A stretch of 64,000 nucleotides of DNA from Ignavibacteriota bacterium (lineage in GTDB: Bacteria; Bacteroidota; Ignavibacteria; UBA10030; UBA6906). The stretch lies in NCBI GenBank assembly GCA_963808715.1, contig CAWEHG010000015.1, positions 8,732 to 72,731 of the forward strand, given 5' to 3'. Positions 1-64,000 of the stretch are shown piece by piece; positions within the stretch are counted from its first letter, which is position 1, and each line of letters starts with the position of its first letter. The translations under genes were made by a program, and so were the position numbers. The notes beneath the pieces are model-generated. The model saw nothing but the letters and a program-made list of their open reading frames with translations, searched no databases and was not told the origin of the DNA.

Positions 1-1300
1 CGCGGTCCGGCATGTCGTCCAACGCGAGCGAGATCCTGTCCAGCCACTGGACCTCGCGCGGGGGGAGCGCGAGTGCCTTCTGTCCGGCCGCTTCCTTCAT
101 GATCGTGACCGACGTGCGCGCAGCGGCGACCGTCTGCGCGTAGTGGCCCTTCTCGGCCACGATCGCCGAGGCGATCTTCACCGTCGATTCCGGCGAGAGG
201 ATCAGTGCCTGCGGACTCAGCCCGGTGTCCGAGTTGACCAGCATCGACTGGTACTGGCGTGCGGTTCCCTGCTTGATCGCCTGATTGAAGAGCCGGCAGT
301 CGTATGCCAGCAGCTCAAGGAAGGCTTCGGGGGCCGAACCCGACAGCAGCCGCACGTTCTGCACCGATTCGTTGCTCCAGAGGTCGCACATGGCGGCGGC
401 GACGTTCCCCACAGGACTGAAGTGCGCGCAGGCCGCCGACTTTCCCTCCATCGCGATCGTCGTCCCGGTGATGGCCTTGAGCACCGGTCCCTCATAGGCG
501 CAGTCCTTCGACGGTCCCATCGCGCCGCATTCGTAGGCCACCAGGCTGCGCACCGCGCTGGCCGCACGGATCACCGTGGCCAGAACCTCCGGCAGCATCC
601 CCTGACCCGCCAGTTGCATGGCGGTGTTGGCGAACCCGCAGGCGGAGTCCGCCCCCGGGACGACCCCGCGTCTCCGCGAGATCTCCACGATGGCCTTCCA
701 GAGCCAGTCCATGTCCCGCGGGGCCAGTACACCAAGGGCGAAGATCGCCCCCCGGACGTCCCCGTACATCAGCGCCTCGTCGTGCACCTCTTTGCCGCCG
801 ACGGACTCGATCGAGAAGATGTGCGCCCCCGATTCCGCGCAGCGCTCGAACGATTCGCACAGGATGTCCCATTCTTCGCCGGACCGGAGCAGCGGAGGAC
901 GCTGCCGGTCCCGCACGTCGGTGGGGGTGACCCGGAGGGCGGACGCGAGCCCGTACTCGTTATGCGCCTGCGCGAGAGCGCCGTGGAGGATCGAGGTGAT
1001 CTCCGCTCCCCACGCCGGCGTCTCCGTCATCGGGGGAAGCAACTCGAATTCGACGACCAGTCCCGGAAGCCGGAGCCGCCGGGATGCCCGGACGATCATC
1101 TCGCCGATCTCGCGGTAGTGCGCCAGCACCTCCTGCCACGTGCTCTGCTCGATCGTGACGGGAGGGAGAGTGAAATTCAGCTCAGGGAAGACCGTCCCTG
1201 CGCCGAGACGGAGGCCAAAGCCACAGTCGAGAGGCTGTGGGACGATGCCGAACTGAAGTCCCGCCGGGTCGGCAATGGCAAGTCGGGGAAAGGTCTGCAT
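1..1300 (-). CDS. mtaB: MtaB-like methanol:corrinoid methyltransferase homolog (C-terminus beyond window edge)
   Basis: Own minus-strand translation from ATG (plus 1298-1300) gives 433 sense codons to the window edge, so it is missing from the ORF track. MQTFPRLAIADPAGLQFG..; SIESVGGKEVHD, DSACGFANTAM, SLVAYECGAMGPSKDCAYEGPVLKAITG, AMEGKSAACAH and MCDLWSNESVQ are collinear with Methanosarcina MtaB as I recall it. Track ORF 143..1321(+) is its Arg-rich antisense shadow. Confidence 0.8.
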   Translation of the reverse strand, partial: MQTFPRLAIADPAGLQFGIVPQPLDCGFGLRLGAGTVFPELNFTLPPVTIEQSTWQEVLAHYREIGEMIVRASRRLRLPGLVVEFELLPPMTETPAWGAEITSILHGALAQAHNEYGLASALRVTPTDVRDRQRPPLLRSGEEWDILCESFERCAESGAHIFSIESVGGKEVHDEALMYGDVRGAIFALGVLAPRDMDWLWKAIVEISRRRGVVPGADSACGFANTAMQLAGQGMLPEVLATVIRAASAVRSLVAYECGAMGPSKDCAYEGPVLKAITGTTIAMEGKSAACAHFSPVGNVAAAMCDLWSNESVQNVRLLSGSAPEAFLELLAYDCRLFNQAIKQGTARQYQSMLVNSDTGLSPQALILSPESTVKIASAIVAEKGHYAQTVAAARTSVTIMKEAAGQKALALPPREVQWLDRISLALDDMPDR

Positions 1301-1390
1301 GGCGTTCCTGATATGAAATGACGTTTCGTACTGGGAATATAGGAAATGTCCTGGAATGCTGCATGCGCACGGGCCGATCCTTCGGTGGGC

Positions 1391-2545
1391 CTATGGCCCG
1401 ACGCGCGTGAAATCCAGCCCCCGGTCAAGATCCTCCAGCAGGTCATCGATATGTTCGATGCCGACGGAGAGCCGGATGACCTGCGGGTTGATCCCCGCCC
1501 GGGCCCGCAGGTCGGGGTCCATGGAGGCATGGGTCATCGTGACCGGATGATCGATGAGCGATTCGATGCCGCCGAGCGATTCGGCCAGCGAGAAGATCCG
1601 TACCCCGCGGAGAAGGTGATTCACCTCGTCGATGCCTCCCCTGACCTCGAACGACACCATGCCCCCGAACCCGTCCTGCTGCCGGCGGGCAAGTTCATGC
1701 TGCGGGTGATCGGGGAGCCCCGGATAGTGGACGCGGCTCACAGAGCGGTGAGTGCTCAGGAACTCCGCCACCGCTCGCGCATTCGACTCGTGCAGTCGCA
1801 TCCGCGGGACGAGGGTCTTTATCCCGCGCAGGACCAGCCATGAGTCAAAGGGCGATGCCCCCTGGCCCAGAGCGTTCGCCAGGTACTTGATCCTTTCGAG
1901 CACCTCAGCCTCCTTCGCCACGATCGCTCCGCCGACCACATCGCTGTGGCCGTTGAGGTACTTCGTCGTCGAGTGGACGATGATATCCGCGCCATGCTCG
2001 AACGGGCGTTGATTGTACGGGGAGAGAAAGGTGTTGTCGACGACCGCACGGGCTCCGACCTCGTGGGCGATCTCGGAAAGGGCGCGGATATCCAGGACGT
2101 TCAGGAGCGGGTTGCTGGGGGTCTCGATCCAGACCGCCTTCGTGTTCGGGCGCAGCGCCTTGCGCAGCGCATCCACGGACCGCAGGTCGGCATAGCTGAC
2201 GCCGATGTTGAACTGCTCCTGGTATGTCCGGAGGATCCTCTCCGTCCCGCCGTAGCAGTCATGCGTGCAGACGATGTGATCTCCCGGGCGAAAGAGATGC
2301 AGAACGGTGGTGATCGCGGACATCCCCGTTGCCACCACCGAGGCCCCTTGTCCCCCTTCGAGCGATGCGATATTCTCCTCGAGCGCGGTCCGGGTGGGGT
2401 TCGCCGTGCGGGTGTAGTCGTAGCCCCGGGTGACCCCGATATCTTCGAACCGGAACGTCGAGGTCTGATAGATCGGCGTGATGATGCTGTTGTAGGCGGT
2501 GTCCTTGTCGACTCCGACATGGACGGTTCGGGTCTGCAATCGCAT
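1391..2545 (-). CDS. Cys/Met-metabolism PLP enzyme (cystathionine gamma-synthase / beta-lyase / sulfhydrylase family)
   Basis: ORF 1391..2872(-); start moved to MRLQTRTVHVGVDKDTAYNS (ATG at plus 2543-2545). PLP-lysine motif HSTTKYLNGHSDVVGG. Full-length family-typical sequence, no frame breaks. Confidence 0.9.
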   Translation of the reverse strand: MRLQTRTVHVGVDKDTAYNSIITPIYQTSTFRFEDIGVTRGYDYTRTANPTRTALEENIASLEGGQGASVVATGMSAITTVLHLFRPGDHIVCTHDCYGGTERILRTYQEQFNIGVSYADLRSVDALRKALRPNTKAVWIETPSNPLLNVLDIRALSEIAHEVGARAVVDNTFLSPYNQRPFEHGADIIVHSTTKYLNGHSDVVGGAIVAKEAEVLERIKYLANALGQGASPFDSWLVLRGIKTLVPRMRLHESNARAVAEFLSTHRSVSRVHYPGLPDHPQHELARRQQDGFGGMVSFEVRGGIDEVNHLLRGVRIFSLAESLGGIESLIDHPVTMTHASMDPDLRARAGINPQVIRLSVGIEHIDDLLEDLDRGLDFTRVGP

Positions 2546-2826
2546 ACGGCGTTCCTCGGGAAAATGGGGAAAACCCCTGGAAAAGGGCTTTCTGGCGGCC
2601 CGGAGTCGCCATGACACAGCTGTCGCGGGCTTTTTCCAGGGGGAGATCAGAATGGGCTCGAAAAAGATAGGCAAGAGGGGCGTAGTAGTCAACCGGCGTG
2701 CCGTCGGGCGGCACGACCCGGCAGCCGCCGACGGGAATTTGACTTTTGCGAAAGTCTTTGCCATTTTCGGACAAGAGTCACCGTACGCTGCGTCGACCGT
2801 GGATCTCTTCTGAAAGAGGCTCCGGG

Positions 2827-3045
2827 ATGTTAGCGCGTGGTCCAAAATTCCTGCTGCGTTTCCTCCTTCCATTCATTCTGCTTGTGTTCCTGCTCTCGGG
2901 ATGCGTCTCGTCACGCGATGCCCTGCGCCTCGATCAGCTGGCGAACAATCCGCTGATGACGAACCTGCAGGACAACGACGAGGATCTGACCCAGATCGAG
3001 GACGGCACCGGCGCAGCCGGGGAGGCATCGGCCTGCCCCACCTGA
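2827..3045 (+). CDS. small lipoprotein, function unknown
   Basis: Internal ATG 2827 of ORF 2746..3045 gives MLARGPKFLLRFLLPFILLVFLLSGC: n-region, hydrophobic core and LSGC lipobox. 72 aa; ends 10 nt before the next gene. Confidence 0.55.
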   Translation: MLARGPKFLLRFLLPFILLVFLLSGCVSSRDALRLDQLANNPLMTNLQDNDEDLTQIEDGTGAAGEASACPT

Positions 3046-3055
3046 GGGTAGGGCC

Positions 3056-4099
3056 ATGTCTCGGGCGAGACAGCACACGGGGATCCACGGGTCACGGTCC
3101 AGGGGCGAGCGGGTGGTCGCCGCCATCGTCATCGCTCTGCTCTGGCCGGCGTCTGCGCTCGGGCAGGGCTACGACGATACGTTCGAGATGAGGAGCAAGC
3201 TGAAGCTCGAGCTGCAGTACGCGGACTACAGCCAGTACGAATACCCGGAGCCGATCCTCTTCGGTTATGGCGTCGGTCCCTATACCCAGAACGAACCCTA
3301 CATCGTCAACTTCCCCGAGTGGCGGGCGCTGGTCAAGTACACGCGCCTTTTCGGCCCGCGGACGGCGGTGAGCCTCAAATACCAGTTCTCGGATCTCAAG
3401 ACGGGCATCGCCGGTCATTACCTCGAAGGGAAGGTGACCCGCAACCTGAGCGATCCGGTGATCGGTCTCCTTTCGGGGGCGTACCTGTACGATTCCCGCG
3501 GCTTCGGTGCCTTCCAGGGGGGAGCGGGGCTCTCCTGGGAGATCAGCCCGATCACGCTGGTCCAGGTGGACGGGCAGTACTACCACCGCGGACCGGAGGC
3601 GGTTCCCCTCGGCGGAGAGATGGGTTCGCTGAACCTCCGGCTGAAATTCCGACAGGTCCTCACGCTCTCCACGGCGTTCTTCGCGGAATACAGCTACTAC
3701 AACGCGAACGGCGATGCGATCTCATTCCTCTCGCACAATCTGTCGCTCTGGCTCAGCCAGTACCTCCCCACAGAGACGGCCGTGCACTTCAACGTCCGAC
3801 TGTACACGAACACCGCCGGCATCAGGTCGATCTGCCCGTCGGTGGAGATCGGACAGTACCTGAACTGGGCGACCGTGCTTCTGCTCAAGTTCCGGTATTA
3901 CCAGAACGAGAGCGACAACGTCAGTCTCGGCGAGCAGGGAGTGATCATCCCCGACGGCCTGATCTCCAGGACGCTCAGCGCACAGGTGAACCGCGATATG
4001 TCGGCGACCCTTCTGATGTACCTCAAGTACCGGTACTACAAGAGCAACCTCGGCGTGGCGATGCATACGTACATGCTCGGCGGCGTATGGTCATTCTAG
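3056..4099 (+). CDS. putative outer-membrane beta-barrel protein, family not recognised
   Basis: ORF 3056..4099. Signal peptide ..VVAAIVIALLWPASALGQG; Tyr-rich alternating strand pattern; C-terminus ..HTYMLGGVWSF with terminal Phe, typical of OM barrels. Confidence 0.6.
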   Translation: MSRARQHTGIHGSRSRGERVVAAIVIALLWPASALGQGYDDTFEMRSKLKLELQYADYSQYEYPEPILFGYGVGPYTQNEPYIVNFPEWRALVKYTRLFGPRTAVSLKYQFSDLKTGIAGHYLEGKVTRNLSDPVIGLLSGAYLYDSRGFGAFQGGAGLSWEISPITLVQVDGQYYHRGPEAVPLGGEMGSLNLRLKFRQVLTLSTAFFAEYSYYNANGDAISFLSHNLSLWLSQYLPTETAVHFNVRLYTNTAGIRSICPSVEIGQYLNWATVLLLKFRYYQNESDNVSLGEQGVIIPDGLISRTLSAQVNRDMSATLLMYLKYRYYKSNLGVAMHTYMLGGVWSF

Positions 4100-4911
4100 T
4101 GAAGCAAAAACACCGGCGGCCCGATCGGCGACTCCGAGGCCTTCTCAACTCACCGGGGTTCCTGGCGGCCGTGGTCTTGACCCTCGCGGGATGCGGCAGC
4201 CCGCCGGAGCCGTTCCCGCCCCCGGATTCGGGTGCGATCCGGGTGAGCGCATTCTCCAGCGCCCCGATCGATTCGGTGTTGGTCCATCTGGACGACCTGG
4301 CCCAGGGTGTTTTTGCGAATCCGTGCACCCTCCGGTCGGTGGTAGCCGGGACCCACAAGCTTACGGTCGTCGACAGCACGGGCGCCCGGACGGATACGAT
4401 GGTCTCCGTTCGAAAGGACGAACTGACCTCGACCGCGGTCCGGCTCACCAGGATCGGTCCATACGTGGGGAACGAGGCGCCGGACTTCGCGGTGAAGGAT
4501 ATCGACGGTCGACAGTTCTCGCTCGGCGCCCAGAGGGGCCGGGTGGTTTTCGTCTCCTTCTTTGAATACACCTGAGCGACGTGCATCACGACGGAGTTTC
4601 CGTCGTTCCAGTACGGGATCTACATCCGGCAGGACACCGCGAAGTTCCGGATGATCGCGTTCGAGAACCTGTCGTCCACGGCATGGCTGAAGAGCTACCG
4701 CAGCTCCAAGGGGATCACCTATCCGATGGTGCTGGATTCCCTTGGCCAGGTGTTCTCCCCGTATCGTGTGGATCCGTGTACGGGAACGTCGTGCCGACAT
4801 GCATCCTTGTGGACAAGAAGGGGCATAGTGCGTTTTGGAGCGACAATCAGTTCGAATATGGTGCTCGTGCTGTCTGACAAGATCACCGAACTGCTGTCTG
4901 AACCACCATAG
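4087..4911 (+). CDS. TlpA/redoxin-like lipoprotein, candidate selenoprotein (T-U-A-T-C; Sec codon TGA 4573-4575), two frame breaks as sequenced
   Basis: ATG 4087 (frame of ORF 3319..4575): MVILVKQKHRRPDRR..VVLTLAGC lipobox. ..NEAPDFAVKDIDGRQFSLGAQRGRVVFVSFFEYT-TGA-ATC-ITTEFPSF..; the same frame resumes in ORF 4651..4911. The C-half ..GITYPMVLDSLGQVFSPYRV / VPTCILVDKKGHSAFW (ORF 4581..4877 frame) / VLVLSDKITELL needs frame changes near 4768 and 4855. Confidence 0.6.
4588..4606 (+). promoter_or_regulatory. candidate bacterial SECIS hairpin downstream of TGA 4573-4575
   Basis: ACGACGG-AGUUU-CCGUCGU: perfect 7-bp stem, 5-nt loop with G at loop position 2. Stem starts 12 nt after the TGA; loop starts 19 nt after it. 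Confidence 0.55.
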
Positions 4912-4950
4912 GCCGGATTGCGCTATTCCGGCAGAGATGGGAGGGCTGTC

Positions 4951-7251
4951 ATGAGCATTTGCGAAGCGTCTACTCGCCGAGGGTTTGTGTGGGTGGTATG
5001 GATTTGTTTGGCGGCGTCGACCGCAGTGGGTCAATGGAAATACATCGGTCCGGATGGAGGCGCTCTGGGGGCTATGGCGGGTCACCCCACTGATGCGAAT
5101 GTGGTGTATGTGGTATCCGCTGCCGACTACTCTACAAAACTCCTCAAGTCGGCAGACAAGGGATTGTCTTGGTATCAACTGGGAATTGTGGGTGCTCCAT
5201 AGGATGTCCTCCTCGTGGATTGGTCAAACCCCGCTCTCATGTACACTTGCGGCTATGCAGGACTTAGGAAGACGACCAACGAAGGGGTGACCTGGGCCAC
5301 CGTGAGTCTCCCCACGCGCAACTACCTGCAGACGATCACCCTTGACCCGCAGAGTGTCAGCACGATTCACGGTGCCGGGTACTATTACGATACGGCCGCG
5401 ATAGGGCTCTACGCGAGAAGTACGAATGGGGGAACGAGCTGGAGCACGAAGCTTCTGACCTCCCGCCGTTCGTACATGTATTGCGTGACGGTGGCACCCA
5501 CCAATACGCAGATGGTGTTCGTCGGGGGGTATGACGTGGATTCGCTCACGTTCGCTCATTGGCAAACTAATGCGAAGTACGAACGGTGGCTCAAGTTTTT
5601 CGGATTGCACGGGTCCAATGAGTGGGACGGTGAACCATGTTCTCTGCGATCCCCTAACGGCTGGCAAGGTCTACGCCGCCTGCAACGAGGGGGTATACCG
5701 GAGTACCGATTGGGGAACGACCTGGACCATGAACAGTGGGATCGTGCTCTATCCCCAACGATTATCCATATGCCCAGCGAACACGGCCGTCCTCCTGGCC
5801 GCTACGTGGACTACGGCATCTACCGAAGTACCAATGGAGGATCATCGTGGGAGGCTGTTACCTCCGGGATGCCCAGTGCTCATCCCAAAGCTGTCCTGAT
5901 CGAACCAGGGAACCCCTCGGTAATGTACGCGGCAACGACCGCTGGGTTCTGCCGGAGCACGAACGGTGGGGGACAGTGGGTGTGGTCCTCCCGGCGCATC
6001 CGGGCGGCGAGCGTAAGCACGCTGGCGTTTGCTCGTCGAACCGTTCGCGAGTCTATGCGGGAATCGAGCCTGATGGGGTATTCAAGACGTCCCGGTGCTC
6101 TCGGCATGGGAACGGTTGCGTGGCAGCCCACGGGATGATTCATCTCATGCAGGAATACCGTGCCTGGGGTGGTGGTGTCCATGTCCAATGCTGATTCGGT
6201 CTTCGTCCTTGAAGGGGGTGGCCTCTAAGCAACCCGGCGACGCTCCACGTGAGCGGAGGTGGCGGGGCCACCTGGACCGATGTTCCGGCAGTGTTGCAGG
6301 ATGGAGCAGCCCTGGTGTGGGGACAGGGTCTCTTTCAAGCAGGTTCGTACTACGATCCTGAAAAAGGAATCCGCCAAATCGCTGTGGCGCGGAGCACAAA
6401 TCGAGGGCACAATTGGGTCACGACTGTTCTCGCTCAGAACTCTTCTGGATACGCAACGTGTCTCAACTTCAGGGCGGACAATCCGTCTGTCGGGTATCTT
6501 TCCGGCTACTACTATGACAGCGCATGGTATTCGCACGGCAAGATCTTCAGGACAACCAATGGCGGTCTGTCTTGGGGAGAGATCGGGAATTCAGTCTTTG
6601 ATACGGGAAAACGCCCCGTGCTGGCGATTGTGCCTGATCCTGCCAACCCAAACCGCCTCCTATCAGGAACGTACAATGGGGTCTACTTCACTAGTACCGA
6701 TGCCGGGAGTACGTGGAATTCGCCGGTCCAGTCCTTCAGGGCCATGTGCATCACAGAGGACAAAACTGTGGCCGGGAGGTTCTGGGTTGGCACCGACAAC
6801 GCGGGCGTCTGGACTACAACGAACAGTGGGAGTAGTTGGCAACAACTGAACACCGGTCTGCCGACATCAAACATCCTTTCTATCGTTCACGATCCCGTAA
6901 GCCGCGTATTGTATGCGGGGACCAAAGGCGAAGGTGTCTTTCGCCTTGACCTTCCTACGGGGGTGGAACGAGAGCCGGGCGCTTCTTTACGAGTTCGCGT
7001 TGGATCAGAACTATCCAAATCCCTTCAACTCGACCTCCACAATAGGATTTCGAATCCCAGCAGATGATCACGTGAAGTTGACCGTGTTCGATCTTCTCGG
7101 GAGGGAGGTGACCGTGCTGGTAGACGAGCCGAAAAGTCCCGGTCAGTACCAGGTGCAGATGGACACAGGGAGGCTTGCCAGTGGAGTGTATGTTCTCCGA
7201 CTGACGTCCGGCACAAGGACTCAGACGCGGACGTTGATCTTGGTTCGCTGA
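4951..7251 (+). pseudogene. BNR/Ycf48-like beta-propeller repeat protein with T9SS C-terminal sorting domain (fragmented as sequenced)
   Basis: Stitched from ORFs 4918..5202, 5215..6138, 5531..5899, 5736..6194, 6095..6361, 6249..7067 and 6913..7251. Signal peptide MSICEASTRRGFVWVVWICLAASTAVGQ. Blades STNGGTSW, STNGGSSF, STDWGTTW, STNGGSSW, TTNGGLSW, STDAGSTW, TTNSGSSW. C-terminus ALDQNYPNPFNSTSTIGF..GVYVLRL..LILVR. In-frame TAG 5200-5202 plus at least six frame changes. Confidence 0.7.
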
Positions 7252-7293
7252 TTGTTGTTTGTAGCGAGAAGAACCCACACCATCGAAGGGCGC

Positions 7294-7829
7294 ATGCGTA
7301 AGAGAATGATCTTTACGTTTTGGTCATTGTGGTGCTACATGCTCACGCTGCCTTGGGGCAAGAGGGACTCAGGGCCGGGGTGAAAGCGCCGGACTTCTCG
7401 CTCGCGACGGTGCAGGAGCAGGTCGTTTCGCTGAAGGATGCGGTCGCCAAGGGGACGGTCATCCTTCACTTCTGGAAGTCGAAGTGAAGGGAGTGCCAGG
7501 CGGAGTTTCCGCCTCTCAAGAAGATCGCCGAGGAGTTCAGGGACGTCCGGGTCCTCTCCATCAACCCGATCGACATGGCCGGGCGGGTGCGGTCCGACGC
7601 AGAGAATTTCGAGCTTCCCTATGAGGTGCTGGTGGGGAGGGATTCCGATATCATCGAAACGTATCAGATCTTCAAGCTTCCACGCATCATCGTCATCGCG
7701 CGGGGCGGCACCATTTCCTACACGGAACGGTACGCGCCGTACGACAAACTCAAAGAAGAGGTGAACAAAGCGAGAGCCCAGAAAACCCCATCGATCGAAG
7801 TAGGGTCGCTGTTGAGATGTCATGGGTGA
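7294..7829 (+). CDS. TlpA/redoxin-like secreted protein, candidate selenoprotein (K-U-R-E-C; Sec codon TGA 7485-7487)
   Basis: Frame 0: ..LVIVVLHAHAALGQEGLRAGVKAPDFSLATVQEQVVSLKDAVAKGTVILHFWKSK-TGA-REC-QAEFPPLKKIAEEF.. runs into ORF 7575..7829 (..FELPYEVLVGRDSDIIETYQIFKLPRIIVIARGG..). N-terminus uncertain: ATG 7294 (MRKRMIFTFW, frame 1) needs a 1-nt shift in T-run 7318-7321, or TTG 7320 starts directly. Track ORF 7335..7823(-) is an antisense shadow. Confidence 0.65.
7498..7514 (+). promoter_or_regulatory. candidate bacterial SECIS hairpin downstream of TGA 7485-7487
   Basis: AGGCGG-AGUUU-CCGCCU: perfect 6-bp stem and the same AGUUU loop as the 4588..4606 hairpin. Stem starts 10 nt after the TGA; loop starts 16 nt after it. 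Confidence 0.55.
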
Positions 7830-7865
7830 CTTGGGTTGCTCCGTGGACTACGTTTCCATCAACAG

Positions 7866-7892
7866 AAAAGGCCCCGGACTACGGGGCCTTTT
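7866..7892. terminator. bidirectional intrinsic terminator
   Basis: AAAAGGCCCCG-GACUA-CGGGGCCUUUU: perfect 11-bp stem with a 5' A-tract and 3' U-tract, between convergent stops at 7829(+) and 7918(-). Confidence 0.8.
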
Positions 7893-7917
7893 CTGTCAAC
7901 AGCATGAGTGCCGGATC

Positions 7918-10710
7918 TTACTGTACCGGCTTTCCGTCCGGATCCACCAGCTTCAGCTCACCGTAGTTCAGCTCCCGGATCCCCTTTTCGATCTTGTTCC
8001 GGTCGCCCACCACCACCCAGACGAGCGACGAGGGGGTGATCACCGACTTCGCTGCGGCGGCGATGTCGGCCTGCGACAACGCACCCAGGCGCGCGCCGTA
8101 GCCCTGATAGTAGTCCTCGGGCCATCCGTAGCGGATGACCTCGTTCATGGAACCGAGGATGGCCGAGTTCGTCTCCCAGCGCCCGGGCAGCTGCAGGGTC
8201 ATGTTTCCCTTCGCCTTCGTCACCTCGTCCGCGGTCGGCGGCCGGGTCGTCAGGATTCCGTGAACTCCTTCGTGATCTCGACCATGGACTCCTTGGTCTT
8301 GTCGGTCTGCACCGGCGCGCATAGCGATGAACGGCCGCTGGCCGCGCGCGTCGGGGAGGAACATCGCGCGCGCCGTAGGACCAGTGCTTGTCCTCGCGCA
8401 GGTTCATGTTGATGCGCGAGGTGAACGTGCCGCCGAGGATCGTGTTCATCGTCTCGATGGCGATCTCGTCGGGGTTCGTTGTCGGCGGGGCGAGGTGCGC
8501 CGCGAAGATGACCGACTGCTGCGCGCCCGGCTTGTCGATGATGTAGACGCCGGTGCTCGGCCGGCTTCACGGCACGTCGAGATGTTCTTCTTCGGGCACG
8601 TCGCCCGGCTTCCAGTCCTCGAAGAGCTTCTCGAGCTTCGGCTGGAGTCTCGGCGAGCGTCGTGTCGCCGACGACGATCAGCGTGGCGTTGTTGGGCTTG
8701 AACCAGGTCTCGTGGAACTCCACGAGATCGTCGCGCGTGAGCGTCGTGACCGACGGCCTCGTGCCCGAGCCGGTGAACGGGTTGCCGTAGGCGTGGTCCG
8801 GCGCCGTAGAGCAGGCCCGGCAGGACGCGCAGCGCCATCTGCGATGGGCTGCGCCTTCTCGCGCTGGATGCCGCCAGCGATCTGCTGCTTCTGCAGGCGC
8901 TCGAAATCGGCCTCGGGGAAGCGCGGGTTCAGGATCGACGTCGGCGATACAGCGTCGAGCGACGGCGTCGAGGTTGGCCTTCAGCGCGGACAGCGAGACG
9001 CGACGAGGTGTCCAGGCGGCTCCGGTGCCGAGCGTCGCGCCCAGCCGCTGCGAGCTCGTCGCTGATCTCAGCGCGGTCCGCGTCTTCGTGCCCTCGTCCA
9101 GCATGTCCATGGCCAGGCTGGCGGTGCCGGGCGACGCGACCTGGTCGGCGGCGTAGCCGGCGTCGAAGCAGCAGGTCGAAGTCGACGACCGGGATCGCCG
9201 TGCGCGCTCGGCGAGGACGATCTTCAGGCCGTTGGACAGCGTGGCCCGCTCGACTCGGGAACTTCGCGACCGGCGGCTGCGCCGGGCTCCGGCAGCTTCG
9301 AGCGGTCGACGCCGCTTGGCGGCGGCTGGCGTAGCTGCGGGAACGGATGGACCTCGAGGATGTAGACGCCGTCGGAGAGCCAGCTCCTTGGCGCGCCTCC
9401 TGCACGTCGTCGGCCGTCGCCGCCTGCTCGACGTGCGAGCGCGTGTCTTGTAGGCGTCGGGGTCGCCGCCGAAGACCTGGTTCGTGGCCAGGATGTCGGA
9501 CTTGCCGCCGAAGCCGCCGATGCGCTCGATGCCGCGGATGAAGCCGGCGACGTACTCGGTCTTCACGCGCTCGAGCTCGTCCTCGCGTCGGGCCCTTCGT
9601 CGAGGAACCTGCGCCAGCTCCTCGTCCATGGCCTTCTCGACCTTCGCGAGGTCGCCGCCGGGCTTGGCCGTGGCCTCGACGATGAACTGGCTGGCGATCT
9701 CGCGCGGGTCGACGTAGGCGGAGACGTCGGTGGCGATCTGGTCGTCGTAGACCAGCCGCTTGTAGAGGCGCGAGGTCTTCCCGGCCGAGAGGACGTCGCG
9801 CGGCGAGGTCGAGCAGGTACTCGTCCTCGGCGTCCCGACGCCGGGACGTTCCAGACCTTGTAGATCCGCGCCTGCGGCACGCGGTCCTGCAGCACTGCCG
9901 CGCTGCGTGCCGGTGCGCTTGGCGATCCACTGCGTCGTGCTGCGCGACCGGCGGGCCGGGCGGGATGTCGCCGAAGTACTTCTTCGACCTTCTCCAGCGC
10001 CGTCCTGCGGTTCGACGTCGCCGGCGATCGACGAGCACGGCGTTGGCGGGGCCGTAGTAGGTCTTGAACCACTCCTTCACGTCGTCGAGCGAGGCGGCGT
10101 TCAGGTCCTCCATCGAGCCGATCACCGTCCAGGAGTAGGGATGGCCGGCGGGAAGATGGCCTTGGCGATCAGTTCGTCGGCGATCGGCCGTAGGGCTGGT
10201 TCTCGCCCTGGCGCTTCTCGTTCTGCACGACGCCGCGCTGCTCGTCGAGCTTCGCCTGGTCGATCGCGCCCAGCAGGTGGCCCATGCGGTCGGATTCCAT
10301 CCAGAGGACCAGGTCGAGCGCCGAGGTCGGGACGTTCTCGAAGTAGTTCGTGCGGTCCTCGCTGGTCGTGCCGTTCAGGTCGGTGGCGCCGAGCCGCTCC
10401 ATGGCCTTGAAGTAGTCGTCGTTGAAGTTCTCGCTGCCGTTGAACATCAGGTGCTCGAACAGGTGGGCGAAACCGGTCTTGCCGGGCTTCTCGTTCTTGG
10501 AGCCGACGTGGTACCAGACGTTCACGGCCACGATCGGGGCCTTGTGGTCCTCGTGGACGATCACGGTCAGGCCGTTGTCGAGCACGAACTTCTTGTAGGG
10601 GATGTCGATCACATCGGCGGCCGCTGGTTCTGTGCCAGGGCGGTGACCGCGCCGGCCAGCAGGACCGGCAGGAAAAGCATGAAGAGCAACTGGGTGGGTC
10701 GCATGCGCAT
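7918..10710 (-). pseudogene. M16 (pitrilysin-family) zinc peptidase, about 930 aa with two halves, heavily fragmented as sequenced
   Basis: ATG at plus 10708-10710 with GGAG 5 nt upstream: MRMRPTQLLFMLFLPVLLAGAVTALAQ. Then VIDIPYKKFVLDNGLTVIVHEDHKAPIVAVNVWYHVGSKNEKPGKTGFAHLFEHLMFNGS (HxxEH). More M16 segments are scattered over ORFs 10122..10784, 8929..10125, 9563..10072, 8250..9629, 8446..8838, 7958..8449 and 7918..8364 (KKYFGDIPPGPPV, AVLQDRVPQARIYKVWNVP, LSNGLKIVLAER, MNTILGGTFTSRINMNLREDKHWSYGA, ..VVVGDRNKIEKGIRELNYGELKLVDPDGKPVQ). Well over ten frame switches. Confidence 0.75.
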
Positions 10711-10832
10711 CTCCAGGAGGTAAGTGAAAGGCAGGGAGCGGTGTGCTGTCGCTGAAATCTATTCAAAGCGGGGAGAAGATTCAACCCCCGCCACCTCCGG
10801 GCACTTCGTTTTCTTGAGAGAAATCCCTATGT

Positions 10833-13278
10833 TTGGCCATGCAACTCCCCCAACTCCCGGTCACAGACGCCCTTCCGCGGATACGGGAAGCGATACGGCG
10901 TTCGCCCTCGACCATTCTTTCCGCCCCTCCCGGCGCCGGTAAAACGACACTGGTACCTCTCGCCATTCTGGAAAGCGGGATACTCCGGGATTCGCGGATC
11001 ATCATGCTCGAACCGCGCCGATTGGCCGCCCGCCGGGCAGCGGAGTACATGGCGTCACTTATGGGTGAGAAAGTCGGCGGGAAGGTCGGCTACCGGATCC
11101 GCGGCGAGTCAGTGGTCGGCGACAATACCGCGATCGAAGTGGTGACCGAGGGGATCCTGACCCGTATGCTCCAGTCCTCGCCCGACCTTCCCGGTGTCGG
11201 GCTGCTCATCTTCGACGAGTTCCACGAGCGGAGCATTCATGCCGACCTTGGGCTTGCCCTCGCTCTGGACGTGCAGGAGCACCTGCGTCCGGATCTGCGC
11301 CTTCTGGTCATGTCCGCGACTCCGGATACCGACGCGCTCGTTCGCCTCCTCGGTGAACCGGCCATAGTGACCAGCGAAGGGAGGCAATATCCGGTCGAGA
11401 CCCGGTACCGCGCCTTCGCTGTGGAAGGGCCGATCGAGAAATGCGTCGCGGAGACGGTGCTTCGTGCGCTGGAAGAGGAGGAGGGAGACATTTTGGTGTT
11501 CCTGCCGGGGCAACGGGAGATCCGGCGGGTGGAACGGTTGCTGGAGCCGCGATCGCAGGGAGGGGAGGTGCAACTCCATCTATTGTACAGTGAAGCTCCT
11601 CCGGCGCAGCAGCGGTCCGCTCTTTCACCTGCCCCGCGCGGTGGACGAAAGGTCATCCTCGCCACCAACGTGGCGGAGACCAGCCTGACGATCGACGGGG
11701 TCCGCGTGGTGATAGATTCTGGAATCGATGAGAGTCTCCAGGTTCGACCCCAGGAGGGGAATGTCCGGACTGGAAACCGTCGTCGTCTCCAGGGCGTCGG
11801 CCGATCAGCGTCGCGGGAGAGCCGGCCGGCAGTCCCCCGGGATCTGCTACAGGCTCTGGACGGTGGACCAGGGATCCTCGCTCCCTCCCCATAACGTTCC
11901 GGAGATCCTTTCCACGGATCTCGCGCCCCTGGCCCTCGAACTTGCCGGGTGGGGGGGCGGGCTGCGTTTCATCGATCCGCCTCCTCCGGCACATCTTGCG
12001 CAGGCACGAACGGTCTTGACCGGGCTTGGAGCCCTTGACGCTTTGGGCCGGATCACGCTCCACGGAAAAGCGATCAGGGAACTCCCGGTCCATCCAAGGC
12101 TCGCGCACATGATCCTGGCCGCACGAGAGTTCGGGCGTGACGCGCTTGCCTGCGAGGTCGCTGCGCTTCTGGAGGAGCCGGGCCGGGGCGATCGGGAGGC
12201 CGACTTCCGCGCACACTGGCAGGCCGTGCGTGAAGGACGTGGGGATCGGGAGGGAAGGATCCGCCGGGAGGTCCGACGGTTGCGGGCGATCGTCGGTGCG
12301 CGAGAGGAAGAGGGGAGCGAGGATTCTCTCGGGATCCTCCTCGCGCTGGCCTACCCCGACAGGATCGGGAAACGCCGGCCGGACGGCAGGTATCTCCTCT
12401 CCGGCGGAACCGGCGCGGTCATTCCCGCCGGCAGCCTGCTTGCCCGTAGTGAGTTCCTCGCTGTCGCCCATCTCGATGCATCGGGAACCGAAGCGATGGT
12501 CCGGCTCGCCGCGCCGGTGACACGGGAAGAACTGTTGAAGGTCTTCGGCCCGGTCCTCAACGATCAGGAGGAGATCGGATGGGACGGTCAGGCCGTCACT
12601 GGGCGCCGCTCGCGCATGCTCGGCAAGGTCGCACTGGAAGAGCGACCTCTGGAGGTTGACACGGAAACCGCCCTGACAGCCATGCTGGAAGGGGTGAGGA
12701 CCATGGGACTTACCTGCCTGTCCTGGTCAGCGGAGTGCAGTTCGTTGCGGGCCCGGAGCGAGTGGCTCAGGCGCAGCGGCGTTGCCCCGGGAGAATGGCC
12801 GGACCTGAGCGACGACGGGCTGCTGGCTGACCTCGCAGGATGGCTCGGACCACATCTGCACGGCGTCACCAGGAAGAGCCAGCTGGAGAGGCTCGACACG
12901 AGCGGGATGCTCCGCGCCTACCTGGGCCACCGGCGGATGGCGGATCTGGAGCGGCTGGCTCCGGCGTTCCTTGCGGTCCCGACAGGTTCGAGGATCCGCC
13001 TCGACTACGAATCGGGACCGGTCCTCGCGGTCAAGCTGCAGGAGATGTTCGGACAGGTCAACACTCCCACTGTGGCCGGGGGAAAGGCCGCGGTGCTGAT
13101 CCACCTGCTCTCGCCAGCAGGGCGCCCTCTCGCCATCACGCAGGACCTTCCGAATTTCTGGCAGAAGGTCTATCCGGAGGTGAGAAAGGAGATGCGGGGC
13201 CGATACCCTAAGCATCCCTGGCCCGAGGATCCCCTCTCCGCCATCCCGACCCGGAGGACAAAGAAACGGGCGAGATGA
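10833..13278 (+). CDS. hrpB: ATP-dependent helicase HrpB (DEAH-box), one frame break
   Basis: ORFs 10833..11894 and 11728..13278. APPGAGKTT Walker A, LLIFDEFHERS, ..VVIDSGI / RVSRFDPRRGMSGLETVVVSRASADQRRGRAGR, C-terminal ..RGRYPKHPWPEDP. Frame change near 11724-11731. Confidence 0.85.
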
Positions 13279-13370
13279 GGAACCCTCCCGGGAATTCTTC
13301 CGGGCGGACAAGTGTTTGCATCATCGGCTGGAGTTGCTGCACTTTCATCACCAATACGAAAGGGATCCTC

Positions 13371-13778
13371 ATGGGACTGCTCGATAGTATCCTCGGAAAG
13401 GTCGCCGGCGGCGCATCAGGTGGGATCGACCCAAAGCTGATCTCCACGGTCATGGGCCTGCTTGGCGACTCGAAATCCGGAGGCCTCAACGGCCTGATCG
13501 AATCCTTCACGAAGAACGGCCTCGGAGACATCATCTCGTCGTGGGTGGGCACGGGAAAGAACCTTCCCATCTCTCCCGAACAGATCACCAGGGCGCTGGG
13601 TCAGGGGAAGATCGGCCAGCTCGCTTCGCAGACCGGTCTGTCCAAGGACGATCTGACCAAGCACCTCTCCAGTCTCCTTCCGGGGATCGTGGATAAACTG
13701 ACCCCGCAGGGAAAGGTCCCGGAAGGGGACCTGCTGCAGCAGGGGCTGAATCTTCTCAAAGGCAATTTCAAGTTCTAA
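13371..13778 (+). CDS. YidB/DUF937 family protein
   Basis: Internal ATG 13371 of ORF 13275..13778: MGLLDSILGKVAGG..GGLNGLIESFTKNGLGDIISSWVGTGKNLPISPEQI..LSKDDLTKHLSSLLPGIVDKLTPQGKVPE. Confidence 0.8.
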   Translation: MGLLDSILGKVAGGASGGIDPKLISTVMGLLGDSKSGGLNGLIESFTKNGLGDIISSWVGTGKNLPISPEQITRALGQGKIGQLASQTGLSKDDLTKHLSSLLPGIVDKLTPQGKVPEGDLLQQGLNLLKGNFKF

Positions 13779-15687
13779 CACACCAGGAAGCGATAACCTC
13801 CCTGTTGCGTGGATTGCAGATGTTCTTCCCCTCCGGGGTGAAGAGGTATTCGAGCCGGGCCAGGTGTCTTTCCACGATCCTGGCCCGGACGATCTTCAGG
13901 GTGCTGTTCATCATACCGTTCTGCTCCGTGAAGCCCTCCGCCAGCACCGCCATGGCCGCGGGGAGCCACCGTTCCGGGAAAACACCCCCCGCATGCCCGC
14001 CGGGTCGAAACGCATCGATCTCCTTTTCCAGCATGCGGAGTGCAGCGTCCTGTCCTTCGGCGGTGTCGGGGCGAAGGTGGTGATGCTCCATCCAGCGGAG
14101 TACCGATTCCTTGTTCGGTACGACAAGCGCCACGGTGTAGGGCGACTGGTTGTTGAACAGCATCACCTGGTCGAAGACCCTTGAAGCGCTGCAGAGCGAC
14201 TCTTCGATCCCTTCGGGGCTGTACTTCTCCCCGTCCGCGGCGATCAGCAGGCTCTTCGTCCGGCCGAGCACGTAGAGGTAGCCATCCCCATCGAGGTATC
14301 CGAGATCGCCGGTGTAGAGCCAGCCGTCCCGGATCGTTTCCCGCGTGGCCTTCTCGTTCCGGTAGTAGCCGGCCATGACGTTCTCCCCCCGCACCACGAT
14401 CTCTCCCTGAGACCCGGCCGGTAGCAGCCGGCCCTGGTCGTCGCAGATCCTGACCTCGAGGTCGGGGACCAGGCATCCTGACGAGCCGAGTTTGTGGCGT
14501 GCCGGCGTGTTCGCGGAGATCACCGGGGAGGCTTCGGAGAGCCCGTATCCCTGGTACATCGGCATGCCGATGGCGTAGAAGAACCGCTGGAGTTCGATAT
14601 CGAGCAGGGCTCCCCCCCCGATGAAGAACTCCAGCCGGCCGCCGAAGTTGGCGCGGACCTTCCTGAAGAGGATGGCGTCGAACACGAGCTTGAGTGGGAA
14701 GAGCAAGGCGCGCCATCCGTGCCCGCGGTTCCAACCGTCGGCGTTGTACGCGGTGGCGACCGCGAGCCCCGCCCGGAAGAGGGCCGCCGCGACCGCTCCC
14801 TTCTGCCGCACCCCTGCCTCGATGTTCTTGCGGAAGTTCCGCGCGAGAGCCGGGACGCTGAGCAGGAACACCGGCCGGGTCTCCCTGATGTTGATCGGGA
14901 TGTTCTTGATCGTCTCGAGCGCGGTCCTGCCGCTCTGGACCGATGCCATGCTCGCCCCGTTCCGCATCAAGGTGTAGATCCCCGCGGTGTGAGCGAAGCA
15001 ATGGTCCCAGGGGAGGATCAGCAACGACGTGTACCAGTCGGGGACGGAGATGATCGCGGACGACTGTTCGACGTTGGCGGTGTAGTTCCGGTGGGTGAGG
15101 ATGACCCCCTTGGGATCGGCGGTGGTGCCTGAGGTGTAGCAGATCGTGGCTGGATCCTTTTCCTTCACCATCCGCTTCCGCTCCTCCAGTTCGTTCGTCC
15201 CGGTGCGGAGGAAGTCGCGGCCGAGGAGATGCAGATCCTCCAGCGGCAGCTCTCCGCTGAGGCGCTGTTCCACCCGGTCCAGCAGGACCACCGTACGCAC
15301 CGCGGGAAGATCCTTTCGGGCGGCCCGGACCTTCGCCAGCTGCGAGCCGGAGGCGACGATCATGCAGCATTCCGAGTGGGCGAGTCGGAAAACCAGGTCC
15401 GGCCCCTCCTGCAGCTTCACCGAGAGAGGGACGTTGATCGCACCGGCGCAGAGGATGCCCAGCTCGGCGATCACCCAGTCGTTTCGCCCTTCGGCCAGGA
15501 GCGCGACGCGGTCACCGGCGCTGATCCCCAGGCTCACAAGACCGGCAGCGAAGCTCTGGACCAGCTCGTACGCCTCGCGGTAGGTCGTCCCGGCGTACGC
15601 GGCGTCGCGTTTTTCGAGCAGCAGCGTATTGCCGGGGAAGCGGCGGACGCTCTCCTCGAACAGGGTGATCAGGGTTTCATTTCTCAT
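13768..15687 (-). CDS. long-chain acyl-CoA synthetase (AMP-forming)
   Basis: ORF 13768..15759(-), start moved to MRNETLITLFEESV. AMP-binding motif ICYTSGTTADPKGVILTHRNY; ..GWLYTGDLGYLDGDGYLYVLGRTKSL. Intact over about 1.9 kb. Confidence 0.85.
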   Translation of the reverse strand: MRNETLITLFEESVRRFPGNTLLLEKRDAAYAGTTYREAYELVQSFAAGLVSLGISAGDRVALLAEGRNDWVIAELGILCAGAINVPLSVKLQEGPDLVFRLAHSECCMIVASGSQLAKVRAARKDLPAVRTVVLLDRVEQRLSGELPLEDLHLLGRDFLRTGTNELEERKRMVKEKDPATICYTSGTTADPKGVILTHRNYTANVEQSSAIISVPDWYTSLLILPWDHCFAHTAGIYTLMRNGASMASVQSGRTALETIKNIPINIRETRPVFLLSVPALARNFRKNIEAGVRQKGAVAAALFRAGLAVATAYNADGWNRGHGWRALLFPLKLVFDAILFRKVRANFGGRLEFFIGGGALLDIELQRFFYAIGMPMYQGYGLSEASPVISANTPARHKLGSSGCLVPDLEVRICDDQGRLLPAGSQGEIVVRGENVMAGYYRNEKATRETIRDGWLYTGDLGYLDGDGYLYVLGRTKSLLIAADGEKYSPEGIEESLCSASRVFDQVMLFNNQSPYTVALVVPNKESVLRWMEHHHLRPDTAEGQDAALRMLEKEIDAFRPGGHAGGVFPERWLPAAMAVLAEGFTEQNGMMNSTLKIVRARIVERHLARLEYLFTPEGKNICNPRNREVIASWCVRT

Positions 15688-15916
15688 GGCGTTCGGGGGC
15701 CTGGTGAGGAGGGATGGCAGTGTGTGGGTGAAAATAGCGGAGGAATCGGCAAGAATCAAGGCGAACCGGCGGTCTCCTGCAGTGAACGATCGAGGCTTGT
15801 GGGAGACGAACGGCTCCCCTATATTCCTTCGTGGATGACAGGATCATGACATCGTGGTCTGCCGGGATCCGGATATTCCTGGGGAGTGATCCGTCCGCCA
15901 CCAACCGGAGGAGACG

Positions 15917-16798
15917 ATGAAACTGCACAGAGCGTTCGCACCCGTTTGCTGCCTCTGCCTCCTGGTCATCGGGGGCTGGACTTCTGCACGGACACAGACC
16001 GATTCCACCGCTCAGCTGTACAAACTGCTCATGGTGGACGGCTCGGAACTGGTTGGCACGATCGTGTCATCCGTCCCGGACACCGTGGTCTTCAGGACCG
16101 GCTCCGGGATGACGATGACCATCCCCAGGACGAGCATCCAGGAGCTCAGGCCTGCCTCCGGGGAGTACGTCGGCGGAGAGTACCGCCGGTACGACCCGAA
16201 CACCTCGCGGCTGCTGATCGGTCCCACCGGCCGGCCGCTCAAGCAAGGGCAGGGGTACTTCGCCGCATACGAGATCTTCTTCACCTACTTCGGCTTCGGC
16301 ATCACCGATAACATCTCACTGGGGGGCGGGATCACGCTGCTGCCCGGGGCTGAAGGGCAGCTGTTCTATATCGCGCCGAAGGTGGGCTTTTCGACCGCTT
16401 CGGAGAACGTCAGCGTTTCTCTCGGGGGGATCTACATGAACACCACCGCGGAGGATGTCGGCGGGCTCGGGGCCGTTTTCGCGATGGGGACATTCGGGCC
16501 TCCGACAGCCTCGTTCACGGCGGGCCTGGGCTACGGTTACGCGGAAGGGGAGTTCAGCGGGAGCCCGCTCCTGGTCTTCGGCGGGGAGGTGCAACTGTCC
16601 AACAGCGTCAAACTCCTGTCGGAGAACTACGTCCCGGTCGGGACCGATGCCGTGATGCTCTCGTTCGGCATCCGGTTCTTCGGCGAGCGGTTGTCGGCCG
16701 ACCTGGGCTTCTTCTATCCGATGAGCGGAGGAGAGGGCATCGATGAGGGCTTCCCCCTGATCCCGTGGCTGGGATTCGCGTACAACTTCGGAAATTGA
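15917..16798 (+). CDS. secreted / outer-membrane-like hypothetical protein
   Basis: ORF 15917..16798. Signal peptide MKLHRAFAPVCCLCLLVIGGWTSARTQ; Gly/aromatic strand pattern; C-terminus ..PWLGFAYNFGN. No family recognised. Confidence 0.5.
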   Translation: MKLHRAFAPVCCLCLLVIGGWTSARTQTDSTAQLYKLLMVDGSELVGTIVSSVPDTVVFRTGSGMTMTIPRTSIQELRPASGEYVGGEYRRYDPNTSRLLIGPTGRPLKQGQGYFAAYEIFFTYFGFGITDNISLGGGITLLPGAEGQLFYIAPKVGFSTASENVSVSLGGIYMNTTAEDVGGLGAVFAMGTFGPPTASFTAGLGYGYAEGEFSGSPLLVFGGEVQLSNSVKLLSENYVPVGTDAVMLSFGIRFFGERLSADLGFFYPMSGGEGIDEGFPLIPWLGFAYNFGN

Positions 16799-16864
16799 CC
16801 CGTTCGTTGATTTGTTGGGGAGTTTGTCGTATCCTCCTGCATCAGACCATCCGCAGGGGGGCCA

Positions 16865-17341
16865 GTGAAGAAGAAGCTTGTCTGGATCATCGCGATCCTC
16901 GTCGCCTGTGCCGTCGCCGCGCAGTTCTACCAGCCGGACCGGACCCACCCGCCGGCCGATCCCGCCCTCGACCTGGCCCAGCACACGCCGGTCCCCAGAG
17001 ACGTTCATCAGCTCCTTCGTCAGGCATGCTATGATTGCCATTCTTACGAGACGGTCTGGCCATGGTACGGCAGGATCTCTCCGGTCTCCTGGCTCCTGGC
17101 GAAGGACGTCACGCAGGGGCGCCGGCACCTGAATTTCTCCCTCTGGGGCAAATACCCGGTGAATCGGCGCGCAATGGCTCTCGGGGAGATCCAGGAACAG
17201 CTGGAGGCGGGGACGATGCCCCCGGCTCAATATGTGATGATGCACAGCGAGGCCAAATTGGACTCCGTAGCCCGGCAGAAGATCATCGCCTGGGCAAAAG
17301 AGCACGAGGGTGTCTCGACGGACGAAAAGGACGACCAGTGA
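16865..17341 (+). CDS. heme-binding domain protein (single CxxCH)
   Basis: ORF 16865..17341. N-terminal anchor MKKKLVWIIAILVACAVAA; LLRQACYDCHSYETVWPWYGRISPVSWLLAKDV..LNFSLW, typical of the haem-binding-domain family. Confidence 0.75.
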   Translation: MKKKLVWIIAILVACAVAAQFYQPDRTHPPADPALDLAQHTPVPRDVHQLLRQACYDCHSYETVWPWYGRISPVSWLLAKDVTQGRRHLNFSLWGKYPVNRRAMALGEIQEQLEAGTMPPAQYVMMHSEAKLDSVARQKIIAWAKEHEGVSTDEKDDQ

Positions 17342-17354
17342 CCAGGAGGGACCT

Positions 17355-18743
17355 ATGAGCTCCAATGGGGTGAATCGGCGTGATCTCTTGAAGACCGGGG
17401 CGCTGTTCGCCATCGGCGCACCATTGTTCGATCTGCTCGAATCGCGACGGGCGGAAGCCGAGCCGCTGGTGCTCGATCAGGAACCCGCGGCGAAACCGGT
17501 CTCCCGGCCCATCACCGCCGTCGTCCTGGGGGCGGGGAACCGGGGAAACGTCTATGCTTCCTACGCGGAGAAATATCCGGACGAGCTGAAGATCGTCGGC
17601 GTTGCGGAGCCGATCGAAGTGCGCAGGGCCAGGTTCTCGGCGCGGTACAACATCCCGGCGGAACACCAGTGGACCACCTGGGAGCATGCCTTCACCGTCC
17701 CGAAGTTCGCCGATGCGGTGATCATCACCACCCCCGATGCGCTGCACTACGGCCCGGCGATGAAGGGGCTGGGGATGGCGTACGACATGATCCTGGAGAA
17801 GCCCATTGCGCAGACCTGGAAGCAGTGTGCCGACATCATGAAGCTGGCGCAGCAGAAAAAGCGGATCGTGGCGATCTGTCACGTACTCCGGTACACGCCC
17901 TACTTCAGGAAACTGAAGGAGGTGATCGATTCCGGCCAGCTGGGGACCGTCGTCAGCGTGTCGCACTTCGAACCGGTGCAGCATGAGCACATGGCCCACT
18001 CCTTCGTGCGGGGGAACTGGAGGAACTCGAAGGAATCCAACTTCATGCTCCTGGCGAAGTCGTGCCACGACCTCGACATGCTCCGATGGCTCATCGGCAA
18101 ACCCTGCACCTCCGTGGCCTCGTACGGCGCCCTCTCGCTCTTCAAGAAGGAGAACGCGCCCGCGGGGAGCACCCTGCGCTGCACGGACGGATGCGCGGTC
18201 GAGGCGACCTGTCCATATTCCGCGCTGAAGATCTACTACCGGAACCGGACCTACCTCGGGCACATGGACCTGCCGGCGGAAGGAGACAAGGGGCCGGCGA
18301 TCCTGGAGCACCTGAAGGCCGGACCCTACGGGCGGTGCGTCTACCACTGCGACAACGACGTGGTGGACCACCAGGTGGTGGCGATGGAGTTCGCCGACAG
18401 GATCACCGCCTCCTTCTCCATGGAGGCGTTCACCGCATACCACGGCCGCAGGACGCGGATCATGGGGACGATGGGTGACGTGGTGGGGGACATGGAACTG
18501 ATGACCGTCACGGACTTCCGGACCGGCAAGGCCACGACCTGGGACGCCACGAAGGCGCTCACCGTCCAGTCAGGGCACGGCGGCGGGGACTACGGCCTCG
18601 TCCACGATTTCCTCAGGGCGGTGGACGCTCAGGATCCGTCGCTGCTCACCTCCACCATCGAGGCGTCGATGGAGAGCCACCTCATCGCCTTCCGGGCCGA
18701 AGAGAGTCGCCTCAAGGGGAAGATGGTGCTGGTCAAGATGTAG
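17355..18743 (+). CDS. Gfo/Idh/MocA-family oxidoreductase with twin-arginine signal
   Basis: ORF 17310..18743, start moved to MSSNGVNRRDLLKTGALFAIGAP (Tat motif). Rossmann AVVLGAGNRGNVYASY; ..ILEKPIAQTW..; intact. Confidence 0.85.
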   Translation: MSSNGVNRRDLLKTGALFAIGAPLFDLLESRRAEAEPLVLDQEPAAKPVSRPITAVVLGAGNRGNVYASYAEKYPDELKIVGVAEPIEVRRARFSARYNIPAEHQWTTWEHAFTVPKFADAVIITTPDALHYGPAMKGLGMAYDMILEKPIAQTWKQCADIMKLAQQKKRIVAICHVLRYTPYFRKLKEVIDSGQLGTVVSVSHFEPVQHEHMAHSFVRGNWRNSKESNFMLLAKSCHDLDMLRWLIGKPCTSVASYGALSLFKKENAPAGSTLRCTDGCAVEATCPYSALKIYYRNRTYLGHMDLPAEGDKGPAILEHLKAGPYGRCVYHCDNDVVDHQVVAMEFADRITASFSMEAFTAYHGRRTRIMGTMGDVVGDMELMTVTDFRTGKATTWDATKALTVQSGHGGGDYGLVHDFLRAVDAQDPSLLTSTIEASMESHLIAFRAEESRLKGKMVLVKM

Positions 18744-18769
18744 CTCGTCACAGTGCATTCGGGAAGACG

Positions 18770-20937
18770 ATGAAGATGAATCGTTGGATCGCGGCCAGCC
18801 TGCTGCTCCCCTGCGTGGCTTTTGCGCAGGGGATCAACCGCCCCTTGATCCAGACCCTCGTGGACGCGGTCTCGCGCGACAGCCTGGTCAGGGTCATCAC
18901 GGACCTCCAGGGATACGGTACCCGGTACGAGCTGTCGCCGCAACAGGATTCCGCGGGGGTCTACCTCGAGCGGGAGATGCGCCGGCGGGGAGCCGCGGTG
19001 GAACGTCAGAGCTACCTCTTCGGCCTGCCGGCGCTCCGGAGCGTCGACCTCCTGGATGCGTCGACCGCCTGGGCGGTCGGGGGCGATTCCGCCATCGTGA
19101 GAACCACGGATGCCGGCCAGACCTGGACCTCCCAGAAGTCTGTTGCAGGTGCTTCGTACTACGGGGTGGACTTCGTCAACTCCCGTGTGGGATGGGCCGT
19201 GGGTTCGGGCGCGCTGATCGTGAAGACGACCGACGGCGGGTCGACGTGGGTCCGGCAGACCCCCGACACCTCCGTGGCGCTCAACGATGTCGTCGCGCTG
19301 GACGAACAGTCGGCGGTCGCGGTCGGCGCTTCGGGGGTCATCCTGCGGACGACAAACGGCGGACAGCAGTGGCAGCGCAGGATCACCGGTGTGGGGCAGG
19401 CGCTGAACGAGATCGAGGCACGGGACGCCACAAACCTCTGGGTTGTCGGGGCGGGGGGAACGATCCTGGCTTCCACCGATGCAGGGGCCGGCTGGACACC
19501 GCGCACGTCGGGCACAACGTCGTCCCTCACAGACATTCACTTCGCGAACGGCCGCCTGGGGTGGATCGTGCTGGCGAATTCCTTGCTGAAGTCGACCAAC
19601 GGAGGTTCATCGTGGACGGGGGTCGCTGCCCCGGTGGGTTCATCGACATGCCGGTCGTTGCGATTCGCGGACAGCACGACCGGGGTCCTGGTGGACGGGG
19701 CGCAGAACATCTTCCGGACGACGAACGGGGGAAGCAGCTGGTCGAAGGTGTACGACCCCGCAGCTTCGGGTTGGGTGAAGGGGTGGACGCCGGCCCTCAC
19801 CGAGGTGCGTTCGGCCGGACGGCTGACCGCCGTCGGGAGCAGGGGGACCATCCTGACAAGCACCGACAACGGGGCCGCCTGGACCAGCCAGACGGCGAAT
19901 CTCCCTGCGGCGCTGATCCATGTCTCCCACAATATCGTCGGTACGATCCCGGGCTCGGCCACTCCCGACAAAGAGGTCGTCCTGGTGGCCCACTACGATT
20001 CCTACAGTAACAATCTCATGGTTTCCGCTCCCGGCGCAAACGACAACGCGAGCGGCACGGCCGCGGTCCTGGAGGGTCTGCGCGTCTGCCTCCCCTACCG
20101 CTTCGCCTGCACGCTCCGCTTCGTTGCGGTGTCGGGGGAAGAACTCGGAATGTACGGCAGCCAGCACTATGTTGCCCGGGTCGTCTCCGAAGGCCGGAAC
20201 ATCGTTGCGGCAGTGAACGCCGACATGATCGGTTATCCCACCACGGCGGATACGGCAAGGCTGGTCGCTTCCAGCTACCTGACCCGCAACTGGCTCCTGG
20301 ATTCTTCGGTGGTCTACAGTCAGCGGTACGGGCTGGGACTCACCGCGGTCACGCTCGTCGACAATACGGGAGCGAGCGACTATGGCCCCTTCGCGGTCGC
20401 CGGGTACCCGACGCTGGACATCGCGGAGGGGACGGCGAACGAGATCTGGGGAGGTGCGGACCCCTACTACCACAAAACCACGGATACCATCGACAAGCTG
20501 AAGGTTTCGCTGGTGCGGAAGGGGGCGCAGTGGATGCTCGCCACCGCGCTCGAGCAGGCGAACCCCCTCGGACCGGTCTCCGTGGAGCCGGGGTGACCGA
20601 GATGCCTGCGGAGTATGTTCTTACACAGAACTATCCGAACCCGTTCAATCCCTCCACCACGATAGAGTACACGGTCCCGAAGGCTGGAGGCCAACCGGCG
20701 AGTGGGGACCGGCTGGCGGCCGGCGACCGGCCGGCGGTGGGGGAGCGGGTGGGACGAGTGAGGCTTGCCGTCTACGATCTGCTGGGACGGGAAGTGGCGC
20801 TGATCGTGGACGAGGAGCAGAGGCCCGGGAGGTACAGCGTGCGGTTCGACGCAGGACCCCTCTCCAGCGGCGTCTATTTCTACCGGCTGACCGCCGGGGC
20901 TCTCGTGTTGACCCGCAAGATGACCCTCGTGCGATAG
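18770..20937 (+). CDS. M28 peptidase with an inserted BNR/Ycf48-like beta-propeller and a T9SS C-terminal domain (one frame break)
   Basis: ORF 18770..20596 plus ORF 20530..20937. MKMNRWIAASLLLPCVAFAQ; seven blades (TTDAGQTW, TTDGGSTW, TTNGGQQW, STDAGAGW, STNGGSSW, TTNGGSSW, STDNGAAW). Then HNIVGTIPG..VVLVAHYDSYS..GANDNASGTAAVLE..VAVSGEELGMYGSQHY. CTD YVLTQNYPNPFNPSTTIEY..GVYFYRL..MTLVR reached by a shift in G-run 20590-20593. Confidence 0.75.
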
Positions 20938-20944
20938 CCGACCG

Positions 20945-21532
20945 CGATCGAATGGCGGGTTGGCGGCCGCATCCGGCTTCGTACGTCCGCGCCCTTCTAC
21001 GTTCCTGTGCCGTGGTGCTGATCTTGTCGAGGTCGAGCACCATTTCGCCGGCGTTGCCAATGTGGAAGGCGGGGACAAATCGCACGCCGCGCGCGATCTC
21101 GTCATGCCTGTACGAGTAGCGGGAATGGACGACCTGCTGGAAGGTGTCGTCGAATCCCTTGATCAGGACCAGGAACTCGGCCTGCAGGGTCGCCAGCTGT
21201 TCGGCGGTCTTGCCGTGCAGCGGGCTGGATTCGGTTAGCGGATGGACCAGCGTCCAGGTGAGCGGAAGAAACTGGACGGCAGGGATCTCGAGTTCCAGCA
21301 CATCGTACTTCCGCGTGCGGTGGCTGGGGGACCCACACGGTCATCAACAGGAGACGCGCTTCCGCCTCCATCAGCGTGCTTCGCCGCCTGTTCGCCACCC
21401 GGAACATCAACGCCTCCCCTCCCTTGTGCTGCACCACGGCCATCGACTTGCTGAAGACTGCCGGCCGCGCGGAGAACCTCCCGATAGGCCGGTCGCGATC
21501 GCAAAGCTCATCAGGCCGATCATCGCTTCCAT
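20945..21532 (-). pseudogene. KirBac-like inward-rectifier K+ channel remnant (TM2 end plus cytoplasmic domain; no TM1 or pore)
   Basis: Own translation: (S)MEAMIGLMSFAIATGL / IGRFSARPAVFSKSMAVVQHKGGEALMFRVANRRRSTLMEAEARLLLMTV / ..YDVLELEIPAVQFLPLTWTLVHPLTESSPLHGKTAEQLATLQAEFLVLIKGFDDTFQQVVHSRYSYRHDEI.. (ORFs 21102..21443 and 20645..21301), collinear with KirBac as I recall it. At least two frame breaks. 3' end uncertain because the ORF runs on into the neighbouring gene. Confidence 0.5.
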
Positions 21533-21894
21533 GGAAGCAGATGTTGGTCAGGTCCGGGCGGTGCGAGATCAGGTCCAGGATCCAGTGGCTGAGGACGCAC
21601 AGAGCGACGCGCCAGCGCTCCGCGCATGGACCGCTTCACGGCAAGTAGACCCCGCCGGCGAAGGCGGCATACAGCAGGCAGGCGGCGAGACTGTGCGAAA
21701 GCGGGTAGTCGTAGAGGTCGAGCGGCACCATGGCTGTGATCCCTTCGACGATCCGCAAGTGTTCCAGTCCCGGCCATCACCAGCATGGGGAATAGCAGGT
21801 CCAGGAATGTCGCGCTGAGGACCAGCGTCCCCAGTGAGGTCTTCGGGGCGATCCGCTTTGCGGCAAAAGCAGCGGCATAGTGTCCGATGAACAT
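21533..21894 (-). pseudogene. YdjM/DUF457-like membrane-bound hydrolase-family fragment, frame-shifted and truncated
   Basis: ORF 21520..21894: MFIGHYAAAFAAKRIAPKTSLGTLVLSATFLDLLFPMLVMAG. Other frames then give LEHLRIVEGITAMVPLDLYDYPLSHSLAACLLYAAFAGGVYL and ..ALCVLSHWILDLISHRPDL, after which the sequence abuts the Kir fragment. Confidence 0.4.
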
Positions 21895-21898
21895 CCGG

Positions 21899-22753
21899 TC
21901 ACCTTTCGGGTGTGATCAACGTGTTCAGACGTGCCCATCCGGTCTTCGCGATGTCGATGACGATGGGGGTAACAAAGCCCAGGACGAACGGCATGGCGGG
22001 TTCGCGGAACCGTTCGTTGCCGAAGGAAAAGACCGACAGGAGAGAGATCCCCACAACGATCCAGAGTTCGTAGTCCTGCCAGCGGATGCGGCGGAGGAAC
22101 AGAAAGAGCACCGGAACGTAAGCCAGCACGAACGTGCCGCGGAGCAGCGATTCCAGCCACTGCGGCGGATGCGGGATCAGGATAAAAAAGTGATAGTCGG
22201 GCCGCCAGAGGATATAGAGCCTGTGGATCAGGCTGCGTTGCCCTGCCGCGAATGCCTCGTTGTACTCCCAGACCCCCCCGTAGCTGATGAACCCCGTGAA
22301 GATCAGCGGAAGGGCGACCAGCAGCCACCTCTTGCGGTCGCGGAGGAGCCAGGCCGCCAGCACGAACAGGAATACGAGCAGCGTCTCCTTCATGTAGACG
22401 TTGGCGTACATGATCCCTGGAGGATAGAACGCCAGGACCCATCCGCCGCGTCTGTAGAGGAGTTCGAGCAGCACGCAGGTAAGAGTCGACAGCAGGATCT
22501 GGAGCGCGAGGCTCCGATGTGTGACGTGCAGGAAAGCCATGTACGCGGGGGTGCGCTGGTACCAGTGCTCGTAGGGGAAGAGTCTGACCGTGTTCTCCAG
22601 GGTCTGGCTGTTGACGTAGTACTCCTTTGCGTCTCCGACGAGAGGGGCATCGTACACGAGCGGGATGAAGCCGCGCAGACAGAGGGCGGCGGCGAAAAGC
22701 AGGATCAGGTCGCGGTGGGTGCGCAGCAACGATGGCATGGCGGAGGTCCGCAC
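21899..22753 (-). CDS. polytopic membrane protein, possibly GT-C (ArnT/PMT-like) glycosyltransferase
   Basis: ORF 21899..22753. Multiple hydrophobic spans; N-terminal ..LRGFIPLVYDAPLVGDAKEYYVNS resembles the first-loop acidic motif of GT-C enzymes. Short (284 aa) for that family. Confidence 0.45.
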   Translation of the reverse strand: MRTSAMPSLLRTHRDLILLFAAALCLRGFIPLVYDAPLVGDAKEYYVNSQTLENTVRLFPYEHWYQRTPAYMAFLHVTHRSLALQILLSTLTCVLLELLYRRGGWVLAFYPPGIMYANVYMKETLLVFLFVLAAWLLRDRKRWLLVALPLIFTGFISYGGVWEYNEAFAAGQRSLIHRLYILWRPDYHFFILIPHPPQWLESLLRGTFVLAYVPVLFLFLRRIRWQDYELWIVVGISLLSVFSFGNERFREPAMPFVLGFVTPIVIDIAKTGWARLNTLITPER

Positions 22754-22798
22754 TGGTGGTTCAGGGGTTCAAGCCGCTCTTCTTGGCCGGGCGCAGGG

Positions 22799-23131
22799 TC
22801 AGCCCCGGACGAAATGCGGCATTTCGGCCGGCAGCGGGAGGGAGATCTCGACGAACCCGCGATAGGCCCCGTTCTCGAACCAGGGGGACTGGAAGATGAG
22901 CTTCCTGGCCCCCTGTTTTTCGATGGTGTAGACGTTGGACTTCTGTTCCCGGAGCATCGTTGCGAGCAGGGTTCGTGCGGGCTCCGGGTGGCAGGCGAGG
23001 ACGTTGGTGCCGACCAATGCCGCGCCTCCATCCGCCTCAAAGGTCGCGCAGGCGCGGTCGTTGAGCGAGAGGATGACCCCCTCGGCGTCGCATACGGTGA
23101 TCGCTGCGGGAAGTTCTTTTGCCCACTCCAT
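22799..23131 (-). CDS. small PAS-like domain protein
   Basis: ORF 22799..23287, start moved to MEWAKELPAAITVCDAEGVILSLNDRACATFEADGG..ACHPEPARTLL..; 110 aa. Confidence 0.55.
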   Translation of the reverse strand: MEWAKELPAAITVCDAEGVILSLNDRACATFEADGGAALVGTNVLACHPEPARTLLATMLREQKSNVYTIEKQGARKLIFQSPWFENGAYRGFVEISLPLPAEMPHFVRG

Positions 23132-23145
23132 AAGAGTTCTCCGCG

Positions 23146-23736
23146 TCACATCTTCTTCGAGGCGTACCCTGCGGGCACGATGAATTTGGCGGGCGGGACG
23201 GGGACATTCTCCTCCAGCTTGACCGCCGTGACCGCGCTCTTCATCCCTTTGTTGTCGACCGAGGTGAGCAGTGTGATCTTCTTCCATCCGGCGTACACGG
23301 CGAGTCCGTAGGAGGTCTGTAGCTGGAAGGATTCACAGTCCTTCCCGGCGATCTTGACGTTCGGACGCTTCTTTGCCTTCCCGGATTGTACGTCCTTGGA
23401 GGACATTTCATTCCAATCGAAGCGCATCTCCGTCCCTCGATAGGCGGGTCCGCGGTCGAAGGCGGTCTTCTTGGCGGGCATCACCAACCAGAGGGTCTTG
23501 CCGTCGCTGAAGAACACCTCCTTGAGCGTGTTGTCTTCGTACGTCTCTTTGCATTCCTTCATCCCAAAATCGTCAAAATACACCACGACCTTGTTCTTCG
23601 ACAGGAAGCCACTCATTTCCATGGTCTGCTCGAAGGTGATGATCGCGGACTTGATGTCATATTTGTGGTCCTGAGCCACTGCAGGAAGGCAGATGAGCAG
23701 TGTGGACAGGAACAACGAGGCGACACATGTTTTCAT
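23146..23736 (-). CDS. secreted hypothetical protein
   Basis: ORF 23146..23736. Signal peptide MKTCVASLFLSTLLICLPAVAQ; Lys-rich and visibly lower GC than its neighbours; no motif recognised with confidence. Confidence 0.5.
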   Translation of the reverse strand: MKTCVASLFLSTLLICLPAVAQDHKYDIKSAIITFEQTMEMSGFLSKNKVVVYFDDFGMKECKETYEDNTLKEVFFSDGKTLWLVMPAKKTAFDRGPAYRGTEMRFDWNEMSSKDVQSGKAKKRPNVKIAGKDCESFQLQTSYGLAVYAGWKKITLLTSVDNKGMKSAVTAVKLEENVPVPPAKFIVPAGYASKKM

Positions 23737-23941
23737 CGCGCACCTGAGGGTCTGGTGAGGGTTGAGGGACGGACCGGTCGTGAACGCAACATCCGGTCAA
23801 CGGACATCAACCTACAGAATGACGACGCAAGAGTCAACCGTGATGCCTCCGGATGAGCCCTGAATGGAATACGTCTTGCGAGCTCGATCTTCCTCCCGTA
23901 TATTCCCGCATACCCTGCAGTGCGCACCCGGAGCTCCTGAC

Positions 23942-25168
23942 ATGACCTCTCGTGAACGCGTTCTCTCTTCTCTGAACCACGTGGCGCCGGACATGGTCCC
24001 GATCGACTGCTCGGGGCACCGCTCCTCGGGGATCTCCGCGATCGCCTATGCAAAGCTCCGCCGCCACCTGGGCCTCCCGGACCGTCCTCTCCGCGTCTAC
24101 GACATCATCCAGCAGCTGGCGGTCCTGGACGACGACGTCCTGGACCGGTTCGGGATCGACACGATCGAACTGGGGAGAGCGTTCGCCCTCGATGACCGGT
24201 ACTGGGTCGATTGGACCCTTCCCGACGGTACGCCGTGTCAGGTGCCGGCATGGACGCCGCCCGAACGGGTGGAGAGCCACTGGGTGATCCGCTCGGCCAG
24301 CGGCAGGGTGCTGGCCAGGATGCCGGAGGGCGCGCTCTATTTCGAGCAGGCCTCCTGGCCGTTCGTCGACGGGCCTCCCGACCACAGCCGACTGCAGGAG
24401 GCTTTCGCAGAATCGATGTGGACCGGGATCGCATCGCCGCCCGGGCCGATCACCGGGGGAGCGGAGGGACAGGCGCTGCTGGGGCAGGAGGCCCGCCGGC
24501 TGCGCGAAAGCACGGACCGGGCGATCATCGGACTGTTCGGGGGGAACCTCCTCGAGTGCGGACAGTTCCTCTACCGCAACGACCACTTCCTTGAACTCAT
24601 GGCCGCCGACCCCGCGGCGACGCACGACTTCCTGGACAGACTCGTCGAGATGCACCTCGGGAACCTCGAACGCTTTCTTGCCGCGGTCGGGCCGTACATC
24701 GACGTGATCGTTTTCGGCGACGACCTGGGAATGCAGACCGGTCCGCAGATGTCCCCCGCGATGTACAGGAAGTATTTCAAGCCCCGGCATGCCTTGCTCT
24801 GGAAGCGTGCCAAGGAACTGGCGAACGTCAAGGTCATGCTTCACTGCTGCGGCGGCGTGCGTGAACTGCTTGCCGATCTGATCGATGCCGGCCTGGACGC
24901 GATCAACCCGGTGCAGATCTCTGCCGGGGAATGGACGCCGCGGGTCTCAAGGCGGACTTCGGGCAGAAACTGACCTTCTGGGGTGGGGGGTGCGACACGC
25001 AGTTCGAGCTGAGCAGGGGGACGCCGGAAACAGGTGCGGGATCATGTCCGCCGGCAGGTCCGGGTCCTGCAGCCGGGGGGAGGGTTCGTCTTCCAGCAGG
25101 TGCACAACATCATGGCGGACGTCCCGCCGGAGAACATCGTGGCGATGTTTGATGCCGTGAGGTCCTGA
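23942..25168 (+). CDS. uroporphyrinogen-decarboxylase-fold (URO-D / MtaA-CmuA-like) family protein, two compensating frame breaks
   Basis: ORF 23864..24973 (start moved to MTSRERVLSSLNHVAPDMVPID), ORF 24931..25152 (GMDAAGLKADFGQKLTFWGGGCDTQ), then back to the first frame (QVRDHVRRQVRVLQPGGGFVFQQVHNIMADVPPENIVAMFDAVRS, stop 25166-25168). Breaks lie in G-run 24926-24929 and A-run 25028-25030. Confidence 0.7.
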
Positions 25169-25184
25169 CGGCGGCTCCCCGGGT

Positions 25185-25230
25185 CTCAGGCCTCCGGCCT
25201 CTCAGGCCTCCGGCCTTTCAGGCCCTTCCG
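25185..25230. repeat. tandem 16-nt unit (two copies plus a partial third), each a small GC hairpin; possible terminator between convergent genes
   Basis: CTCAGGCCTCCGGCCT at 25185-25200 and 25201-25216, then degenerate TTCAGGCCCTTCCG, which is the 3' end (..LGRA stop) of the minus-strand gene. Each unit contains AGGCC-GGA-GGCCT on the minus strand. Confidence 0.6.
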
Positions 25231-25574
25231 AGCACCACGATCCCGACACAGATCGTCACCACCCCGATCACCTTCTGCGTCGACCACGCTTCACCGAACA
25301 GCAGTGCCGCCGCTCCCGCTATGAGCACGATGCTGGCCGCGGAATAGACCGGGAAGGCGGTCCCAAGCGGCATCTGCTCCAGCGCCTTGATGTACAGCAG
25401 CGTATTGACCAGGCCGATGAACAGTCCGACCCCGAGCAGGACCATCTTCTGCGCGGGGTACCCGGGGATCGCGGAGGCGTGCCGGAACAGCAGGTTCGCG
25501 GCGACGTTGAAGGCCACTGCAAGCAGGAGCAGGAGTACGCTGGACATGGGAGCCGGGGGATGTGGGGTGGACAT
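25218..25574 (-). CDS. small 4-TM transporter of SMR/EamA (DMT) type
   Basis: ORF 25218..25574 (possible start at MSSVLLLLLAVAF). Four hydrophobic spans; ..LYIKALEQMPLGTAFPVYSAASIVLIAGAAALLFGE.. Confidence 0.6.
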   Translation of the reverse strand: MSTPHPPAPMSSVLLLLLAVAFNVAANLLFRHASAIPGYPAQKMVLLGVGLFIGLVNTLLYIKALEQMPLGTAFPVYSAASIVLIAGAAALLFGEAWSTQKVIGVVTICVGIVVLGRA

Positions 25575-25705
25575 TCGAGTGTAGGAATTTCGCGGGGGAA
25601 ACGCAATGTGGCGGCGAAATCCGATTTTCGATATCTTGTTGGGAGATGATCACCGACCCCGCCGCGATGTTCCGAAGGGGTGAACCAGCACAAGGAGCCC
25701 AGCCG

Positions 25706-26165
25706 ATGAAGTATCTGTTTTCGATCGTTGCCCTGCTGATGATCGGTACGGCCGCCCACGGCGGCCCGAAGAACTACGGGAAATCGCTGACCCTCAAAGA
25801 GACCACCAGGATCTCGGACATCCTACGCCCAGCCACAGAAGTACGCCGGCAAGCGGGTGCTCGTCGAGGGTCCGGCCGTGAACGTCTGCAAGAAACGAGG
25901 CTGCTGGATCGAGATCGGGAGCGACAAAGAGTTCCAGAGCATCCGTTTCAAGGTGGAGGACGGGGTGATCGTCTTCCCGCTGGAAGCCAAGGGGAAGACG
26001 GTTCGCGCCGAGGGGATCGTCAGTGTGACGACCACCAGTGCAGAAGAGCAGATCGCCCAGGGGCAGAAGCATGCGAAGGAATCCGGCGAGGAGTTCGATC
26101 CGGCCTCCGTCAAGGGTCCGAAGACGACCGTGCTGCTCAAGGGCGAAGGCGCCGAAGTCCGCTGA
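25706..26165 (+). CDS. DUF4920-like secreted protein (one frame break)
   Basis: ATG 25706 MKYLFSIVALLMIGTAAHG..LTLKETTRISDIL (frame of ORF 25562..26329), then AQPQKYAGKRVLVEGPAVNVCKKRGCWIEIGSD.. (ORF 25857..26165 frame). Break near 25815-25822. Confidence 0.6.
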
Positions 26166-26186
26166 TCGCAGGGGCTGCTCCAGCAT

Positions 26187-26753
26187 ATGGCGAAAACCTT
26201 CTGGCGGCGATGGAACAACATCCTGCATCGCGACATCGGCTATCTTGTGGCGGGGCTCACGGTGATCTACGGCATCTCCGGCGTTGCCGTCAACCACACT
26301 GCGGATTGGAACCCCAGCTACAGGACTGAAACCACCACGCTGCAGATCGGCCCGGTGGAGGGAGAACAGAGAGAGGAGATCGTCGCAGAGGTCAAGCGGC
26401 GGCTGGGCCTGGACGAGCAGGAACGGAATTCTTTCCGGCCGGACCCGGAGACTCTCAGACTCTTCTACGAGTTGAAGACCTATTCGGTGGACCTCCCCAC
26501 AGGGACCGTGGTGATCGAAGAGGCCCGTACCCGCCCCGTGCTGTTCGAGGCGAACAGGCTCCACCTCAATGCTCCAAAGAAGCTCTGGACCTGGATCGCC
26601 GATCTCTATGCACTCTCGCTCATCGTCGTGGCCGTCACCGGCCTGTTCGTTTTGAAGGGGAAGGTCGGGATCACGGGCCGCGGGGCGTGGCTGACGGCGA
26701 TCGGCGTCCTGGTCCCGGTCCTCTACTGGGTCTACTACTGGTACATCGAGTGA
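26187..26753 (+). CDS. PepSY-associated TM-helix family membrane protein
   Basis: ORF 26187..26753. WRRWNNILHRDIGYLVAGLTVIYGISG N-terminal TM and a C-terminal TM pair ..LYALSLIVVAVTGLFVLKGK..WLTAIGVLVPVLYW. Confidence 0.6.
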   Translation: MAKTFWRRWNNILHRDIGYLVAGLTVIYGISGVAVNHTADWNPSYRTETTTLQIGPVEGEQREEIVAEVKRRLGLDEQERNSFRPDPETLRLFYELKTYSVDLPTGTVVIEEARTRPVLFEANRLHLNAPKKLWTWIADLYALSLIVVAVTGLFVLKGKVGITGRGAWLTAIGVLVPVLYWVYYWYIE

Positions 26754-26763
26754 TCTCCGTTCC

Positions 26764-27968
26764 ATGCCCTGGACCCTCCGGACCCTCCTGAACATCACCC
26801 TCGCGGCCGCTCCGCTCGCCCTGTACATCGGGCTGCGGTGCGCTTCGTCCGCCGGCCTGCTGCGGCCCGCCTGGAAGGCGACCGCCAGGCGATTGGCGCT
26901 CCTCCTGCTTGCCTGGTTCCTCGCTCTTCCAGCCTACACGCTCGTCGTCTGGCAGCTGGGAAGGACCGCCCGCCACTTCACCCTGCGTACCGACCTCACA
27001 TGGGCCGATTACCTCCTGCACTATCCGTTCTGGTTCGGCGTGGTGGTGGTGATCGAGCTGATCGTCCCCTATCTGTTGCTGGACCTGGGGCAGCTGGTGC
27101 TCCGTTTCTTCCCGGCGGCAAGAGAACGCGGCCGCACGATCTTCGCGGCGCTCCGGGTGGGTCTTGCGCTCTTCGCGCTGGTCTACGTTCCCGTCAAGGC
27201 GGTGCTCGACACGACGGTGGTTCGGGATACCGTCGCAGAACTCCAGATCTCGAAGCTTCCCCCGGAACTCGATGGCCTGAAGGTGACGCTCGTCTCGGAC
27301 ATCCAGGTGGACAGGTACACGGGGGAAGGGAAGGTGGAGCAGGCGCGGCGGATCGTGAGGGAACGGGCTCCCGAGCATGCTGCTGTCCGGCGGTGATCTG
27401 GTGACGAGCGGCACCGCGTTCCTGGACGCGGCGGCCTCCGCCGTCGGTGGCCTGTCGGGTTCCACCCTCACCGCCGCGGTGATGGGGGACCACGATCACT
27501 GGTCCGCCCCCGGGGCGATCAGGGCGCTGCACGGGCGCGCAGGATGGATGTTCCTCGACGACCGCCACCAGGTGTTCACGGTACGCGGCCGGACGGTCCT
27601 CCTGACCGGCCTCACGTACATCTACAGCCGGAGGAAGACCGACGAGGAGCTGGACGAATTCCTGGGCTCGGCCCCCCGGGCCGACCTGCGCCTTCTGCTG
27701 GTCCACCAGCCTGCGGAACGCGGTGGTCCAGGCGGCCGCGAGATACGGGTACCATCTGGTCCTCGCCGGTCACACGCACGGCGGGCAGATCGTCGGGCAC
27801 CCCCTCGGCTTCCCCGTGACACCCAGCCGGTTCGAAACCCGGTATTATAGCGGCGTCAGCAGGGTGGGCGCGACGGCGGTGGTGGTCACGGACGGCGTGG
27901 GACTGACCCTGGCTCCCATCCGGTACCACGCACCTGCGGAGGTGACGACCGTCGTCTTGCGCAGATGA
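26764..27968 (+). CDS. membrane-anchored metallophosphoesterase (two frame breaks)
   Basis: ORFs 26764..27396 (4-5 TM, ..LKVTLVSDIQVD), 27377..27850 (MLLSGGDLVTSG..AVMGDHDHW..LLLVHQPAE) and 27723..27968 (..YGYHLVLAGHTHGGQI). Breaks near 27374-27378 and 27716-27721. Confidence 0.7.
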
Positions 27969-28042
27969 ATGCGGCTGCCTCTCCGGGCTGCTGAGGCCGA
28001 CCCACCTCCGCTTGACTCTTGCGCGATCCTTGACGTTCTTCA

Positions 28043-28957
28043 ATGATACTCGCTCTTTCCTCCGGAACACCTCTGATGCATGAACACGGCAGCGGGCTGT
28101 GGGGACTTCTCTTCCACACCCTCGTCGATACCCTTCCGATGGTCCCGGTCCTTTTCGTGCTGTACGCGCTCCTCGAGTACGTATACCACGGGAAAGGATA
28201 CGACCTGCTGACCCGGGCCAGGGTCTCGGGCGGGCTTGGGCCGCTGGCGGGGACCCTGCTGGGGATGATCCCGCAGTGTGGCATGTCGGTGTTCGTCACT
28301 TCGTTGTATGTATCGGGCCGGGTGACCATGGGAACGCTTGTGGCCACCTACATCGCCACGTCGGACGAAGCGATCCCGGTCCTGCTTGCGCATCGGACGC
28401 ATTGGGGTGCGGTGGGCATGTTGCTGGGGGTGAAACTGCTCGCCGGATTGGCCGCGGGCTATCTGGTGGACCTCGTAGGCCGCAGGCGGTTGTACAGGGG
28501 GCAGCGCGCCCCGGAGGTCTCCAGCTACGCGGTGGAGGTGCAGCTGGAGCTGAAGAAGACCACGCTCTCGCAGGTGTTGAACCACAGCCTCCGTCGGACT
28601 GGCCGGATCTTCGCCTGGGTGTTCGCGGTCAGTCTGCTCCTGGGTGCGGTCCTCGAACTCGTGGACGCCGAGCAGGCCATGCGCGCCCTCGGGGCTCATC
28701 CGGCGTTCGAAGTGGCGGCTCTGGCCCTGTTCGGGCTGATCCCGAACTGTGCCGCATCGATCGCGATCGCCGAGGGGTTCATCCATTCCTGGGTGTCGTT
28801 CGGCGGGGCGGTCGCTGGACTCTGTGCGGGGGCAGGCTACGGTCCGATCGTGCTCGTCAAGGAAGGGGACCGGAAGGAAGCGCTGCTGCTGCTGGCCATC
28901 GTGCTGGGGTTCTCGATGGGCGCGGGGTGGCTGGTCCGCGGGGTGGCGGTCCTCTGA
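28043..28957 (+). CDS. polytopic permease, ArsP_2-like (putative metal/arsenical exporter family)
   Basis: ORF 28043..28957. About 8-10 TM; ..MIPQCGMSVF..SDEAIPVLL..FGLIPNCAASIAIAEGF.. resembles the paired Cys-containing half-repeats of that family as I remember them. Confidence 0.45.
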   Translation: MILALSSGTPLMHEHGSGLWGLLFHTLVDTLPMVPVLFVLYALLEYVYHGKGYDLLTRARVSGGLGPLAGTLLGMIPQCGMSVFVTSLYVSGRVTMGTLVATYIATSDEAIPVLLAHRTHWGAVGMLLGVKLLAGLAAGYLVDLVGRRRLYRGQRAPEVSSYAVEVQLELKKTTLSQVLNHSLRRTGRIFAWVFAVSLLLGAVLELVDAEQAMRALGAHPAFEVAALALFGLIPNCAASIAIAEGFIHSWVSFGGAVAGLCAGAGYGPIVLVKEGDRKEALLLLAIVLGFSMGAGWLVRGVAVL

Positions 28958-28963
28958 GAAACG

Positions 28964-28992
28964 CGGAGCGCGGAGAAACTCTCCGCGCTCCG
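28964..28992 (+). terminator. strong GC hairpin after the plus-strand permease gene
   Basis: CGGAGCGCGGAGA-AAC-UCUCCGCGCUCCG: 13-bp perfect stem starting 7 nt after stop 28957. No clear U-tract. Confidence 0.45.
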
Positions 28993-29016
28993 GACTTCCT
29001 GGGGAAAAGGTCTCTG

Positions 29017-29036
29017 ACGCGGCAGGGCAGCCGCGT
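29017..29036 (-). terminator. hairpin plus U-tract after the minus-strand gene ending at 29042
   Basis: ACGCGGC-UGCCCU-GCCGCGU (minus sense), 7-bp stem, followed on the minus strand by CAGAGACCUUUUCCCC. Confidence 0.45.
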
Positions 29037-29041
29037 TCCCG

Positions 29042-29800
29042 TTATTTCGCCGCGTCGATCTGCGCGAGCGCCTTCTTCGTATCCACCCGCTTCGCCCACT
29101 CCTCGATCTCTTTCAACGGCCCGCGGAAGTGGAAAGTGACGCTCAACACCGCGATCCTGTTGTTCACCCCATCTTCGGGCTTCTTCAGTTCCACCCGCGA
29201 CAGCTGCTTGGTGTCCTTCAGGTTGACCGGGTCGCAGTAGATGACCACGCTCCCCTTCTCCGATGCGGCGTTGTCCTTCGTCCTGAGCGCGATCACTCCC
29301 GGACGCTCGAATACCACGGCGTCGGGGTCGATGGTGGCACCCCCGTAGTCGTTGAACTGGACGCTGATGTCCACCGGCTCCTTCTTGGCATCGACCGCCT
29401 TCAGCTGCTGCTGGCTCATCTTCTGGTTCATTTCCTGTCCCAGCTTGGACATCGTGGCGTAGTCCCCCTTCGCCTGGGCCTCGAGCATCTTCTTCTGGTA
29501 CTCCTTGGACATCTCCTCGTTCGATTTCTCCTGGGCCTTCTCGGTTCCGTACTTCCGGCTGGAAGAGCAACCGATCGGGTTGAACTTGCCGGATCTGTCG
29601 TTCTTGTAGGCCTCGGTCGGGAGACTGAAATCCTCGTCTTCCATCGCGTAGCCTGCCTGGGCCTTGCCGAGGGCCTCGAAGCAGGCGACGAATTTCTTCT
29701 TGATCACGGACACTTCGTCACGGTTCAGCGGGTGATCCTCTGCGACGGTGAGACCGCAGAATCCCGCCAGCATTACGGCGACAGCGAGGAACCTGGTCAT
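29042..29800 (-). CDS. secreted hypothetical protein
   Basis: ORF 29042..29848, start moved to MTRFLAVAVMLAGFCGLTVAE. Lys/Glu-rich coiled-like middle (EKSNEEMSKEYQKKMLEAQAKGD). No family recognised. Confidence 0.55.
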   Translation of the reverse strand: MTRFLAVAVMLAGFCGLTVAEDHPLNRDEVSVIKKKFVACFEALGKAQAGYAMEDEDFSLPTEAYKNDRSGKFNPIGCSSSRKYGTEKAQEKSNEEMSKEYQKKMLEAQAKGDYATMSKLGQEMNQKMSQQQLKAVDAKKEPVDISVQFNDYGGATIDPDAVVFERPGVIALRTKDNAASEKGSVVIYCDPVNLKDTKQLSRVELKKPEDGVNNRIAVLSVTFHFRGPLKEIEEWAKRVDTKKALAQIDAAK

Positions 29801-29892
29801 GGACCCTCTCTCCCTGCCTAGTGAGTGGATACGGTGGCAACTGGTCAAGTGGTAGAAGTATCGGCACTTTTTTCGTCAAGCGCAACGCGGCG

Positions 29893-31468
29893 TCACTGTG
29901 CCTGCTTGCCGCCGGTCTTGCCGGTGCGGTTCGGTTCCAGCCGTTTCGGCCACTCCATCTGCTTGCCCGTGGCCTTGTCCACCGGCAGCACCCGCCGCTC
30001 GCGGGAGACCGTCTGGGGGTCTTCCGAGGCGAGATAGGCGAGACAGGCCATCAGGACCACGTTGTTCTTCAGGTCGTCGAAGACGAGCTTGTCGTACGTG
30101 TCCCTGTTGGTGTGCCACGTGTAGGCGAAGTAGTCCCAGTTCACCCCGCCGACCCCGAACCCTGGTGCTCCGGCGGTCGTGAACGAGGCGTTGTCCGTCC
30201 CGCCGCCGCCGGGCATTCCCGGGAAACTCGGCTTGAGATCCCTGGTCACCTCCGACGGGATCCGCGAGAGCCAGCGTGCGATCTGTTCGCCGCCGTTCAG
30301 GAAGCCCGCAGCGCCGATCCCGGTGATCCGGCCCGTGCCGTTGTCCTGGTTGAACAGGGCCTGCATCCGGTCGACGATCTCGGGGTGGTCCGCGACGAAT
30401 GCCGCGGAGCCGTTCAGTCCCTGTTCCTCGCTCCCCCAGAGCCCGGCCATGATCGTGCGCTTCGGATGGGGGTAGACCTTTTTCAGGATCCTCATCGCCT
30501 CGATCATGATGAGAGAGCCGGTGCCGTTGTCCGTTGCCCCGGAAGCGCCGTCCCATGAATCGAGGTGGGCCGAAAGGATGACGTATTCCGCGGGCTTCTC
30601 AGAGCCCTTGATGATCCCCAGGGAATTGGAGGCCGGGACCGGTCCGAGGAACCGGGAGTCGGTCTCGATCCTGAGCAGGGGGTTGTTGCCATATTCGACC
30701 AGGCGATAGAGCAGGGCGTAGTCCTCGAGGCTCAGGGCCACCGCGGGGATCTTCTTCGTGCTCGTGCCGAAGATGCGGTAGGTTCCCCACCCACTGGACC
30801 AGTCGGACGTGATGATGCCCGCCGCGCCGGCCTGTTCCAGCACCTGGTGGAGCGTGTCGGCGTTGAAGCCGGTGATCTTGCGCCGATGCTCCCAGTTCTT
30901 GCGGGTACGCTCGCGGGAAGCCTTCAGGCTGTCGAACGAGTCTTTGGTGGCCTGTTCCTCCCATGTCTTGTCGGGACGTCCCGTGGGCTGCGGCATGCGA
31001 GAGCAGGACGAATTTCCCCTTGACGGATGGGAGCCACTTCTGGAACGCAAGGGAATCCTGCGCATCGGCGAAGATGATCAGGCGGGCGCTCACGCCCCCC
31101 CGCGGAGTGGCGGGGCTCCACGACAGCATTGTTCCCTCGAGTGTCCGCACCCGGGGTTCCAGGAGGTCGATATGCGACGTGCCGCGTTCCCATCCGCGCC
31201 ACGTGCCGTACTGTTCGGTCTTTCCCTCGATCCCCCACGCGGCGAATTGCGCCTCGGCCCACGCGTGCGCCTTCTGCATCTGCGGCGTGCCGGTCAGCCG
31301 TGGTCCGACAACATCCAGCAACTCGTGCGCGAGCCGGGGGAGCTGGGTCGAATCCATGGCTTCGGCCCAGATACTCCGGATGACCGGGTCGTCCGAGGGG
31401 AAGGTCTGTCCCTGGACCGCGATAGGCAGGGCGAGCAGCAGCACGGCGAGAATAGATCTCACGTCCAC
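29893..31468 (-). CDS. M28-family aminopeptidase (one frame break)
   Basis: ORFs 30599..31468 (MDVRSILAVLLLALPIAVQGQ..KGKFVLLS) and 29893..31065 (..YVILSAHLDSWDGASGATDNGTGSLIMIEAMRIL..AGLWGSEEQGLNGS..GGGGTDNASF..). Break near 30993-31003. Confidence 0.8.
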
Positions 31469-31547
31469 TCCAGTATTGGTTGCGGGGATACGGTTGCGGC
31501 CCGCGAGCGGGCCGCAACAGGTAAGATACGCAGATCGGGGGGAAGAA

Positions 31548-32510
31548 TCACCGGGCCAGTTTTTCGACGCGCGCGGCGGCGTCCTCGGCGTCCGGCCCTG
31601 AGGGTTTCATCGCAAGGAATTTGCGGTAATGGTCAAGGGCCTCTGCCTGCTTTGCCATCCGGTCATAGCAGCGTGCCATGTGATAGATCGGCGTGCCCCA
31701 GGCGGGGGAGACCGATGCAGCCCTGGCGAACTGTTCGAGGGCTTCGGGATACCTCTCCCTGGCGAACAGCCCTTCCCCCAGGCTGTCCCAGCTGTTGGCG
31801 TCGCCGGGGGCGACCCTGGCGTATTCACGGAACTGCCCGATGGCGTCGTCCAACCGCTTCTGATTCATATAGAGGTAGCCGAGCCGGTGGTAGGCCTGCC
31901 ACCGTGAGGGGTTCTCCTTCGAAGCGTTCCGGTATTCCTGCTCGGCCAGCTTTTCGTCCTTCTCGTAGGCGGCCACCCGCGCCAGTGCGAGGTGTCCGTC
32001 GTAGGGGCTGCGCTTCAGGAGTTCGCCCGCCTGCTCGCGGGCCTTCTCCACGCTTCCCCCCACGATACCCGGAGCGCGGAGATAGTACTCCACCAATGCC
32101 GTGCGGTACGGAATACTGCCGGGGTCCAGCTCGACGGCGCGCAGGAACTCGGTCTTGACCTTCCCCGCGTACGACATCTTCGAAAAGATGCTGACGACCT
32201 GTGCCTGTGCGCCGTAGAGATTCCCCAGGGTGAAGTGGTATTCGGCGTTCCGGTCGGCGAGTTCCACCGCTTTCTCGAGATGCTCTTCGGCAGCGTCGAA
32301 CTCCCTGAAATGACTCATGAGAAGCCGCCCGAGGTGGAACCGCGCCTCGGCGTCCCCGCCGTCGCGGCGCACGATCTGTTCGAGCATCGTTCGAGCGGCG
32401 TCGTAACTTCGGGAGTCGACGAGTTTGACCGCCTCCGCCACGGAATCGCCGGCGGGAGAAGCGGTCGTGAAGAGGACTACGAGAAGGAGCAGCTGGCAGG
32501 CTGGCTTCAT
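31548..32510 (-). CDS. TPR-repeat protein, secreted
   Basis: ORF 31548..32564, start moved to MKPACQLLLLVVLFTTASPAGD. Repeated A..YHLG..Y....A...F..A TPR units. Confidence 0.75.
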   Translation of the reverse strand: MKPACQLLLLVVLFTTASPAGDSVAEAVKLVDSRSYDAARTMLEQIVRRDGGDAEARFHLGRLLMSHFREFDAAEEHLEKAVELADRNAEYHFTLGNLYGAQAQVVSIFSKMSYAGKVKTEFLRAVELDPGSIPYRTALVEYYLRAPGIVGGSVEKAREQAGELLKRSPYDGHLALARVAAYEKDEKLAEQEYRNASKENPSRWQAYHRLGYLYMNQKRLDDAIGQFREYARVAPGDANSWDSLGEGLFARERYPEALEQFARAASVSPAWGTPIYHMARCYDRMAKQAEALDHYRKFLAMKPSGPDAEDAAARVEKLAR

Positions 32511-32610
32511 GGACACGGTCCGGAAAGGATTGTGGGAGAGGGGGGCGCTGAGGCGCCCCCCCATCCCGAACGTATACGAGGGGAGTGCGAGGGAGGTTAC
32601 GCCCGCGGCC

Positions 32611-33738
32611 CTATTTCGCCTTCCTGATGCTGATCGAGCCGATCAACGTTTCCACCTGGATCCTGTGCCCGCCGCCGTTGAGGATGATCTGGACCTCCGC
32701 CCGGCGGGCGGAGCCCGGCTCCCGGGTCATGGGGAAGTCGGATTCGATCGAGTTTTCCCCATCCTCCTCGCCGGCAAGGAAGGGGGTCCTCGACCGTGCG
32801 GTGATCGTGGCGCGCGCCTTCTCGTTGATCCACAGGGTGATGTCACCCGCGGAAGTCAGGAGGGAGCTGGATTCCTTCACGGAGGGGTCCAGCGTCGCCT
32901 CGATATTCCCGGCCGAGGTCCGTGCGGTCACGGATCCCTGGACATCCTTCAGCTTCACGTTCCCGGCCGACGTCTCTGCAAGCACCCGGCCGCGCGCGGA
33001 ACGGAGCTCCACGTTCCCTCCGGCGCTGCGCAGGGAAATGTTCCCCTGGCCCGATTCTGCGCGGATATTCCCCCCTGCCGTCGAGGCTTCGACGTCCCCG
33101 CCGATCTTGCCGATGGAGATGTTGCCTCCCGCGGTCGACACGCGCGTCCGCTTGCCGGTGTTCCCGATCTCCACGTCGCCTCCGGCCGTGGAGACCTGCA
33201 CCTCGCCGCTCGCGCCCCTGATCTGGATCTCGCCCCCCGCCGAACGCGCCTCCAGGTCGCCGCTGATCTCGCCGGCCTCGATGTTGCCGCCCGCCGTCTC
33301 CAGCTGGATCTTCCCTCCGAGCGCGCCGAGGGTGACGTTGCCTCCGGCGGTGCTCCCCCTCAGGGTGCCCGAGAGCGGAGCGATCAGCTGGAGGTTCCCG
33401 CCGCCGGTCCGGAGATCGACGGTGAACGAGGACGGTACGCTGATGTCGAACTCTATCCGTTCCTGCCGGCGCCCTTCCCATCGGTACTCGACCAGGACCT
33501 TCCCCCCGCCCTGCGACATCTCGACCTTTTTCAGCTGTTCCTCGCTCATGGAGCGGACGGTTACCTGCACCGATTCCTTCTCCCAGCCGCGGACGGTCAC
33601 GTTGCCGCTGCCGACCTCCACCTGAAGGGTTTCCCCCTTCTTTGCCGGGAACGACTGCTGGCGCTCGCCGGCCGCACCGATCTGCACCGCAAGAAGCAGC
33701 GCCGCGACGAGACAGATCACGACCATGATCTTGTTCAT
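32611..33738 (-). CDS. DUF4097-family beta-strand repeat protein (putative adhesin/beta-helix)
   Basis: ORF 32611..33738. MNKIMVVICLVAALLLAVQ; about 12 repeats of S(T/A)AGGN(I/V)..; start overlaps the stop of the upstream anti-sigma gene by 4 nt. Confidence 0.8.
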   Translation of the reverse strand: MNKIMVVICLVAALLLAVQIGAAGERQQSFPAKKGETLQVEVGSGNVTVRGWEKESVQVTVRSMSEEQLKKVEMSQGGGKVLVEYRWEGRRQERIEFDISVPSSFTVDLRTGGGNLQLIAPLSGTLRGSTAGGNVTLGALGGKIQLETAGGNIEAGEISGDLEARSAGGEIQIRGASGEVQVSTAGGDVEIGNTGKRTRVSTAGGNISIGKIGGDVEASTAGGNIRAESGQGNISLRSAGGNVELRSARGRVLAETSAGNVKLKDVQGSVTARTSAGNIEATLDPSVKESSSLLTSAGDITLWINEKARATITARSRTPFLAGEEDGENSIESDFPMTREPGSARRAEVQIILNGGGHRIQVETLIGSISIRKAK

Positions 33739-34649
33739 TGCTGTCCCTCCTCAAGGATGGATCTGGATCTCACCCGTACGTACAGGTTCTGTTCGGACTC
33801 GACCCCTTTGCGGACCGAGCGAAGCTGCGTGGCGTCCGGGCCGAATCCTCGCAGGCGCAGAGAGTCCAGCCCGTTGATCGCGGCGATACGCAGTCCGGCG
33901 TTGGGGTCGTGGGTCAGCACCTCCAGCAGCATGTCGCGGATCTCGCGACCCGGGGGGTAACGCATCAACGCCTGCAGGGCTTCCTTCCGGACCGCGTCGT
34001 TGGGGTCCTTCCTGGCGGCGAGCATCAACGCCGTGCGGACCTCGCGATCGGCCGGCATGGCGTCGCCGGAGGCCACGCCGCTGACCGCGCGCAACCGGAC
34101 GCCGGGGTTCTCCGCATTCACCAGGGCCGACGCGAGGACCTTCTGGACCTGCGGATCGTCGATGCTCCCCCGGACCCGGACCGGTTTCACCAGATCGAAG
34201 GTCGCTTCGATGGTCCGGCCGGCGTCGCCTGACAGCCGAATGTTGGTCACCCGGACGTCCCCTTCAGGAGAGAATGGAAGGTCGGGTGGCGGGGAGGTGA
34301 GCCTGCCCGTGAAGAACGCCGCCGCGAGGATGGCCACAGAGCCGGTGACGAAGGCCCACCGGAAGGCCGGGGCGGAGAGCCCCGGGAAGAGGGCTCGCCG
34401 GCCTCGCGCTGCAGCGCGGACCGCGGCAAGACCTTCGCTGCGCGCTTCCCTGATCGTCGTATCCTGCACCACCGGGGAGGGGACGCGCCCGAGCAATGTG
34501 TGGAGACTCCGCGTGGAGTCGAGGTTCTTCCGGCACGACTCGCACGAAGCGAGGTGTTCGTTGAGTTCGTGGGCCTGCCGCTCCGTCAGTTCATGATAGA
34601 GCAGGAGGGGGATCATCCGTTCGAATTTCCGATGTCCGATCATGTCCAT
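33735..34649 (-). CDS. anti-sigma factor (zf-HC2) with C-terminal HEAT-like repeats
   Basis: ORF 33735..34745, start moved to MDMIGHRKFERMIPLLLYHELTERQAHELNEHLASCESCRKNLDS (H-x3-C-x2-C). TM ..WAFVTGSVAILAAAFF. HEAT-like ENPGVRLRAVSGV, DPNDAVRKEALQAL, DPNAGLRIAAINGL. Confidence 0.7.
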   Translation of the reverse strand: MDMIGHRKFERMIPLLLYHELTERQAHELNEHLASCESCRKNLDSTRSLHTLLGRVPSPVVQDTTIREARSEGLAAVRAAARGRRALFPGLSAPAFRWAFVTGSVAILAAAFFTGRLTSPPPDLPFSPEGDVRVTNIRLSGDAGRTIEATFDLVKPVRVRGSIDDPQVQKVLASALVNAENPGVRLRAVSGVASGDAMPADREVRTALMLAARKDPNDAVRKEALQALMRYPPGREIRDMLLEVLTHDPNAGLRIAAINGLDSLRLRGFGPDATQLRSVRKGVESEQNLYVRVRSRSILEEGQQ

Positions 34650-34668
34650 ATCCTTCTCTGTGCCGCCG

Positions 34669-35217
34669 TCAGAGCAGATCGCCCAGTTCACCGCGCATCC
34701 TGCGCGTTGCGTCGAAGAGATACCGCTTCGCGGTCCCCTCCGCACATCTGAGCGTTGCCGCGATCTCCTTCATCGATCGTCCTTCGTAGTGCCGCAGGGT
34801 GAAGACCATTCGCTGTTGCGGCGAGAGCATTTGCATGGCTTGCCGGATCCGGCGTGCCGTATCGCTGGCCTCTGCCGCTTCGTCCGGGGTGGCTTCCGGC
34901 GAAGGGGGATCCTCGTCCTCCAGCGCGACGGACGCCCTCTCATGCTGACCGCCGTCTGCATGCCGCCGGTCGCGGTGGCTCAGGCAGGTATTCACCGTGA
35001 TCCGGTGGAGCCAGGTGGAAAACTCACTCTGGAAACGGAACCCCGGGAGGCCGCGGTAGACCTTGATCAGGATCTCCTGGTAGAGATCCTTGGCGTCGTC
35101 GGCGCTCCGGACGAAACGGGCCAGCAGCGCGAAGACCGCGCGGTCGTGCTGCTGCACCAGTTCGGCGAACGCGACCTGGTCGCCGTTCTGGGCTCTTCGA
35201 ATGAGTTCGGTCATCAT
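34669..35217 (-). CDS. ECF-type RNA polymerase sigma-70 family factor
   Basis: ORF 34669..35217. Region 2 ..DAKDLYQEILIKVYRGLPGFRFQSEFSTWLHRITVNTCL; region 4 ..LSPQQRMVFTLRHYEGRSMKEIAATLRCAEGTAKRYLFDA. Confidence 0.9.
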   Translation of the reverse strand: MMTELIRRAQNGDQVAFAELVQQHDRAVFALLARFVRSADDAKDLYQEILIKVYRGLPGFRFQSEFSTWLHRITVNTCLSHRDRRHADGGQHERASVALEDEDPPSPEATPDEAAEASDTARRIRQAMQMLSPQQRMVFTLRHYEGRSMKEIAATLRCAEGTAKRYLFDATRRMRGELGDLL

Positions 35218-35238
35218 GGCCTGATGGCGTCTATCCTG

Positions 35239-35267
35239 TTAGACGGGGTGGCAGGGGAAAAGGTTGT
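35239..35267 (-). promoter_or_regulatory. candidate ECF-type (autoregulated) promoter upstream of the sigma gene
   Basis: Minus sense: ACAACC-N16-CGTCTAA, about 20 nt upstream of the ATG. Matches the loose AAC-N16/17-CGT ECF pattern. By-eye only. Confidence 0.3.
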
Positions 35268-35282
35268 GGGCCGGAAACAGCC

Positions 35283-35303
35283 GAGCCGGCGCGGGGCCGG
35301 CTC
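35283..35303 (-). terminator. hairpin just 3' of tRNA-Gly
   Basis: Minus sense GAGCCGGC-CCCGC-GCCGGCUC (8-bp stem) followed by GGCUGUUUCC; lies 12 nt after the tRNA 3' end. Confidence 0.45.
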
Positions 35304-35314
35304 GCTGGGAGTGG

Positions 35315-35388
35315 TGGAGCGGGGCACGGGAGTTGAACCCGTCTTTCAAGCTTGGGAAGCTCGCGTTGAACCGATCAACTAGCCCCGC
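35315..35388 (-). tRNA. tRNA-Gly (anticodon CCC), CCA encoded
   Basis: Minus sense, 74 nt. Acceptor GCGGGGC/GCCCCGC; D arm GUUG-AUCGGUU-CAAC; anticodon arm CGAGC-UUCCCAA-GCUUG; T arm ACGGG-UUCAACU-CCCGU; discriminator U then CCA. Confidence 0.9.
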
Positions 35389-35550
35389 AACTGCATCAAC
35401 GTAACACAATTCTCCCGGAATTTCAAGTGCGGTGCGGCTGCAGTGCCGCACGTCCGGCAGCGAAAAGGTTCGGGTTGACATTCAGGGCCGTCTCTCCTAC
35501 CTTTTTGGGCCGGTTGACCGGCGATTCTCAACCATGCTGACAGGGAAATC

Positions 35551-36981
35551 ATGAATCATCCTGCACGATGGATCGTCCTCCTGTTCTGCTCCGCGATAAC
35601 ACTCGTTGGCAGCTCGCTCTCCGCCCAGGTGCCTGCACAGTCAACCCCGGTCCTCACCGCCGCCCAGAAGCAGTGGCTGACCAAGGCGAAGCGGTTCGAG
35701 CGCGAAGGCTGGATCTACCTCCGGATCGACGGGGGACCCTCCGAGCGGGGCTTCCAGCACGGCTACCTGCTGGCGCGGGAGATCGCCTTCTCCATGGCCT
35801 CCGTCCGGAAGGACTGGGAGTACGATAGCGGCATGGAGTGGCGGTGGCTCGTGGAACGGGCGGAGGCGATGTTCGCGGGGCGCATCGACGCCGAGCTGCT
35901 GGCGGAGATCGACGGGATGGTGGAGGGGCTTGGCGCTGCAGGCGTGAAAACGACGCGGGCCGAGATGGTCGCCTACAACGGCATCATCGAGCTGCAGGGG
36001 TACTGGTGGCCGACCGTGAAGGATTCCCTGAAGGCGCGCTCCCCGGACAGGTCGCAGGAGTCCTGCAGCAGCTTCATCGCCACCGGGAGCATGACCGCCG
36101 ACGGAGGGATCGTGCTGGGGCACAACACGATGACCTCGTACGCGCCGGCGGACTGCAACGTCATCCTGGACCTGGTCCCCTCGAAGGGACACCGGATCCT
36201 CTGGCAGGGGTCCCCGGGATGGATCCACAGCGGGACCGACTTCTTCATCACCGATGCGGGGCTCGTGGGATCGGAGACCACGATCGGCGGATTCAAGGGA
36301 TTCGACCGCGGAGGGATCCCCGAATTCGTGCGCATGCGCCGGGCCACGCAGGATGCCTCTTCCATCGACGAGTGGTGTGACATCATGCGCAAAGGGAACA
36401 ACGGCGGCTATGCCAACGCGTGGCTGATCGGCGACGTCAGGACCAACGAGATCGCCCGGCTGGAACTGGGGCTCAAACATACCGCCCTCGAGCGGACGAA
36501 GGACGGGTACTTCGTCGGGTCGAACGTCGCGGAAGACCTCCGGATCCTTCGTTTCGAGACCGACACGCGCGAAACGGACATTCGCGTCAGCGACATCGCC
36601 CGCAGGGTTCGATGGAAGGAACTCATGCGGCAGCACAGGGGGAAGATCGACGCGGAGCTCGCGCGGGCCTTCGAGGGGGATCATTACGATTCCTACCTGA
36701 AGAAGGCGAGATTCGGCTCCCGCTCCCTCTGTGCCCACTGGGAATATGAGACCGAGGATCCGGCCACCCCGGCGTTCGACCCTTCCGGCACCGTCGACGC
36801 GAAGGTCGTGGATTCCGGGATGGCCAAGCGGATGGCCTTCGCGGCGCGATGGGGCTCCGGGTGCGGGACCGCGTTCGATGCGCCGAAGTTCCTGGAGGAG
36901 CATCCGCAATTCGAATGGATGACCGGGATCCTGCGCAGCAGGAAGGCCTATCCCTGGACCGAATTCCGGGTGGGGGAATGA
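35551..36981 (+). CDS. Ntn-hydrolase of phospholipase-B-like / C45-related type, secreted
   Basis: ORF 35551..36981. Signal MNHPARWIVLLFCSAITLVGSSLSAQ; ..QESCSSFIATGSMTADGGIVLGHNTMTSY.. and ..GSPGWIHSGTDFFITDAGLVGSETTIGGF.. match the Cys-nucleophile and GxxxSxDDFY..ETT signatures of that family as I recall them. Intact. Confidence 0.6.
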   Translation: MNHPARWIVLLFCSAITLVGSSLSAQVPAQSTPVLTAAQKQWLTKAKRFEREGWIYLRIDGGPSERGFQHGYLLAREIAFSMASVRKDWEYDSGMEWRWLVERAEAMFAGRIDAELLAEIDGMVEGLGAAGVKTTRAEMVAYNGIIELQGYWWPTVKDSLKARSPDRSQESCSSFIATGSMTADGGIVLGHNTMTSYAPADCNVILDLVPSKGHRILWQGSPGWIHSGTDFFITDAGLVGSETTIGGFKGFDRGGIPEFVRMRRATQDASSIDEWCDIMRKGNNGGYANAWLIGDVRTNEIARLELGLKHTALERTKDGYFVGSNVAEDLRILRFETDTRETDIRVSDIARRVRWKELMRQHRGKIDAELARAFEGDHYDSYLKKARFGSRSLCAHWEYETEDPATPAFDPSGTVDAKVVDSGMAKRMAFAARWGSGCGTAFDAPKFLEEHPQFEWMTGILRSRKAYPWTEFRVGE

Positions 36982-37614
36982 TGCAGCGGGATCTCCCCAG
37001 GTCCGGCCCGAAGATGCCGGTTTCCGCCTATGCGGGATCGGAACGCCCCGTTTCTCTCGGTCTGAAGATCGCCCTGAACCTCTTCCTCGCGGTCTATCTC
37101 TACCAGTCGGCTTCCGTGTTCATCGAGTACCGGCCCGGTGAACACTGGCCGTTCCTCTTCTGGATCATCCGGAACAGCATCTTCCTCTTCATCCACGAAG
37201 GGGGGCACGGGCTCTTCATGTTCTTCGGCCGGGTCCTCCACTCCCTTGGCGGTTCCTTCTGGCAGATCATGTCTTCCCTTCATCTCATTCCTGATCGGCG
37301 TGCGCAAGCGCTCCACCGTGGTGGCGCCGTTCGCGCTCTTCTGGACGGGGGTCAACATGATGGACGTGAGCCTCTACATGCGCGATGCACCCCTGATGCA
37401 GCTCCCCCTCCTGGGAGGGCACAAGTCGGGCCACGACTGGCGGTTTCTGTTCGGGGAATTCGACCTGCTCGACTCGGCGGGCGACATCGCCGATGTCATG
37501 TACTTCGGGGGATTGCTCATTTCCATCGGATCCATCGTCGCCGGACTCTGGTTCGCGGTGCAGCGGTATCTGCACCCCGAGCCGCTGGCGATGCACCAGC
37601 AAACGGACGACTGA
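36978..37614 (+). CDS. membrane protein with HExxH motif (putative metalloprotease-like), one frame break
   Basis: ATG 36978 (overlaps the previous stop): MMQRDLPRSG..LFLAVYLYQSASVF..FLFIHEGGHGLFMFFGRVLHSLGGSFWQIM (frame of ORF 36849..37634), then ..LPFISFLIGVRKRSTVVAPFALFWTGVNMMDVSLYMRDAP.. (ORF 37138..37614). Break near 37265-37275. Confidence 0.5.
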
Positions 37615-37630
37615 ACAGGGAGGACCCACC

Positions 37631-37825
37631 ATGACACTGGACGAGCTGAAAGCCCAGGTGAAGACGCTCACCCCCGAGGACCGGCGCAAGCTGGCGCTCT
37701 ACATCCTCGAACTCGAGAAGGACCACTTCAGGGACAACGTGGGTCCGCAGATCTCCGAGGACCTGGAAGGGGTCGGGAAGATGCTTCAGGAGACGTTCGA
37801 GAAGATCAAGAAACGCATTTCCTGA
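37631..37825 (+). CDS. small hypothetical protein (64 aa)
   Basis: ATG 37631 inside ORF 37493..37825: MTLDELKAQVKTLTPEDRRKLALYILELEKDHFRDNV..; helical and charged; GGAGG-like GGGAGGA upstream. Confidence 0.45.
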   Translation: MTLDELKAQVKTLTPEDRRKLALYILELEKDHFRDNVGPQISEDLEGVGKMLQETFEKIKKRIS

Positions 37826-37965
37826 AGCTCTCCCGGGACCGCCGGTGCGCCATTCACCGGCACTCCTCCGCCGTTCGCCGAAAACCGCCTGAACCGGGTG
37901 CATCCCTTCGTGTATCTTTGCGTTGAATCCTGTATCATTCAACCACAGACGAAGGGACATCCGCC

Positions 37966-38654
37966 ATGGCAACTTCCGGCCGTTCCACGACCCAGCTGGT
38001 GGTCGGCATCATCGTGATCCTCCTCGGGCTGGTTCTCCTGCTCGACAACATGAACATCCTGGATGCGCGGGACTATTTCCGGTTCTGGCCGTTCCTGTTG
38101 ATCGTCCTGGGTGGCCTGAAGATCTTCCAGCCCCAGCAGCCCTCGAGCAGGGTCTGGGGGGTGATCCTGATCCTCGCCGGCGGCCTCTTCCTTCTCAGGA
38201 CGTTCGACGTCTACTACATCCGGTTCCGGGACTTCTGGCCGCTCCTGCTGATCCTCGCGGGCGGAGCAATGCTCTGGGGAAGTGTCCTGCGGCGAAGGGT
38301 CCGATCCGATGGTGCAACGGACGACGTCATCCTGAACGGTTCGGCGATCCTCGGCGGATTCACCAGGTCGGTCACGACGCAGGATTTCCGCGGCGGGGAC
38401 CTGACCGCGATCATGGGCGGGTGTGAGATCGATCTCCGCAAGGCGGCGATCCGCGGCGACGAAGCGGTCCTGAACGTCTTCGCCTTCTGGGGAGGAATGG
38501 AACTCCAGGTCCCCGAGAACTGGACCGTGGTGACAAGGCCATGCCGATCATGGGGGGGGTCTCCGACGAGACGAGGCCCACCACCGGGACGGGGACCAAG
38601 AGGCTGGTCATTACGGGGACGGTGGTGATGGGCGGTGTGGAGATCAAGAACTGA
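37966..38654 (+). CDS. LiaF-like (cell-wall-active antibiotic response, DUF2154-type) membrane protein, one frame break
   Basis: ORF 37966..38628. Four TM (..VVGIIVILLGLVLLLDN.., ..WGVILILAGGLFLL..), ..VLNVFAFWGGMELQVPENWTVV, then in the other frame DKAMPIMGGVSDETRPTTGTGTKRLVITGTVVMGGVEIKN, stop 38652-38654. Confidence 0.6.
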
Positions 38655-38672
38655 GGACGCCCGGTCAGGCGC

Positions 38673-39736
38673 ATGCACCCGCTCTGGAAGGACAAACGAG
38701 GCCTCGTACTGTACCTGCTCTCCTGGGCGGGGCTCGGCGTCCTGTTCTCGGTCTCCGCTGCTTCGGGAGGGGCGCTCGGGTGGGGTGAGGCACATGGGGT
38801 AGTGGTCTTGCCGACGGTGCTTTTCGGCTTCATGTGCCTCTCCACCTGGTATCTCTGCTCGGCATTCCCTGTCGACCGCACGCCGCCTGCGCGCCTCCTG
38901 GCGGCGTTCCTCACCGCCTCGGCCGCCACCAGCATCCTGTGGGTAGGCACGCTCGCCGGCTGGTCCACACTGCTCGAGGCTCTTGGAGCAGGGGAGGACC
39001 TGACAGCGCGCGTCAAGGGGGGAGCGGCCCAGTGGTTCGCGGTGGGGAACGTGTTGTTCCTCCTGGCTGCCGCCGTACACTATCTGCTCATCGCCGTGCA
39101 GAGGGGAGGGGAGACCGAACGAAAAGCTCTCCAGCTGGGGCTGCTTGCGCGCGACGCCGAGCTGAAGGCTCTCAGACTTCAGGTCGACCCTCACTTCCTC
39201 TTCAATAGCCTGAACTCGATCAGTGCCCTGACCACCTCCGATCCCCTCTCCGCCCGCGCGATGGTCCTGCGTCTGGCGGGGTTCCTGCGGGCAGCGCTCG
39301 ACGCCGGCCGGCGGACCAGGTTCACTCTGAAGGAGGAGCTGGACCTGGCGCGAGACTACCTGGAGATCGAACGGATCAGATTCGGCGACCGGCTGGCGGT
39401 GGAGGTGCGGGCCGATCCCGAGACCCTGGGCTGCGCCGTGCCACCTCTTCTTCTGCAGCCGCTGGTGGAGAACGCCGTGAAACACGGTATCGCCCACCTG
39501 CTGGAAGGAGGGACCGTCCGCATCGAGGCCGTCCGGTCCGGAGGGCGCGTGTCCGTGCGGGTGGTCAACCCTGCCGGAACGTGACCGGCCGCGGGGCAAG
39601 GGGCTCGGCCTTGCGAACGTGCGCCAGCGCCTGGAGCTGCTGTACGGCAGGGAAAGCGCAATGACATTGACGCGAACGTGACGGACTGTTCTCGGCGGAG
39701 GTCGTCTTCCCCGCGCAGGAGGTCTCCCGGCCGTGA
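38673..39736 (+). CDS. LytS/YehU-type sensor histidine kinase (two frame breaks)
   Basis: ORF 38673..39584. TM sensor part, LKALRLQVDPHFLFNSLNSISAL, ..LLLQPLVENAVKHGI... Then shifted: RPRGKGLGLANVRQRLELLYGRESAMTLTR; shifted again: DGLFSAEVVFPAQEVSRP, stop 39734-39736 overlapping the next start (GTGA). Confidence 0.8.
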
Positions 39737-40469
39737 TCAGGACCCTCATCGTCGACGACGAGCCGCTGGCCCGGGAAGTTCTCCGGGAATACCTCCGCAC
39801 CCATCCCGACATCGAAGTGATCGGCGAGTGCTGCGAACGGGTTCGAAGCCGTACGGCAGACGGTCGAGGCGAAACCCGACCTGCTCCTGCTCGACATCCA
39901 GATGCCCCGCCTGAACGGCTTTGAGGTGCTGGAGCTGCTCGCGGAACACCCGGCCGTGATCTTCGTGACGGCGTACGACGAGTTCGCCCTGCGCGCGTTC
40001 GAGGTCCATGCAGTGGATTACCTGCTGAAGCCGTTCGACCGGCAACGCCTGGCTGCCGCGCTCGGCCGCGCTACGCGAACAGCTGCAACGCCGCAGGCTT
40101 CCCTCGCTGGCGCCGGTGATCGCCGGGGCCCGGCCCCCGGAAGTGCCGCTCCGGCGGCTGCTCATCCGCGACCGGGCGGAGGTACGGGTCGTTCCTGCGG
40201 AGGAGATCGACTACCTGGAAGCGCAGGACGACTACGTGGCGGTCAGGACCGCCGGCCGCACCTTCCTGAAACAGGCCCGCCTTTCGGACCTTGAGAAGCA
40301 GCTCGACCCGTCGAAGTTCGTCCGCGTCCACCGGTCGTTCATCGTGAACGTCGAGCGTTTGATGAGGATCGAGTTGTACGCGAAGGACAGCCGCGTGCTC
40401 TTCCTCAGGGACGGGACGAAGATCCCGGTCAGCAGATCTGGCTACGCGCGGTTGAAGGACCTGCTCTGA
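39733..40469 (+). CDS. LytTR-family response regulator (two frame breaks)
   Basis: ORFs 39733..39924 (VIRTLIVDDEPLAREVLREYL), 39902..40294 frame (NGFEAVRQTVEAKPDLLLLDIQMPRLNGFEVLE..IFVTAYDEFALRAFEVHAVDYLLKPF) and 40116..40469 (..EIDYLEAQDDYVAVRTAGRTFL..FVRVHRSFIVN). Confidence 0.8.
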
Positions 40470-40490
40470 ACCACAACAAGGAGAACGCTG

Positions 40491-41462
40491 ATGCAGTATC
40501 GGACACTTGGCAAAACGGGGATCCGTGTTTCGGAGATCGGCTACGGTGCGTGGGGGATCGGCGGCGAATTATGGCAGGGGGCGGACGATGCAGAATCGAT
40601 GCGGGCCCTTCACGCCGCGGCCGACGCAGGGCTGAACTTCATCGATACGGCACTGGCGTACGGCAACGGCCACAGCGAACGGCTGGTGGGGACGTTCCTG
40701 CGTGAACGGAAGGAACGGATCGCGGTGGCGACCAAGATCCCCCCGAAGAACCGCCGCTGGCCGGCCCGCCCGGGATCGAAGCTCGCGGACGTGTTTCCGC
40801 CGGACTACATCGTGGAGCGTACTGAAGAGAGCCTGAAGAACCTCCGGGTCGAGGCCATCGATCTGCAGCAATTCCATGTGTGGAACGACGATTGGGCCGG
40901 GCAGGAGGAGTGGCGGAGGGCGATCGAACGGCTGAAAGCCGACGGCAAGATCCGTCATGCCGGTATCTCCATCAACGACCATCAACCGTCGAACGGCCTC
41001 GCGGCGGCCGAGACCGGGGCGATCGACGCCTTCCAGGTCATCTACAACATCTTCGACCAGCTCCCGGAGCGGGAGCTCTTCCCGTACTGTGCCCGCCACA
41101 ACATCGGCGTCATCGTGCGCGTGCCGTTTGACGAGGGAGCGTTGACCGGGAACGTCACGCCGGAGACCACCTTTCCGCCGAAGGACTTCCGGAGAAACTA
41201 TTTCCGGGGGGATCGGAAACTCGAGGTGCAGCGCCGTGTCGACGCCCTCAGGCCGCTCCTGGGAGAGGAGGCCGCCACGCTCCCCGAGCTCGCCCTCAGG
41301 TTCTGCCTGCATCCCGGGGCCGTGTCGACCGTGATCCCGGGGATGCGGAGCGTGAAGAACGTCGTGGCGAATTGTGCGGTCTCGGACGGGAGGGCAGTTT
41401 CGCCCTTCCTGCTCGCCGAACTGCGGAAGCACGTCTGGGAGAAGAACTACTACGGCGACTGA
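40491..41462 (+). CDS. aldo/keto reductase
   Basis: ORF 40491..41462. [43 protein letters not shown]..; intact. Confidence 0.9.
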
Positions 41463-41567
41463 TCCGCGCCCGCTCCGGGCCGGGCGTATGGACATTGTCC
41501 GAAGAATTGGCGAAGTTGTGTCCGTGCCGCACGCGCTGCCCATCATGCTTCATCACAGGAGGCTGCC

Positions 41568-42233
41568 ATGAAATCGCGTGTCGTTGCCCTGGTCCTGTGT
41601 GTCTCGGTCCTCGCCCTCTCTGCCGCTGCTCAGACGGCCCGGCCGAAGCAGGAGAAGTTGTTGTTCGAGAACGAGTACGTCAAGGTGTACGAGGTCACCC
41701 TGGCCAAAGGGGACAAGCTGCCGCCGCACGAGAGCGGCAACCGCCTGATCTATTCATTGACGAACTACTCGCTGAAGTACCTCTGGAGCGACCGCTCCAG
41801 CGTCGAGAAGCGGACGGCGGGGGACATCCATTTCCATCCCTCGGGCGTGCACGCCGAAGAGAACGCCGGCCCCGGGAAGGTGTCGTTCCTGATGATCGAA
41901 CGGACCGGGACCGCCCTGCCGGTCGTTTCGGTGGCGGGGGAGGACATGGCGAAGATGTCTCCCAGCAATACCCGAGTGATCTTCGACCGGGACATGGCCA
42001 AGGTGTTCGAAGTGACCCTGCCTCCCAGGGACGCCGTCGGGATGCACCTGGGGCTGCACCGGGTGATCTACGGGGTGACCGGGTATGACCTGAAGGTCAA
42101 GACCTCGGACGGCAAGGAAGCCCGTGCCACCGGCAAGAAGGGGAGCGTCCGCTGGGAGACCCCTTCCCTGCACATGGTGGAGAATCCCACGGATGCCGTA
42201 GCGAAGATCCTGGTGTTCGCGTTCAAACGGTGA
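41568..42233 (+). CDS. secreted two-cupin-like protein
   Basis: ORF 41568..42233. Signal MKSRVVALVLCVSVLALSAAAQ; two halves each with ..V.EVTL..GD/RD....H.. patterns suggestive of cupin barrels. Weak. Confidence 0.5.
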   Translation: MKSRVVALVLCVSVLALSAAAQTARPKQEKLLFENEYVKVYEVTLAKGDKLPPHESGNRLIYSLTNYSLKYLWSDRSSVEKRTAGDIHFHPSGVHAEENAGPGKVSFLMIERTGTALPVVSVAGEDMAKMSPSNTRVIFDRDMAKVFEVTLPPRDAVGMHLGLHRVIYGVTGYDLKVKTSDGKEARATGKKGSVRWETPSLHMVENPTDAVAKILVFAFKR

Positions 42234-43527
42234 AGCAGTCCGCAGAGGTCCGGTGGTCTTGCGTGTCGTGTGTGGCCGACGCTAAGAGTCGTATCTCCCG
42301 CGCGTTCCTGTGGATCGCCCTGCTCATCTCCGTGGCGGCGATCCCCGCGGTACGCCATGGTGGATACGGTGTATGTCCCCGGCCGGGCGTACTTCGGGCG
42401 GAACCAGTACATCGAGTATGACGCCGGTGAGCTTCCGATCGTCCTGACCTCTCCGCACGGCGGCCACGAGTTGCCGGAGGAGATACCGGACAGGACCTGG
42501 GGGACTACCTCCTACGACACCAACACGCAGGAGCTTCTCCGGGAGCTTGCCGCGGCCCTCTTCCGTCGGACAGGGAAATACCCGCATGTGATCTTCAACC
42601 GGCTTCACCGCGAAGAAGCTCGACGCGAACCGGGAGGTGGTGGAGGCCGCGCAGGGAAACCCCTATGCCATTCAGGCATGGGGCGAATACCATGCTTTTA
42701 TCGGAGCCGCCAGACAGGCGGTCCTCCGATCCGCCGGCAAGGGGTTGTACGTGGATATTCACGGCCACGGACACGCCGTCCAGAGGGCGGAGCTGGGATA
42801 CCTTCTGACCTCCGGTGAGCTCGCGCTTTCCGACGATTCGTTGGACCTTCCCCGGAATCGCAGCGAGTTCGAGCATCCGCACACTGGCCGGGTTGCGGCC
42901 TGGCGGGCTCGCCGGACTGTTGCACGGGCCCCATGCCCTCGGGACGTTCCTTGAGGACAGGGGGTACCCGGCGGTTCCCTCGGCCAGCAGCATTCACCGG
43001 GAAGCCGACCCGTACTTCACCGGGGGATACAACACGGAACGGTACGGGTCGCTCAACGGTGGGACCATCGATGGGGTCCAGATCGAGCTGAACTCCACGG
43101 GGGTCAGGGACACCGAGGTCAACTACAAACGCTTTGCGGAGGTTCTGTGCGGGCGTCCTCGACGATTACGTGCAGGTCCAGTACTTCGGCCGGCCGACCT
43201 CGGCACGGGAGGAGCCTCCGGTGGTCGACGGGCGCATGGACGCTGGAGCAGAACTATCCCAATCCCTTCAATCCCAGCACCAAGATCGGATTCTGTGTGC
43301 CCGCCGGGCAGGCGGGCGGATGGGTGGGGACCGCGGATGGCAGGTGGGTGCGGCTGCAGGTCTTCGACCTGCTGGGAAGGGAAGTGGCGACGCTGGTGAA
43401 CGAACGGAAGGATCCGGGCCCGTATGTGGTGACGTTCGACGCATCCGGCCTGCCGGGGGGCGTCTATCTGTACCGGTTCTCTGCCGGCGCGACAACGATC
43501 TCTCGAACGATGGTACTTCTCCGATGA
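42230..43527 (+). pseudogene. N-formylglutamate-amidohydrolase-like (FGase-fold) protein with T9SS C-terminal domain, five frame changes as sequenced
   Basis: Pieces: ORF 42230..42421 (signal-like ..RAFLWIALLISVAAIPA), 42270..42818 (YVPGRAYFG..ELPIVLTSPHGGHELPEEIPDR..VIFNRLHR), 42637..42954 (KKLDANREVVEAAQGNPYA..LYVDIHGHGH), 42815..43399 (..GTFLEDRGYPAVPS..YFTGGYNTERYGS..IQIELNS), 43134.. (GVLDDYVQVQYFGRP) and 43147..43527 (WTLEQNYPNPFNPSTKIGF..GVYLYRF..MVLLR). Confidence 0.6.
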
Positions 43528-44534
43528 TCGACAAACGGTGGATCATGGCATTGATCGCAGGTGCGGGTATGGCTGCGGCGCCGGCCGGGGGCTCCGCGCA
43601 GACTGAAGTTTCGGGAACGATCGCAGAGATCGCCCGGAAGGACGCGATCACCGTACTCGTGACGGACTCCGGACTCGGGGGGCTCTCGGTCGCCGCCGAC
43701 ATCGAGCGTCGGGCCCGGACGAGCGGCGCCTACCGTTCGATCCACATCATCTTCGCCAATGCGCTGCCCGAGGCGAGCCGGGGATACAACAAGATGCCGA
43801 CGGTCGAGCGCAAAGTCCAGGTCTTCGACGACGCTCTCGCGGGGATGGTGCGGTGGTACAAGCCTGATGTGATCCTGGTAGCCTGCAACACGTTGTCCGT
43901 GCTCATCCCCCGTACGCGGGGGGCGCAGGGGACCCCGCTTCTGGGGATCGTGGCGATGGGTGTGGACATGCTGGAGGAGAAACTGAAGGCCGACCCGGCC
44001 AGCCCGGCGATCATCTTCGGGACGGAAACGACCGTGGCGGCCGGGACGCACCGCTCCATGCTCATTGACCGGGGGATCGCCCCCGAGCGGATCGTACTGC
44101 AGGCCTGCCCGAATCTCGCCGGGGAGATCGAAGCGGATGCGAAGAGCGATGTCGTGCAGACGATGATCGACCTGTACGCTTCCGAGGCGATGGGGAACTT
44201 CTCCCGGAAGGACGCTGCGGTGGTGGCCGGACTCTGCTGTACTCACTACGGCTATTGCGGCAAGGAGTTCGCCGAAGCGCTGCGCCCGCTTGCGACCGGG
44301 GGGGTGCAGGTGGTGAACCCGAACGAACGGATGAGCGATGTGTTGTTCCCGGCCGGCAAGAAGCCCTTCGCCGGAACTCCGGAGGTGACGGTCCGGGTGG
44401 TCTCCCGGGCGTTCATCAGCGAGGCCGAGATCCGTTCGATCGGATCGCTCCTCGAGCCGGTTTCCGGCGCGACCGCGGCCGCCCTCAAGGTGTACGAGCG
44501 CAAGGCGGACCTCTTCCCGTTCGACGAACACTAG
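43524..44534 (+). CDS. Asp/Glu racemase (MurI-like glutamate racemase) with about 40-aa signal-peptide-like N-terminal extension
   Basis: ATG 43524 (ATGA overlap with previous stop) inside ORF 43134..44534: MIDKRWIMALIAGAGMAAAPAGGSAQ.. Then ITVLVTDSGLGGLSV, VILVACNTLS and VAGLCCTHYGY, which are the DSGxGG, ACNT and GCTHY racemase motifs. Intact. Confidence 0.75.
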   Translation: MIDKRWIMALIAGAGMAAAPAGGSAQTEVSGTIAEIARKDAITVLVTDSGLGGLSVAADIERRARTSGAYRSIHIIFANALPEASRGYNKMPTVERKVQVFDDALAGMVRWYKPDVILVACNTLSVLIPRTRGAQGTPLLGIVAMGVDMLEEKLKADPASPAIIFGTETTVAAGTHRSMLIDRGIAPERIVLQACPNLAGEIEADAKSDVVQTMIDLYASEAMGNFSRKDAAVVAGLCCTHYGYCGKEFAEALRPLATGGVQVVNPNERMSDVLFPAGKKPFAGTPEVTVRVVSRAFISEAEIRSIGSLLEPVSGATAAALKVYERKADLFPFDEH

Positions 44535-44556
44535 CCCCTCCGGATCCCTTCCCCGC

Positions 44557-45828
44557 ATGCCCGCTGAACTGCTCATCCTCCTATTGATGCTGGCGGTCTT
44601 CGCCCTCGCCGTGTTCTGGTGGAAACTGCCCGCCGGTCTTGCCCTGGCCCTCTCGTCTGTCGCCGGGGCCCTTGCGGCAGGGGAAGGTCTTCCCCCTTCG
44701 GCACCTCGTGGAAGGGATGTTCGGATACCTGGACGCGGTGCTGATCATCGTGACGGCGATGCTCTTCATGAAGACCATCGAGGCCAGCGGAGCTCTCGGC
44801 ACGATCGGCACCATGATGGTGCGGGCGCTGCACCGGTGGCCGACGGTCCTGATGATCGTGATCGTCCTGTTCGTGATGTTCCCCGGCATGCTGACGGGGC
44901 TCTCCTCGGCCTGCATCCTGACCACCGGTGCGCTGGTCACTCCGGCCCTGCTCGCGATGGGACTCCCGCCCGTGGCCGCAGGCTCCCTGGTGGCCCTGGC
45001 CGCCGTCTTCGGCATGATCGCGCCCCCCATCAATATCCCGGTCATGATCATCGGCGGGGGAGTGGATATGCCGTATGTCGGGTTCGAACTTCCGCTGCTC
45101 CTGACGGTCGGCCCGCCGGCGCTGTGTACGGCCCTCTACTTCCGGTTCCGCTACGTGAGAAAGATCGACGTGGAACAGGTGCTCGGCCGGCTCCCGCGGC
45201 CCGTCTATGATCAGCATGGGCCCAAGCTGTTCCTGCCGCTCGCGGTGGTGGTGGGTCTGATGCTGGCCGTGCGACTGGTGCCGCAGTGGGTCCCGGACCC
45301 CGGCGTGCCGCTGATCTTTGTCCTTGGCGCGGCGACGGCGATCGGGACCGGCGAACCGGTCCGGCCCCTCCATCTCGCGCGTCTCGCTGTGCGCGAAGCC
45401 CTCCCGGTCATGGCGATCCTGGTGGGGGTCGGGATGTTCGTCCAGGTCATGACGCTCACCGGCGTGCGGGGGTTCATTGCGGTCAGCGCACTGAAGCTCC
45501 CCCGGCGCTGCTGTACGCGGGGATCGCGGTGGCCATGCCCGCCTTCGGCTCCGCCTACGCTGCTTCGTCGGTCCTGGGAGTGCCGCTGGTCTACGTGTTC
45601 CTCGGCCGGAACGAGCTTGTGGTGACCTCGGCCCTCTCGTTGATCGCCGGGATCGGGGACATGATGCCGCCCCCTTCGCTGCTCTGCGTCTTCGCGGCGC
45701 AGCTGGTGGGCGAAAAGAATCACTACCGGATCCTCCGCGAGAGCCTTCCGATGATCATCCTGTCGGTGCTGACGGGGATCGCACTCATTGCGTTCGCGGG
45801 ACAGGTGGGTTCATTCCTGCGTTACTGA
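44557..45828 (+). CDS. DctM-like (TRAP large-subunit-type) polytopic permease, two frame breaks
   Basis: ORFs 44557..45210 (MPAELLILLLMLAVFALAVFWWKLPAGLALALSSVAGALAAGEG), 44639..45625 (RHLVEGMFGYLDAVLIIVTAMLFMKTIEASGALG..) and 45286..45828 (PPALLYAGIAVAMPAFGSAYAASSVLGVPLVYVF..). Breaks in C-runs 44692-44696 and 45499-45503. No DctP/DctQ seen. Confidence 0.5.
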
Positions 45829-45844
45829 CTGCCTGGAGGAAGAC

Positions 45845-45991
45845 GTGCTGCACTGGACATACATCCTGATCTCCGCGTGCTTTGCGGCCGTCGTGATCCG
45901 GGAACTGTTCGACGAACAACGCTGGAGGGAACAGCTGGCCCTCGGGTTGGTGCTGATCCCCCTTCTCCTGCGGATCCTGCATGTCAAGTGA
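45845..45991 (+). CDS. small membrane protein (48 aa)
   Basis: GTG 45845 preceded by GGAGGA at -11..-6: VLHWTYILISACFAAVVIRELFDEQRWREQLALGLVLIPLLLRILHVK. Inside ORF 45788..45991. Confidence 0.45.
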   Translation: MLHWTYILISACFAAVVIRELFDEQRWREQLALGLVLIPLLLRILHVK

Positions 45992-47120
45992 CCGTTCCGG
46001 CACAAGGGCGATCCGCCTTCGGGCATCGGGCGTTCTCCTGGTGGTCCTCGTGGCCTGCCTGCTTGCGGGGAAGGAGTTCGCCGCGATGTGGACCCCCGAC
46101 GAATTCCATCCCTCGAAGGGGTTGGTCCGGCGGGGGAGCCTTTCGGACTATTTCCCTCCGCTCCGGAACACGCGGGCCGACGCCTCCCTGTTCCTGTACG
46201 CAGGCGAACGCCCCGGTCCAACCGTGCTGGTGCTGGGGGGGACGCATCCCAACGAGCCTGCCGGGTTCATGGCGGCTACGGTGATGCTGGAGAACGCCCT
46301 GGTGCGCGCGGGCCGGCTGATCGTCGTCCCGCAGGCGTGCCTGAGCGGATTCACCTGCACGGATCCGCTGGAGGGAACGCCATCCAGGTTCACCCTTGCC
46401 ACGCCATCCGGCGAACGGTCGTTCCGGTTCGGCTCCCGGGGGGGCAACGTGGTGGATCAGTGGCCCGATCCGCTCGTCTATCTTCACCACCCGTCCGGCC
46501 AGAAACTCTCGGGGAACGAAACGCGCAACCTGAACCGCGCGTACCCTGGGCGTGCGGACGGCTCGCTCACGGAACAGGCCGCGTTCGCCATCATGGCGGT
46601 GATCGAACGGGAGAGCGTCCGGGTGGGGATCGACCTGCATGAAGCCGCGCCCGAGATCCCGATCATCAATGCGATCGTCACGCACGAAAAGGGACGGGAG
46701 ATCGCCGCCGAGGCGGTACTGGACCTTGAACTCCGGGACCTGCAGTATGCCCTGGAGTTGTCACCGCCGAATTTCCACGGTCTGAGTCACCGGGAATGGG
46801 GAGACCGGACCGAAGCGATCCCCTTCCTCATGGAAACGAGCAATCCGATCCAGGGGCGCCTTCGGGGAAGGACCACGGTCGACCTGCTGATCAGCGGCCG
46901 GGATGGCTGGTATGCGCAGGCCGCAGCTGCTCGGCACGATGCGGATCGCCTATGCACAGGAAGGGGAATCGCTCAGCAAGAGGGTGGGGCGGCATCTCGA
47001 AGGGTTCAGGGCGCTGGTGGAAGCGTACAACGCACAACATCCGGCAGAACCCTTCGCCATCGAAGGGGTGCCGGGGTATCACGAGATGATGCAGCGGGGA
47101 TCGGAGCCTGGCTCCGCTGA
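45981..47120 (+). CDS. succinylglutamate-desuccinylase/aspartoacylase-type (M14-like) zinc hydrolase, at least one frame break
   Basis: ORF 45981..47120. Anchor ..GVLLVVLVACLLAG; PTVLVLGGTHPNEPAGFMAA (HxxE), ..VGIDLHEAAPE... After about 46900 the sensible sequence (LGTMRIAYAQEGESLSKRVGRHLEGFRALVEAYNAQHP..GVPGYHEMMQRG) is in the frame of ORF 46903..47580. That frame has no stop before the next gene, so the 3' end (47120) is uncertain. Confidence 0.6.
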   Translation: MSSDRSGTRAIRLRASGVLLVVLVACLLAGKEFAAMWTPDEFHPSKGLVRRGSLSDYFPPLRNTRADASLFLYAGERPGPTVLVLGGTHPNEPAGFMAATVMLENALVRAGRLIVVPQACLSGFTCTDPLEGTPSRFTLATPSGERSFRFGSRGGNVVDQWPDPLVYLHHPSGQKLSGNETRNLNRAYPGRADGSLTEQAAFAIMAVIERESVRVGIDLHEAAPEIPIINAIVTHEKGREIAAEAVLDLELRDLQYALELSPPNFHGLSHREWGDRTEAIPFLMETSNPIQGRLRGRTTVDLLISGRDGWYAQAAAARHDADRLCTGRGIAQQEGGAASRRVQGAGGSVQRTTSGRTLRHRRGAGVSRDDAAGIGAWLR

Positions 47121-47178
47121 CGGTTCCGGAGCGCGGCTCAGAGTCCATCACCACACATCGTACCAACCGGAGAGATCC

Positions 47179-47734
47179 ATGATCAGACAATCCCTCGTCA
47201 TTGCGATGCTGGTGGTGATCGCCGCGGCTCTCATGACTGCCGTTGCGCAGGACAAGCCGTCGTTCAAGGTCCCCATCCTCATCACCTCCGCAGGCCAGAG
47301 CGCTGACGTTACACTTGCGGGGAGCCTCTGCAAGAAGGCGAATCTGGAAGCGAAGGCGCTGCCGTCGGCGGTGCCGGCGGACCTCAAGGGGGTCAACACG
47401 CTCCTCATCGTTCCCGGGTTCAGCTCCAAGGGTCTGGGTGCAGCGGGGACGAGCAAGGAGGACGAGATGGAGCGGGTCAAGAAGCTGATCGCGGCCGCCC
47501 GGTCGGCGAAGATCCCGATCCTGGTGATGCACATCGGCGGGCGTGGCCCGGCGCGGGACCCAGTCCGACGACTTCAATAGAACGGCGGTGGAGGCGGCGC
47601 GCCACCTGATCGTCGTGAAGCAGGGGAACGAAGACGGTTTCTTCACCGCTCTTGCGGCCGAACATCACATCCGCATCGAGGTGGTCGACAAGATCGCCGC
47701 GGTCCTGCCTCCTCTGACCGCCGCATTCAAATGA
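47179..47734 (+). CDS. secreted hypothetical protein (one frame break)
   Basis: ATG 47179 with GGAGAG upstream: MIRQSLVIAMLVVIAAALMTAVAQDKPSFKVPILITSAGQSADV..IPILVMHIGG, then the ORF 47543..47734 frame: ARRGTQSDDFNRTAVEAARHLIVVKQGNEDGFF... Break near 47535-47545. Confidence 0.5.
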
Positions 47735-47759
47735 CCTGCGCCCGGGGCGAGAGGATCCC

Positions 47760-48903
47760 ATGCCTGTCGTCTTCGTCCTGACGGCCCTTCTCGCCGCCGC
47801 CCTGGTGGCAGAGTCGGTTCTCCTGCGCCGGCGGGTCCGCTCCATCCCCGTCCGCGTTCATGTCGGGGGGACCCGGGGGAAGTCGAGCGTGACCCGTTGC
47901 ATCGTCGCGGCGCTGCGGCTATGACGGCCGCGCGGTGATGGGGAAGATCACCGGCGTCGTGCCGACGATCCTCGAGCCGGACGGATCCACCCGCATCATC
48001 CGTCGGACCGGCCCCGCCAGGGTTCAGGAACAGGTGCGGATGATTTTCCGCGCCGGGGGCCTTCGTTGCGATGCTCTCGTTCTGGAATGTATGTCGATCG
48101 CTCCCGCCCTGCAGGAGCTCGAAACACGCCTGCTTCGTCCCACGCTCACTGTGCTCACCAATGTCGGCGACGACCATCGAGAAGAATACGGTTCTTCGCC
48201 GGAAGGGCTCGCAGAAGGCCCGATGGCCTGCATCCCGCGGGGAGGACTCCTCGTCTCCGGTGAGAACGATCTGGACCACGTCGTGCGCCTGCGTGCCGAG
48301 CATCTCGGGGCGCACGTCGTTCGCCCCGGGCCGGAGGACCTCGAACTTGTGGAGCAGATGCCTGCCGGGGCGGCACGGGAGAACGCTGCTCTTGTTCTGT
48401 CGGCCTGCAGAATGCTGGGGGTGTCCCGGACCGCAGCGCTTGCTGCGATCGCCGAGAACGCGGCCTCACTGGAGGGCGAACTGATCGTCGTGGCGGCCCC
48501 GGACGGTCCATTCCGTTTCCTCAACGGCTTCGCCGTGAACGACGTCCCCTCCGCACGGAAATTCCTCGACCGCTGGGCTGCAAGGCTCGGCGGGTGGACG
48601 TCGCTGACCATCCTGTTGAACACCCGCACCGACCGGCCCTACCGCTCCATCCAGTTCGCCCGCTGGTGCGCCACACTCCCGGACCTCCACTGCGCCGTGC
48701 TGCTCGGCAGCCACGCTGTACGCACGCGCCGGGAACTGCTTCTGGCCGGGATGGATGGGACGCGGGTGACGATCTGGACACGGCGGGAGATCGCCGATCT
48801 CCGCAGACACCTGGCCGCTCTCCAGACGGGACCCCGGGGGGTCATCGTGGGACTCGGCAACATCGCGGGTGACGGATTCAGGATACTGAAAGGGTTAGGC
48901 ACT
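47760..48903 (+). CDS. pgsB: poly-gamma-glutamate synthase PgsB/CapB (Mur-ligase-like), one frame break; no stop before pgsC
   Basis: ATG 47760: MPVVFVLTALLAAALVAESVLLRRRVRSIPVRVHVGGTRGKSSVTRCIVAALR, then ORF 47935..49341: YDGRAVMGKITGVVPTILEPDG..ALVLECMSIAP..LTVLTNVGDDHREEYG..FLNGFAVNDVPS..NTRTDRPYRSIQF..GLGNIAGDG. Collinear with B. subtilis PgsB as I recall it. Break near 47915-47922. Confidence 0.8.
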
Positions 48904-49341
48904 ATGATCATCGAGGCCCTCTTTGTCGGATTGGTCGCCGGGTTCCTCTTCTATGAAGTGTGGGGGCTCTCTCCGGGCGGAGTGATCGCGCCCGGGTACC
49001 TCGCCCTGTTCATCGGGGAACCCGGACGGATCGCTTCGACACTGGTCCTGGCGCTCGCCCTCTGGGGCCTGCTCGAGTTCCTTTCCCGACGACTGATACT
49101 CTACGGCAGGCGGCGCCTCCTTCTGGCGCTGCTGCTGGGGTTCTGCGGCAAGTATCTCATCGAACACTGGCTGCTTCCCGGGGCCGGAGTCGCCCTGGAT
49201 CTGCAGACGATCGGGTACCTCATCCCCGGACTCATCGCCAACGAGATGGTCCGGCAGAAGCCGCTCCCCACGCTCGCCGCGCTTGTCATCGTGACCTCTG
49301 TCGTGGCCATGGGGATGTTTCTCTGGCACGGGACCGTGTGA
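48904..49341 (+). CDS. pgsC: poly-gamma-glutamate synthesis membrane protein PgsC/CapC
   Basis: ATG 48904 in the same frame as pgsB (ORF 47935..49341): MIIEALFVGLVAGFLFYEVWGLSPGGVIAPGYLALF..IGYLIPGLIANEMVRQ..; about 145 aa, 4-5 TM. Confidence 0.75.
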   Translation: MIIEALFVGLVAGFLFYEVWGLSPGGVIAPGYLALFIGEPGRIASTLVLALALWGLLEFLSRRLILYGRRRLLLALLLGFCGKYLIEHWLLPGAGVALDLQTIGYLIPGLIANEMVRQKPLPTLAALVIVTSVVAMGMFLWHGTV

Positions 49342-50390
49342 GCGGCGGGTCATCCATACTCCCCCGGCTGGCGCTCCTCTCCGGAATTGCGGTCGGCGCG
49401 GTCCTGATCTCCCGCTCCCTGCTGGTGACGGAGGTTCCCCGCGACGACGCCCCGGCGATGCGTGAGGCGGGCGACAGCGCGATGGCCTGGTATGCCCTCG
49501 TGGACACGCTCAAACGTCACGCGGGGATCGTCGAGGAACTTCCCGCCAACATCCCGTACCGGGGGATGATCGGCAGCGAGTGGTCGGAGATCACCACCAC
49601 GCTCGGGAGCCTCGAGGCGAAGAGGACCGCGGCGGATCCGGCGTTCGCCGCCCTGCTGGTGAGGCTGCTCCATGATGCGGGCGCCGGTCCATCGAGCACC
49701 GTGGGAGTCGTCCTCTCCGGATCCTTTCCGTCGCTCGGGCTTGCCGCGCTGGCCGCGGTGCAGGCGGTCGGCGCCAGGGCGGTGGTGATCAGTTCACTCG
49801 GCTCGTCGTCGTTCGGGGCCAACCAGCCGGAGGTCACCTGGCTGGACATGGAGTCCACCGTCGCTGCTCATGGCGGGCTCCGGTACCGTTCGGCAATGGT
49901 GACGATGGGAGCGGAGGGAGATACCGGCGGGGGCCTGAGCGACGAGGGGAGGCGAATGCTCCGGTCGGCGGCCCTCCGGAACGGCGTGGAACTCCACACC
50001 CCGCGGTCGTTTCACGAAGCGGTCTCGTCCAGAGTGGATCTTCTGGCGAAAACGCAACTGGTGATCAACATCGGGGGGAGCCAGGCGAGTCTCGGTATGT
50101 GTCCCCACGCTCCGGTGCTTCCGCACGGCATCATCACCCGACTGCCGGAGTGTTCTCACCCCGATCGCGGGCTCATTGAACGCCTTGTGGAACGGGAGAT
50201 CCCGGTGATCCATCTGCTGAATATCGAGGCTCTCGCGGCGGAGTATCATCTGCCCCTGGGACCGGCGACGCTGGCTCCGGGGATCCGCGAAGCGGTGTAT
50301 GCAACACGCGCGGTCAACCGTGGGGCTGTGGGTGTGCTCCTTGCTGCGCTGCTGGCAGCGATCGTGCTCTTGCGGCCCCGAAGCCCGTGA
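49338..50390 (+). CDS. membrane-anchored protein occupying the PgsA/CapA position (possibly 'poly-gamma-glutamate system protein' type)
   Basis: GTG 49338 (GTGTGA overlap with pgsC stop) inside ORF 48960..50390: VSGGSSILPRLALLSGIAVGAVLISRSLL.. followed by a soluble domain of about 320 aa and a C-terminal TM ..GAVGVLLAALLAAIVLL. No CapA-like GDIM/metallophosphatase motifs seen. Confidence 0.5.
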   Translation: MSGGSSILPRLALLSGIAVGAVLISRSLLVTEVPRDDAPAMREAGDSAMAWYALVDTLKRHAGIVEELPANIPYRGMIGSEWSEITTTLGSLEAKRTAADPAFAALLVRLLHDAGAGPSSTVGVVLSGSFPSLGLAALAAVQAVGARAVVISSLGSSSFGANQPEVTWLDMESTVAAHGGLRYRSAMVTMGAEGDTGGGLSDEGRRMLRSAALRNGVELHTPRSFHEAVSSRVDLLAKTQLVINIGGSQASLGMCPHAPVLPHGIITRLPECSHPDRGLIERLVEREIPVIHLLNIEALAAEYHLPLGPATLAPGIREAVYATRAVNRGAVGVLLAALLAAIVLLRPRSP

Positions 50391-50481
50391 TCCGGGCCTT
50401 TTTCCTTGCGAGGATTTTCCCTACCATCCACTGGGTCCCCCGCGGACCTCTCGAGCCTCCGTCACCTGAAAGACCCCCTCC

Positions 50482-53400
50482 ATGAGAACCAGCGCATTCG
50501 TGTTGCTGATCGGAGCCTGCATGTTCACTCTTGCATCTTCGGCCGCGCAGCAGAAGAGATGGTCGATCCCGAAAGGTGCTCCCCTTCTGACCCGGTGGGC
50601 AGCAAAGGTGGATCCCTCGGCCCCGCTGCCGGAGTATCCGAGGCCGCAGTATGGTCCGTGCCGAATGGCTCAACCTGAACGGGCTCTGGGAATACGCACA
50701 GGCCGCTGCGGGCGAGGCCCCGCCGGCGGGAAAGCCTCTCGCCGGAAGGATCCTTGTTCCTTATCCCGTGGAGTCGGCGCTCTCGGGGGTCATGCAGCGC
50801 ATGGACCGGCTCTGGTACCGCAGAACGTTCACCCTGCCTGCGGCCTGGAAGGGGAAACGGGTGCTGTTGCACTTCGGCGCGGTGGACTGGGAAGCCCATG
50901 TCTATGTGAACGGCACCGAGGTGGGGACGCACAAAGGAGGGTACGATCCGTTCACGTTCGATATCACCGCCAGCCTGACGTCCGACCGGCCCGCAGGAGA
51001 TCATCGTCGGCGTCTTCGATCCCTCCGATGCGGGCGAGCAGCCGCGCGGCAAACAGGTCAACAAGCCGAAAGGGATCTGGTACACTCCGTCCACGGGGAT
51101 CTGGCAAACCGTCTGGCTGGAACCGGTTCCGGAGGTCTTCATCGATCGTCTCGCGATCGTGCCGCATCCGGCGGATTCGACGGTCCGGATCCAGTCTGCC
51201 TGTGCGAACGCGGAGGCCGGCGATTCTCTTGACGTCGTCGTGTCGGCCGCCGGCAAGCCCGTGGGCCGCGGTTCAGCGGCGGTGGGGGGAACCGCCTCCA
51301 TCACCATCCCGAAACCTCGTCTCTGGTCCCCCTCGAAACCGTTCCTCTACGACCTCAGGGTCAGTCTGCGCCGCAGCGGCAAGATCGTGGACCGGGTAGG
51401 GAGCTACTTCGGCATGCGCAACGTGTCTGTGGCCCGTGATGAGCGGGGCTTTCAGCGACTGATGCTCAACGGGAAGTTCGTGTTCCAGCTCGGGCCGCTC
51501 GATCAGGGGTTCTGGCCCGACGGACTCTATACGGCCCCGACGGACGCGGCCTTACGCTCCGACCTCGAGATGACGAAGAAGCTCGGTTTCAACATGGTCC
51601 GGAAGCATGTCAAGGTCGAACCCGAGCGGTGGTACTACTGGGCAGACAGGCTGGGGCTGCTCGTCTGGCAGGACATGCCGAGCGGCGACAACAAGACCCC
51701 TGAAGCGCGGAAGCAGTTCGAATACGAACTGGCCCGGCTCGTGGAGACCCATCGCAATCACCCTTCCATCATCATGTGGGTGGTGTTCAACGAGGGGTGG
51801 GGGCAGTACGATACGGAACGCCTTGCGGCCGAAGTCCGCCGCCTGGATCCGACGCGGCTGGTCAACAGCGCCAGCGGCTGGGCCGACAAGGGGGCCGGCG
51901 ACGTCCTCGACATCCATCACTATCCGCAGCCGCGATCCCCCGAGCCTCAACCGGGAAGGGCCATCGTGCTGGGTGAATTCGGCGGGCTGGGGCTTGCCAT
52001 CCCCGGCCACACGTGGCAGAAGGAGCACTGGGGGTACCAGGGGATGGCGGACCGGGACGAGCTGACAGCGAAGTACGTGCGCTTCCTGGATACGGTCTAC
52101 CGGTTTGTTGAGACCACAGGCCTGAGCGCAGCGGTCTACACTCAAACAACGGACGTCGAGGTGGAGTGCAACGGCTTCCTGACCTACGACCGGGAGATCC
52201 TGAAGCCGGAGCTCAAGGCCGCCGCTGCGGCCAACAGGGGGGTGCCGCCGGAATATCCCGCCGGGGTCGCCACACGGTCGACGGTTCCGACACGCCGCGG
52301 CGGACTGTATGCGGGCAATCGTGCTCCGCTGGTCCCCGCGCCGCTGATGAAGCTCCCGATCGGCAGCATCACCCCGCAGGGCTGGCTGAAGCAGATGCTG
52401 GAGCTCGAACGCGACGGCATGACGGGCCGGCTGGCGGAGATCAGCCCATGGCTGGATCATGCGAAGAGCGCGTGGGCGAGCCCTTCCGGTGAAGGTGCAC
52501 GCGGGTGGGAGGAGCTGCCGTACTGGCTGAAAGGGTACGCGGACCTTGGATACGTGCTGAACGACGCGAAGGTCATCGCCGAGGCGCGGCGGTGGATCGA
52601 ACCGGTCCTCGCCTCCCAGCGCGAGGACGGATGGTTCGGCCCGAGGGCCCTCCTGACCTCATTGAAGGGACAACCCGACATGTGGCCTCACATGGTCATG
52701 CTGAACGTGCTGCAGTCGTACCACGAGTACAGCGGCGACGCGCGGGTGATCCCGTTCATGACCCGGTACTTCCAGTGGCAGCATCGGCTCCCGGCCTCGG
52801 CGTTCGGGGCGGGCTACTGGCCGCGCATGAGGATGGGGGACAACATCGAGAGTGTCTTCTGGCTCTTCAACCGGACCGGCGAGGCATGGTTGCTGGACCT
52901 CGCCGAGAAGATCCACCAGGGGATGGCGCGTTGGGACCAGGACGTGATCAACTGGCACAATGTGAATGTGGCGCAAGGTTTCCGGGCTCCGGCCGTCTAC
53001 TATCCCGGCGGGAAGGACATCATGCAGCTGCGGGCTGCAGAGCGGAATTACCGGAGGGTGATGGAGGAGTACGGCCAGTTCCCCGGCGGCGGATTTGCGG
53101 CCGACGAGAACGCGCGCAAAGGATTCGGCGATCCGCGCCAGGGATTCGAGACCTGCGGTATCGTGGAGTTCATGCACAGCTTCGAATTGTTGACGAGGAT
53201 CTCCGGAGACCCGGTGTGGTCCGACCGAAACGAAGAGATCGCGCTGAACAGCTTCCCGGCGTCTCAGACCCCGGACCTCATGGGGCTCCGCTATCTCACC
53301 TGCGCGAACCAGGTGCAGCTCGACAAGGGGACAAAATCGCCGGGAGTGCAGAACGGGGGAACGATGTTCTCGTACAGTCCGTTCGAGACCTACCGGTGCT

Positions 53401-54662
53401 GCCAGCACAATGTCTCCCACGGCTGGCCGTACTACGCGGAGGAGCTCTGGCTGGCGACCGCCGACAGCGGCCTCTGCGCATCGCTGTACGCGGCGTCGCA
53501 GGTGAAGGCGTTCGTGGGGAAGAGGACCGCCGTGACCATCCGGGAAGAGACCGACTATCCGTTCGGGGAGACCATCCGGCTCCGGTTGTCGCTCTCCGGG
53601 CGTGCGACGTTTCCGCTCTATCTTCGGCTCCCGCGGTGGTGCGCGGAGCCCAGGCTCCGGGTGAACGGGAAGGAGATGCCGCTGGCGGGGACCGGCGGAG
53701 GCTTCGCCGTGGTCGCGAGGGAATGGAAGGATGGAGACGAAGTGGTGTTGAGTCTGCCGATGCGGGTGGACGTTCGCCGGTGGGAAAAGAACAAGAACTC
53801 CGTTTCCGTGAGTTACGGCCCGCTGACGTTCTCCCTTCGTATCGGTGAACGATGGGAGCGGTATGGCGACCGGCCCGACTGGCCGGAATGGGAGGTGTTT
53901 CCGTCGACCGCGTGGAACTATGGGCTGGTCGTGGATACCACCACCCCCGCCCGCGGCTTCACGGTCGAACGGGTCCAGGGGAGTTTCTCGCGCAACCCGT
54001 TCACCCCCGAGGCGGTCCCGTTGCGGATCACCGCGAAGGCACGCAAGATCCCCGGCTGGCAGCAGGATCACCTTGGTCTTGCAGGCCTGCTCCAGGAGAG
54101 TCCGGCCCGCACATCCGAACCGGAAGAAACGATCACGCTGATCCCGATGGGTGCCGCACGGCTCAGGGTCTCGTCCTTCCCGACCGTGACGACCGACTCC
54201 GGCGGGCACGTCTGGCTCCCGCCGCCAAAGCCCAGAGTGATCGACCATGCGATCAGCGTCTCATACGTCAACCGCTATGACTCGAAAGAGGCGGTTGCCG
54301 ACGGATTCGAACCGGCCAGCTCACGGGACGACGGCGTGGCGAAGCTGACCTGGTGGAATCACCGCGGGACGAAGGAATGGGTGCAGTACGACTTCCCGTC
54401 GGCACGGACGGTCGGCAGCGCCTCCGTCTACTGGTACGATGACGGCGAGGAGGAAGGGTGCAGGGTCCCGCGTCTCTGGCGCCTGCTCTACCGGTCGGGC
54501 GAGGCCTGGCTTCCCGTGGGCGGGACGCCGGAGTTCGGCACGAAGCCGGACCGGTTCAACACCGTCACGTTTCCCGCGGTGCGCACGACGGCCCTGCGCC
54601 TGGAGGTCGAACTGCAGCCGGAGTACAGCGGCGGGATCCTCGAGTGGAAATTCTCGGAGTAG
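50482..54662 (+). CDS. secreted multidomain glycoside hydrolase: GH2-like + GH127/GH146-like (beta-L-arabinofuranosidase type) + C-terminal discoidin/F5-8-like domain; two frame breaks near the 5' end
   Basis: ORF 50482.. (MRTSAFVLLIGACMFTLASSAAQ..EYPRPQ), ORF 50651..51232 (VRAEWLNLNGLWEY..VLLHFGAVDWEAHVYVNGTEVGTHKGGYDPFTFDIT) and ORF 51159..54662 (..FNMVRKHVKVEP..LLVWQDMP..IIMWVVFNEGWG.., then ..GFETCGIVEFM.. and ..FETYRCCQHNVSHGWP.., the E-x-C and CC motifs of GH127, then ..KEWVQYDF..LRLEVEL..GILEWKFSE). Breaks near 50650 and 50994. Confidence 0.75.
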
Positions 54663-54743
54663 GTGGCGCGGTTTCTTTTCGTCAAAGTGTTATCTTACGG
54701 AACAACGTCCAGGAAACGTACCACTCACCAGGCGGGACCGTCC

Positions 54744-55157
54744 ATGCCCTTCAAGATCCTGATCGCAGACGACGACGAGTCGGTTCGGAATTCCCACAAG
54801 TTCGCCCTCGAGGCGGCGTCGGATCTCCTGAACGAGGAATTCACCGTTTCGGAGGTCGACAACAGCGTCGATGCGCTGGCCAGGATCCACGCGCACCAGT
54901 ACGATCTCATCCTGGTGGACAACGACTTCAAGGACACGAACCTGAAGGGGCACCTTCCCGGCATCGCCCTGTTGCAGCTGGCGCGCAAGGATGGGGTCAA
55001 CAAGACCACCCCGATCGTGTTCTGCTCGGCGGAGACCTTCGAAATGCTCAAGCCGATGGTGGAGCGTTTCGGCTGCGTCCATCTTCCGAAGGACGGCTAT
55101 GACATCGATCGGTCCGCGAAACTCTTCGCCGGGTTGCTGACGCAGAACAAGGCCTAG
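54744..55157 (+). CDS. stand-alone response-regulator receiver domain protein
   Basis: ATG 54744 inside ORF 54663..55157: [42 protein letters not shown].. Confidence 0.8.
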
Positions 55158-55164
55158 TCGCGGC

Positions 55165-56571
55165 ATGGAACTCACGATCGGCATCGGTGCGGGTCTCGCC
55201 CTCGGAGCCGCCTTCACCTGGTGGATCATGCGGGGGATCCGCATCCGGGCCTACGAGGCGGGCAGGACGGAGGGGGCGAAAGAACTGGCCGTCCTTGCCG
55301 AGCGCCTGAACGCCAGAGAGACCCAGATCATCGAGTTGCGGGATGTTGTGGCGGACAGGGAACGCGCGGTCGGACAGGCGACCTCCAGAGTGATCGAGCT
55401 GGAAGGAGAGGTGGCGGGAGTGCGCGCGAACCTGGAGGCGGAGAAGAACGGCGCCCGGGAAAAACTCGCGGTCCTGGACGATGCCCGCCAGAAGCTCTCC
55501 GAGGCCTTCCAGGCGCTTTCTGCGGAGGCGCTCCGGAACAACAATCGCTCGTTCCTCGATCTGGCACAGGCGGCACTCAAGGAACACCAGGAGGTGGGGC
55601 GGACCGACCTGGAAGGCCGTCAGCGGGCGATCGACGAGCTGGTCAAGCCGCTCCGGCAGTCACTGACGGACGTCGGTGCCCGCATTCGCGAGGTGGAGCT
55701 TGCCAGAGAGTCCGCCTACGCGACGCTCGAGGCGCAGCTCCGATCCCTGGCCACTTCGCAGATCCAGCTCCAGCAGGAAACCTCGAACCTCGTCAAGGCC
55801 CTGCGGGCTCCCACGGTCCGGGGCCGCTGGGGAGAGATCCAGCTCCGGCGGGTGGTGGAGATGGCGGGGATGCTCAACTACTGCGACTTCGACGAGCAGC
55901 GGTCCACCACCACCGAAGACGGGCGCCTGCGCCCGGACCTGATCGTCAAACTCCCCAACCAGAAGCAGATCGTGGTGGACGCCAAGGCGCCGTTGATGGC
56001 GTACCTTGAGTCGCTGGAAGCCCCGGACGAGCAGACGCGTGTCTCGAAACTCCGGGAGCACGCCGCGCAGATCCGCACCCACCTGCAGAAGCTGGGGGCG
56101 AAGGCGTATTTCGAGCAGTTCAGCCCCACACCGGAATTCGTCGTGATGTTCCTGCCGGGCGAGACCTTCTTCAGCGCCGCCCTGGAGCAGGACCCCTCCC
56201 TCATCGAGTACGGCGTCGAACGGAAGGTCATCCTTGCCACCCCCACCACCCTGATCGCCCTGCTGCGCGCGGTGGCGTACGGATGGCGGCAGGAACAGAT
56301 CGCCGAGAACGCCAACGCCATCAGCGAACTGGGGAGAACCCTCTACGACCGGATCCGGGTGATGGCGGAACACTTCGAAGCCGTTCGCAAGGGACTGGAC
56401 GGAGCGGTCGATGCCTACAACAAGGCGGTCGCTTCGCTCGAGACCCGCGTCCTCTCAACGGCCCGGAAGTTCAAGGAACTCGGCCCGGGCAGGGGAGACG
56501 ACATCGGCGAAGTGGCGGCCGTGGACAAGGTGACCAGAAAACTCCAGGCCCCCGACCTGGAGAAGGACTGA
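55165..56571 (+). CDS. rmuC: DNA recombination protein RmuC
   Basis: ORF 55165..56571. N-terminal TM, long coiled coil, ..[81 protein letters not shown]. Intact. Confidence 0.9.
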
Positions 56572-56658
56572 CCGACCCACCTCCGGGCAAGTCCCGGCTT
56601 GCCTGCACCTCCCCTTCCTCCTATATTCAAAGACCAGAACGATAGGAGGGATGGAGCT

Positions 56659-58512
56659 ATGCATCGTCGTGCCGCGGTCCCCGTTGTTGTCCTGCTTCTC
56701 TCACTCTTCGCCTTGTCCGGCTGCGCCACATCCGACGAGAGCCCATCCGGCACCGGAACTCCCGGCCCCGGGGCGGCGGCGATCCAGCAGATCAACACGA
56801 AGCAGGAAGCGCTGTTCAGGCAATTCAACGACCTGGCCGCGAAGATCGGAGAGAAGGCCGCGATGGACTCCGTCGCGAAGCTGTTCCGGGCCGATCCGGA
56901 GGTCCGTTCGGCCCTGGTCGGATCTCAGGGGATCGCGGTCGTCTTCGCCAACGGCATCAAAGGGGGGCTGTTCCTCAAGAAACTGGACAGCGTCGCCGTT
57001 CCGCCGCCGCCCGCCCCTCTTCTGGCCCCCGCTCTCGGCAAGAACTCCGGTACGCTCGACAACCTTCCTCCGGACGGAAGACCATCTTCCTCAATCCCCA
57101 TTATGCCGAACGGGTCGTTCTGGCGAATGCCATCAACGGCGTCGCCCAGACCGCGTTCCCCAGGGCCGGCTTCCAGCCGTTCGAAAAGTACCTGGGCTCC
57201 GCCGCGGACCTGGACCGTTTCGCATCCCTCAAGGACTACGGGGTCATTCATGTCTATTCGCACGGTTGGGCATGGCCCAAAGAGGACTCGCTGAAGGAGG
57301 TCCTGCTGTTGACCGGCGAAACGGACAACACAAAGCTCTCCGGCAAGTACTACCAGGATGTCCTCGACGGCAACATCGTCGTGGGCTACGGGTCCGACGG
57401 CCCCGAGGTCTTCGTGGATCCAAATTCATCACCAGGAACAATACCGGTGCGGACGGCAGCGCACTCTTCTACGGAGGTTTCTGCTACAGCGGCCTCGGGA
57501 CGTGGAAGGACGTGATGCGGTCAAGCAGCCTTGCCGCGACGTATGTGGGGTTCGACTGGAGCGTGGATACGCGGTGGAACGCAGGCTGGGCGCAGGACGT
57601 CTACAAGCGTCTCACGGACACGACGTTCAATGCCCCCGAGACGATGCTGAGCTGGTGGACCACGTCGCCGGTGCCGAAACAGTACGTGTCGCCATCTCAG
57701 CGCACGGTCAGCATTACGTGCACCGGCGACTGGAGCCTCGCGCTGTGGCGCAGGGTTCGCATCGCTTCGCTTCAGCCATCCTCCGGGCCGGTCGGAACGC
57801 AGTTCGCCATCCGCGGCAAGGGGTTCGGGTCCATCCCCGCCCGGGGTGTTGCGAAACTCGGGGCAAGCGTCCTCACCCCGAAATCGTGGTCGGATTCGCT
57901 GATCGCCACGGAGGTCCCGGCCGGCGTCTCCAGCGGGAACGTGACGGTCACGGTCGACAACACGGTCAGCGATCCCCTGTTCTTCACGGTGACCACGGGG
58001 ACCAGCCTCCTGGATCAGCTGCACAAATGCAACCGGATCGTGGTGAGTCTGGCCGCCAGGATCACGTTCACCGGTACCAGCATGTCGCCGGTGGACCTCT
58101 TCACGCTGGCTCACGATCAGTACGTGATCCTGCCGATCGTATGGAACGGGACCTCGTTCGCGGCCTCGACCTCGAATAATCAACGGGCAGGATACGCTCA
58201 TCACGGCATTCGGTAGGGACTGTTTCGGCGGATGGACAGACACTGGTGGGAGTAACGGCGTATGAGCGGAGTTACGTGGCTAGCTCCAGCCGGCTGGTGG
58301 TCCGCCAGATGAGCCTGGTAAACCTGCCGTACTTTGCGGCGGGGAGCGGGGTGACCTACAGCGTGGCCGGACCGACGGCGAGCACCTACGCTTCCGGGGT
58401 CGTCTGGAGCGAATACATCCGGGGGATCCAGAGCTACGGCATCAAACAGGTGGACTGGACCACGCTGGTCTCCGGCCTCGGCGTGAGCGTGAGGTTCAGC
58501 CAGGGACTGTAG
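56659..58512 (+). pseudogene. lipoprotein with clan-CD-like (caspase/gingipain-type) His-Gly..Cys signature and an IPT/TIG-like domain; about five frame changes as sequenced
   Basis: ATG 56659 MHRRAAVPVVVLLLSLFALSGC (lipobox) in ORF 56599..57294. Own stitching: ..KTIFLNPHYAERVV..DYGVIHVYSHGWAWP..TGETDNTKLSGKYY (ORF 57309..57515 frame), ..GSALFYGGFCYSGLGTW..IASLQPSSGPVGTQFAIRGKGFG..GNVTVTVDN (ORF 56651..58216 frame), ..TGQDTLITAFG.., then ORF 58246..58512. Confidence 0.5.
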
Positions 58513-58521
58513 CGGACGGAA

Positions 58522-59421
58522 TCAGGGCAGGGCCCTGCGGACCGTAAGCTCGCCGCCGCGCGCGAAGATCGTCAGCGCCGGTCCGGCCTTGTGAGGATAG
58601 TTGCCGTTCCGGGGGAGAACCGAACCGCCTGATTCCAGGTAGTACGGTTCTCCCTCGATCAGCACGATGATGCCGACGTGCCCCGTACGACCCACGACGT
58701 CTCCGGATCTCAGGAGCGCAAGCTGCGATTTGTCCGGGATCCCCCCTTCGGCACACGCAGGACCTCCTTTCCCAAGCCTCAGAAGGTCGTGCGTATCGAC
58801 GCGAAAGCGGTTCGATGTTCTTTCTGCGCCCACCCAGATCCTCCATCCCGTGCGCACGCGCATACAACGCGAATCCCGCTGAGGAAAAGAACGCCGCGCT
58901 GTCGCCGGGCGCGAGCAGCCCCGCGTAGACGGCGATCTCGTACGGCGCCGAAACGAATCCCGAGCAATCCAGGCCGAAAAGCGAACGGGCACGGTTCCCC
59001 TCTTCCTGTGGATCGTCCAGATCCAGCATGTCGCCTCCCCAGCGGTAGAACCCCGGGCCGAACCATGAACGGTACATCTCGTGCGTGAAGAGCGTCAGGT
59101 CGCCGATCAATTCATTCGCGGGCAACCGCCTGAGCTCTTCAATCCTCGGCCGGAGAGCGGGGAGCATGACCGAATCCAGGAATTCTCGGTTCCGGGTCAC
59201 GAATCCCCTGAGGACCAGCGTATCCTTGGTGACCGTCGCGGCCACCCCCGGGAGATTCCTGTTGAATCGGCTTTGCAGGCCGGGAGAAGGAGGGACGACC
59301 TCGATCGCGCGGATCGAAGGAGCCGTATTCGACGAAATCGGCCCGAGGAGCGAAGATCGAACATGAGGGAAGCGTCAGTACCAATGCTGACCGCAAGGAT
59401 CGCGGGAAAAAGGCGTCTCAT
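58522..59421 (-). CDS. NlpC/P60 (C40) family peptidase, two frame breaks
   Basis: ORFs 59197..59421 (MRRLFPAILAVSIGTDAS), 58496..59245 (..RSLFGLDCSGFVSAPYEIAVY.., Cys nucleophile) and 58522..58992 (..SGDVVGRTGHVGIIVLIEGEPYYLESGG, His). Confidence 0.7.
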
Positions 59422-59731
59422 GGGGTTCTTTCCAGGGTGCCGTCCAATATACGCCCGTCGTAGTCATAGGGTCAAGTGGGACTGTCTGACGGTCCGATGT
59501 TCGCGCATAGACCGGCGATTTCTGTCACGGCCCTGGCCGAACTTCCTCAACTGGCTGTTTCCCGGCACTTTGGAGAATCGGGGGTTTCGGGGCCCCTCAG
59601 GGGGCGCTTATCGGCCGAAATACACCCAGATCGCTTCTTTCCGTCCGAGGAGCGGCACCTCTGCCCGATGGCATGTTGCTTGAAGCACATTTAGTGAGCC
59701 GTGTCACCTCGTGGTGGCCGGGAGAGGACCC

Positions 59732-60157
59732 ATGAACGCCAGACCGATCGTTGTAGCGCTGCTGCTTGCCTCAGGCGGAGACGCACACGCGCAGGCGGTG
59801 AAGACCGAAGCCGCCGACGATTCGCCCCGCCGGCCCCGGTGCAGCGTGTACGAAGCGGAAGCCCATGTGGGCGAACTCGCCGCCGTCCGGGGGATGGTGC
59901 GCGAGGTCCTTCGCTCTCCCAAAGGCCTCGCCGTCCTGACTTTCGGGGGCTGCTACCCGGACCAGGTCTTTTCCGTGGTCATTGCAGACCCGAGGGACTT
60001 CGGCAACCTGAAGCGCTTCAACGGTTCCACCATCGAAGTGGCCGGATTCGTCCGCAGATTCGGCGGGAAGCCCGAGATCGTCATCAGCCGCAGCAACCAG
60101 ATCCTCCGCATGGAGCCAGCCTCCGACCCGACCCAGGGGGGTATGGGCGGTCCGTAG
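59732..60157 (+). CDS. small secreted hypothetical protein (OB-fold-like pattern)
   Basis: ATG 59732 inside ORF 59711..60157: MNARPIVVALLLASGGDAHAQ..VGELAAVRGMVREVLRSPKGLAVLTFGGCYPDQVFSVVI..STIEVAGFVRRFGGKPEIVI. Confidence 0.5.
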   Translation: MNARPIVVALLLASGGDAHAQAVKTEAADDSPRRPRCSVYEAEAHVGELAAVRGMVREVLRSPKGLAVLTFGGCYPDQVFSVVIADPRDFGNLKRFNGSTIEVAGFVRRFGGKPEIVISRSNQILRMEPASDPTQGGMGGP

Positions 60158-60294
60158 TCCGAAAGTGTCGCCCGATGATACCCGTGGCCGTGACCGGAAC
60201 GCTATCTTGAGGAGGTCCATCGAGGAGGCGTGTATGGCCATAGGTCAGGTGTCGCACAACAGGTGACCCCGGAACGGTCGCGTTCGCCAAACAG

Positions 60295-61143
60295 GTGTTC
60301 CGTTTGCTGAGGCAGTCCAACTACCAGGGTATCTACCGCCGCGTCCCGATCACGCCAGGGCTGGTGCAGGACCTGGCGGCCCTCTCCGTCCACATAGAAA
60401 GAGTCGGAGCCATGGCCGACGCCGTGGCAAAGCAGGAGGAGATGGAGTGGGACGAACTCCTGGCTCCGGGAACGGATCCTCCGGGGATCCTGGAGGAGGC
60501 CTACTGCCAGCTTGCCGGGCGACACCTGAGCGGCCCGGTGTTCTTCGACGAAGGCCTGGTCGCCGAAGTGTACGATGCGATCGCCGAGGTGCACTACCGG
60601 TCCTTTCTCGAGCACCTGCTCCGGTCGACACCCCTCTGCGCGATGGACCATCACAACCGCGGGACCGCCCGCTGTGAGACCGGGGACCATGAGGGAGCGA
60701 TCGATGACCATACTCTCGCGATCGGGATGGACCCGGCCGAACCGAGGTACTACCTTTCAAGGGCACGGTGCATGCTCGAGCATCTGCACGATCCGCTTTC
60801 AGCGGCTCTCGACATCCGGATGGCGGAGGAGCTGGCCGACCCTGCCGGGGATCCGTCGGTGCTGGATCTGCCCGTACTGAAGGCGCGCATCCTGCTGGCG
60901 CAGGGCAAGATGGTCGGGGTGGTCCGGGCGCTCATGGAGTTCGTCTCCGACGCCGGATCGTTCGTGGCCTCGGCGGCCTGGGAACCGGGCGGGTTCGGGA
61001 CCGCGCAGAGCGGCGTACGCGTGCATGCACGGGCGGTCCTGGAGAATGTCGAGGAGGCCATCGAGGTCCTGGAGGCCCTGCCGTCGGAGGAGGACGTCCG
61101 GATGATCGACAGACTCCTCCGGAATCTTGCCGCGAAGTTGTGA
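60295..61143 (+). CDS. hypothetical protein with TPR-like segment
   Basis: ORF 60295..61143 (true start may be MADAVAKQEE at about 60412). ..NRGTARCETGDHEGAIDDHTLAIGMDPAEPRYYLSRARC..; no family recognised. Confidence 0.45.
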   Translation: MFRLLRQSNYQGIYRRVPITPGLVQDLAALSVHIERVGAMADAVAKQEEMEWDELLAPGTDPPGILEEAYCQLAGRHLSGPVFFDEGLVAEVYDAIAEVHYRSFLEHLLRSTPLCAMDHHNRGTARCETGDHEGAIDDHTLAIGMDPAEPRYYLSRARCMLEHLHDPLSAALDIRMAEELADPAGDPSVLDLPVLKARILLAQGKMVGVVRALMEFVSDAGSFVASAAWEPGGFGTAQSGVRVHARAVLENVEEAIEVLEALPSEEDVRMIDRLLRNLAAKL

Positions 61144-61210
61144 TTGAACTGTTCGGGGCTTCTTCCTATCTTCCACCTCACACTTTCACGAGGAAGGAGA
61201 GCGCCCGCTC

Positions 61211-62921
61211 ATGAAGTTCCGCCAGCGTGCCTGCATTGCCCTCACCGCATCGATGCTCTGCTTCTCTGCGGCATCGGCCCAACCGGAGAAGGTCGACACC
61301 CTCGCCCTGTCGCGCATCAAGACCGAAGGTCTGAAGAATTCCCAGGTCATGTCCCTGCTGACGTCACTGTGCGACGTCTATTCTCCCAGGCTCACATGGT
61401 CGCCGGAATATCGCCGGGGTGCGGAGTGGGCTACCGGGAAGCTGAAGGAATGGGGGGTGACCACGTCGTTCGACCGCTGGGCGCCGCTCGGGAGAGGGTG
61501 GACCCTGAAGAATTTCTCTGCCATGGTCACGGCGCCTGTTCCGTATCCGGTGATCGCGTATCCCGCGGCCTGGTCTCCCGGGCTGAAGGAGAAACAGGCC
61601 GAGGTGGTCTTCCTCGATGCGCGGACTCCCGCCGATCTTGAGAAATACCGCGGGAAACTGAAAGGAAAGTTCGTGCTGGTCGGCGAGCCGGTGCCGGTGC
61701 GGGCCCATTTCGAGCCGCAGGCCGCGCGGCTGGCGGATTCCATCCTTCTGCGTATGGCCAACGCCGACCTCCAGGGGGGCGGCAGGCGCGGTCCGCGCCG
61801 GTTCCCCCGTCTGGATCGGATCACTCCCGAGACCATTGACTCGGTCATCGCCGCGATGCGGCAAATGAACCCTGACGCTGACACGGCCACGATCCGGGAC
61901 CGGATGGAGGAGATGATGGTGGCCCCGCGCAGGCTCGAATTCGTCCAGAAAGAGGGGGCTCTCGCGGTCATCACCCCGGGACGCGGCGATGGCGGGACGA
62001 TGATCGTCCAGGCTGCCTCCGTTCCGCAGCCGCCCGATACTCCCCGCGACAAGCGCGTGAGTCCGTACGACGCTGCGGCGCCGGAATTCCCGCCCCAGGT
62101 GGTGTTCGCGGCGGAGCATTACAACCGGATCGTGCGTATCCTGCGTTCGGGCGAGAAGGTGAAACTGGAGATGGAACTCGAGGTCGAGGTCACGAAAGCG
62201 GATTCGGGGCTCAACGTGATCGGCGAGATCCCCGGGACCGACCTGAAGGACGAAGTGGTCATGATCGGTGGACACTTCGACACCTGGCATGCGGGGACCG
62301 GGGCGACGGACAACAACACCGGTACCGCCGCCTGCATGGAAGCGGTGCGGATCCTTCAGACCATCGCCCAGAAGGACGGACTAAGACCCCGGCGGACGAT
62401 CCGGATCGGTCTCTGGGGAGGCGAAGAGCAGGGGCTGATCGGGTCGCGGGAGTATGTCGCCCAGACCTACGCAAAACGAGCGGCGGGTGCTATCGCCGTC
62501 CGGCGGCGGGGAGGTCACGAAGACCCCCCAGTTCGAAAACTTCTCGGTCTACTTCAACCACGACAACGGTACGGGAAGGCTGCGCGGGATCTATCTGCAG
62601 GGAAACGAGGCCTCGCGACCTGTCTTCCGCGCCTGGCTGACGGCGTACGGCGATCCGTCGGCACAGACCGTGACGATCCAGAACACCGGTGGGACGGACC
62701 ATCAGTCCTTCGACGGCGTAGGACTCCCGGGATTCCAGTTCATCCAGGACCCCGTCGAATACGACTCCCGCACGCATCACTACAACATGGATACGTACGA
62801 GAGGATCCAGGAACCGGACATGAAGCAGGCGGCGACGATGATGGCGTTCTTTGCCTATCAGGCCGCAACACGGGACGGCAAGTTCCCCCGCAAGCCCGCT
62901 CCACCTGCCGGGACCCGGTAG
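61211..62921 (+). CDS. M28-family peptidase with PA-like insert (one frame break)
   Basis: ORF 61211..62965 ([101 protein letters not shown]), then ORF 62454..62921 (..[40 protein letters not shown]). Break near 62468-62476. Confidence 0.8.
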
Positions 62922-62953
62922 CGGGGGAGTCCTTGCGCGTCGGGGTGAGATCG

Positions 62954-64000
62954 TCAAAGCGTTGAGAGAAGCTTTTCTGCTTTGGTGCGTACGAAGGCGT
63001 AGTTCATCGCCGGAAGCGAACGGAACTGCGCCGCACGAAGCGCCGCCTCTTTCGCCTCTCCGCTCTTGCCGGCTCCCTGGAATGCCAGCGCGAGCCGGTA
63101 GAGGTTGGCGGGATCCTGCTGGTTGGACTGCAGGAGCTCGTCGACTGCCCGGTGGTGGTCTTTGCGCGCCAGGGCGATCATCCCGGCGAGCTCGTGTGCC
63201 AGGCGGATCTGGTTCTGGTTCTTCTTTGCCTGGGCCCCCTTGAGGAGTTTCTCCGCCTCGACGCCCGCCCTGGAGAGATCCCCTGAGATCACGGTTGCCC
63301 GGCCCGCGTTGTAGTGATAGATCAGGGCAGCGTTGTCCTTGACCTCGGCTGCGAGATCGGCTTTCCCGATCAGTTCCAGTGCGCGGTCGTAACGCCCCAG
63401 CGCTTCGCCCCCCTTCCCGGAATCCAGGAGAATGTTCCCCTGCAGGACCAGGTCGCCGGCCATCGCGGCATGGTCGCGGATCGTTTCGGCGACGGCGTAT
63501 TGCTTATCGACGTAGACGAGAGCGCGGTCCGCCTTCCCGGCGTCCATCGCGATCACCGCCATGGTGAAGTACGCCGCCCGCCGCTCTCCGTCGTTCCGCG
63601 AAAGCTCCAGGGCGTGTTCCATCTCCCCCAGGGCTTCCTTATGCTTCCCCTGGTACATCAACGCCGCGGAGATCCCGGCGAATGAGTTCGCGAAGCGGGG
63701 GTTCACCGCGAGAGCCTTGCGATACTGGGTCACGGCATCGTCGAATCTGCCCATCTTCAGGAGCAGCTCGCCATACGAGTCGTATGGATTGGGATCGTCC
63801 GGGATCAATCGGGTGTATGCGGCGAAGGTCTTCTCCGCCTCCTCGAACCGATCGACGAAGCGATAGGCATACCCGAGCTGGTTATATGCGGGGGCGAATC
63901 CGGGATTGACCGCTGTCGCCTTGGTCAGCCAGTGGATCGCGTCGGTCCACTCCTGCTGCCCGAAGTACGAGATCCCCAGCAGGGTGAGGGCCCGTTCGTC
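62954..64000 (-). CDS. TPR-repeat protein (N-terminus beyond window edge)
   Basis: ORF 62954..63808(-). The same frame stays open to position 64000 (own translation DERALTLLGISYFGQQEWTDAIHWLTKATAVNPGFAPAYNQLGYAYRF..). Canonical TPR units throughout. Confidence 0.75.
   Translation of the reverse strand, partial: DERALTLLGISYFGQQEWTDAIHWLTKATAVNPGFAPAYNQLGYAYRFVDRFEEAEKTFAAYTRLIPDDPNPYDSYGELLLKMGRFDDAVTQYRKALAVNPRFANSFAGISAALMYQGKHKEALGEMEHALELSRNDGERRAAYFTMAVIAMDAGKADRALVYVDKQYAVAETIRDHAAMAGDLVLQGNILLDSGKGGEALGRYDRALELIGKADLAAEVKDNAALIYHYNAGRATVISGDLSRAGVEAEKLLKGAQAKKNQNQIRLAHELAGMIALARKDHHRAVDELLQSNQQDPANLYRLALAFQGAGKSGEAKEAALRAAQFRSLPAMNYAFVRTKAEKLLSTL

Follow-up and report, generated by a model that had tools for sequence, protein, structure and literature searches.

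A probable UxxC selenoprotein of the TlpA/ResA type with a SECIS-like hairpin in an Ignavibacteria-like bacterium

The bacterial SECIS consensus (bSECISearch) has the E. coli fdhF type as its characterised example. The published bSECIS constraints comprise a loop of 3-9 nt, a stem of 4-16 bp, a G among the first two loop bases within the pattern N1-G-U-N-N2, and a spacing of 16-37 nt from the UGA with a minimum free energy of -7.5 kcal/mol or lower (PMC13188914). Thioredoxin-fold proteins with a UxxC motif rank among the most frequent of the predicted selenoproteins (PMC2398784). The sequence-only reading of the present DNA had placed a candidate redoxin, here called R1, in this class, and the placement is supported; because UxxC TlpA/Prx-like selenoproteins are already known, R1 is a new member that is unannotated in public records.

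R1 lies in a 64 kb stretch of DNA (the window), and the coordinates of its features are collected in Table 1. With the predicted UxxC selenoproteins, R1 was found to share the fold family (AhpC-TSA/Redoxin), the UxxC motif with Sec in place of the N-terminal Cys of CxxC, and a bSECIS directly downstream within the coding sequence; like them, it is known from bioinformatic prediction alone. It differs from them in the presence of an N-terminal lipobox and a PEGA-like, beta-rich domain (1-3 copies in some homologs, seen as multi-stretch matches, e.g. P0037), in the distinctive motif ..FFE[HY]T-U-x-x-C-I-x-x-E-[FL]-P, in a family composed almost entirely of Sec forms, and in its synteny with a DUF3570-like protein, T9SS-tailed BNR/sortilin proteins and a second selenoprotein paralog.

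The best sequence matches of R1 were found among ResA/TlpA/CcmG (DsbE) proteins (E down to 3e-13; structures including 1st9, 4nmu and 2ls5), and the top NCBIfam match was the ResA subfamily. R1 shares with these proteins the active-site position and, by prediction, the membrane-anchored or periplasmic location, whereas it contains Sec instead of the Cys, lacks the tryptophan of W-C-x-x-C (R1: Y-T-U-A-T-C) and has no cytochrome c maturation genes nearby. Identity with ResA proper (NCBIfam NF002854) was rejected at 54.3 bits against a cutoff of 170; because this score is far below the cutoff, R1 is not ResA or TlpA itself, and it is predicted to work like a ResA/TlpA-type protein outside that subfamily. 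A peroxiredoxin (TxxU/TxxC) was also rejected, as the motif is T-U-x-x-C and the best matches were ResA, StoA and TlpA; peroxiredoxin matches were weak (E ~1e-6 to 1e-2, solved structures and NCBIfam).

From these comparisons and the evidence below, R1 (4087-4911) is judged, with a probability of about 90%, to be a selenoprotein, exported and lipid-anchored, with a beta-rich N-terminus followed by a TlpA/ResA-type domain carrying the motif U-A-T-C. The TGA at 4573-4575 is almost certainly a Sec codon, and the predicted protein is a membrane-anchored thiol-disulfide oxidoreductase with this residue in its active site.

Table 1. Positions of the features at the R1 and R2 loci, numbered from the first letter of the window
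Feature	Position	Strand	Basis or remark
Upstream gene, 347 aa, conserved	3056..4099	+	faint DUF3570 similarity (precomputed annotation)
R1 read-through coding region	4087..4911	+	lipoprotein: N-terminal beta-rich (PEGA-like) and TlpA/ResA-like thioredoxin-fold domain
R1 lipobox L-T-L-A-G-C	4177..4194	+	read directly from the sequence; Cys 4192-4194
R1 N-terminal beta-rich domain	4225..4452	+	weak PEGA match, E = 0.048, below threshold; putative assignment
R1 in-frame TGA, proposed Sec codon	4573..4575	+	position 1 of the U-A-T-C redox motif
R1 extended predicted structure	4580..4615	+	minimum free energy fold; lower stem CGUGC 4580-4584 / GUACG 4611-4615
R1 TGC, resolving Cys of UxxC	4582..4584	+	aligned with second Cys of ResA CxxC
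R1 SECIS-like upper stem-loop ACGACGG-AGUUU-CCGUCGU	4588..4606	+	sequence, folding, bSECIS constraints
R1 indel stretch	4768..4855	+	two to four single-base indels against intact orthologs; ortholog comparison
R2, second TlpA-like redoxin with in-frame TGA 7485-7487 (..HFWKSK-U-REC..)	7320..7829	+	sequence, homologs
R2 SECIS-like hairpin (C)AGGCGG-AGUUU-CCGCCU(C)	7497..7515	+	loop starts 16 nt after UGA

The in-frame TGA and its conservation

The start at ATG 4087 and the lipobox were both found as the sequence-only reading had described them. The lipobox Cys (C36, alignment column) was invariant among the closer orthologs and present in every recovered ortholog. The context of the TGA likewise agreed with that reading, with ..VVFVSFFEYT followed by the TGA, by A-T-C and by ITTEFPSF, all in one frame. 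The TGA was claimed to occupy the first-Cys column of the thioredoxin-fold CxxC, and this was borne out by the alignment of U-A-T-C to C-K-P-C of ResA; the same column contained Cys in homologs with WCPPC (P0006), WCEPC (P0007) and CQPC (P0114). The full frame requires decoding of the UGA together with frame corrections within 4770-4852. The joined, frame-corrected protein was found to match AhpC-TSA with an E of 1e-13 and 51.8 bits (cutoff 26), from position 1 to position 122 of the 124-position profile, and the Redoxin profile with 34 bits (cutoff 26.6). When the halves were searched separately, neither reached the AhpC-TSA cutoff, and the domain was whole only across the TGA.

The TGA column was shared by R1 and all eight further family members recovered as DNA (33-99% identity), which favours Sec. 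These R1-type members, from independent metagenomes and three MAGs, comprised six orthologs, one distant ortholog in locus L011 and one paralog in locus L010. TGA was present in the same column of L001-L005 (63-99% identity), of the MAG orthologs L009, L010 and L011 (35-42%) and of the paralog (33%). Two of the six orthologs were on contigs ending shortly past the TGA, and the frame stayed open past the TGA in every homolog whose downstream sequence was recovered. The dN/dS ratio 3′ of the TGA was 0.15-0.33, and was similar 5′ of it, which indicates purifying selection downstream. A scan of GTDB representative genomes with the R1 alignment gave no match; the scan with the R2 C-terminal alignment gave four MAG loci, in which R1 orthologs were also present. 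Cys forms of the family were rare, for example P0114 of the same architecture with ..FFYSG-C-QPC-MEEFP. An apparent Trp form (W in P0016 and P0018) was rejected, because the gene caller had applied code 4 to the TGA.

In principle, the true codon could be TGC, TGT or TGG, misread in sequencing or assembly, as indel-type errors do occur elsewhere in the window. Those errors are indels rather than substitutions, and the proteins break off at this residue in at least 73 cluster representatives. Because the identical TGA is present in eight other independently assembled members, such an error is excluded, its probability being negligible.

It had been noted that gene callers split this gene, and the public homologs were all found to be 'hypothetical protein' fragments of 143-171 aa. 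At least 73 of the 126 representatives (50%-identity clusters) matched by the N-terminal fragment were found to end exactly before the TGA position, and the L010 ortholog has 19 close homologs, every one an N-terminal fragment with the same label. The annotation implies true termination, with a separate N-terminal fragment and a C-terminal fragment starting from ATG 4651, and callers give ORFs of 162 aa and 85-86 aa in every assembly. However, neither half alone makes a thioredoxin fold, the 75 nt from the TGA to ATG 4651 encode the conserved xxC-I-x-T-E-F-P-S-F-Q in frame, and Met 4651 is not conserved, being replaced by Leu in L005 and by other residues in the MAG orthologs. With the downstream half under selection and no conserved restart codon, genuine termination in the homologs is highly improbable.

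The hairpin downstream of the TGA

The hairpin of R1 was found as described earlier from the sequence, with ACGACGG (4588-4594), AGTTT (4595-4599) and CCGTCGT (4600-4606) forming a perfect stem of 7 bp located 12 nt past the TGA, a loop start 19 nt past the TGA and G as loop base 2. With A-U closure of the loop, it becomes an 8-bp stem with a GUU loop. Its 5-nt loop AGUUU, 7-bp stem, 19-nt spacing and -16.6 kcal/mol lie within all four published bSECIS constraints. As in the consensus, a stem-loop follows directly on the UGA, A-G-U-U-U fits N1-G-[G|U]-N-N2, the distance from the UGA to the loop is 16-22 nt and the minimum free energy is below -7.5 kcal/mol. In contrast to the consensus, the helix of this predicted SECIS is short and perfect (6-8 bp) and contains no bulged U.

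The fold of 43 nt from the R1 UGA was found at -16.6 kcal/mol with a significant z of -2.85, a longer stretch of 68 nt gave an unremarkable z of -1.0, and the R2 hairpin alone gave z = -0.8. A perfect hairpin of at least 7 bp in bSECIS geometry was present at 1.6% of the 1597 TGA trinucleotides of the window, and one of at least 8 bp at 0.5%. Among nine in-frame TGAs flanked by coding-like composition in the window, the hairpin was found only at R1, at R2 and at one antisense artefact. Rfam gave no family match for the window at gathering thresholds, nor for 4500-4700 at E <= 10.

The hairpin was present at all 17 sites examined (8 of the 9 R1-type sites were long enough to show it), and TGA and hairpin were both found in R2 and all of its eight orthologs. 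In this set, which contains 13 distinct but related sequences and in which the element overlaps a coding motif, 92.3% of cells were paired against 82% in shuffled sets (none of 500 reached 92.3%), with compensatory changes in three of the seven pairs; slid controls were 40-63% paired. Some of this conservation arises at the protein level, because the hairpin partly overlaps the conserved peptide E-F/L-P. The GAG and CCG codons in the hairpin were invariant, though they account for only ~0.5 and ~0.35 of synonymous usage, respectively. The lower stem was kept in L005 and L002 with a C-G to U-G change, and its support is weaker than that of the upper stem. A terminator was rejected because no T-run follows the stem, and the terminator scan was empty there.

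The absence of the Sec machinery from the window, already stated in the sequence-only reading, was confirmed, as no tRNA-Sec and no SelA, SelB or SelD domains were found in the 64 kb; selA, selB, selD and tRNA-Sec were also absent from every homolog locus examined. This absence leaves room for read-through of the UGA without selenium, by a near-cognate Trp or Cys tRNA or by local recoding, with the hairpin as a read-through stimulator or pause site, and sequence alone would not separate such decoding from Sec insertion. It is nevertheless improbable, since the UGA of three paralog groups falls exactly at the catalytic Cys of CxxC, the hairpin has the geometry and loop expected of the SelB type, TGA is otherwise a normal stop in the window, and UxxC thioredoxin-fold proteins are so common among predicted selenoproteins (PMC2398784). 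Global reassignment of TGA was rejected because it ends 31 of the 43 ordinary genes. Four of the five tests that had been proposed for this TGA were carried out at least in part, and all of them favoured selenocysteine.

Frame breaks, neighbouring genes and the second redoxin

Two compensating frame breaks had been proposed in R1, near 4768 and 4855. The first was confirmed at ~4770, where GTGGGATCC is one G shorter than in L003, L002 and L004 (-1, G run), and the second is best placed at ~4852, where the sequence returns to frame 1 (TTC-G-AAT, +1). A further compensating pair is probable at ~4822 (GGGG for GGG, +1) and ~4835 (-1 after TTTT). As assembled, the indels disrupt the cis-Pro loop region (..GNVVPTCILVDKKG..), which can be read only in the shifted frame that runs from the indel at 4770 to those at 4822-4852, and which was intact in L002, L003 and L005. 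Because the cis-Pro region is scrambled, this copy may have lost its function, or the assembly may be at fault here; the indels at 4770-4852 may be assembly errors or decay.

If the 3′ frameshifts are real, this copy would be a decaying pseudogene of a true selenoprotein family, with the TGA and the hairpin as fossils. The occurrence of two to four indels inside ~85 nt, the sequence divergence and GC drop from ~4823, and the damage in neighbouring genes (an interrupting stop at 5200-5202, a frameshift around 6985, an out-of-frame start of R2) are consistent with decay. However, over its first 680 nt the copy is ~99.6% identical to the intact L003 allele, and dN/dS is low; at least three indels lie in or beside G/T homopolymers; once corrected, every frame agrees with the orthologs at each residue; and two genes elsewhere in the window, for HrpB and an M16 peptidase, are likewise split. 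Together, these observations fit an indel-prone assembly of the long-read type, and decay of this copy is considered unlikely, though it deserves more weight than the other alternatives to an intact selenoprotein gene.

The 347-aa upstream gene was found to overlap the start of R1 at its 3′ end (ATGGTCATTCTAG) and was syntenic in every locus reaching this far. Its protein gave no match against Pfam and NCBIfam, and an exact-sequence lookup gave no public record. With ATG 7306 out of frame, the start of R2 is uncertain.

Proposed role and meaning

In the proposed mechanism, the UGA of R1 would be read as selenocysteine during translation, and, in the manner of bacterial SECIS elements, the hairpin would recruit SelB-GTP-Sec-tRNA(Sec). 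Mature R1 would be a thiol-disulfide (selenylsulfide) reductase or isomerase of the cell envelope, and R2 a second, periplasmic paralog using the same device of UGA and hairpin. Because the gene order is conserved, envelope proteins or T9SS-secreted BNR/sortilin-like proteins may be suggested as substrates of R1, a proposal drawn from synteny only.

On a wider scale, R1, R2 and a third paralog type (V-G-U-G-G-G-C) may represent undescribed families. They would be envelope TlpA-like oxidoreductases, almost exclusively of the Sec form, either lipid-anchored via a PEGA-like module or soluble in the periplasm, and encoded with the DUF3570-like outer-membrane protein and T9SS-secreted BNR/sortilin proteins in Ignavibacteria-like bacteria of the FCB group. 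This wider proposal is tentative and, on balance, doubtful.

General knowledge of selenoproteins is unchanged by R1. The annotation error appears systematic, with at least 73 clusters of ~150-aa 'hypothetical proteins' and orphan ~85-aa C-terminal ORFs as the probable halves of one selenoprotein, and the 17-site set cleanly illustrates, in natural sequences, a short probable bacterial SECIS in which compensatory changes have occurred. With two Sec-containing redoxins per locus (three in relatives), these little-studied FCB-group bacteria would therefore use selenocysteine, and this use appears to be located in the cell envelope, adjoining T9SS cargo genes. If the wider proposal is true, they would contain a dedicated extracytoplasmic selenoprotein redox module, with a minimal SECIS built into conserved E-F/L-P codons, that has been overlooked everywhere by public annotation.

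Reading frame, domain and homologs of R1

The frame of the redoxin-like lipoprotein R1 was found to begin with MVILVKQKHRRPDRRLRGLLNSPGFLAAVVLTLAGC.. at ATG 4087 and to continue to ..GRVVFVSFFEYT, the in-frame TGA (4573-4575) being followed in the same frame by A-T-C-ITTEFPSFQYGIYIRQ.. in the direct translation. Neither half passed the Pfam threshold on its own; the joined halves, once U was replaced by C and the frame was mended, matched Redoxin (3e-8) and, over profile positions 1-122 of 124, AhpC-TSA (1e-13). The top matches among solved structures were ResA/TlpA-type proteins, and in this alignment the TGA was placed opposite the first Cys of the ResA C-x-x-C. The sequence-only reading, which had put the TGA at the CxxC position of a redoxin-like frame, thus agreed with a domain that is whole once joined. 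A peroxiredoxin assignment was rejected because the closest solved structures were of the ResA/TlpA type, and R1 fell outside ResA proper (54 vs a cutoff of 170 bits). The lipobox was identified by eye, and its Cys36 was common to every recovered ortholog. The R1 ATG overlapped the 3′ end of an upstream 347-aa gene (ATGGTCATTCTAG, 4087-4099) and the N-terminal MVIL was unchanged among closer orthologs, which suggests translational coupling of the two genes.

The protein search recovered five close relatives of R1 (66-99% identity), every one ending with ..FFEYT. In the DNA, TGA was present in the Sec column of L001, L002, the near-identical allele L003 and two loci from metagenomes (L004, L005), all five at 63-99% amino-acid identity, and was followed by a downstream frame open without break to ..KITELLAEP* where the contig reached. 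Orthologs with 35-42% identity were located via the R2-type redoxin in three GTDB MAGs (one labelled Ignavibacteria and one 'uncultured Bacteroidetes'), and a 33% paralog was also present in one of them; TGA occupied the Sec column in all three orthologs and in the paralog. TGA was therefore kept in every recovered ortholog, with the downstream half in frame where the contig reached and a dN/dS of 0.15-0.33 on the 3′ side, similar to that on the 5′ side. In L003 vs L002, the synonymous divergence was 0.67 5′ of the TGA and only 0.16 3′ of it; the R1-type gene is, on this sequence evidence, a mosaic whose C-terminal half was recently recombined or converted between lineages.

When the 162-aa N-fragment of R1 was searched exhaustively without a profile, 126 representatives of 50%-identity clusters were hit; in at least 73 of them the sequence stopped exactly ahead of the Sec position, most commonly with ..FFEHT. 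The WCxxC-bearing matches were aligned over the generic redoxin stretch only, and one rare Cys form with the R1 architecture was found (P0114, ..FFYSGCQPCMEEFP). The Ignavibacteria ortholog had 19 close relatives, each a fragment of ~145 aa, and all the named ones, NCBI records included, were called 'hypothetical protein'. The splitting of R1 by gene callers, noticed earlier, was thus seen in the relatives on record as N-terminal fragments, and the callers' restart at Met 4651 was not conserved among homologs.

The hairpin downstream of the UGA

The R1 hairpin was found exactly as first described, with 7 bp, beginning 12 nt past the TGA and with its loop 19 nt past it. According to a 2026 review (PMC13188914), bacterial SECIS elements have 3-9 nt in the apical loop and 4-16 bp in the upper stem; one of the first two loop nucleotides is G, usually in the pattern N1-G-[G|U]-N-N2 where N1 pairs with N2, the loop lies 16-37 nt from the UGA and the MFE is <= -7.5 kcal/mol. 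The R1 hairpin, with its A-G-U-U-U loop 19 nt from the UGA, its 7-bp stem and an MFE of -16.6 kcal/mol for the 43 nt from the UGA, lay within every one of these published limits. A perfect hairpin of >=7 bp in this geometry followed 1.6% of the 1597 TGA trinucleotides of the window (0.5% for >=8 bp). The 43 nt from the R1 UGA folded at z = -2.85, and the folding of a 68-nt stretch from the UGA region was unremarkable. No Rfam family was matched by the window or by the hairpin region. A terminator was ruled out because the stem is not followed by a T-run.

An equivalent hairpin was present at all 17 collected TGA sites (8 R1-type, 1 paralog and 8 R2-type), 16, 19 or 22 nt from the UGA. In the 29-nt alignment, 92.3% of cells were paired vs 82% in shuffles (0/500 shuffles reached 92.3%), and pairing in slid controls was 40-63%. 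Both sides had changed in three of the seven pairs, namely pair 1 (A-U, G-C, C-G), pair 2 (C-G, A-U) and pair 4 (A-U, G-C). The change in pair 2 was non-synonymous (Thr to Glu or Gln) and was matched on the opposite arm, where the codon went from TCG to TCT without altering the residue. GAG and CCG were unchanged within the hairpin, their share of synonymous usage in these loci being about half and about a third, respectively.

Features of the window discussed in the text
Feature	Position	Strand	Description
MtaB match	5-1390	-	methanol-cobalamin methyltransferase B subunit, E = 5e-147
R1	4087-4911	+	redoxin-like lipoprotein, candidate U-A-T-C
R1 hairpin	4588-4606	+	ACGACGG (4588-4594), AGTTT loop (4595-4599), CCGTCGT (4600-4606)
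R2	7320-7829	+	TlpA-like redoxin, TGA 7485-7487 at CxxC position (HFWKSK-U-REC)
R2 hairpin, SECIS-like	7497-7515	+	(C)AGGCGG-AGUUU-CCGCCU(C)
M16 peptidase	8250-10762	-	spread across three frames
HrpB-type helicase	10833-13278	+	split: overlapping ORFs 10833-11894, 11728-13278
M28-family peptidase genes	18479-20593, 29896-31077, 61148-62962		one fused to BNR/sortilin-like repeats
URO-D/MtaA-like gene	23864-24970	+	

R2, possible Sec decoding and the frame breaks

In R2, the AhpC-TSA match of ORF 7488-7826 was confined to the post-CxxC part, and read-through gave ..GTVILHFWKSK-TGA-RECQAEFPPLKK... The R2 TGA was kept in 8/8 orthologous loci (L006-L012). An apparent Trp variant at this position (JGI proteins P0016 and P0018) was rejected as TGA translated with code 4; such calls on short contigs (L006 299-1006) showed W where Sec is expected and ran past the true stop into a W-rich junk tail. 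A third paralog type was observed in L010 (165-911, TGA at 606), with ..FFGSVG-U-GGGC.., UxxxC spacing and the hairpin CGACGG-AGGCU-CCGUCG 22 nt from the UGA. Nine in-frame TGAs with coding-like composition on both sides were found in the window, and such a hairpin was present only at R1, R2 and one antisense artefact.

Genome-wide TGA reassignment was ruled out, since TGA is the ordinary stop of 31/43 composition-supported genes of the window. No tRNA-Sec was found in the 64-kb window or the fetched loci, and none of the composition-supported ORFs of the window had a SelA, SelB or SelD domain; for the window, the sequence-only reading had remarked on this absence. R1 and R2 are two independent genes of the UxxC kind, each interrupted by UGA and lying 3 kb from one another, and they give indirect evidence of Sec decoding in this organism.

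Compared with intact alleles, R1 lacked one G at ~4770 (GTGGGATCC to GTGGATCC) and regained frame 1 at ~4852. The two compensating breaks placed earlier at ~4768 and ~4855 were thus confirmed in kind; their count may be too low, as DKKG-IVRF-x-SDNQF-NMVLVLSDKITELL in the window vs DKKG-VVRY-R-TDGVF-NTVTPLSAKITELL in orthologs suggests a further compensating indel pair at ~4822 and ~4835. Identity to L003 fell from ~100% to ~55-60% from 4823, within the R1 3′ end, and GC fell from ~64% to ~55%, staying at this level as far as ~7900. The sortilin/BNR-like genes were broken by an in-frame stop (5200-5202) and a shift near 6985, and the R2 start was likewise broken, its candidate ATG 7306 being out of frame beside a TTTT run. 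Recombination, a strain-chimeric join or poor polishing could each account for the stretch 4823-7900. The assembly probably contains occasional indels in other places too, as the split HrpB and M16 genes indicate. The breaks in this R1 copy are more readily explained by indel errors, in a stretch that is poorly polished and varies between strains, than by true decay.

Proposed place among UxxC selenoproteins

The conservation of TGA and frame, the dN/dS, the covarying hairpin and R2 all support the earlier proposal of a UxxC redoxin selenoprotein, and the TGA of the R1-type family very probably encodes Sec (about 90%). Sec would be inserted at the UGA in a SelB-dependent manner, and the protein would be exported, lipidated at Cys36 and act as an envelope selenylsulfide oxidoreductase. 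Gene order around R1 is conserved: the gene for the 347-aa DUF3570-like protein lies ahead of R1 and overlaps the R1 start with its stop, and the other neighbours are R2 and genes for T9SS-tailed BNR/sortilin proteins. An envelope substrate is conjectured from this arrangement. Elsewhere in the window, the M28 peptidases together with the T9SS-tailed proteins suggest an FCB-type lifestyle rich in secreted proteins, and the MtaB and URO-D/MtaA-like genes hint at methylotrophic corrinoid metabolism.

Established predicted UxxC families are the 'Prx-like thiol:disulfide oxidoreductase' (PF00578), the 'thiol-disulfide isomerase-like' (cd02966) and the 'Redoxin family' (PF08534). R1 resembles these and ResA/TlpA in its manner of working, whereas it is set apart from the known UxxC families by the lipobox and PEGA-like module, by nearly all forms being Sec, by two or three paralogs per locus and by a complete lack of public annotation. 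R1 would add to the established UxxC selenoproteins a member until now unannotated publicly.

Follow-up and report, generated by a model that had tools for sequence, protein, structure and literature searches.

Probable bacterial SECIS elements within two exported TlpA/ResA-like redoxin genes of an Ignavibacteriota bacterium

Two redoxin genes with an in-frame UGA

The window (the whole stretch of 64 000 nt that was analysed) carries two genes for TlpA/ResA-like redoxins on the forward strand, separated by beta-propeller coding sequence. Gene 1 (4087–4911) encodes a lipoprotein with a TlpA/ResA-like redoxin domain and the active site U-A-T-C; its N-terminus contains a lipobox (LTLAGC) followed by a domain of ~110 aa ahead of the redoxin domain. 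Gene 2 (7294–7829) encodes a secreted redoxin of the same type with the active site U-R-E-C. Both exceeded the Pfam gathering cut-offs, gene 1 for AhpC-TSA (1.8e-11, 44.5 bits) and Redoxin (3e-6, 27.5 bits) and gene 2 for the same two families (1.7e-16, 60.7 bits and 1.2e-11, 45.1 bits, respectively). The best NCBIfam match was ResA (NF002854), at 47–64 bits and under its cut-off of 170, and none of the NCBIfam selenoprotein models scored above cut-off (WAxxUGC_long, 17 bits against 300). The two genes are distant paralogs, with 23 % identity and an hhalign probability of 95 %. Export signals, namely the lipobox of gene 1 and a signal peptide in the gene-2 orthologs, were judged by eye rather than with a predictor. 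Between them lies the BNR/Sortilin-type beta-propeller gene or genes (4950–7252, forward strand), ending in a T9SS C-terminal sorting domain. This region is split into several frames in the ORF list of the present assembly, and intact syntenic propeller genes of relatives match Sortilin-Vps10, BNR and Por_Secre_tail.

Each redoxin gene has an in-frame UGA, read here as selenocysteine (Sec), at the first position of its UxxC motif (UGA 1, 4573–4575; UGA 2, 7485–7487; both forward strand). In alignments with TlpA homologs, both UGAs coincide with the leading Cys of CxxC. The codon is TGA in all distinct members of both families, eight of eight for gene 1 (orthologs with the same UGA being G229, G444, G441, L049, L050, L054 and L056) and 12 of 12 for gene 2. 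The active sites follow the signature CxxC(xx)ExP, as U-A-T-C-ITT-E-F-P in gene 1 and U-R-E-C-QA-E-F-P in gene 2. The true stop of gene 2 is also a UGA (7827–7829).

The window copies carry frame breaks, so the intactness of both genes cannot be demonstrated from this assembly alone. For gene 1, two compensating breaks near 4771 and 4826 were located by ortholog alignment. For gene 2, the UGA-bearing frame opens at TTG 7320; an indel near the T-run at 7316–7319 has probably put the ATG of the signal peptide (7294) in a different frame. Such breaks are numerous in this metagenome-assembled genome and affect both redoxin genes and the gene between them; in addition, public gene callers cut these genes at the UGA, and some calls for gene 2 read it as Trp. 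The UGAs could on these grounds be real stops in decaying pseudogenes, split genes or assembly errors, with hairpins that have no decoding role. This is extremely improbable and already contradicted, as independent genomes and metagenomes yielded 20 distinct sequences with the same TGA at the same codon and with coding conservation on both sides of it, several of them from intact genomes of 100 % completeness. The UGA also falls exactly at the catalytic Cys position, and the genes co-occur with Sec machinery.

Hairpins downstream of the UGA codons

Two SECIS-like hairpins with a common AGUUU loop had been proposed in a preliminary description of this DNA, and both were recovered when coordinates were derived again. 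Hairpin 1 (4588–4606, forward strand) consists of ACGACGG (4588–4594), the loop (4595–4599) and CCGUCGU (4600–4606), and hairpin 2 (7498–7514, forward strand) of AGGCGG (7498–7503), the loop (7504–7508) and CCGCCU (7509–7514). The first has a 7 bp stem containing a conserved 6 bp core (4589–4594 with 4600–4605) and the second a stem of 6 bp, and the loops begin 19 and 16 nt after the UGA, respectively. Counted outward from the loop, the pairs are G-C, G-C, C-G, A-U, G-C and C-G at site 1 and G-C, G-C, C-G, G-C, G-C and A-U at site 2. The recount matched the pairs originally listed and added a seventh (A-U) at site 1. It also bore out that pairs 4 and 6 differ between the sites on both strands with pairing retained, and that the encoded residues differ (TTEFPS and QAEFPP). 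As the genes are distant paralogs, differences between site 1 and site 2 are not clean evolutionary events by themselves, and the weight of the argument rests on comparisons within each family.

Minimum free energies were compared with those of shuffled controls. The isolated hairpins folded at −11.5 kcal/mol (z −4.0, 0 of 200 shuffles as good) for site 1 and −12.8 kcal/mol (range −11.1 to −12.8; z −2.1, 8 of 200 shuffles as good) for site 2, whereas in a 48 nt context the z-scores were only −1.8 and 0.0. Given these low context scores and a genome of 64 % G+C, folding energy alone is weak evidence. Genome-wide, only 219 of 110 458 TGA triplets (0.20 %) were followed by at least 6 Watson–Crick pairs around a 5 nt loop starting 16–19 nt downstream. 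When the sites were recoded synonymously with the codon usage of the genome, an equally long in-register stem was kept in 2.3 % of trials for site 1 and 1.4 % for site 2. The rare codons UUU and CCU, each used at ~10 % in this genome, are fixed inside the hairpin.

Conservation and covariation among relatives

All 20 distinct relatives from genomes and metagenomes (eight for gene 1 and 12 for gene 2) possess both the TGA and a hairpin of 5–7 bp in the same register. In the covariation alignment 87.8 % of cells were paired, compared with 39–60 % in slid controls. Double changes were present in five of seven stem pairs, a level reached by none of 500 shuffles, and RNAalifold recovered the same helix de novo in the gene-1 and gene-2 families separately. 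Sequences within each family are related, so that pair counts are non-independent; the number of independent compensatory events is roughly six to eight in all.

Among gene-1 orthologs, core pair 6 of hairpin 1 varies between C-G, A-U and G-C. The sole synonymous variation within the gene-1 hairpin is the third base of a Ser codon (UCG, UCU or UCC), which matches one-to-one with ACG, CAG or UGG on the opposite arm, where the base concerned is non-synonymous. Hairpin 2 is unchanged, synonymous sites included, in nine of 12 relatives; of the other three, two have a G-C to G-U change and L054 has a double change from G-C to U-A. Codon differences among same-residue pairs of the gene-2 family numbered 0 of 312 inside the six hairpin codons as against 49 % elsewhere, and codon-invariant columns were five of five inside the hairpin and one of 26 outside (Fisher P=3.5e-5). 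Over both families, 49–54 % of same-residue pairs outside the hairpins differ in codon. Synonymous sites that are frozen or compensatory inside the hairpin and free in the flanks cannot be produced by protein constraint. Together with the covariation and the presence of UGA and hairpin in all relatives, this upholds the original proposal of a conserved RNA element, as opposed to protein constraint alone.

Cys-type homologs and protein constraint

The proposal had carried its own caveat that loop and inner stem are codons for E-F-P, which may be constrained at the protein level. This proved partly correct: the conserved E-[F/L]-P of TlpA-type proteins is encoded by the loop and the pair next to it, and part of the sequence conservation is therefore protein-driven. 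In its full form, the argument would make the hairpins by-products of self-complementary codons for x-T/A-E-F/L-P-S/P, with no selection at the RNA level. It draws on the conservation of E-x-P after CxxC in many Cys-type TlpA/ResA homologs, on the fact that the loop and first pair are the E-x-P codons themselves, and on a chance 6 bp hairpin at the codons for E-L-P-Q-L in a nearby TlpA of Cys type whose genome is rich in G+C. Because of this last case, the presence of a hairpin alone is not diagnostic. The chance hairpin lacks the loop G, and synonymous changes break it in close relatives.

Twenty-eight Cys-type TlpA homologs (24 + 4), including those with E-x-P, formed just 0–3 bp in this register (Mann–Whitney P=2e-9). 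These comparisons were made with distant homologs rather than orthologs. No Cys-form ortholog of either redoxin was found among 5.8 billion proteins or 1.84 billion representatives, and more distant controls were used for that reason; matches in protein databases were UGA-split fragments or calls with TGA as Trp, and the nearest Cys-type proteins were at most 38 % identical. The same genome contained too few Cys-type paralogs for a control set matched in G+C. The distant copy in L054 retains a hairpin at this position with a stem of quite different sequence that encodes other residues (M-E-V-E-I-P-S-M). This, the short Cys-type stems, the rare fixed codons, the low survival of the stem on recoding and above all the synonymous-site comparison, by which a by-product origin is already largely refuted, make such an origin highly improbable.

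Selenocysteine machinery and genomic island

The genome encodes a tRNA-Sec (69.6 bits, anticodon tca), SelA and SelB, as well as a selD that itself contains a UGA within the motif AGUAGK (Sec-containing selD). A hairpin of 6–7 bp with the loop AGGCU or AGGUU lies 21 nt after the selD UGA, and its stem covaries between genomes. The Sec machinery adjoins both redoxin genes in three related genomes (G229, G444 and G441) and on the window's own contig, in the order selA, selB, two HGD-D/BcrAD genes, selD(Sec), tRNA-Sec, T9SS/BNR genes, Sec-TlpA lipoprotein, BNR propeller and Sec-TlpA, forming a compact selenocysteine island of 12–16 kb. SelA was present in exactly four of 68 family genomes, the same four that carry genes 1 and 2. 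It is conceivable, at somewhat less than even confidence, that the island was gained or lost as a unit in Ignavibacteria-type genomes and that the Sec trait is kept mainly for two exported, obligate-Sec redoxins with no Cys counterpart.

Further selenoprotein genes were sought through TGA-joined ORFs with a GC3 filter (427 candidates) and through hairpin-plus-UGA scans; these returned hundreds of noisy candidates and none that was credible beyond the two redoxins. The selD gene came to light solely through annotation of the island, not through the genome-wide selenoprotein scans. A second tRNA-Sec, on contig C21, was rejected as a true duplication since C21 is an 82–92 % identical copy of parts of contigs C35 and C15, most likely from a second strain in the bin.

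Structural selection does not by itself name a function, and both proteins are exported. The selected structure could thus be imagined to serve mRNA stability, or a translational pause that helps the protein to be exported or its redox centre to fold, with the UGA read through by other means. Against this, selD in the same island, although cytoplasmic, has a like hairpin after its own UGA, and exported Cys-type TlpA genes are without such a conserved hairpin. The loop also lies 16–19 nt past the UGA, with a G as its second base and U as its third, and in stem length and energy the hairpins match the bSECIS consensus exactly. A role apart from Sec decoding is consequently very unlikely.

Proposed decoding and implications

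Both hairpins are very probably bacterial SECIS elements, and genes 1 and 2 exported TlpA/ResA-like thiol-disulfide oxidoreductases in which the attacking Cys is replaced by selenocysteine (UxxC). By analogy with SelB of E. coli, Moorella and Aquifex, a ribosome at the UGA would have the 6–7 bp G+C-rich hairpin positioned at its mRNA entrance, with the loop 5′-A-G-U-U-N-3′ beginning 16–19 nt past the UGA. The hairpin would be bound by the winged-helix domains at the C-terminus of SelB, and SelB, competing with release factor 2, would bring Sec-tRNA(Sec) to the UGA. From this analogy, we infer SelB binding and Sec insertion at both UGAs. Since it lies inside the reading frame, the element is built from codons for x-[T/A]-E-[F/L]-P-[S/P], with selection on codon choice and on flanking residues keeping the helix.

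This provides a clean natural example in which an in-frame RNA signal influences which codons are used and even which residues are encoded, as the third base of Ser tracks the replacement of Thr, Gln or Trp on the opposite arm. The annotation of Ignavibacteria-type genomes can be corrected, since two predicted selenoprotein genes are confirmed where public callers split at the UGA or insert Trp. The sequences also suggest a likely SelB recognition motif for the lineage, namely a G+C stem of 6–7 bp with the loop A-G-[U/G]-N-N, 16–21 nt after the UGA; three genes that are unrelated to one another underlie the proposed motif. Sec machinery and client genes are tightly linked and co-occur perfectly, a useful case for the study of how the Sec trait is gained and lost. 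The compactness of the island and the finding of no Cys-form ortholog are further points of modest interest.

Comparison with known systems

In the bSECIS consensus of Zhang & Gladyshev, summarised in PMC13188914, the loop is 3–9 nt and the upper stem 4–16 bp, a G within the first two loop positions is usually followed by G or U, the UGA-to-apical-loop distance is 16–37 nt and the minimum free energy is −7.5 kcal/mol or lower. Both hairpins agree with this description. They lie inside the ORF directly after a UGA aligned with a Cys of homologs, and have 5 nt loops on G+C-rich stems of 7 and 6 bp. The loop A-G-U-U-U, with G at position 2 and then U, fits N-G-[G/U]-N-N. Spacings of 19 and 16 nt are within range, site 2 being at the very lower limit, and the energies (−11.5 and −11.1 to −12.8 kcal/mol) are likewise below the threshold. 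The host genome encodes tRNA-Sec, SelA, SelB and SelD, and the structure is conserved with compensatory changes in orthologs. Loops of relatives are AGUUG or AGUUC, and the L054 gene-1 loop (AGAUA or GAGA) retains the G with A as the next base. Both hairpins also satisfy the description in PMC4605307 of bacterial SECIS elements as stems of 6–8 bp with a conserved G about 20 nt from the UGA.

Compared with the E. coli prototypes fdhF and fdnG, the present hairpins are short, have no conserved lower stem and no bulged U, and share no sequence similarity. Rfam gave no match at gathering score in the window and no relevant match at E≤10 in 4400–7700. The fold, the replacement of the first Cys of CxxC by Sec and the logic of Cys/Sec-pair prediction are shared with known TlpA/AhpC-TSA/Redoxin-fold selenoproteins. 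The genes differ from these in representing two particular subfamilies of Ignavibacteria-type Bacteroidota, and gene 1 adds the lipoprotein N-domain and, between C and E, one further residue. According to review, Cys homologs exist for nearly all selenoproteins, whereas only distant ones were found here.

The selD element of the same genomes resembles the redoxin hairpins in its G+C-rich stem of 6–7 bp and in a 5 nt loop starting with A-G. It differs in the loop (AGGYU, against AGUUN in the redoxins), in the closing pair (C-G, against G-C) and in being encoded by codons for P-A-R-L-A-G. Presumably the same SelB reads the selD and redoxin hairpins. The two redoxin genes are a well-supported further case of a known type of element, and they leave the established view of how bacteria decode Sec unchanged.

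Hairpins downstream of UGA in two redoxin genes

Two exported redoxin genes each contain, on the forward strand, a stem-loop shortly after an in-frame UGA that is very probably read as selenocysteine (Sec, U). At site 1 the UGA (4573-4575) is followed after 12 nt by ACGACGG (4588-4594), the loop AGUUU (4595-4599) and CCGUCGU (4600-4606), and at site 2 the UGA (7485-7487) is followed after 10 nt by AGGCGG (7498-7503), AGUUU (7504-7508) and CCGCCU (7509-7514). The base pairs, the two positions with changes on both strands, and the encoded residues (TTEFPS and QAEFPP) all matched the preliminary description exactly. The product of gene 1 (4087-4911, +) starts with a lipobox (LTLAGC) and has an additional N-terminal domain, while gene 2 (7294/7320-7829, +) encodes a small secreted redoxin. 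Both are uninterrupted frames once TGA is read as U, both proteins matched Pfam AhpC-TSA and Redoxin above gathering scores, and in both the UGA stands where TlpA/ResA-type thiol-disulfide oxidoreductases have the first Cys of their CxxC(xx)ExP signature. The genes are distant paralogues (23 % identity, hhalign probability 95 %), and the UGA-to-loop spacing is 19 nt at site 1 versus 16 nt at site 2 because gene 1 has an additional residue between its C and E. Gene 2 terminates at a second UGA (7827-7829) with no comparable hairpin within the following 16-37 nt. A G+C-rich stem resembling an intrinsic terminator (GGCCCCG-GACUA-CGGGGCC plus a T-run, about 7868-7895) was absent from the consensus-scan list.

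Relative to intact orthologues, the window copy of gene 1 has two compensating frameshifts about 55 nt apart (near 4771 and 4826), and the intervening BNR/Sortilin gene is split across several frames throughout 4950-7250. In gene 2 the signal-peptide ATG (7294) lies in a different frame from the rest of the gene, the break lying near 7316-7319 beside a T4 run. These breaks are most likely assembly indels, apparently of homopolymer type, of an error-prone MAG (4.2 Mb, rated 61.8 % 'complete').

The comparison with shuffled controls proposed in the preliminary description gave a divided result: the isolated hairpins were more stable than shuffles (z -4.0 for site 1, -2.1 for site 2), but the signal in a 48-nt context was weak (z -1.8 and 0.0), as expected in a genome of 63.7 % G+C. 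More telling than folding energies was that only 0.20 % of 110 458 genomic TGA triplets have a qualifying downstream stem (6 or more Watson-Crick pairs enclosing a 5-nt loop that begins 16-19 nt after the TGA), and that synonymous recoding of the two genes retained an equally long stem in the same register in just 1.4-2.3 % of cases. The rare codons UUU and CCU (~10 % of Phe and Pro codons in the genome) are both present in the hairpins.

Distribution of the UGA-containing genes

In six-frame searches of whole genomes, 401 from the phylum and all 68 from the family, orthologues of both genes were present in just three further genomes (G229, G441 and G444), where the genes are syntenic and carry a single in-frame TGA at the identical codon. 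Further loci (L049, L050, L052, L053, L054, L056, L059, L060 and L061) were added through metagenome and genome scans and protein look-ups. TGA was present in all eight distinct gene-1-type and all 12 distinct gene-2-type sequences. No Cys-form orthologue of either gene was found among 5.8 billion proteins or 1.84 billion representatives; the closest Cys-type proteins were ordinary TlpA with at most 38 % identity. In public gene calls the UGA either breaks the genes in two or is translated as Trp, the latter in P0001, P0002, P0014 and P0046 (HFWKSK-W-xEC), and other public entries are 64-150-aa fragments labelled hypothetical proteins; this is a systematic mis-annotation of a selenoprotein family.

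In the closest metagenomic relative (L049, 3588-4480) and the most distant (L054, 342-1008), genes 1 and 2 are directly adjacent, with no intervening BNR/T9SS genes. This arrangement suggests that the two redoxin genes were ancestrally paired and that the propeller genes were inserted later.

Covariation and protein constraint

Every family member formed a same-register hairpin of 5-7 bp. In the gene-1 family the window and L049 share the stem ACGACGG/CCGUCGU, G229 has CAGACGG/CCGUCUG, and G444, G441 and L050 have GGACGG/CCGUCC, while distant L054 has a longer stem of very different sequence at the identical location (AUGGAGGUG...UACC-A-UCCAU). The gene-2 hairpin, CAGGCGGAGUUUCCGCCU, was unchanged in 9 of 12 sequences; two had CCG-UCU (G-C to G-U), and L054 had AUGCGG-AGUUC-CCGCAU (G-C to U-A). 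The compensatory changes noted in the preliminary description extended to this larger alignment: across 14 distinct 25-nt segments, 87.8 % of cells were paired and five of seven pairs had changed on both sides, values attained by none of 500 shuffles. As family members are related, these counts exceed the number of independent events, estimated at six to eight. Pairing fell to 39-60 % when the 3' arm was shifted by 1-3 nt. The outermost seventh pair was present in only three of the 14 segments, which leaves a conserved core of 6 bp. For either family, RNAalifold also predicted this helix de novo.

The loop overlaps the conserved E-[F/L]-P codons, so the concern that protein constraint might explain the hairpin was justified as far as the overlap goes, but synonymous sites within the hairpin are frozen or compensated. 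For 11 gene-2 sequences, which share 47-75 % protein identity, the codons within CAG GCG GAG UUU CCG CCU were identical in all 312 same-residue pairs, whereas 49 % of such pairs differed in codon in the rest of a 100-codon window. Where a degenerate residue was invariant, its column was also codon-invariant in 5 of 5 cases in the hairpin versus 1 of 26 outside (Fisher P=3.5e-5). In the gene-1 family (seven sequences), the sole synonymous variation in the hairpin is a Ser codon (UCG/UCU/UCC), whose third base corresponds one-to-one to the second base of codon +5 after the UGA on the other arm (ACG, Thr; CAG, Gln; UGG, Trp). A synonymous base following a non-synonymous base across the loop is predicted by an RNA helix and not by protein constraint. 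This comparison of codon variation is the decisive test between the two, and it favours the conserved RNA element originally proposed.

The hairpin was also confined to TGA-containing members, as judged against Cys-type controls that are more distant homologues. Twenty-four Cys-type TlpA-like genes of the phylum (CxxCxx[ES]xP) had 0-3 bp in the SECIS register and the four closest Cys-type homologues, from high-G+C Polyangia, had 1-2 bp; mean pairing was 6.1 bp for Sec-type versus 0.75 bp for Cys-type genes (Mann-Whitney P=2e-9). One Polyangia Cys-type gene has a chance 6-bp palindrome at its E-L-P-Q-L codons, in another register and with the loop CCG, which synonymous changes disrupt in close relatives. 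This case shows how little a hairpin proves by itself, and it contrasts with the frozen Sec-type hairpins.

The Sec island

The genome encodes tRNA-Sec (anticodon tca), SelB and SelA, and as far as genes tell the organism decodes Sec. SelA occurs in four of 68 family genomes, exactly those with genes 1 and 2. In G229 one strand carries, in order, selA, selB, an HGD-D-like gene, a BcrAD/BadFG ATPase gene, selD, tRNA-Sec, two T9SS genes (opposite strand), a gene for a 369-aa protein without assigned identity, gene 1, two BNR/Sortilin-T9SS genes and gene 2, about 16 kb in all. The same neighbourhood is present in G444 (C9:5112-16496) and G441 (C190), the islands spanning about 12-16 kb. The 2-hydroxyacyl-CoA-dehydratase-like D-component and BcrAD/BadFG-type activator ATPase lie between selB and selD at 11412-13512 of the G229 locus L062 (C4:1330500-1350400). 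On the window's contig, C15, selD and tRNA-Sec lie 7-8 kb upstream of the window (which begins at C15:8732), selD (C15:1-1967) being just upstream of tRNA-Sec. The sole assembled selA and selB, with a second tRNA-Sec (93/95 identical), are on C21 (28.5 kb), which is 82-92 % identical to parts of C35 (303667-317858) and C15 (1-1967). C21 most likely represents a second strain within the bin and not a true duplication.

SelD (L062 10172-11440 in G229) contains U (…YAACAG-U-AGK…) and is itself a predicted selenoprotein. Its hairpin (6-7 bp, 21 nt after the UGA, loop AGGCU or AGGUU) covaries among this genome, G229 and G444, with a compensatory U-A to G-C change. Three unrelated island genes thus share a G+C stem and a pentaloop A-G-[U/G]-N-N 16-21 nt after the UGA, which argues that A-G-U in the redoxin loops serves as a recognition feature, beyond merely completing a Glu codon.

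Comparison with known SECIS elements and selenoproteins

The bacterial SECIS (bSECIS) consensus comprises a 3-9-nt loop on a 4-16-bp stem, a G at one of the loop's first two positions (usually N-G-[G/U]-N-N), a UGA-to-loop distance of 16-37 nt and an MFE of at most -7.5 kcal/mol (PMC13188914); both hairpins fall within it on all four counts. They also fit a published description in which the stem has 6-8 bp, a conserved G lies roughly 20 nt past the UGA, and SelB winged-helix domains 3-4 bind the element at the mRNA entrance (PMC4605307). No NCBIfam model scored above cut-off for either protein and no Rfam family matched either hairpin. UxxC selenoproteins with AhpC-TSA, Redoxin and TlpA (cd02966) folds have been catalogued before. 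Taken together, this points to subfamilies and SECIS instances that are new but belong to a well-known kind. Consistent with the initial interpretation, the hairpins are very probably ordinary bacterial SECIS elements, one in each of two new TlpA-like subfamilies that are Sec-only and lie within a compact Sec island.

Follow-up and report, generated by a model that had tools for sequence, protein, structure and literature searches.

Organization of the redoxin locus and its interrupted frame

The window analysed here, a stretch of 64,000 nucleotides from an Ignavibacteriota genome, carries on its plus strand a redoxin frame (7251+3k) that translates as ..GVKAPDFSLATVQEQVVSLKDAVAKGTVILHFWKSK-TGA(7485-7487)-RECQAEFPPLKKIAEEFRDVRVLSINPIDMAGR.. 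and stays open past this TGA through ORF 7575..7829, to end at a TGA stop (7827-7829). The segment upstream of the internal TGA (7320..7484) comprises the end of a signal peptide and the N-terminal half of a thioredoxin-fold domain (..EGLRAGVKAPDFSL..VILHFWKSK), as assigned from the Pfam AhpC-TSA model and the alignment of homologues. The in-frame TGA itself (7485..7487), a proposed selenocysteine (Sec) codon, occupies the first, nucleophilic position of a U-R-E-C motif, whose resolving Cys is encoded by TGC (7494..7496) and is invariant in all homologues. A SECIS-like hairpin recognized by folding and conservation (7498..7514; AGGCGGA-GUU-UCCGCCU, with the apex CGGAGUUUCCG at 7501-7511) overlies the codons Q-A-E-F-P-P. 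The C-terminal redoxin part (7488..7829), placed by the domain match and by annotated homologue fragments (P0002, P0004-P0006), includes a cis-Pro loop (KLP), a tail and the stop. Only three ORFs were listed for the locus, namely 7320..7487 (55 aa), 7575..7829 (84 aa) and an antisense ORF at 7335..7823 (162 aa). Downstream, before a convergent minus-strand gene, an A-tract / GGCCCCG-GACUA-CGGGGCC / T-tract read from the sequence (7866..7894) probably forms a bidirectional intrinsic terminator; weak Rfam sRNA-like matches reflect this hairpin, and a simple terminator scan did not list it.

The original prediction had the locus begin at 7294, a position that proved to be out of the redoxin frame: 7294-7829 spans 536 nt, which is not divisible by 3, and the ATG at 7294 lies in frame 7252+3k, reads MRKRMIFTFWSLWCYMLTLPWGKRDSGPG and meets a stop at 7381-7383. 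Within the redoxin frame, after the TAA at 7299-7301, the sole starts are a TTG (7320) and two GTGs (7329/7332), which give a leader of only ~10 residues without a charged n-region. Insertion of one T in the T-run at 7317-7320 yields MRKRMIFTFLVIVVLHAHAALGQEGLRAG.., with a normal signal peptide and a leader of 64 residues before the Sec codon. Homologues have their ATG starts 64-68 codons 5′ of the Sec codon and signal-peptide-like leaders, and the window copy has such a leader only with one base added at 7317-7320. Considering the homologue starts, the ATG and the signal-peptide n-region with its positive charge (MRKRMIFTF) at 7294..7319, in the +1 frame relative to the redoxin frame as sequenced, are the probable true beginning of the gene. 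A 1-nt deletion, real or made in assembly, is suspected in the TTTT homopolymer (7317..7320) and would cut the start codon off from the redoxin frame; an indel error in the T-run is the most likely cause of this offset.

If the frameshift were real, the window copy would be a decaying pseudogene of a genuine selenoprotein family and would make no exported protein. This reading is unlikely, though it keeps some weight: besides the out-of-frame ATG and the poor leaders from in-frame starts, the locus is part of a 9-kb run of broken genes, in which a BNR/CTD region, a second redoxin gene (candidate 1, see below), hrpB and an M16 peptidase gene are all split. Against decay, the copy is ~60-73% identical to its homologues and, apart from the one base, its 178-codon frame is intact and keeps all invariant residues. 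The suspected indel lies in a homopolymer, and a second deletion of this kind (GGG to GG, ~4770) became apparent against a 99%-identical Illumina contig. Because homopolymers are the sites affected and housekeeping-type genes such as hrpB are also hit, indel errors of the assembly fit the pattern better than selective decay.

When the protein was read through the TGA, it matched Pfam AhpC-TSA (PF00578) over model positions 2-123 of 124 (E 1.7e-16, 60.7 bits, cut-off 26) and Redoxin (PF08534) with 45.1 bits (cut-off 26.6). Homology of the upstream segment to redoxin N-halves, on which the prediction depended, was borne out, since the piece encoded by 7320-7484 matched AhpC-TSA positions 2-35 of 124 on its own (E 2e-4). 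Among PDB entries 27 relatives were found, headed by ResA proteins (4nmu, E 6.5e-11). Aligned with ResA (4nmu) and with TlpA-like database proteins, the TGA column falls where WCxxC has its first Cys, so that HFWKSK-U-REC does mirror FWATW-C-xx-C as had been proposed. The U-R-E-C motif aligns with C-K-P-C of ResA and the P of 'KLPR' with the P of 'GPLPT'; this sequence alignment would place C/U-x-x-C at the N-terminus of helix 1, together with a cis-Pro loop.

NCBIfam models returned generic best matches, with NF002854 (ResA subfamily) scoring 65.8 bits where 170 is the cut-off and TIGR00385 (DsbE) 29.6 bits where it is 123; the selenoprotein-specific models, among them SaoT (NF040730), HUIPC-motif (NF047660) and VPGUxxT (NF041383), gave no match at E <= 0.01. 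The protein shares with ResA, CcmG and TlpA (PDB 4nmu, 1st9, 1kng) the fold, the size, the position of the active site, the cis-Pro loop and, in the form predicted with the added base, an N-terminal export signal. It differs from them in that FWKSK-U-R-E-C replaces FW-x-x-W-C-x-x-C, with Sec for the nucleophilic Cys, Lys instead of the usual Trp before it, and a charged R/K-E dipeptide between the redox residues. Similarity to these proteins is modest (E 1e-8 to 1e-11), and no ccm, res or other cytochrome c maturation genes were found near the locus or elsewhere in the window, so the protein is not assigned to the ResA/CcmG equivalogs.

TGA at the catalytic codon of homologous loci

The catalytic codon was TGA in 13 of 13 distinct readable homologous loci and a Cys codon (TGC/TGT) in none of them. 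The loci were drawn from JGI, ENA and Logan metagenomes, one Ignavibacteria MAG and one 'Bacteroidetes' MAG, the DNA of P0003, P0004 and P0005 being left out; the locus search through C-terminal alignment, made with a single peptide pattern, had given two genome loci and seven metagenome loci. Across the 13 loci both flanks of the TGA are in frame and conserved, while the coding sequences have a mean nucleotide identity of 68% (pairwise 57-100%). Database entries for the homologues consist of N-terminal pieces ending in ...HFWKSK, of C-terminal pieces, or of code-4 translations that show W in place of Sec. In an exhaustive profile search the best single-domain matches were truncated fragments or else translations with W at the TGA (P0008, P0010), and canonical WCxxC proteins first appeared at about E 1e-20. 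The expectation that automatic annotation would mis-call the locus holds throughout the database homologues found, all of which are fragments or wrong-code translations; as to whether they carry Cys or Sec, the readable loci all have TGA and none has Cys.

That the TGA is a substitution error for TGC or TGT in an error-prone assembly is a practically negligible possibility. The window clearly has indel errors or frameshifts, but the errors seen in it are indels and not substitutions; moreover, independently assembled data from at least 8 different samples show this TGA as well, and the TGA of candidate 1 is also found in the 99%-identical Illumina contig.

We then considered that UGA may be read as a standard amino acid, be it Trp (code 4), Gly (code 25) or, through near-cognate decoding, Cys. 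JGI gives W at this position in the homologues P0001, P0003, P0008 and P0010, and the Sec competence of the genome is a presumption: ARAGORN found no tRNA-Sec in the 64-kb window or in 16 loci, and about 50 window ORFs scanned with Pfam yielded no SelA, SelB or SelD. On the other hand, TGA is the main stop of the window, terminating 26 of 35 other genes and never occurring inside those 35 ORFs, and a code-4/25 reassignment was set aside in view of this stop-codon usage. The code-4 translation of L001 does not end at its natural stop but carries on, across four more TGAs, into junk. An enzyme with Trp or Gly in the nucleophilic position of CxxC would be inactive, and the hairpin that follows the TGA fits a SelB-dependent model. 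The genome has a GC content of 64%, which is unlike the known code-4/25 lineages and also counts against reassignment. Decoding of this UGA as a standard amino acid is therefore highly improbable.

The SECIS-like hairpin downstream of the TGA

The hairpin AGGCGG-AGUUU-CCGCCU was found exactly as it had been described: it begins 10 nt after the TGA, its loop begins 16 nt after, and G is the second loop base. Structurally it consists of a 6-bp core plus an A-U closing pair, and RNAfold returned 7 bp closed by a GUU loop, with energies of -11.1 to -12.8 kcal/mol. A loop of 3-5 nt (N1-G-U-N-N2) is among the criteria given for the bacterial SECIS (bSECIS) model in Fig. 2 of PMC13188914. The hairpin agrees with all of the bSECIS criteria in its loop (AGUUU/GUU), stem (6-7 bp), spacing (16 nt) and free energy (-9.8 to -12.8 kcal/mol). 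Relative to the bSECIS consensus its perfect stem of 6-7 bp is very short and its spacing of 16 nt stands at the lower limit. The E. coli fdhF SECIS has a bulged U, and the hairpin here is without one. Rfam searches, run with gathering thresholds on the whole window and with E-value thresholds on 7250-7900, left the hairpin unmatched and returned only a tRNA-Gly and the weak sRNA-like hits.

Presence of such a structure says little, because 7.1% of the TGA triplets across the window precede a generic bSECIS-like hairpin and this one is not exceptionally stable in comparison with shuffled sequences (z -0.9; the sequence is GC-rich); the hairpin alone is weak evidence. The above-chance signal is the conservation of the hairpin and the common apex motif, not the presence of a hairpin. 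Among codons whose amino acid is invariant, synonymous variation occurred at one of five inside the hairpin versus 33 of 34 elsewhere (Fisher p=3e-4). The loop Phe is always TTT across homologues, though TTT makes up only 7.7% of Phe codons in the genome, and the hairpin keeps both TTT and CCT, which are rare codons. Judged from this codon comparison, the hairpin is selected at the RNA level.

Pairing was also preserved. In 10 distinct sequences of the family of the present gene (candidate 2; L018, which ends 14 nt past its TGA, was excluded from the hairpin comparison) the hairpin is 100% paired, with no double compensatory changes and only G-C to G-U and A-U to G-U replacements. All 15 sequences of the two families, candidates 1 and 2, keep the 6-bp core helix 100% paired, and two core pairs change on both sides between families (G-C/A-U and A-U/C-G), a difference that represents few evolutionary events. 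A lower helix, GAG/CUC (7491-7493 with 7515-7517), was rejected as part of the element, being only 87% paired and tolerating A-C mismatches.

The 64 kb contain exactly two copies of the 11-nt apex CGGAGTTTCCG, at 7501-7511 and at 4592-4602, against 0.2 expected. Each copy lies 3′ of the in-frame TGA of a redoxin domain, the two domains sharing only 19% identity, and the copies encode different peptides, TTEFPS in candidate 1 and QAEFPP in candidate 2. In the apex GGAGUU(U/G)CC, two unrelated-looking genes seem to have a lineage-specific consensus in common. A third match to GGAGTTGCC, in L009 (6622), has neither an upstream in-frame TGA nor a stem and was discarded as a chance match.

These observations bear directly on whether the TGA is a true stop, in which case the locus would hold a split or truncated redoxin, made as two small ORFs or only as a 55-64-aa N-terminal peptide, and the hairpin would be a by-product of the QAEFPP sequence. 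Standard gene callers annotate the locus in this manner, and both the lack of Sec machinery in the window and the non-significant hairpin energy are compatible with it. However, the TGA stands at the catalytic Cys column in every readable locus and purifying selection continues in frame downstream of it, synonymous change is specifically suppressed in the hairpin, down to its rare TTT and CCT codons, and the apex recurs 3′ of the TGA of a highly divergent paralogue in another peptide context. We consider a genuine stop very doubtful indeed.

A predicted Sec-containing oxidoreductase and its gene neighbourhood

With the domain, active-site, TGA-conservation and RNA-element comparisons taken together, the selenoprotein reading of TGA 7485-7487 stands, and the locus is very probably a gene, so far unannotated, whose product is a small exported thiol:disulfide oxidoreductase of the TlpA/ResA-like kind with Sec as the attacking residue. 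Following the established bacterial Sec pathway, UGA 7485-7487 would be recoded as Sec, with the hairpin at 7498-7514 (apex GGAGUUUCC) acting as a bacterial SECIS that brings SelB and Sec-tRNA(Sec) to the ribosome at the UGA. The U-R-E-C centre would then cycle between a selenol/thiol and a selenenylsulfide form. The signal peptide is expected to export the product, which would probably serve in the cell envelope as a reductant or an isomerase. The domain assignment, the TGA at the catalytic column and its strict conservation, the RNA-level constraint on the hairpin and the synteny are direct observations, while Sec insertion, export, the redox partners and the direction of electron flow are inferred.

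The locus is a new member, or subfamily, of a selenoprotein type known since 2004-2005. Table 1 of PMC13188914, citing Kryukov & Gladyshev 2004, catalogues Sec-containing 'Prx-like thiol:disulfide oxidoreductase' and 'Prx-like protein' entries (PF00578, UxxC), and PMC1088965 gives 22 sequences of Prx-like Sec proteins for the Sargasso Sea set. The present gene resembles this UxxC family in having Sec first and a SECIS hairpin inside the coding region just 3′ of the UGA. It differs, in a comparison made by description (reference WP_010940744.1), in the clade signature HFWKSK-U-(R/K)EC-(Q/R)AEFP, the signal peptide, the association with a T9SS BNR cassette and the lack of close Cys orthologues, four features of which targeted term searches of PMC13188914 and PMC1088965 returned no mention. 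A likeness also exists to the TlpA-like UGC Sec family, likewise an extracytoplasmic-type thioredoxin-fold subfamily with Sec in the redox motif and widespread Cys homologues; that family has a U-G-C motif as opposed to U-x-x-C here, and the Sargasso 'isomerase-like' cluster was compared by description.

The second Sec-redoxin gene (candidate 1; 4087..4911, plus strand) encodes a lipoprotein with a LAGC lipobox and the sequence FFEYT-U(4573-4575)-ATC, followed by the hairpin ACGACGG-AGUUU-CCGUCGU at 4588-4606. Its UxxC-type TGA lies 2.9 kb upstream of the one discussed so far, and the N-terminal fragments of its homologues all end at ..FFEYT. The original prediction had pointed to two TGAs at the same catalytic column in redoxin genes ~3 kb apart, and the pair is real. 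The two share the apex despite the low identity of the proteins. Other same-frame ORF pairs split by a TGA (26163, 40467, 42994, 21636) have no redox motif and were dismissed as ordinary adjacent genes. Both selenoproteins appear to be obligately Sec-containing, without Cys orthologues.

Between the two genes, on the same strand, lies a region for one or more BNR/sortilin-like repeat proteins that ends in a type IX secretion C-terminal sorting domain (4950..7251). This region occupies the same place in homologous loci, and in the window it contains at least 4 frame changes and an in-frame stop (5200-5202). The conserved cassette runs in the order beta-barrel protein, Sec-redoxin lipoprotein, two BNR/sortilin-like type IX proteins and, last, the small Sec-redoxin. 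Tentatively, and with more doubt than confidence, we suggest that the two Sec-redoxins, the T9SS BNR/sortilin-like pair and the DUF3570-like beta-barrel may together form one extracytoplasmic selenoprotein redox module of the envelope or cell surface in Ignavibacteria-like FCB-group bacteria, as opposed to stray TlpA paralogues. Should this be true, they would constitute an extracytoplasmic selenium-dependent system; the pairing of Sec-redoxins with type-IX-secreted BNR proteins in itself raises a possible extracytoplasmic role for selenium.

The locus adds an entry to the catalogue of thioredoxin-fold selenoproteins and leaves the known principles of Sec decoding and TlpA-like redox chemistry unchanged. 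Since standard gene callers miss the family, annotation pipelines overlook a selenoprotein clade in Ignavibacteria-like bacteria. The identical 11-nt apex in two divergent genes of one genome offers a compact and testable definition of the SelB target of this lineage. As a minor observation, the two Sec-redoxins of the cassette differ in build, the lipoprotein having an extra N-terminal domain and the other being predicted as small, soluble and exported.

Reading frame and active site of candidate 2

In the window, translation of the frame 7251+3k reads ..EGLRAGVKAPDFSLATVQEQVVSLKDAVAKGTVILHFWKSK, then the TGA at 7485-7487, then RECQAEFPPLKKIAEEFRDVRVLSINPIDMAGR.., and the frame of candidate 2, an unannotated TlpA/ResA-like redoxin gene on the plus strand, stays open past this codon up to a terminal TGA at 7827-7829. 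The mechanical ORF list holds only three pieces of the locus: 7320..7487 (55 aa), 7575..7829 (84 aa) and an antisense shadow of 162 aa. The original prediction, a selenoprotein gene with TGA at the first cysteine of the CxxC motif, described the frame, the TGA, the hairpin and the ORF pieces correctly, but placed the start wrongly: ATG 7294 lies in another frame (MRKRMIFTFWSLWCYMLTLPWGKRDSGPG, stop at 7381-7383), and the length of 7294-7829 is not divisible by three. Homologues of candidate 2 carry an ATG 64-68 codons upstream of the Sec codon, followed by a typical signal peptide. The in-frame starts of the window copy are TTG 7320 and GTG 7329/7332, which leave a leader of ~10 residues without a charged n-region. 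Insertion of one T in the TTTT run at 7317-7320 brings ATG 7294 into the redoxin frame and yields MRKRMIFTFLVIVVLHAHAALGQEGLRAG.., exactly 64 residues before U, the proposed selenocysteine.

Translated with Cys at the TGA, the reading frame matched Pfam AhpC-TSA (positions 2-123/124, E 1.7e-16) as well as Redoxin. Redoxin homology also extends to the half upstream of the TGA: the N-terminal 55 residues alone matched the N-terminal third of the AhpC-TSA profile (E 2e-4). The closest solved structures were ResA-type extracytoplasmic thiol-disulfide oxidoreductases (4nmu, E 6.5e-11); the alignment with 4nmu placed FWKSK-[TGA]-RE-C over FWGTW-C-KP-C, and the cis-Pro loop (KLP) is retained. When aligned by MAFFT to canonical TlpA-like proteins, candidate 2 had its TGA column at the first Cys of WCxxC.

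Conservation of the TGA codon among homologues

A word-indexed search returned seven relatives of candidate 2: two full-length JGI proteins (P0001 and P0003) with W at the TGA column, one N-terminal fragment (P0007) whose last residues are exactly ...HFWKSK, and four C-terminal fragments. At the homologous DNA locus L001, TGA is the codon behind the W, and JGI, translating with code 4, read on through the natural stop as well as additional TGAs. In the loci from contig look-ups, a genome scan and a metagenome scan, 13 distinct homologous genes could be read; among them are genes from MAGs of Ignavibacteria (L009) and 'uncultured Bacteroidetes' (L008). The Sec codon was TGA in 13/13 and TGC or TGT in 0/13. 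An exhaustive profile search covered 1.84 billion representatives; its best single-domain matches, which form about 13 clusters, had W at the TGA column (P0008 and P0010) or were truncated fragments, and ordinary WCxxC proteins entered the match list only from about E 1e-20. Because the 13 genes and the profile search agree, the clade with the signature HFWKSK-U-[R/K]EC-[Q/R]AEFP appears to use TGA at the Sec position in every readable member. The selenoprotein reading of candidate 2 is supported and the feature is real; judged from its sequence, the gene would work like a standard bacterial selenoprotein gene.

As had been expected of automatic annotation, the locus is mis-annotated everywhere, either as fragments or as translations with W at the TGA. 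The JGI calls on short contigs (P0001, P0003, P0008, P0010; L001 299-1006) read TGA as Trp and so show W where Sec is expected. This annotation artefact is systematic among selenoprotein genes on short contigs; P0001 in addition carries ~70 junk residues past its true stop. Reassignment of TGA is ruled out for the window's genome, where this codon ends 26 of 35 well-supported window genes and is internal to none of them. Four other coding-like ORF pairs are split by one in-frame TGA (26163-26165, 40467-40469, and on the minus strand 42994-42996 and 21636-21638). They were rejected as selenoprotein genes, lacking both the redox and the hairpin motif, and resemble ordinary neighbouring genes; an aldo/keto reductase starts directly after 40469. 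The closest full-length single-domain relatives that contain Cys (P0044, P0048 and P0055) show C-x-x-x-C, e.g. WKV-C-KGR-C, with Cys one residue ahead of the Sec column and Lys at it, a spacing unusual for a thioredoxin-fold active site.

Among predicted bacterial selenoproteins, thioredoxin-fold proteins with UxxC form the most frequent type. NCBIfam gave only generic sub-threshold matches to candidate 2 (ResA subfamily, 65.8 bits vs a cut-off of 170), and none of its selenoprotein-specific models matched. Table 1 of a selenoprotein catalogue contains a 'Prx-like thiol:disulfide oxidoreductase' (PF00578, UxxC) (PMC13188914), and the account of the Prx-like family in PMC1088965 presents it as distant kin of peroxiredoxins that nevertheless has a thioredoxin-like UXXC motif. 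That account fits candidate 2. The candidate 2 clade has its own signature and its own synteny, and the gene is a new member, possibly a new subfamily, of a known selenoprotein kind.

The hairpin downstream of the TGA

Ten nt past the TGA of candidate 2 lies the hairpin AGGCGG-AGUUU-CCGCCU (7498-7514). RNAfold predicted 7 bp closed by a GUU loop, and an energy of -11.1 kcal/mol for the hairpin by itself; including a weak lower helix lowered this to -12.8 kcal/mol. The bacterial model for SECIS, the element directing Sec insertion, includes in Fig. 2 of PMC13188914 a 4-16 bp stem, a UGA-to-loop spacing of 16-37 nt and an MFE <= -7.5 kcal/mol. The hairpin agrees with all four features of the model (loop A-G-U-U-U, stem 6-7 bp, spacing 16 nt, -9.8 to -12.8 kcal/mol). 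This fit alone is weak evidence, because 7.1% of all TGA triplets in the GC-rich window pass as well and the folding energy is ordinary against shuffles (z -0.9).

The weight of the hairpin comes from three independent observations: frozen synonymous sites, kept pairing and an apex common to both redoxin genes. Across the 13 genes, whose mean pairwise nucleotide identity is 68%, codons with an invariant amino acid varied synonymously at 33/34 positions outside the hairpin versus 1/5 inside (Fisher p = 3e-4). TTT encodes the loop Phe in 13/13 genes, while their other Phe codons are mostly TTC; in the window's genome, TTT accounts for only 7.7% of Phe codons and CCT for 8% of those for Pro, and the hairpin uses both. 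In 10 distinct sequences of the candidate 2 family, the 7-bp helix stays fully (100%) paired. The stem substitutions there all produce G-U pairs, from G-C or from A-U; one goes along with a Pro-to-Ser replacement, one with Gln-to-Arg.

The second gene, candidate 1 (4087-4911, plus strand), is a further selenoprotein candidate, a lipoprotein (LAGC lipobox) with an extra N-terminal domain and a redoxin domain carrying FFEYT-U-ATC. Its hairpin ACGACGG-AGUUU-CCGUCGU (4588-4606) is located 19 nt past the TGA at 4573-4575. The redoxin domains of the two candidates are only 19% identical; the 11-mer CGGAGTTTCCG has exactly two copies in the 64-kb window, one per candidate hairpin (0.2 expected). A core helix of 6 bp is paired in 15/15 aligned hairpins of both families, and sliding the 3' arm lowers pairing from 97% to 39-59%. 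At two core pairs both bases change (G-C/A-U and A-U/C-G), and G-U intermediates occur; these compensatory changes are supportive, short of decisive, because few evolutionary events lie behind them. All in all, the three observations argue that the candidate 2 hairpin behaves like a SECIS. The 64-kb window encodes no tRNA-Sec, SelA, SelB or SelD, and we infer the Sec competence of the organism from the two conserved UGA/SECIS genes.

A cassette with two redoxins and its copy in the window

Gene order in related loci marks candidate 2 as the final gene of a conserved cassette. BNR/sortilin-like proteins of ~440 aa and ~330 aa, the latter ending in a type IX secretion (T9SS) C-terminal sorting domain, precede the Sec-redoxin in L008, L009, L010, L011, L012 and the P0004 contig. 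In L008, L009 and L011, the loci whose sequence extends far enough upstream, a lipoprotein redoxin gene lies ahead of the two BNR genes, with a TGA of its own, the motif FFEHT-U-LxC and the hairpin AGACGG-AGUUG-CCGUCU. The cassette occurs in Ignavibacteria-like MAGs and metagenome contigs with two selenoprotein genes each, their TGAs lying at 2854 and 5998 (L008), 1532 and 4468 (L009), 44 and 2998 (L011), and 4573 and 7485 (window). The window has the same order, starting with a DUF3570-like beta-barrel protein (3056-4099) and, between candidates 1 and 2, a plus-strand region (4950-7251) with BNR/sortilin-like repeats and a Por_Secre_tail (T9SS) C-terminal domain. Most worth attention are the two envelope redoxins, both apparently Sec-only, around T9SS BNR proteins, and the minimal SECIS apex common to both.

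Database relatives of candidate 1 are N-terminal fragments ending at ..FFEYT and C-terminal fragments; its TGA was confirmed in L019, a 99%-identical Illumina contig. Compared with L019, the window copy lacks one base of a homopolymer (GGG to GG, ~4770), and GSVYGNVVPTCILVDKKG is out of frame as a result. Past ~4823 the nucleotide similarity to L019 ends abruptly, and the C-terminus begins to resemble another homologue, P0158. Deletion and break suggest indel errors, a chimeric or recombinant junction, or both.

About 9 kb around candidate 2 are full of broken genes, and the remaining window has long intact ORFs. The BNR region needs at least four frame changes, contains an in-frame stop (5200-5202) and has a GC3 of 0.55-0.7 versus 0.8-0.9 elsewhere in the window. 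An M16 peptidase gene (7918-10784, minus strand) is split between frames, ORF 10169-10612 carrying the N-domain and ORF 8250-9629 an M16_C piece, as is the helicase gene hrpB (10833-13278, plus strand; pieces 10833-11894 and 11728-13278, shift near 11722-11735). Real decay of the genes in this stretch, candidate 2 included, is the alternative to assembly indel error, which is the more economical explanation of the broken genes and the shifted start. The TGA conclusion is untouched by this choice because it rests on independent assemblies.

In one lineage only (L002 1220-2869, L003 968-2302), the gene directly downstream of the Sec-redoxin encodes a 549-aa protein (P0011) in which a CcdA/DsbD-like transmembrane domain is joined to two redoxin domains of the Cys type. 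This fusion hints at a possible electron donor for the Sec-redoxin. In L009 a multihaem cytochrome c7/c3-type gene (5126-5695) lies just downstream. Between the convergent redoxin and minus-strand genes of the window, an A-tract, GGCCCCG-GACUA-CGGGGCC and a T-tract (7866-7894) probably form a bidirectional intrinsic terminator; a simple terminator scan of the window did not list this element, and weak Rfam sRNA matches overlie it. The window of this apparently T9SS-bearing bacterium also encodes an MtaB-like methanol:corrinoid methyltransferase B subunit (2-1300, minus strand; Pfam E 2e-147) and a URO-D/MtaA-like protein (23864-24973, plus strand).
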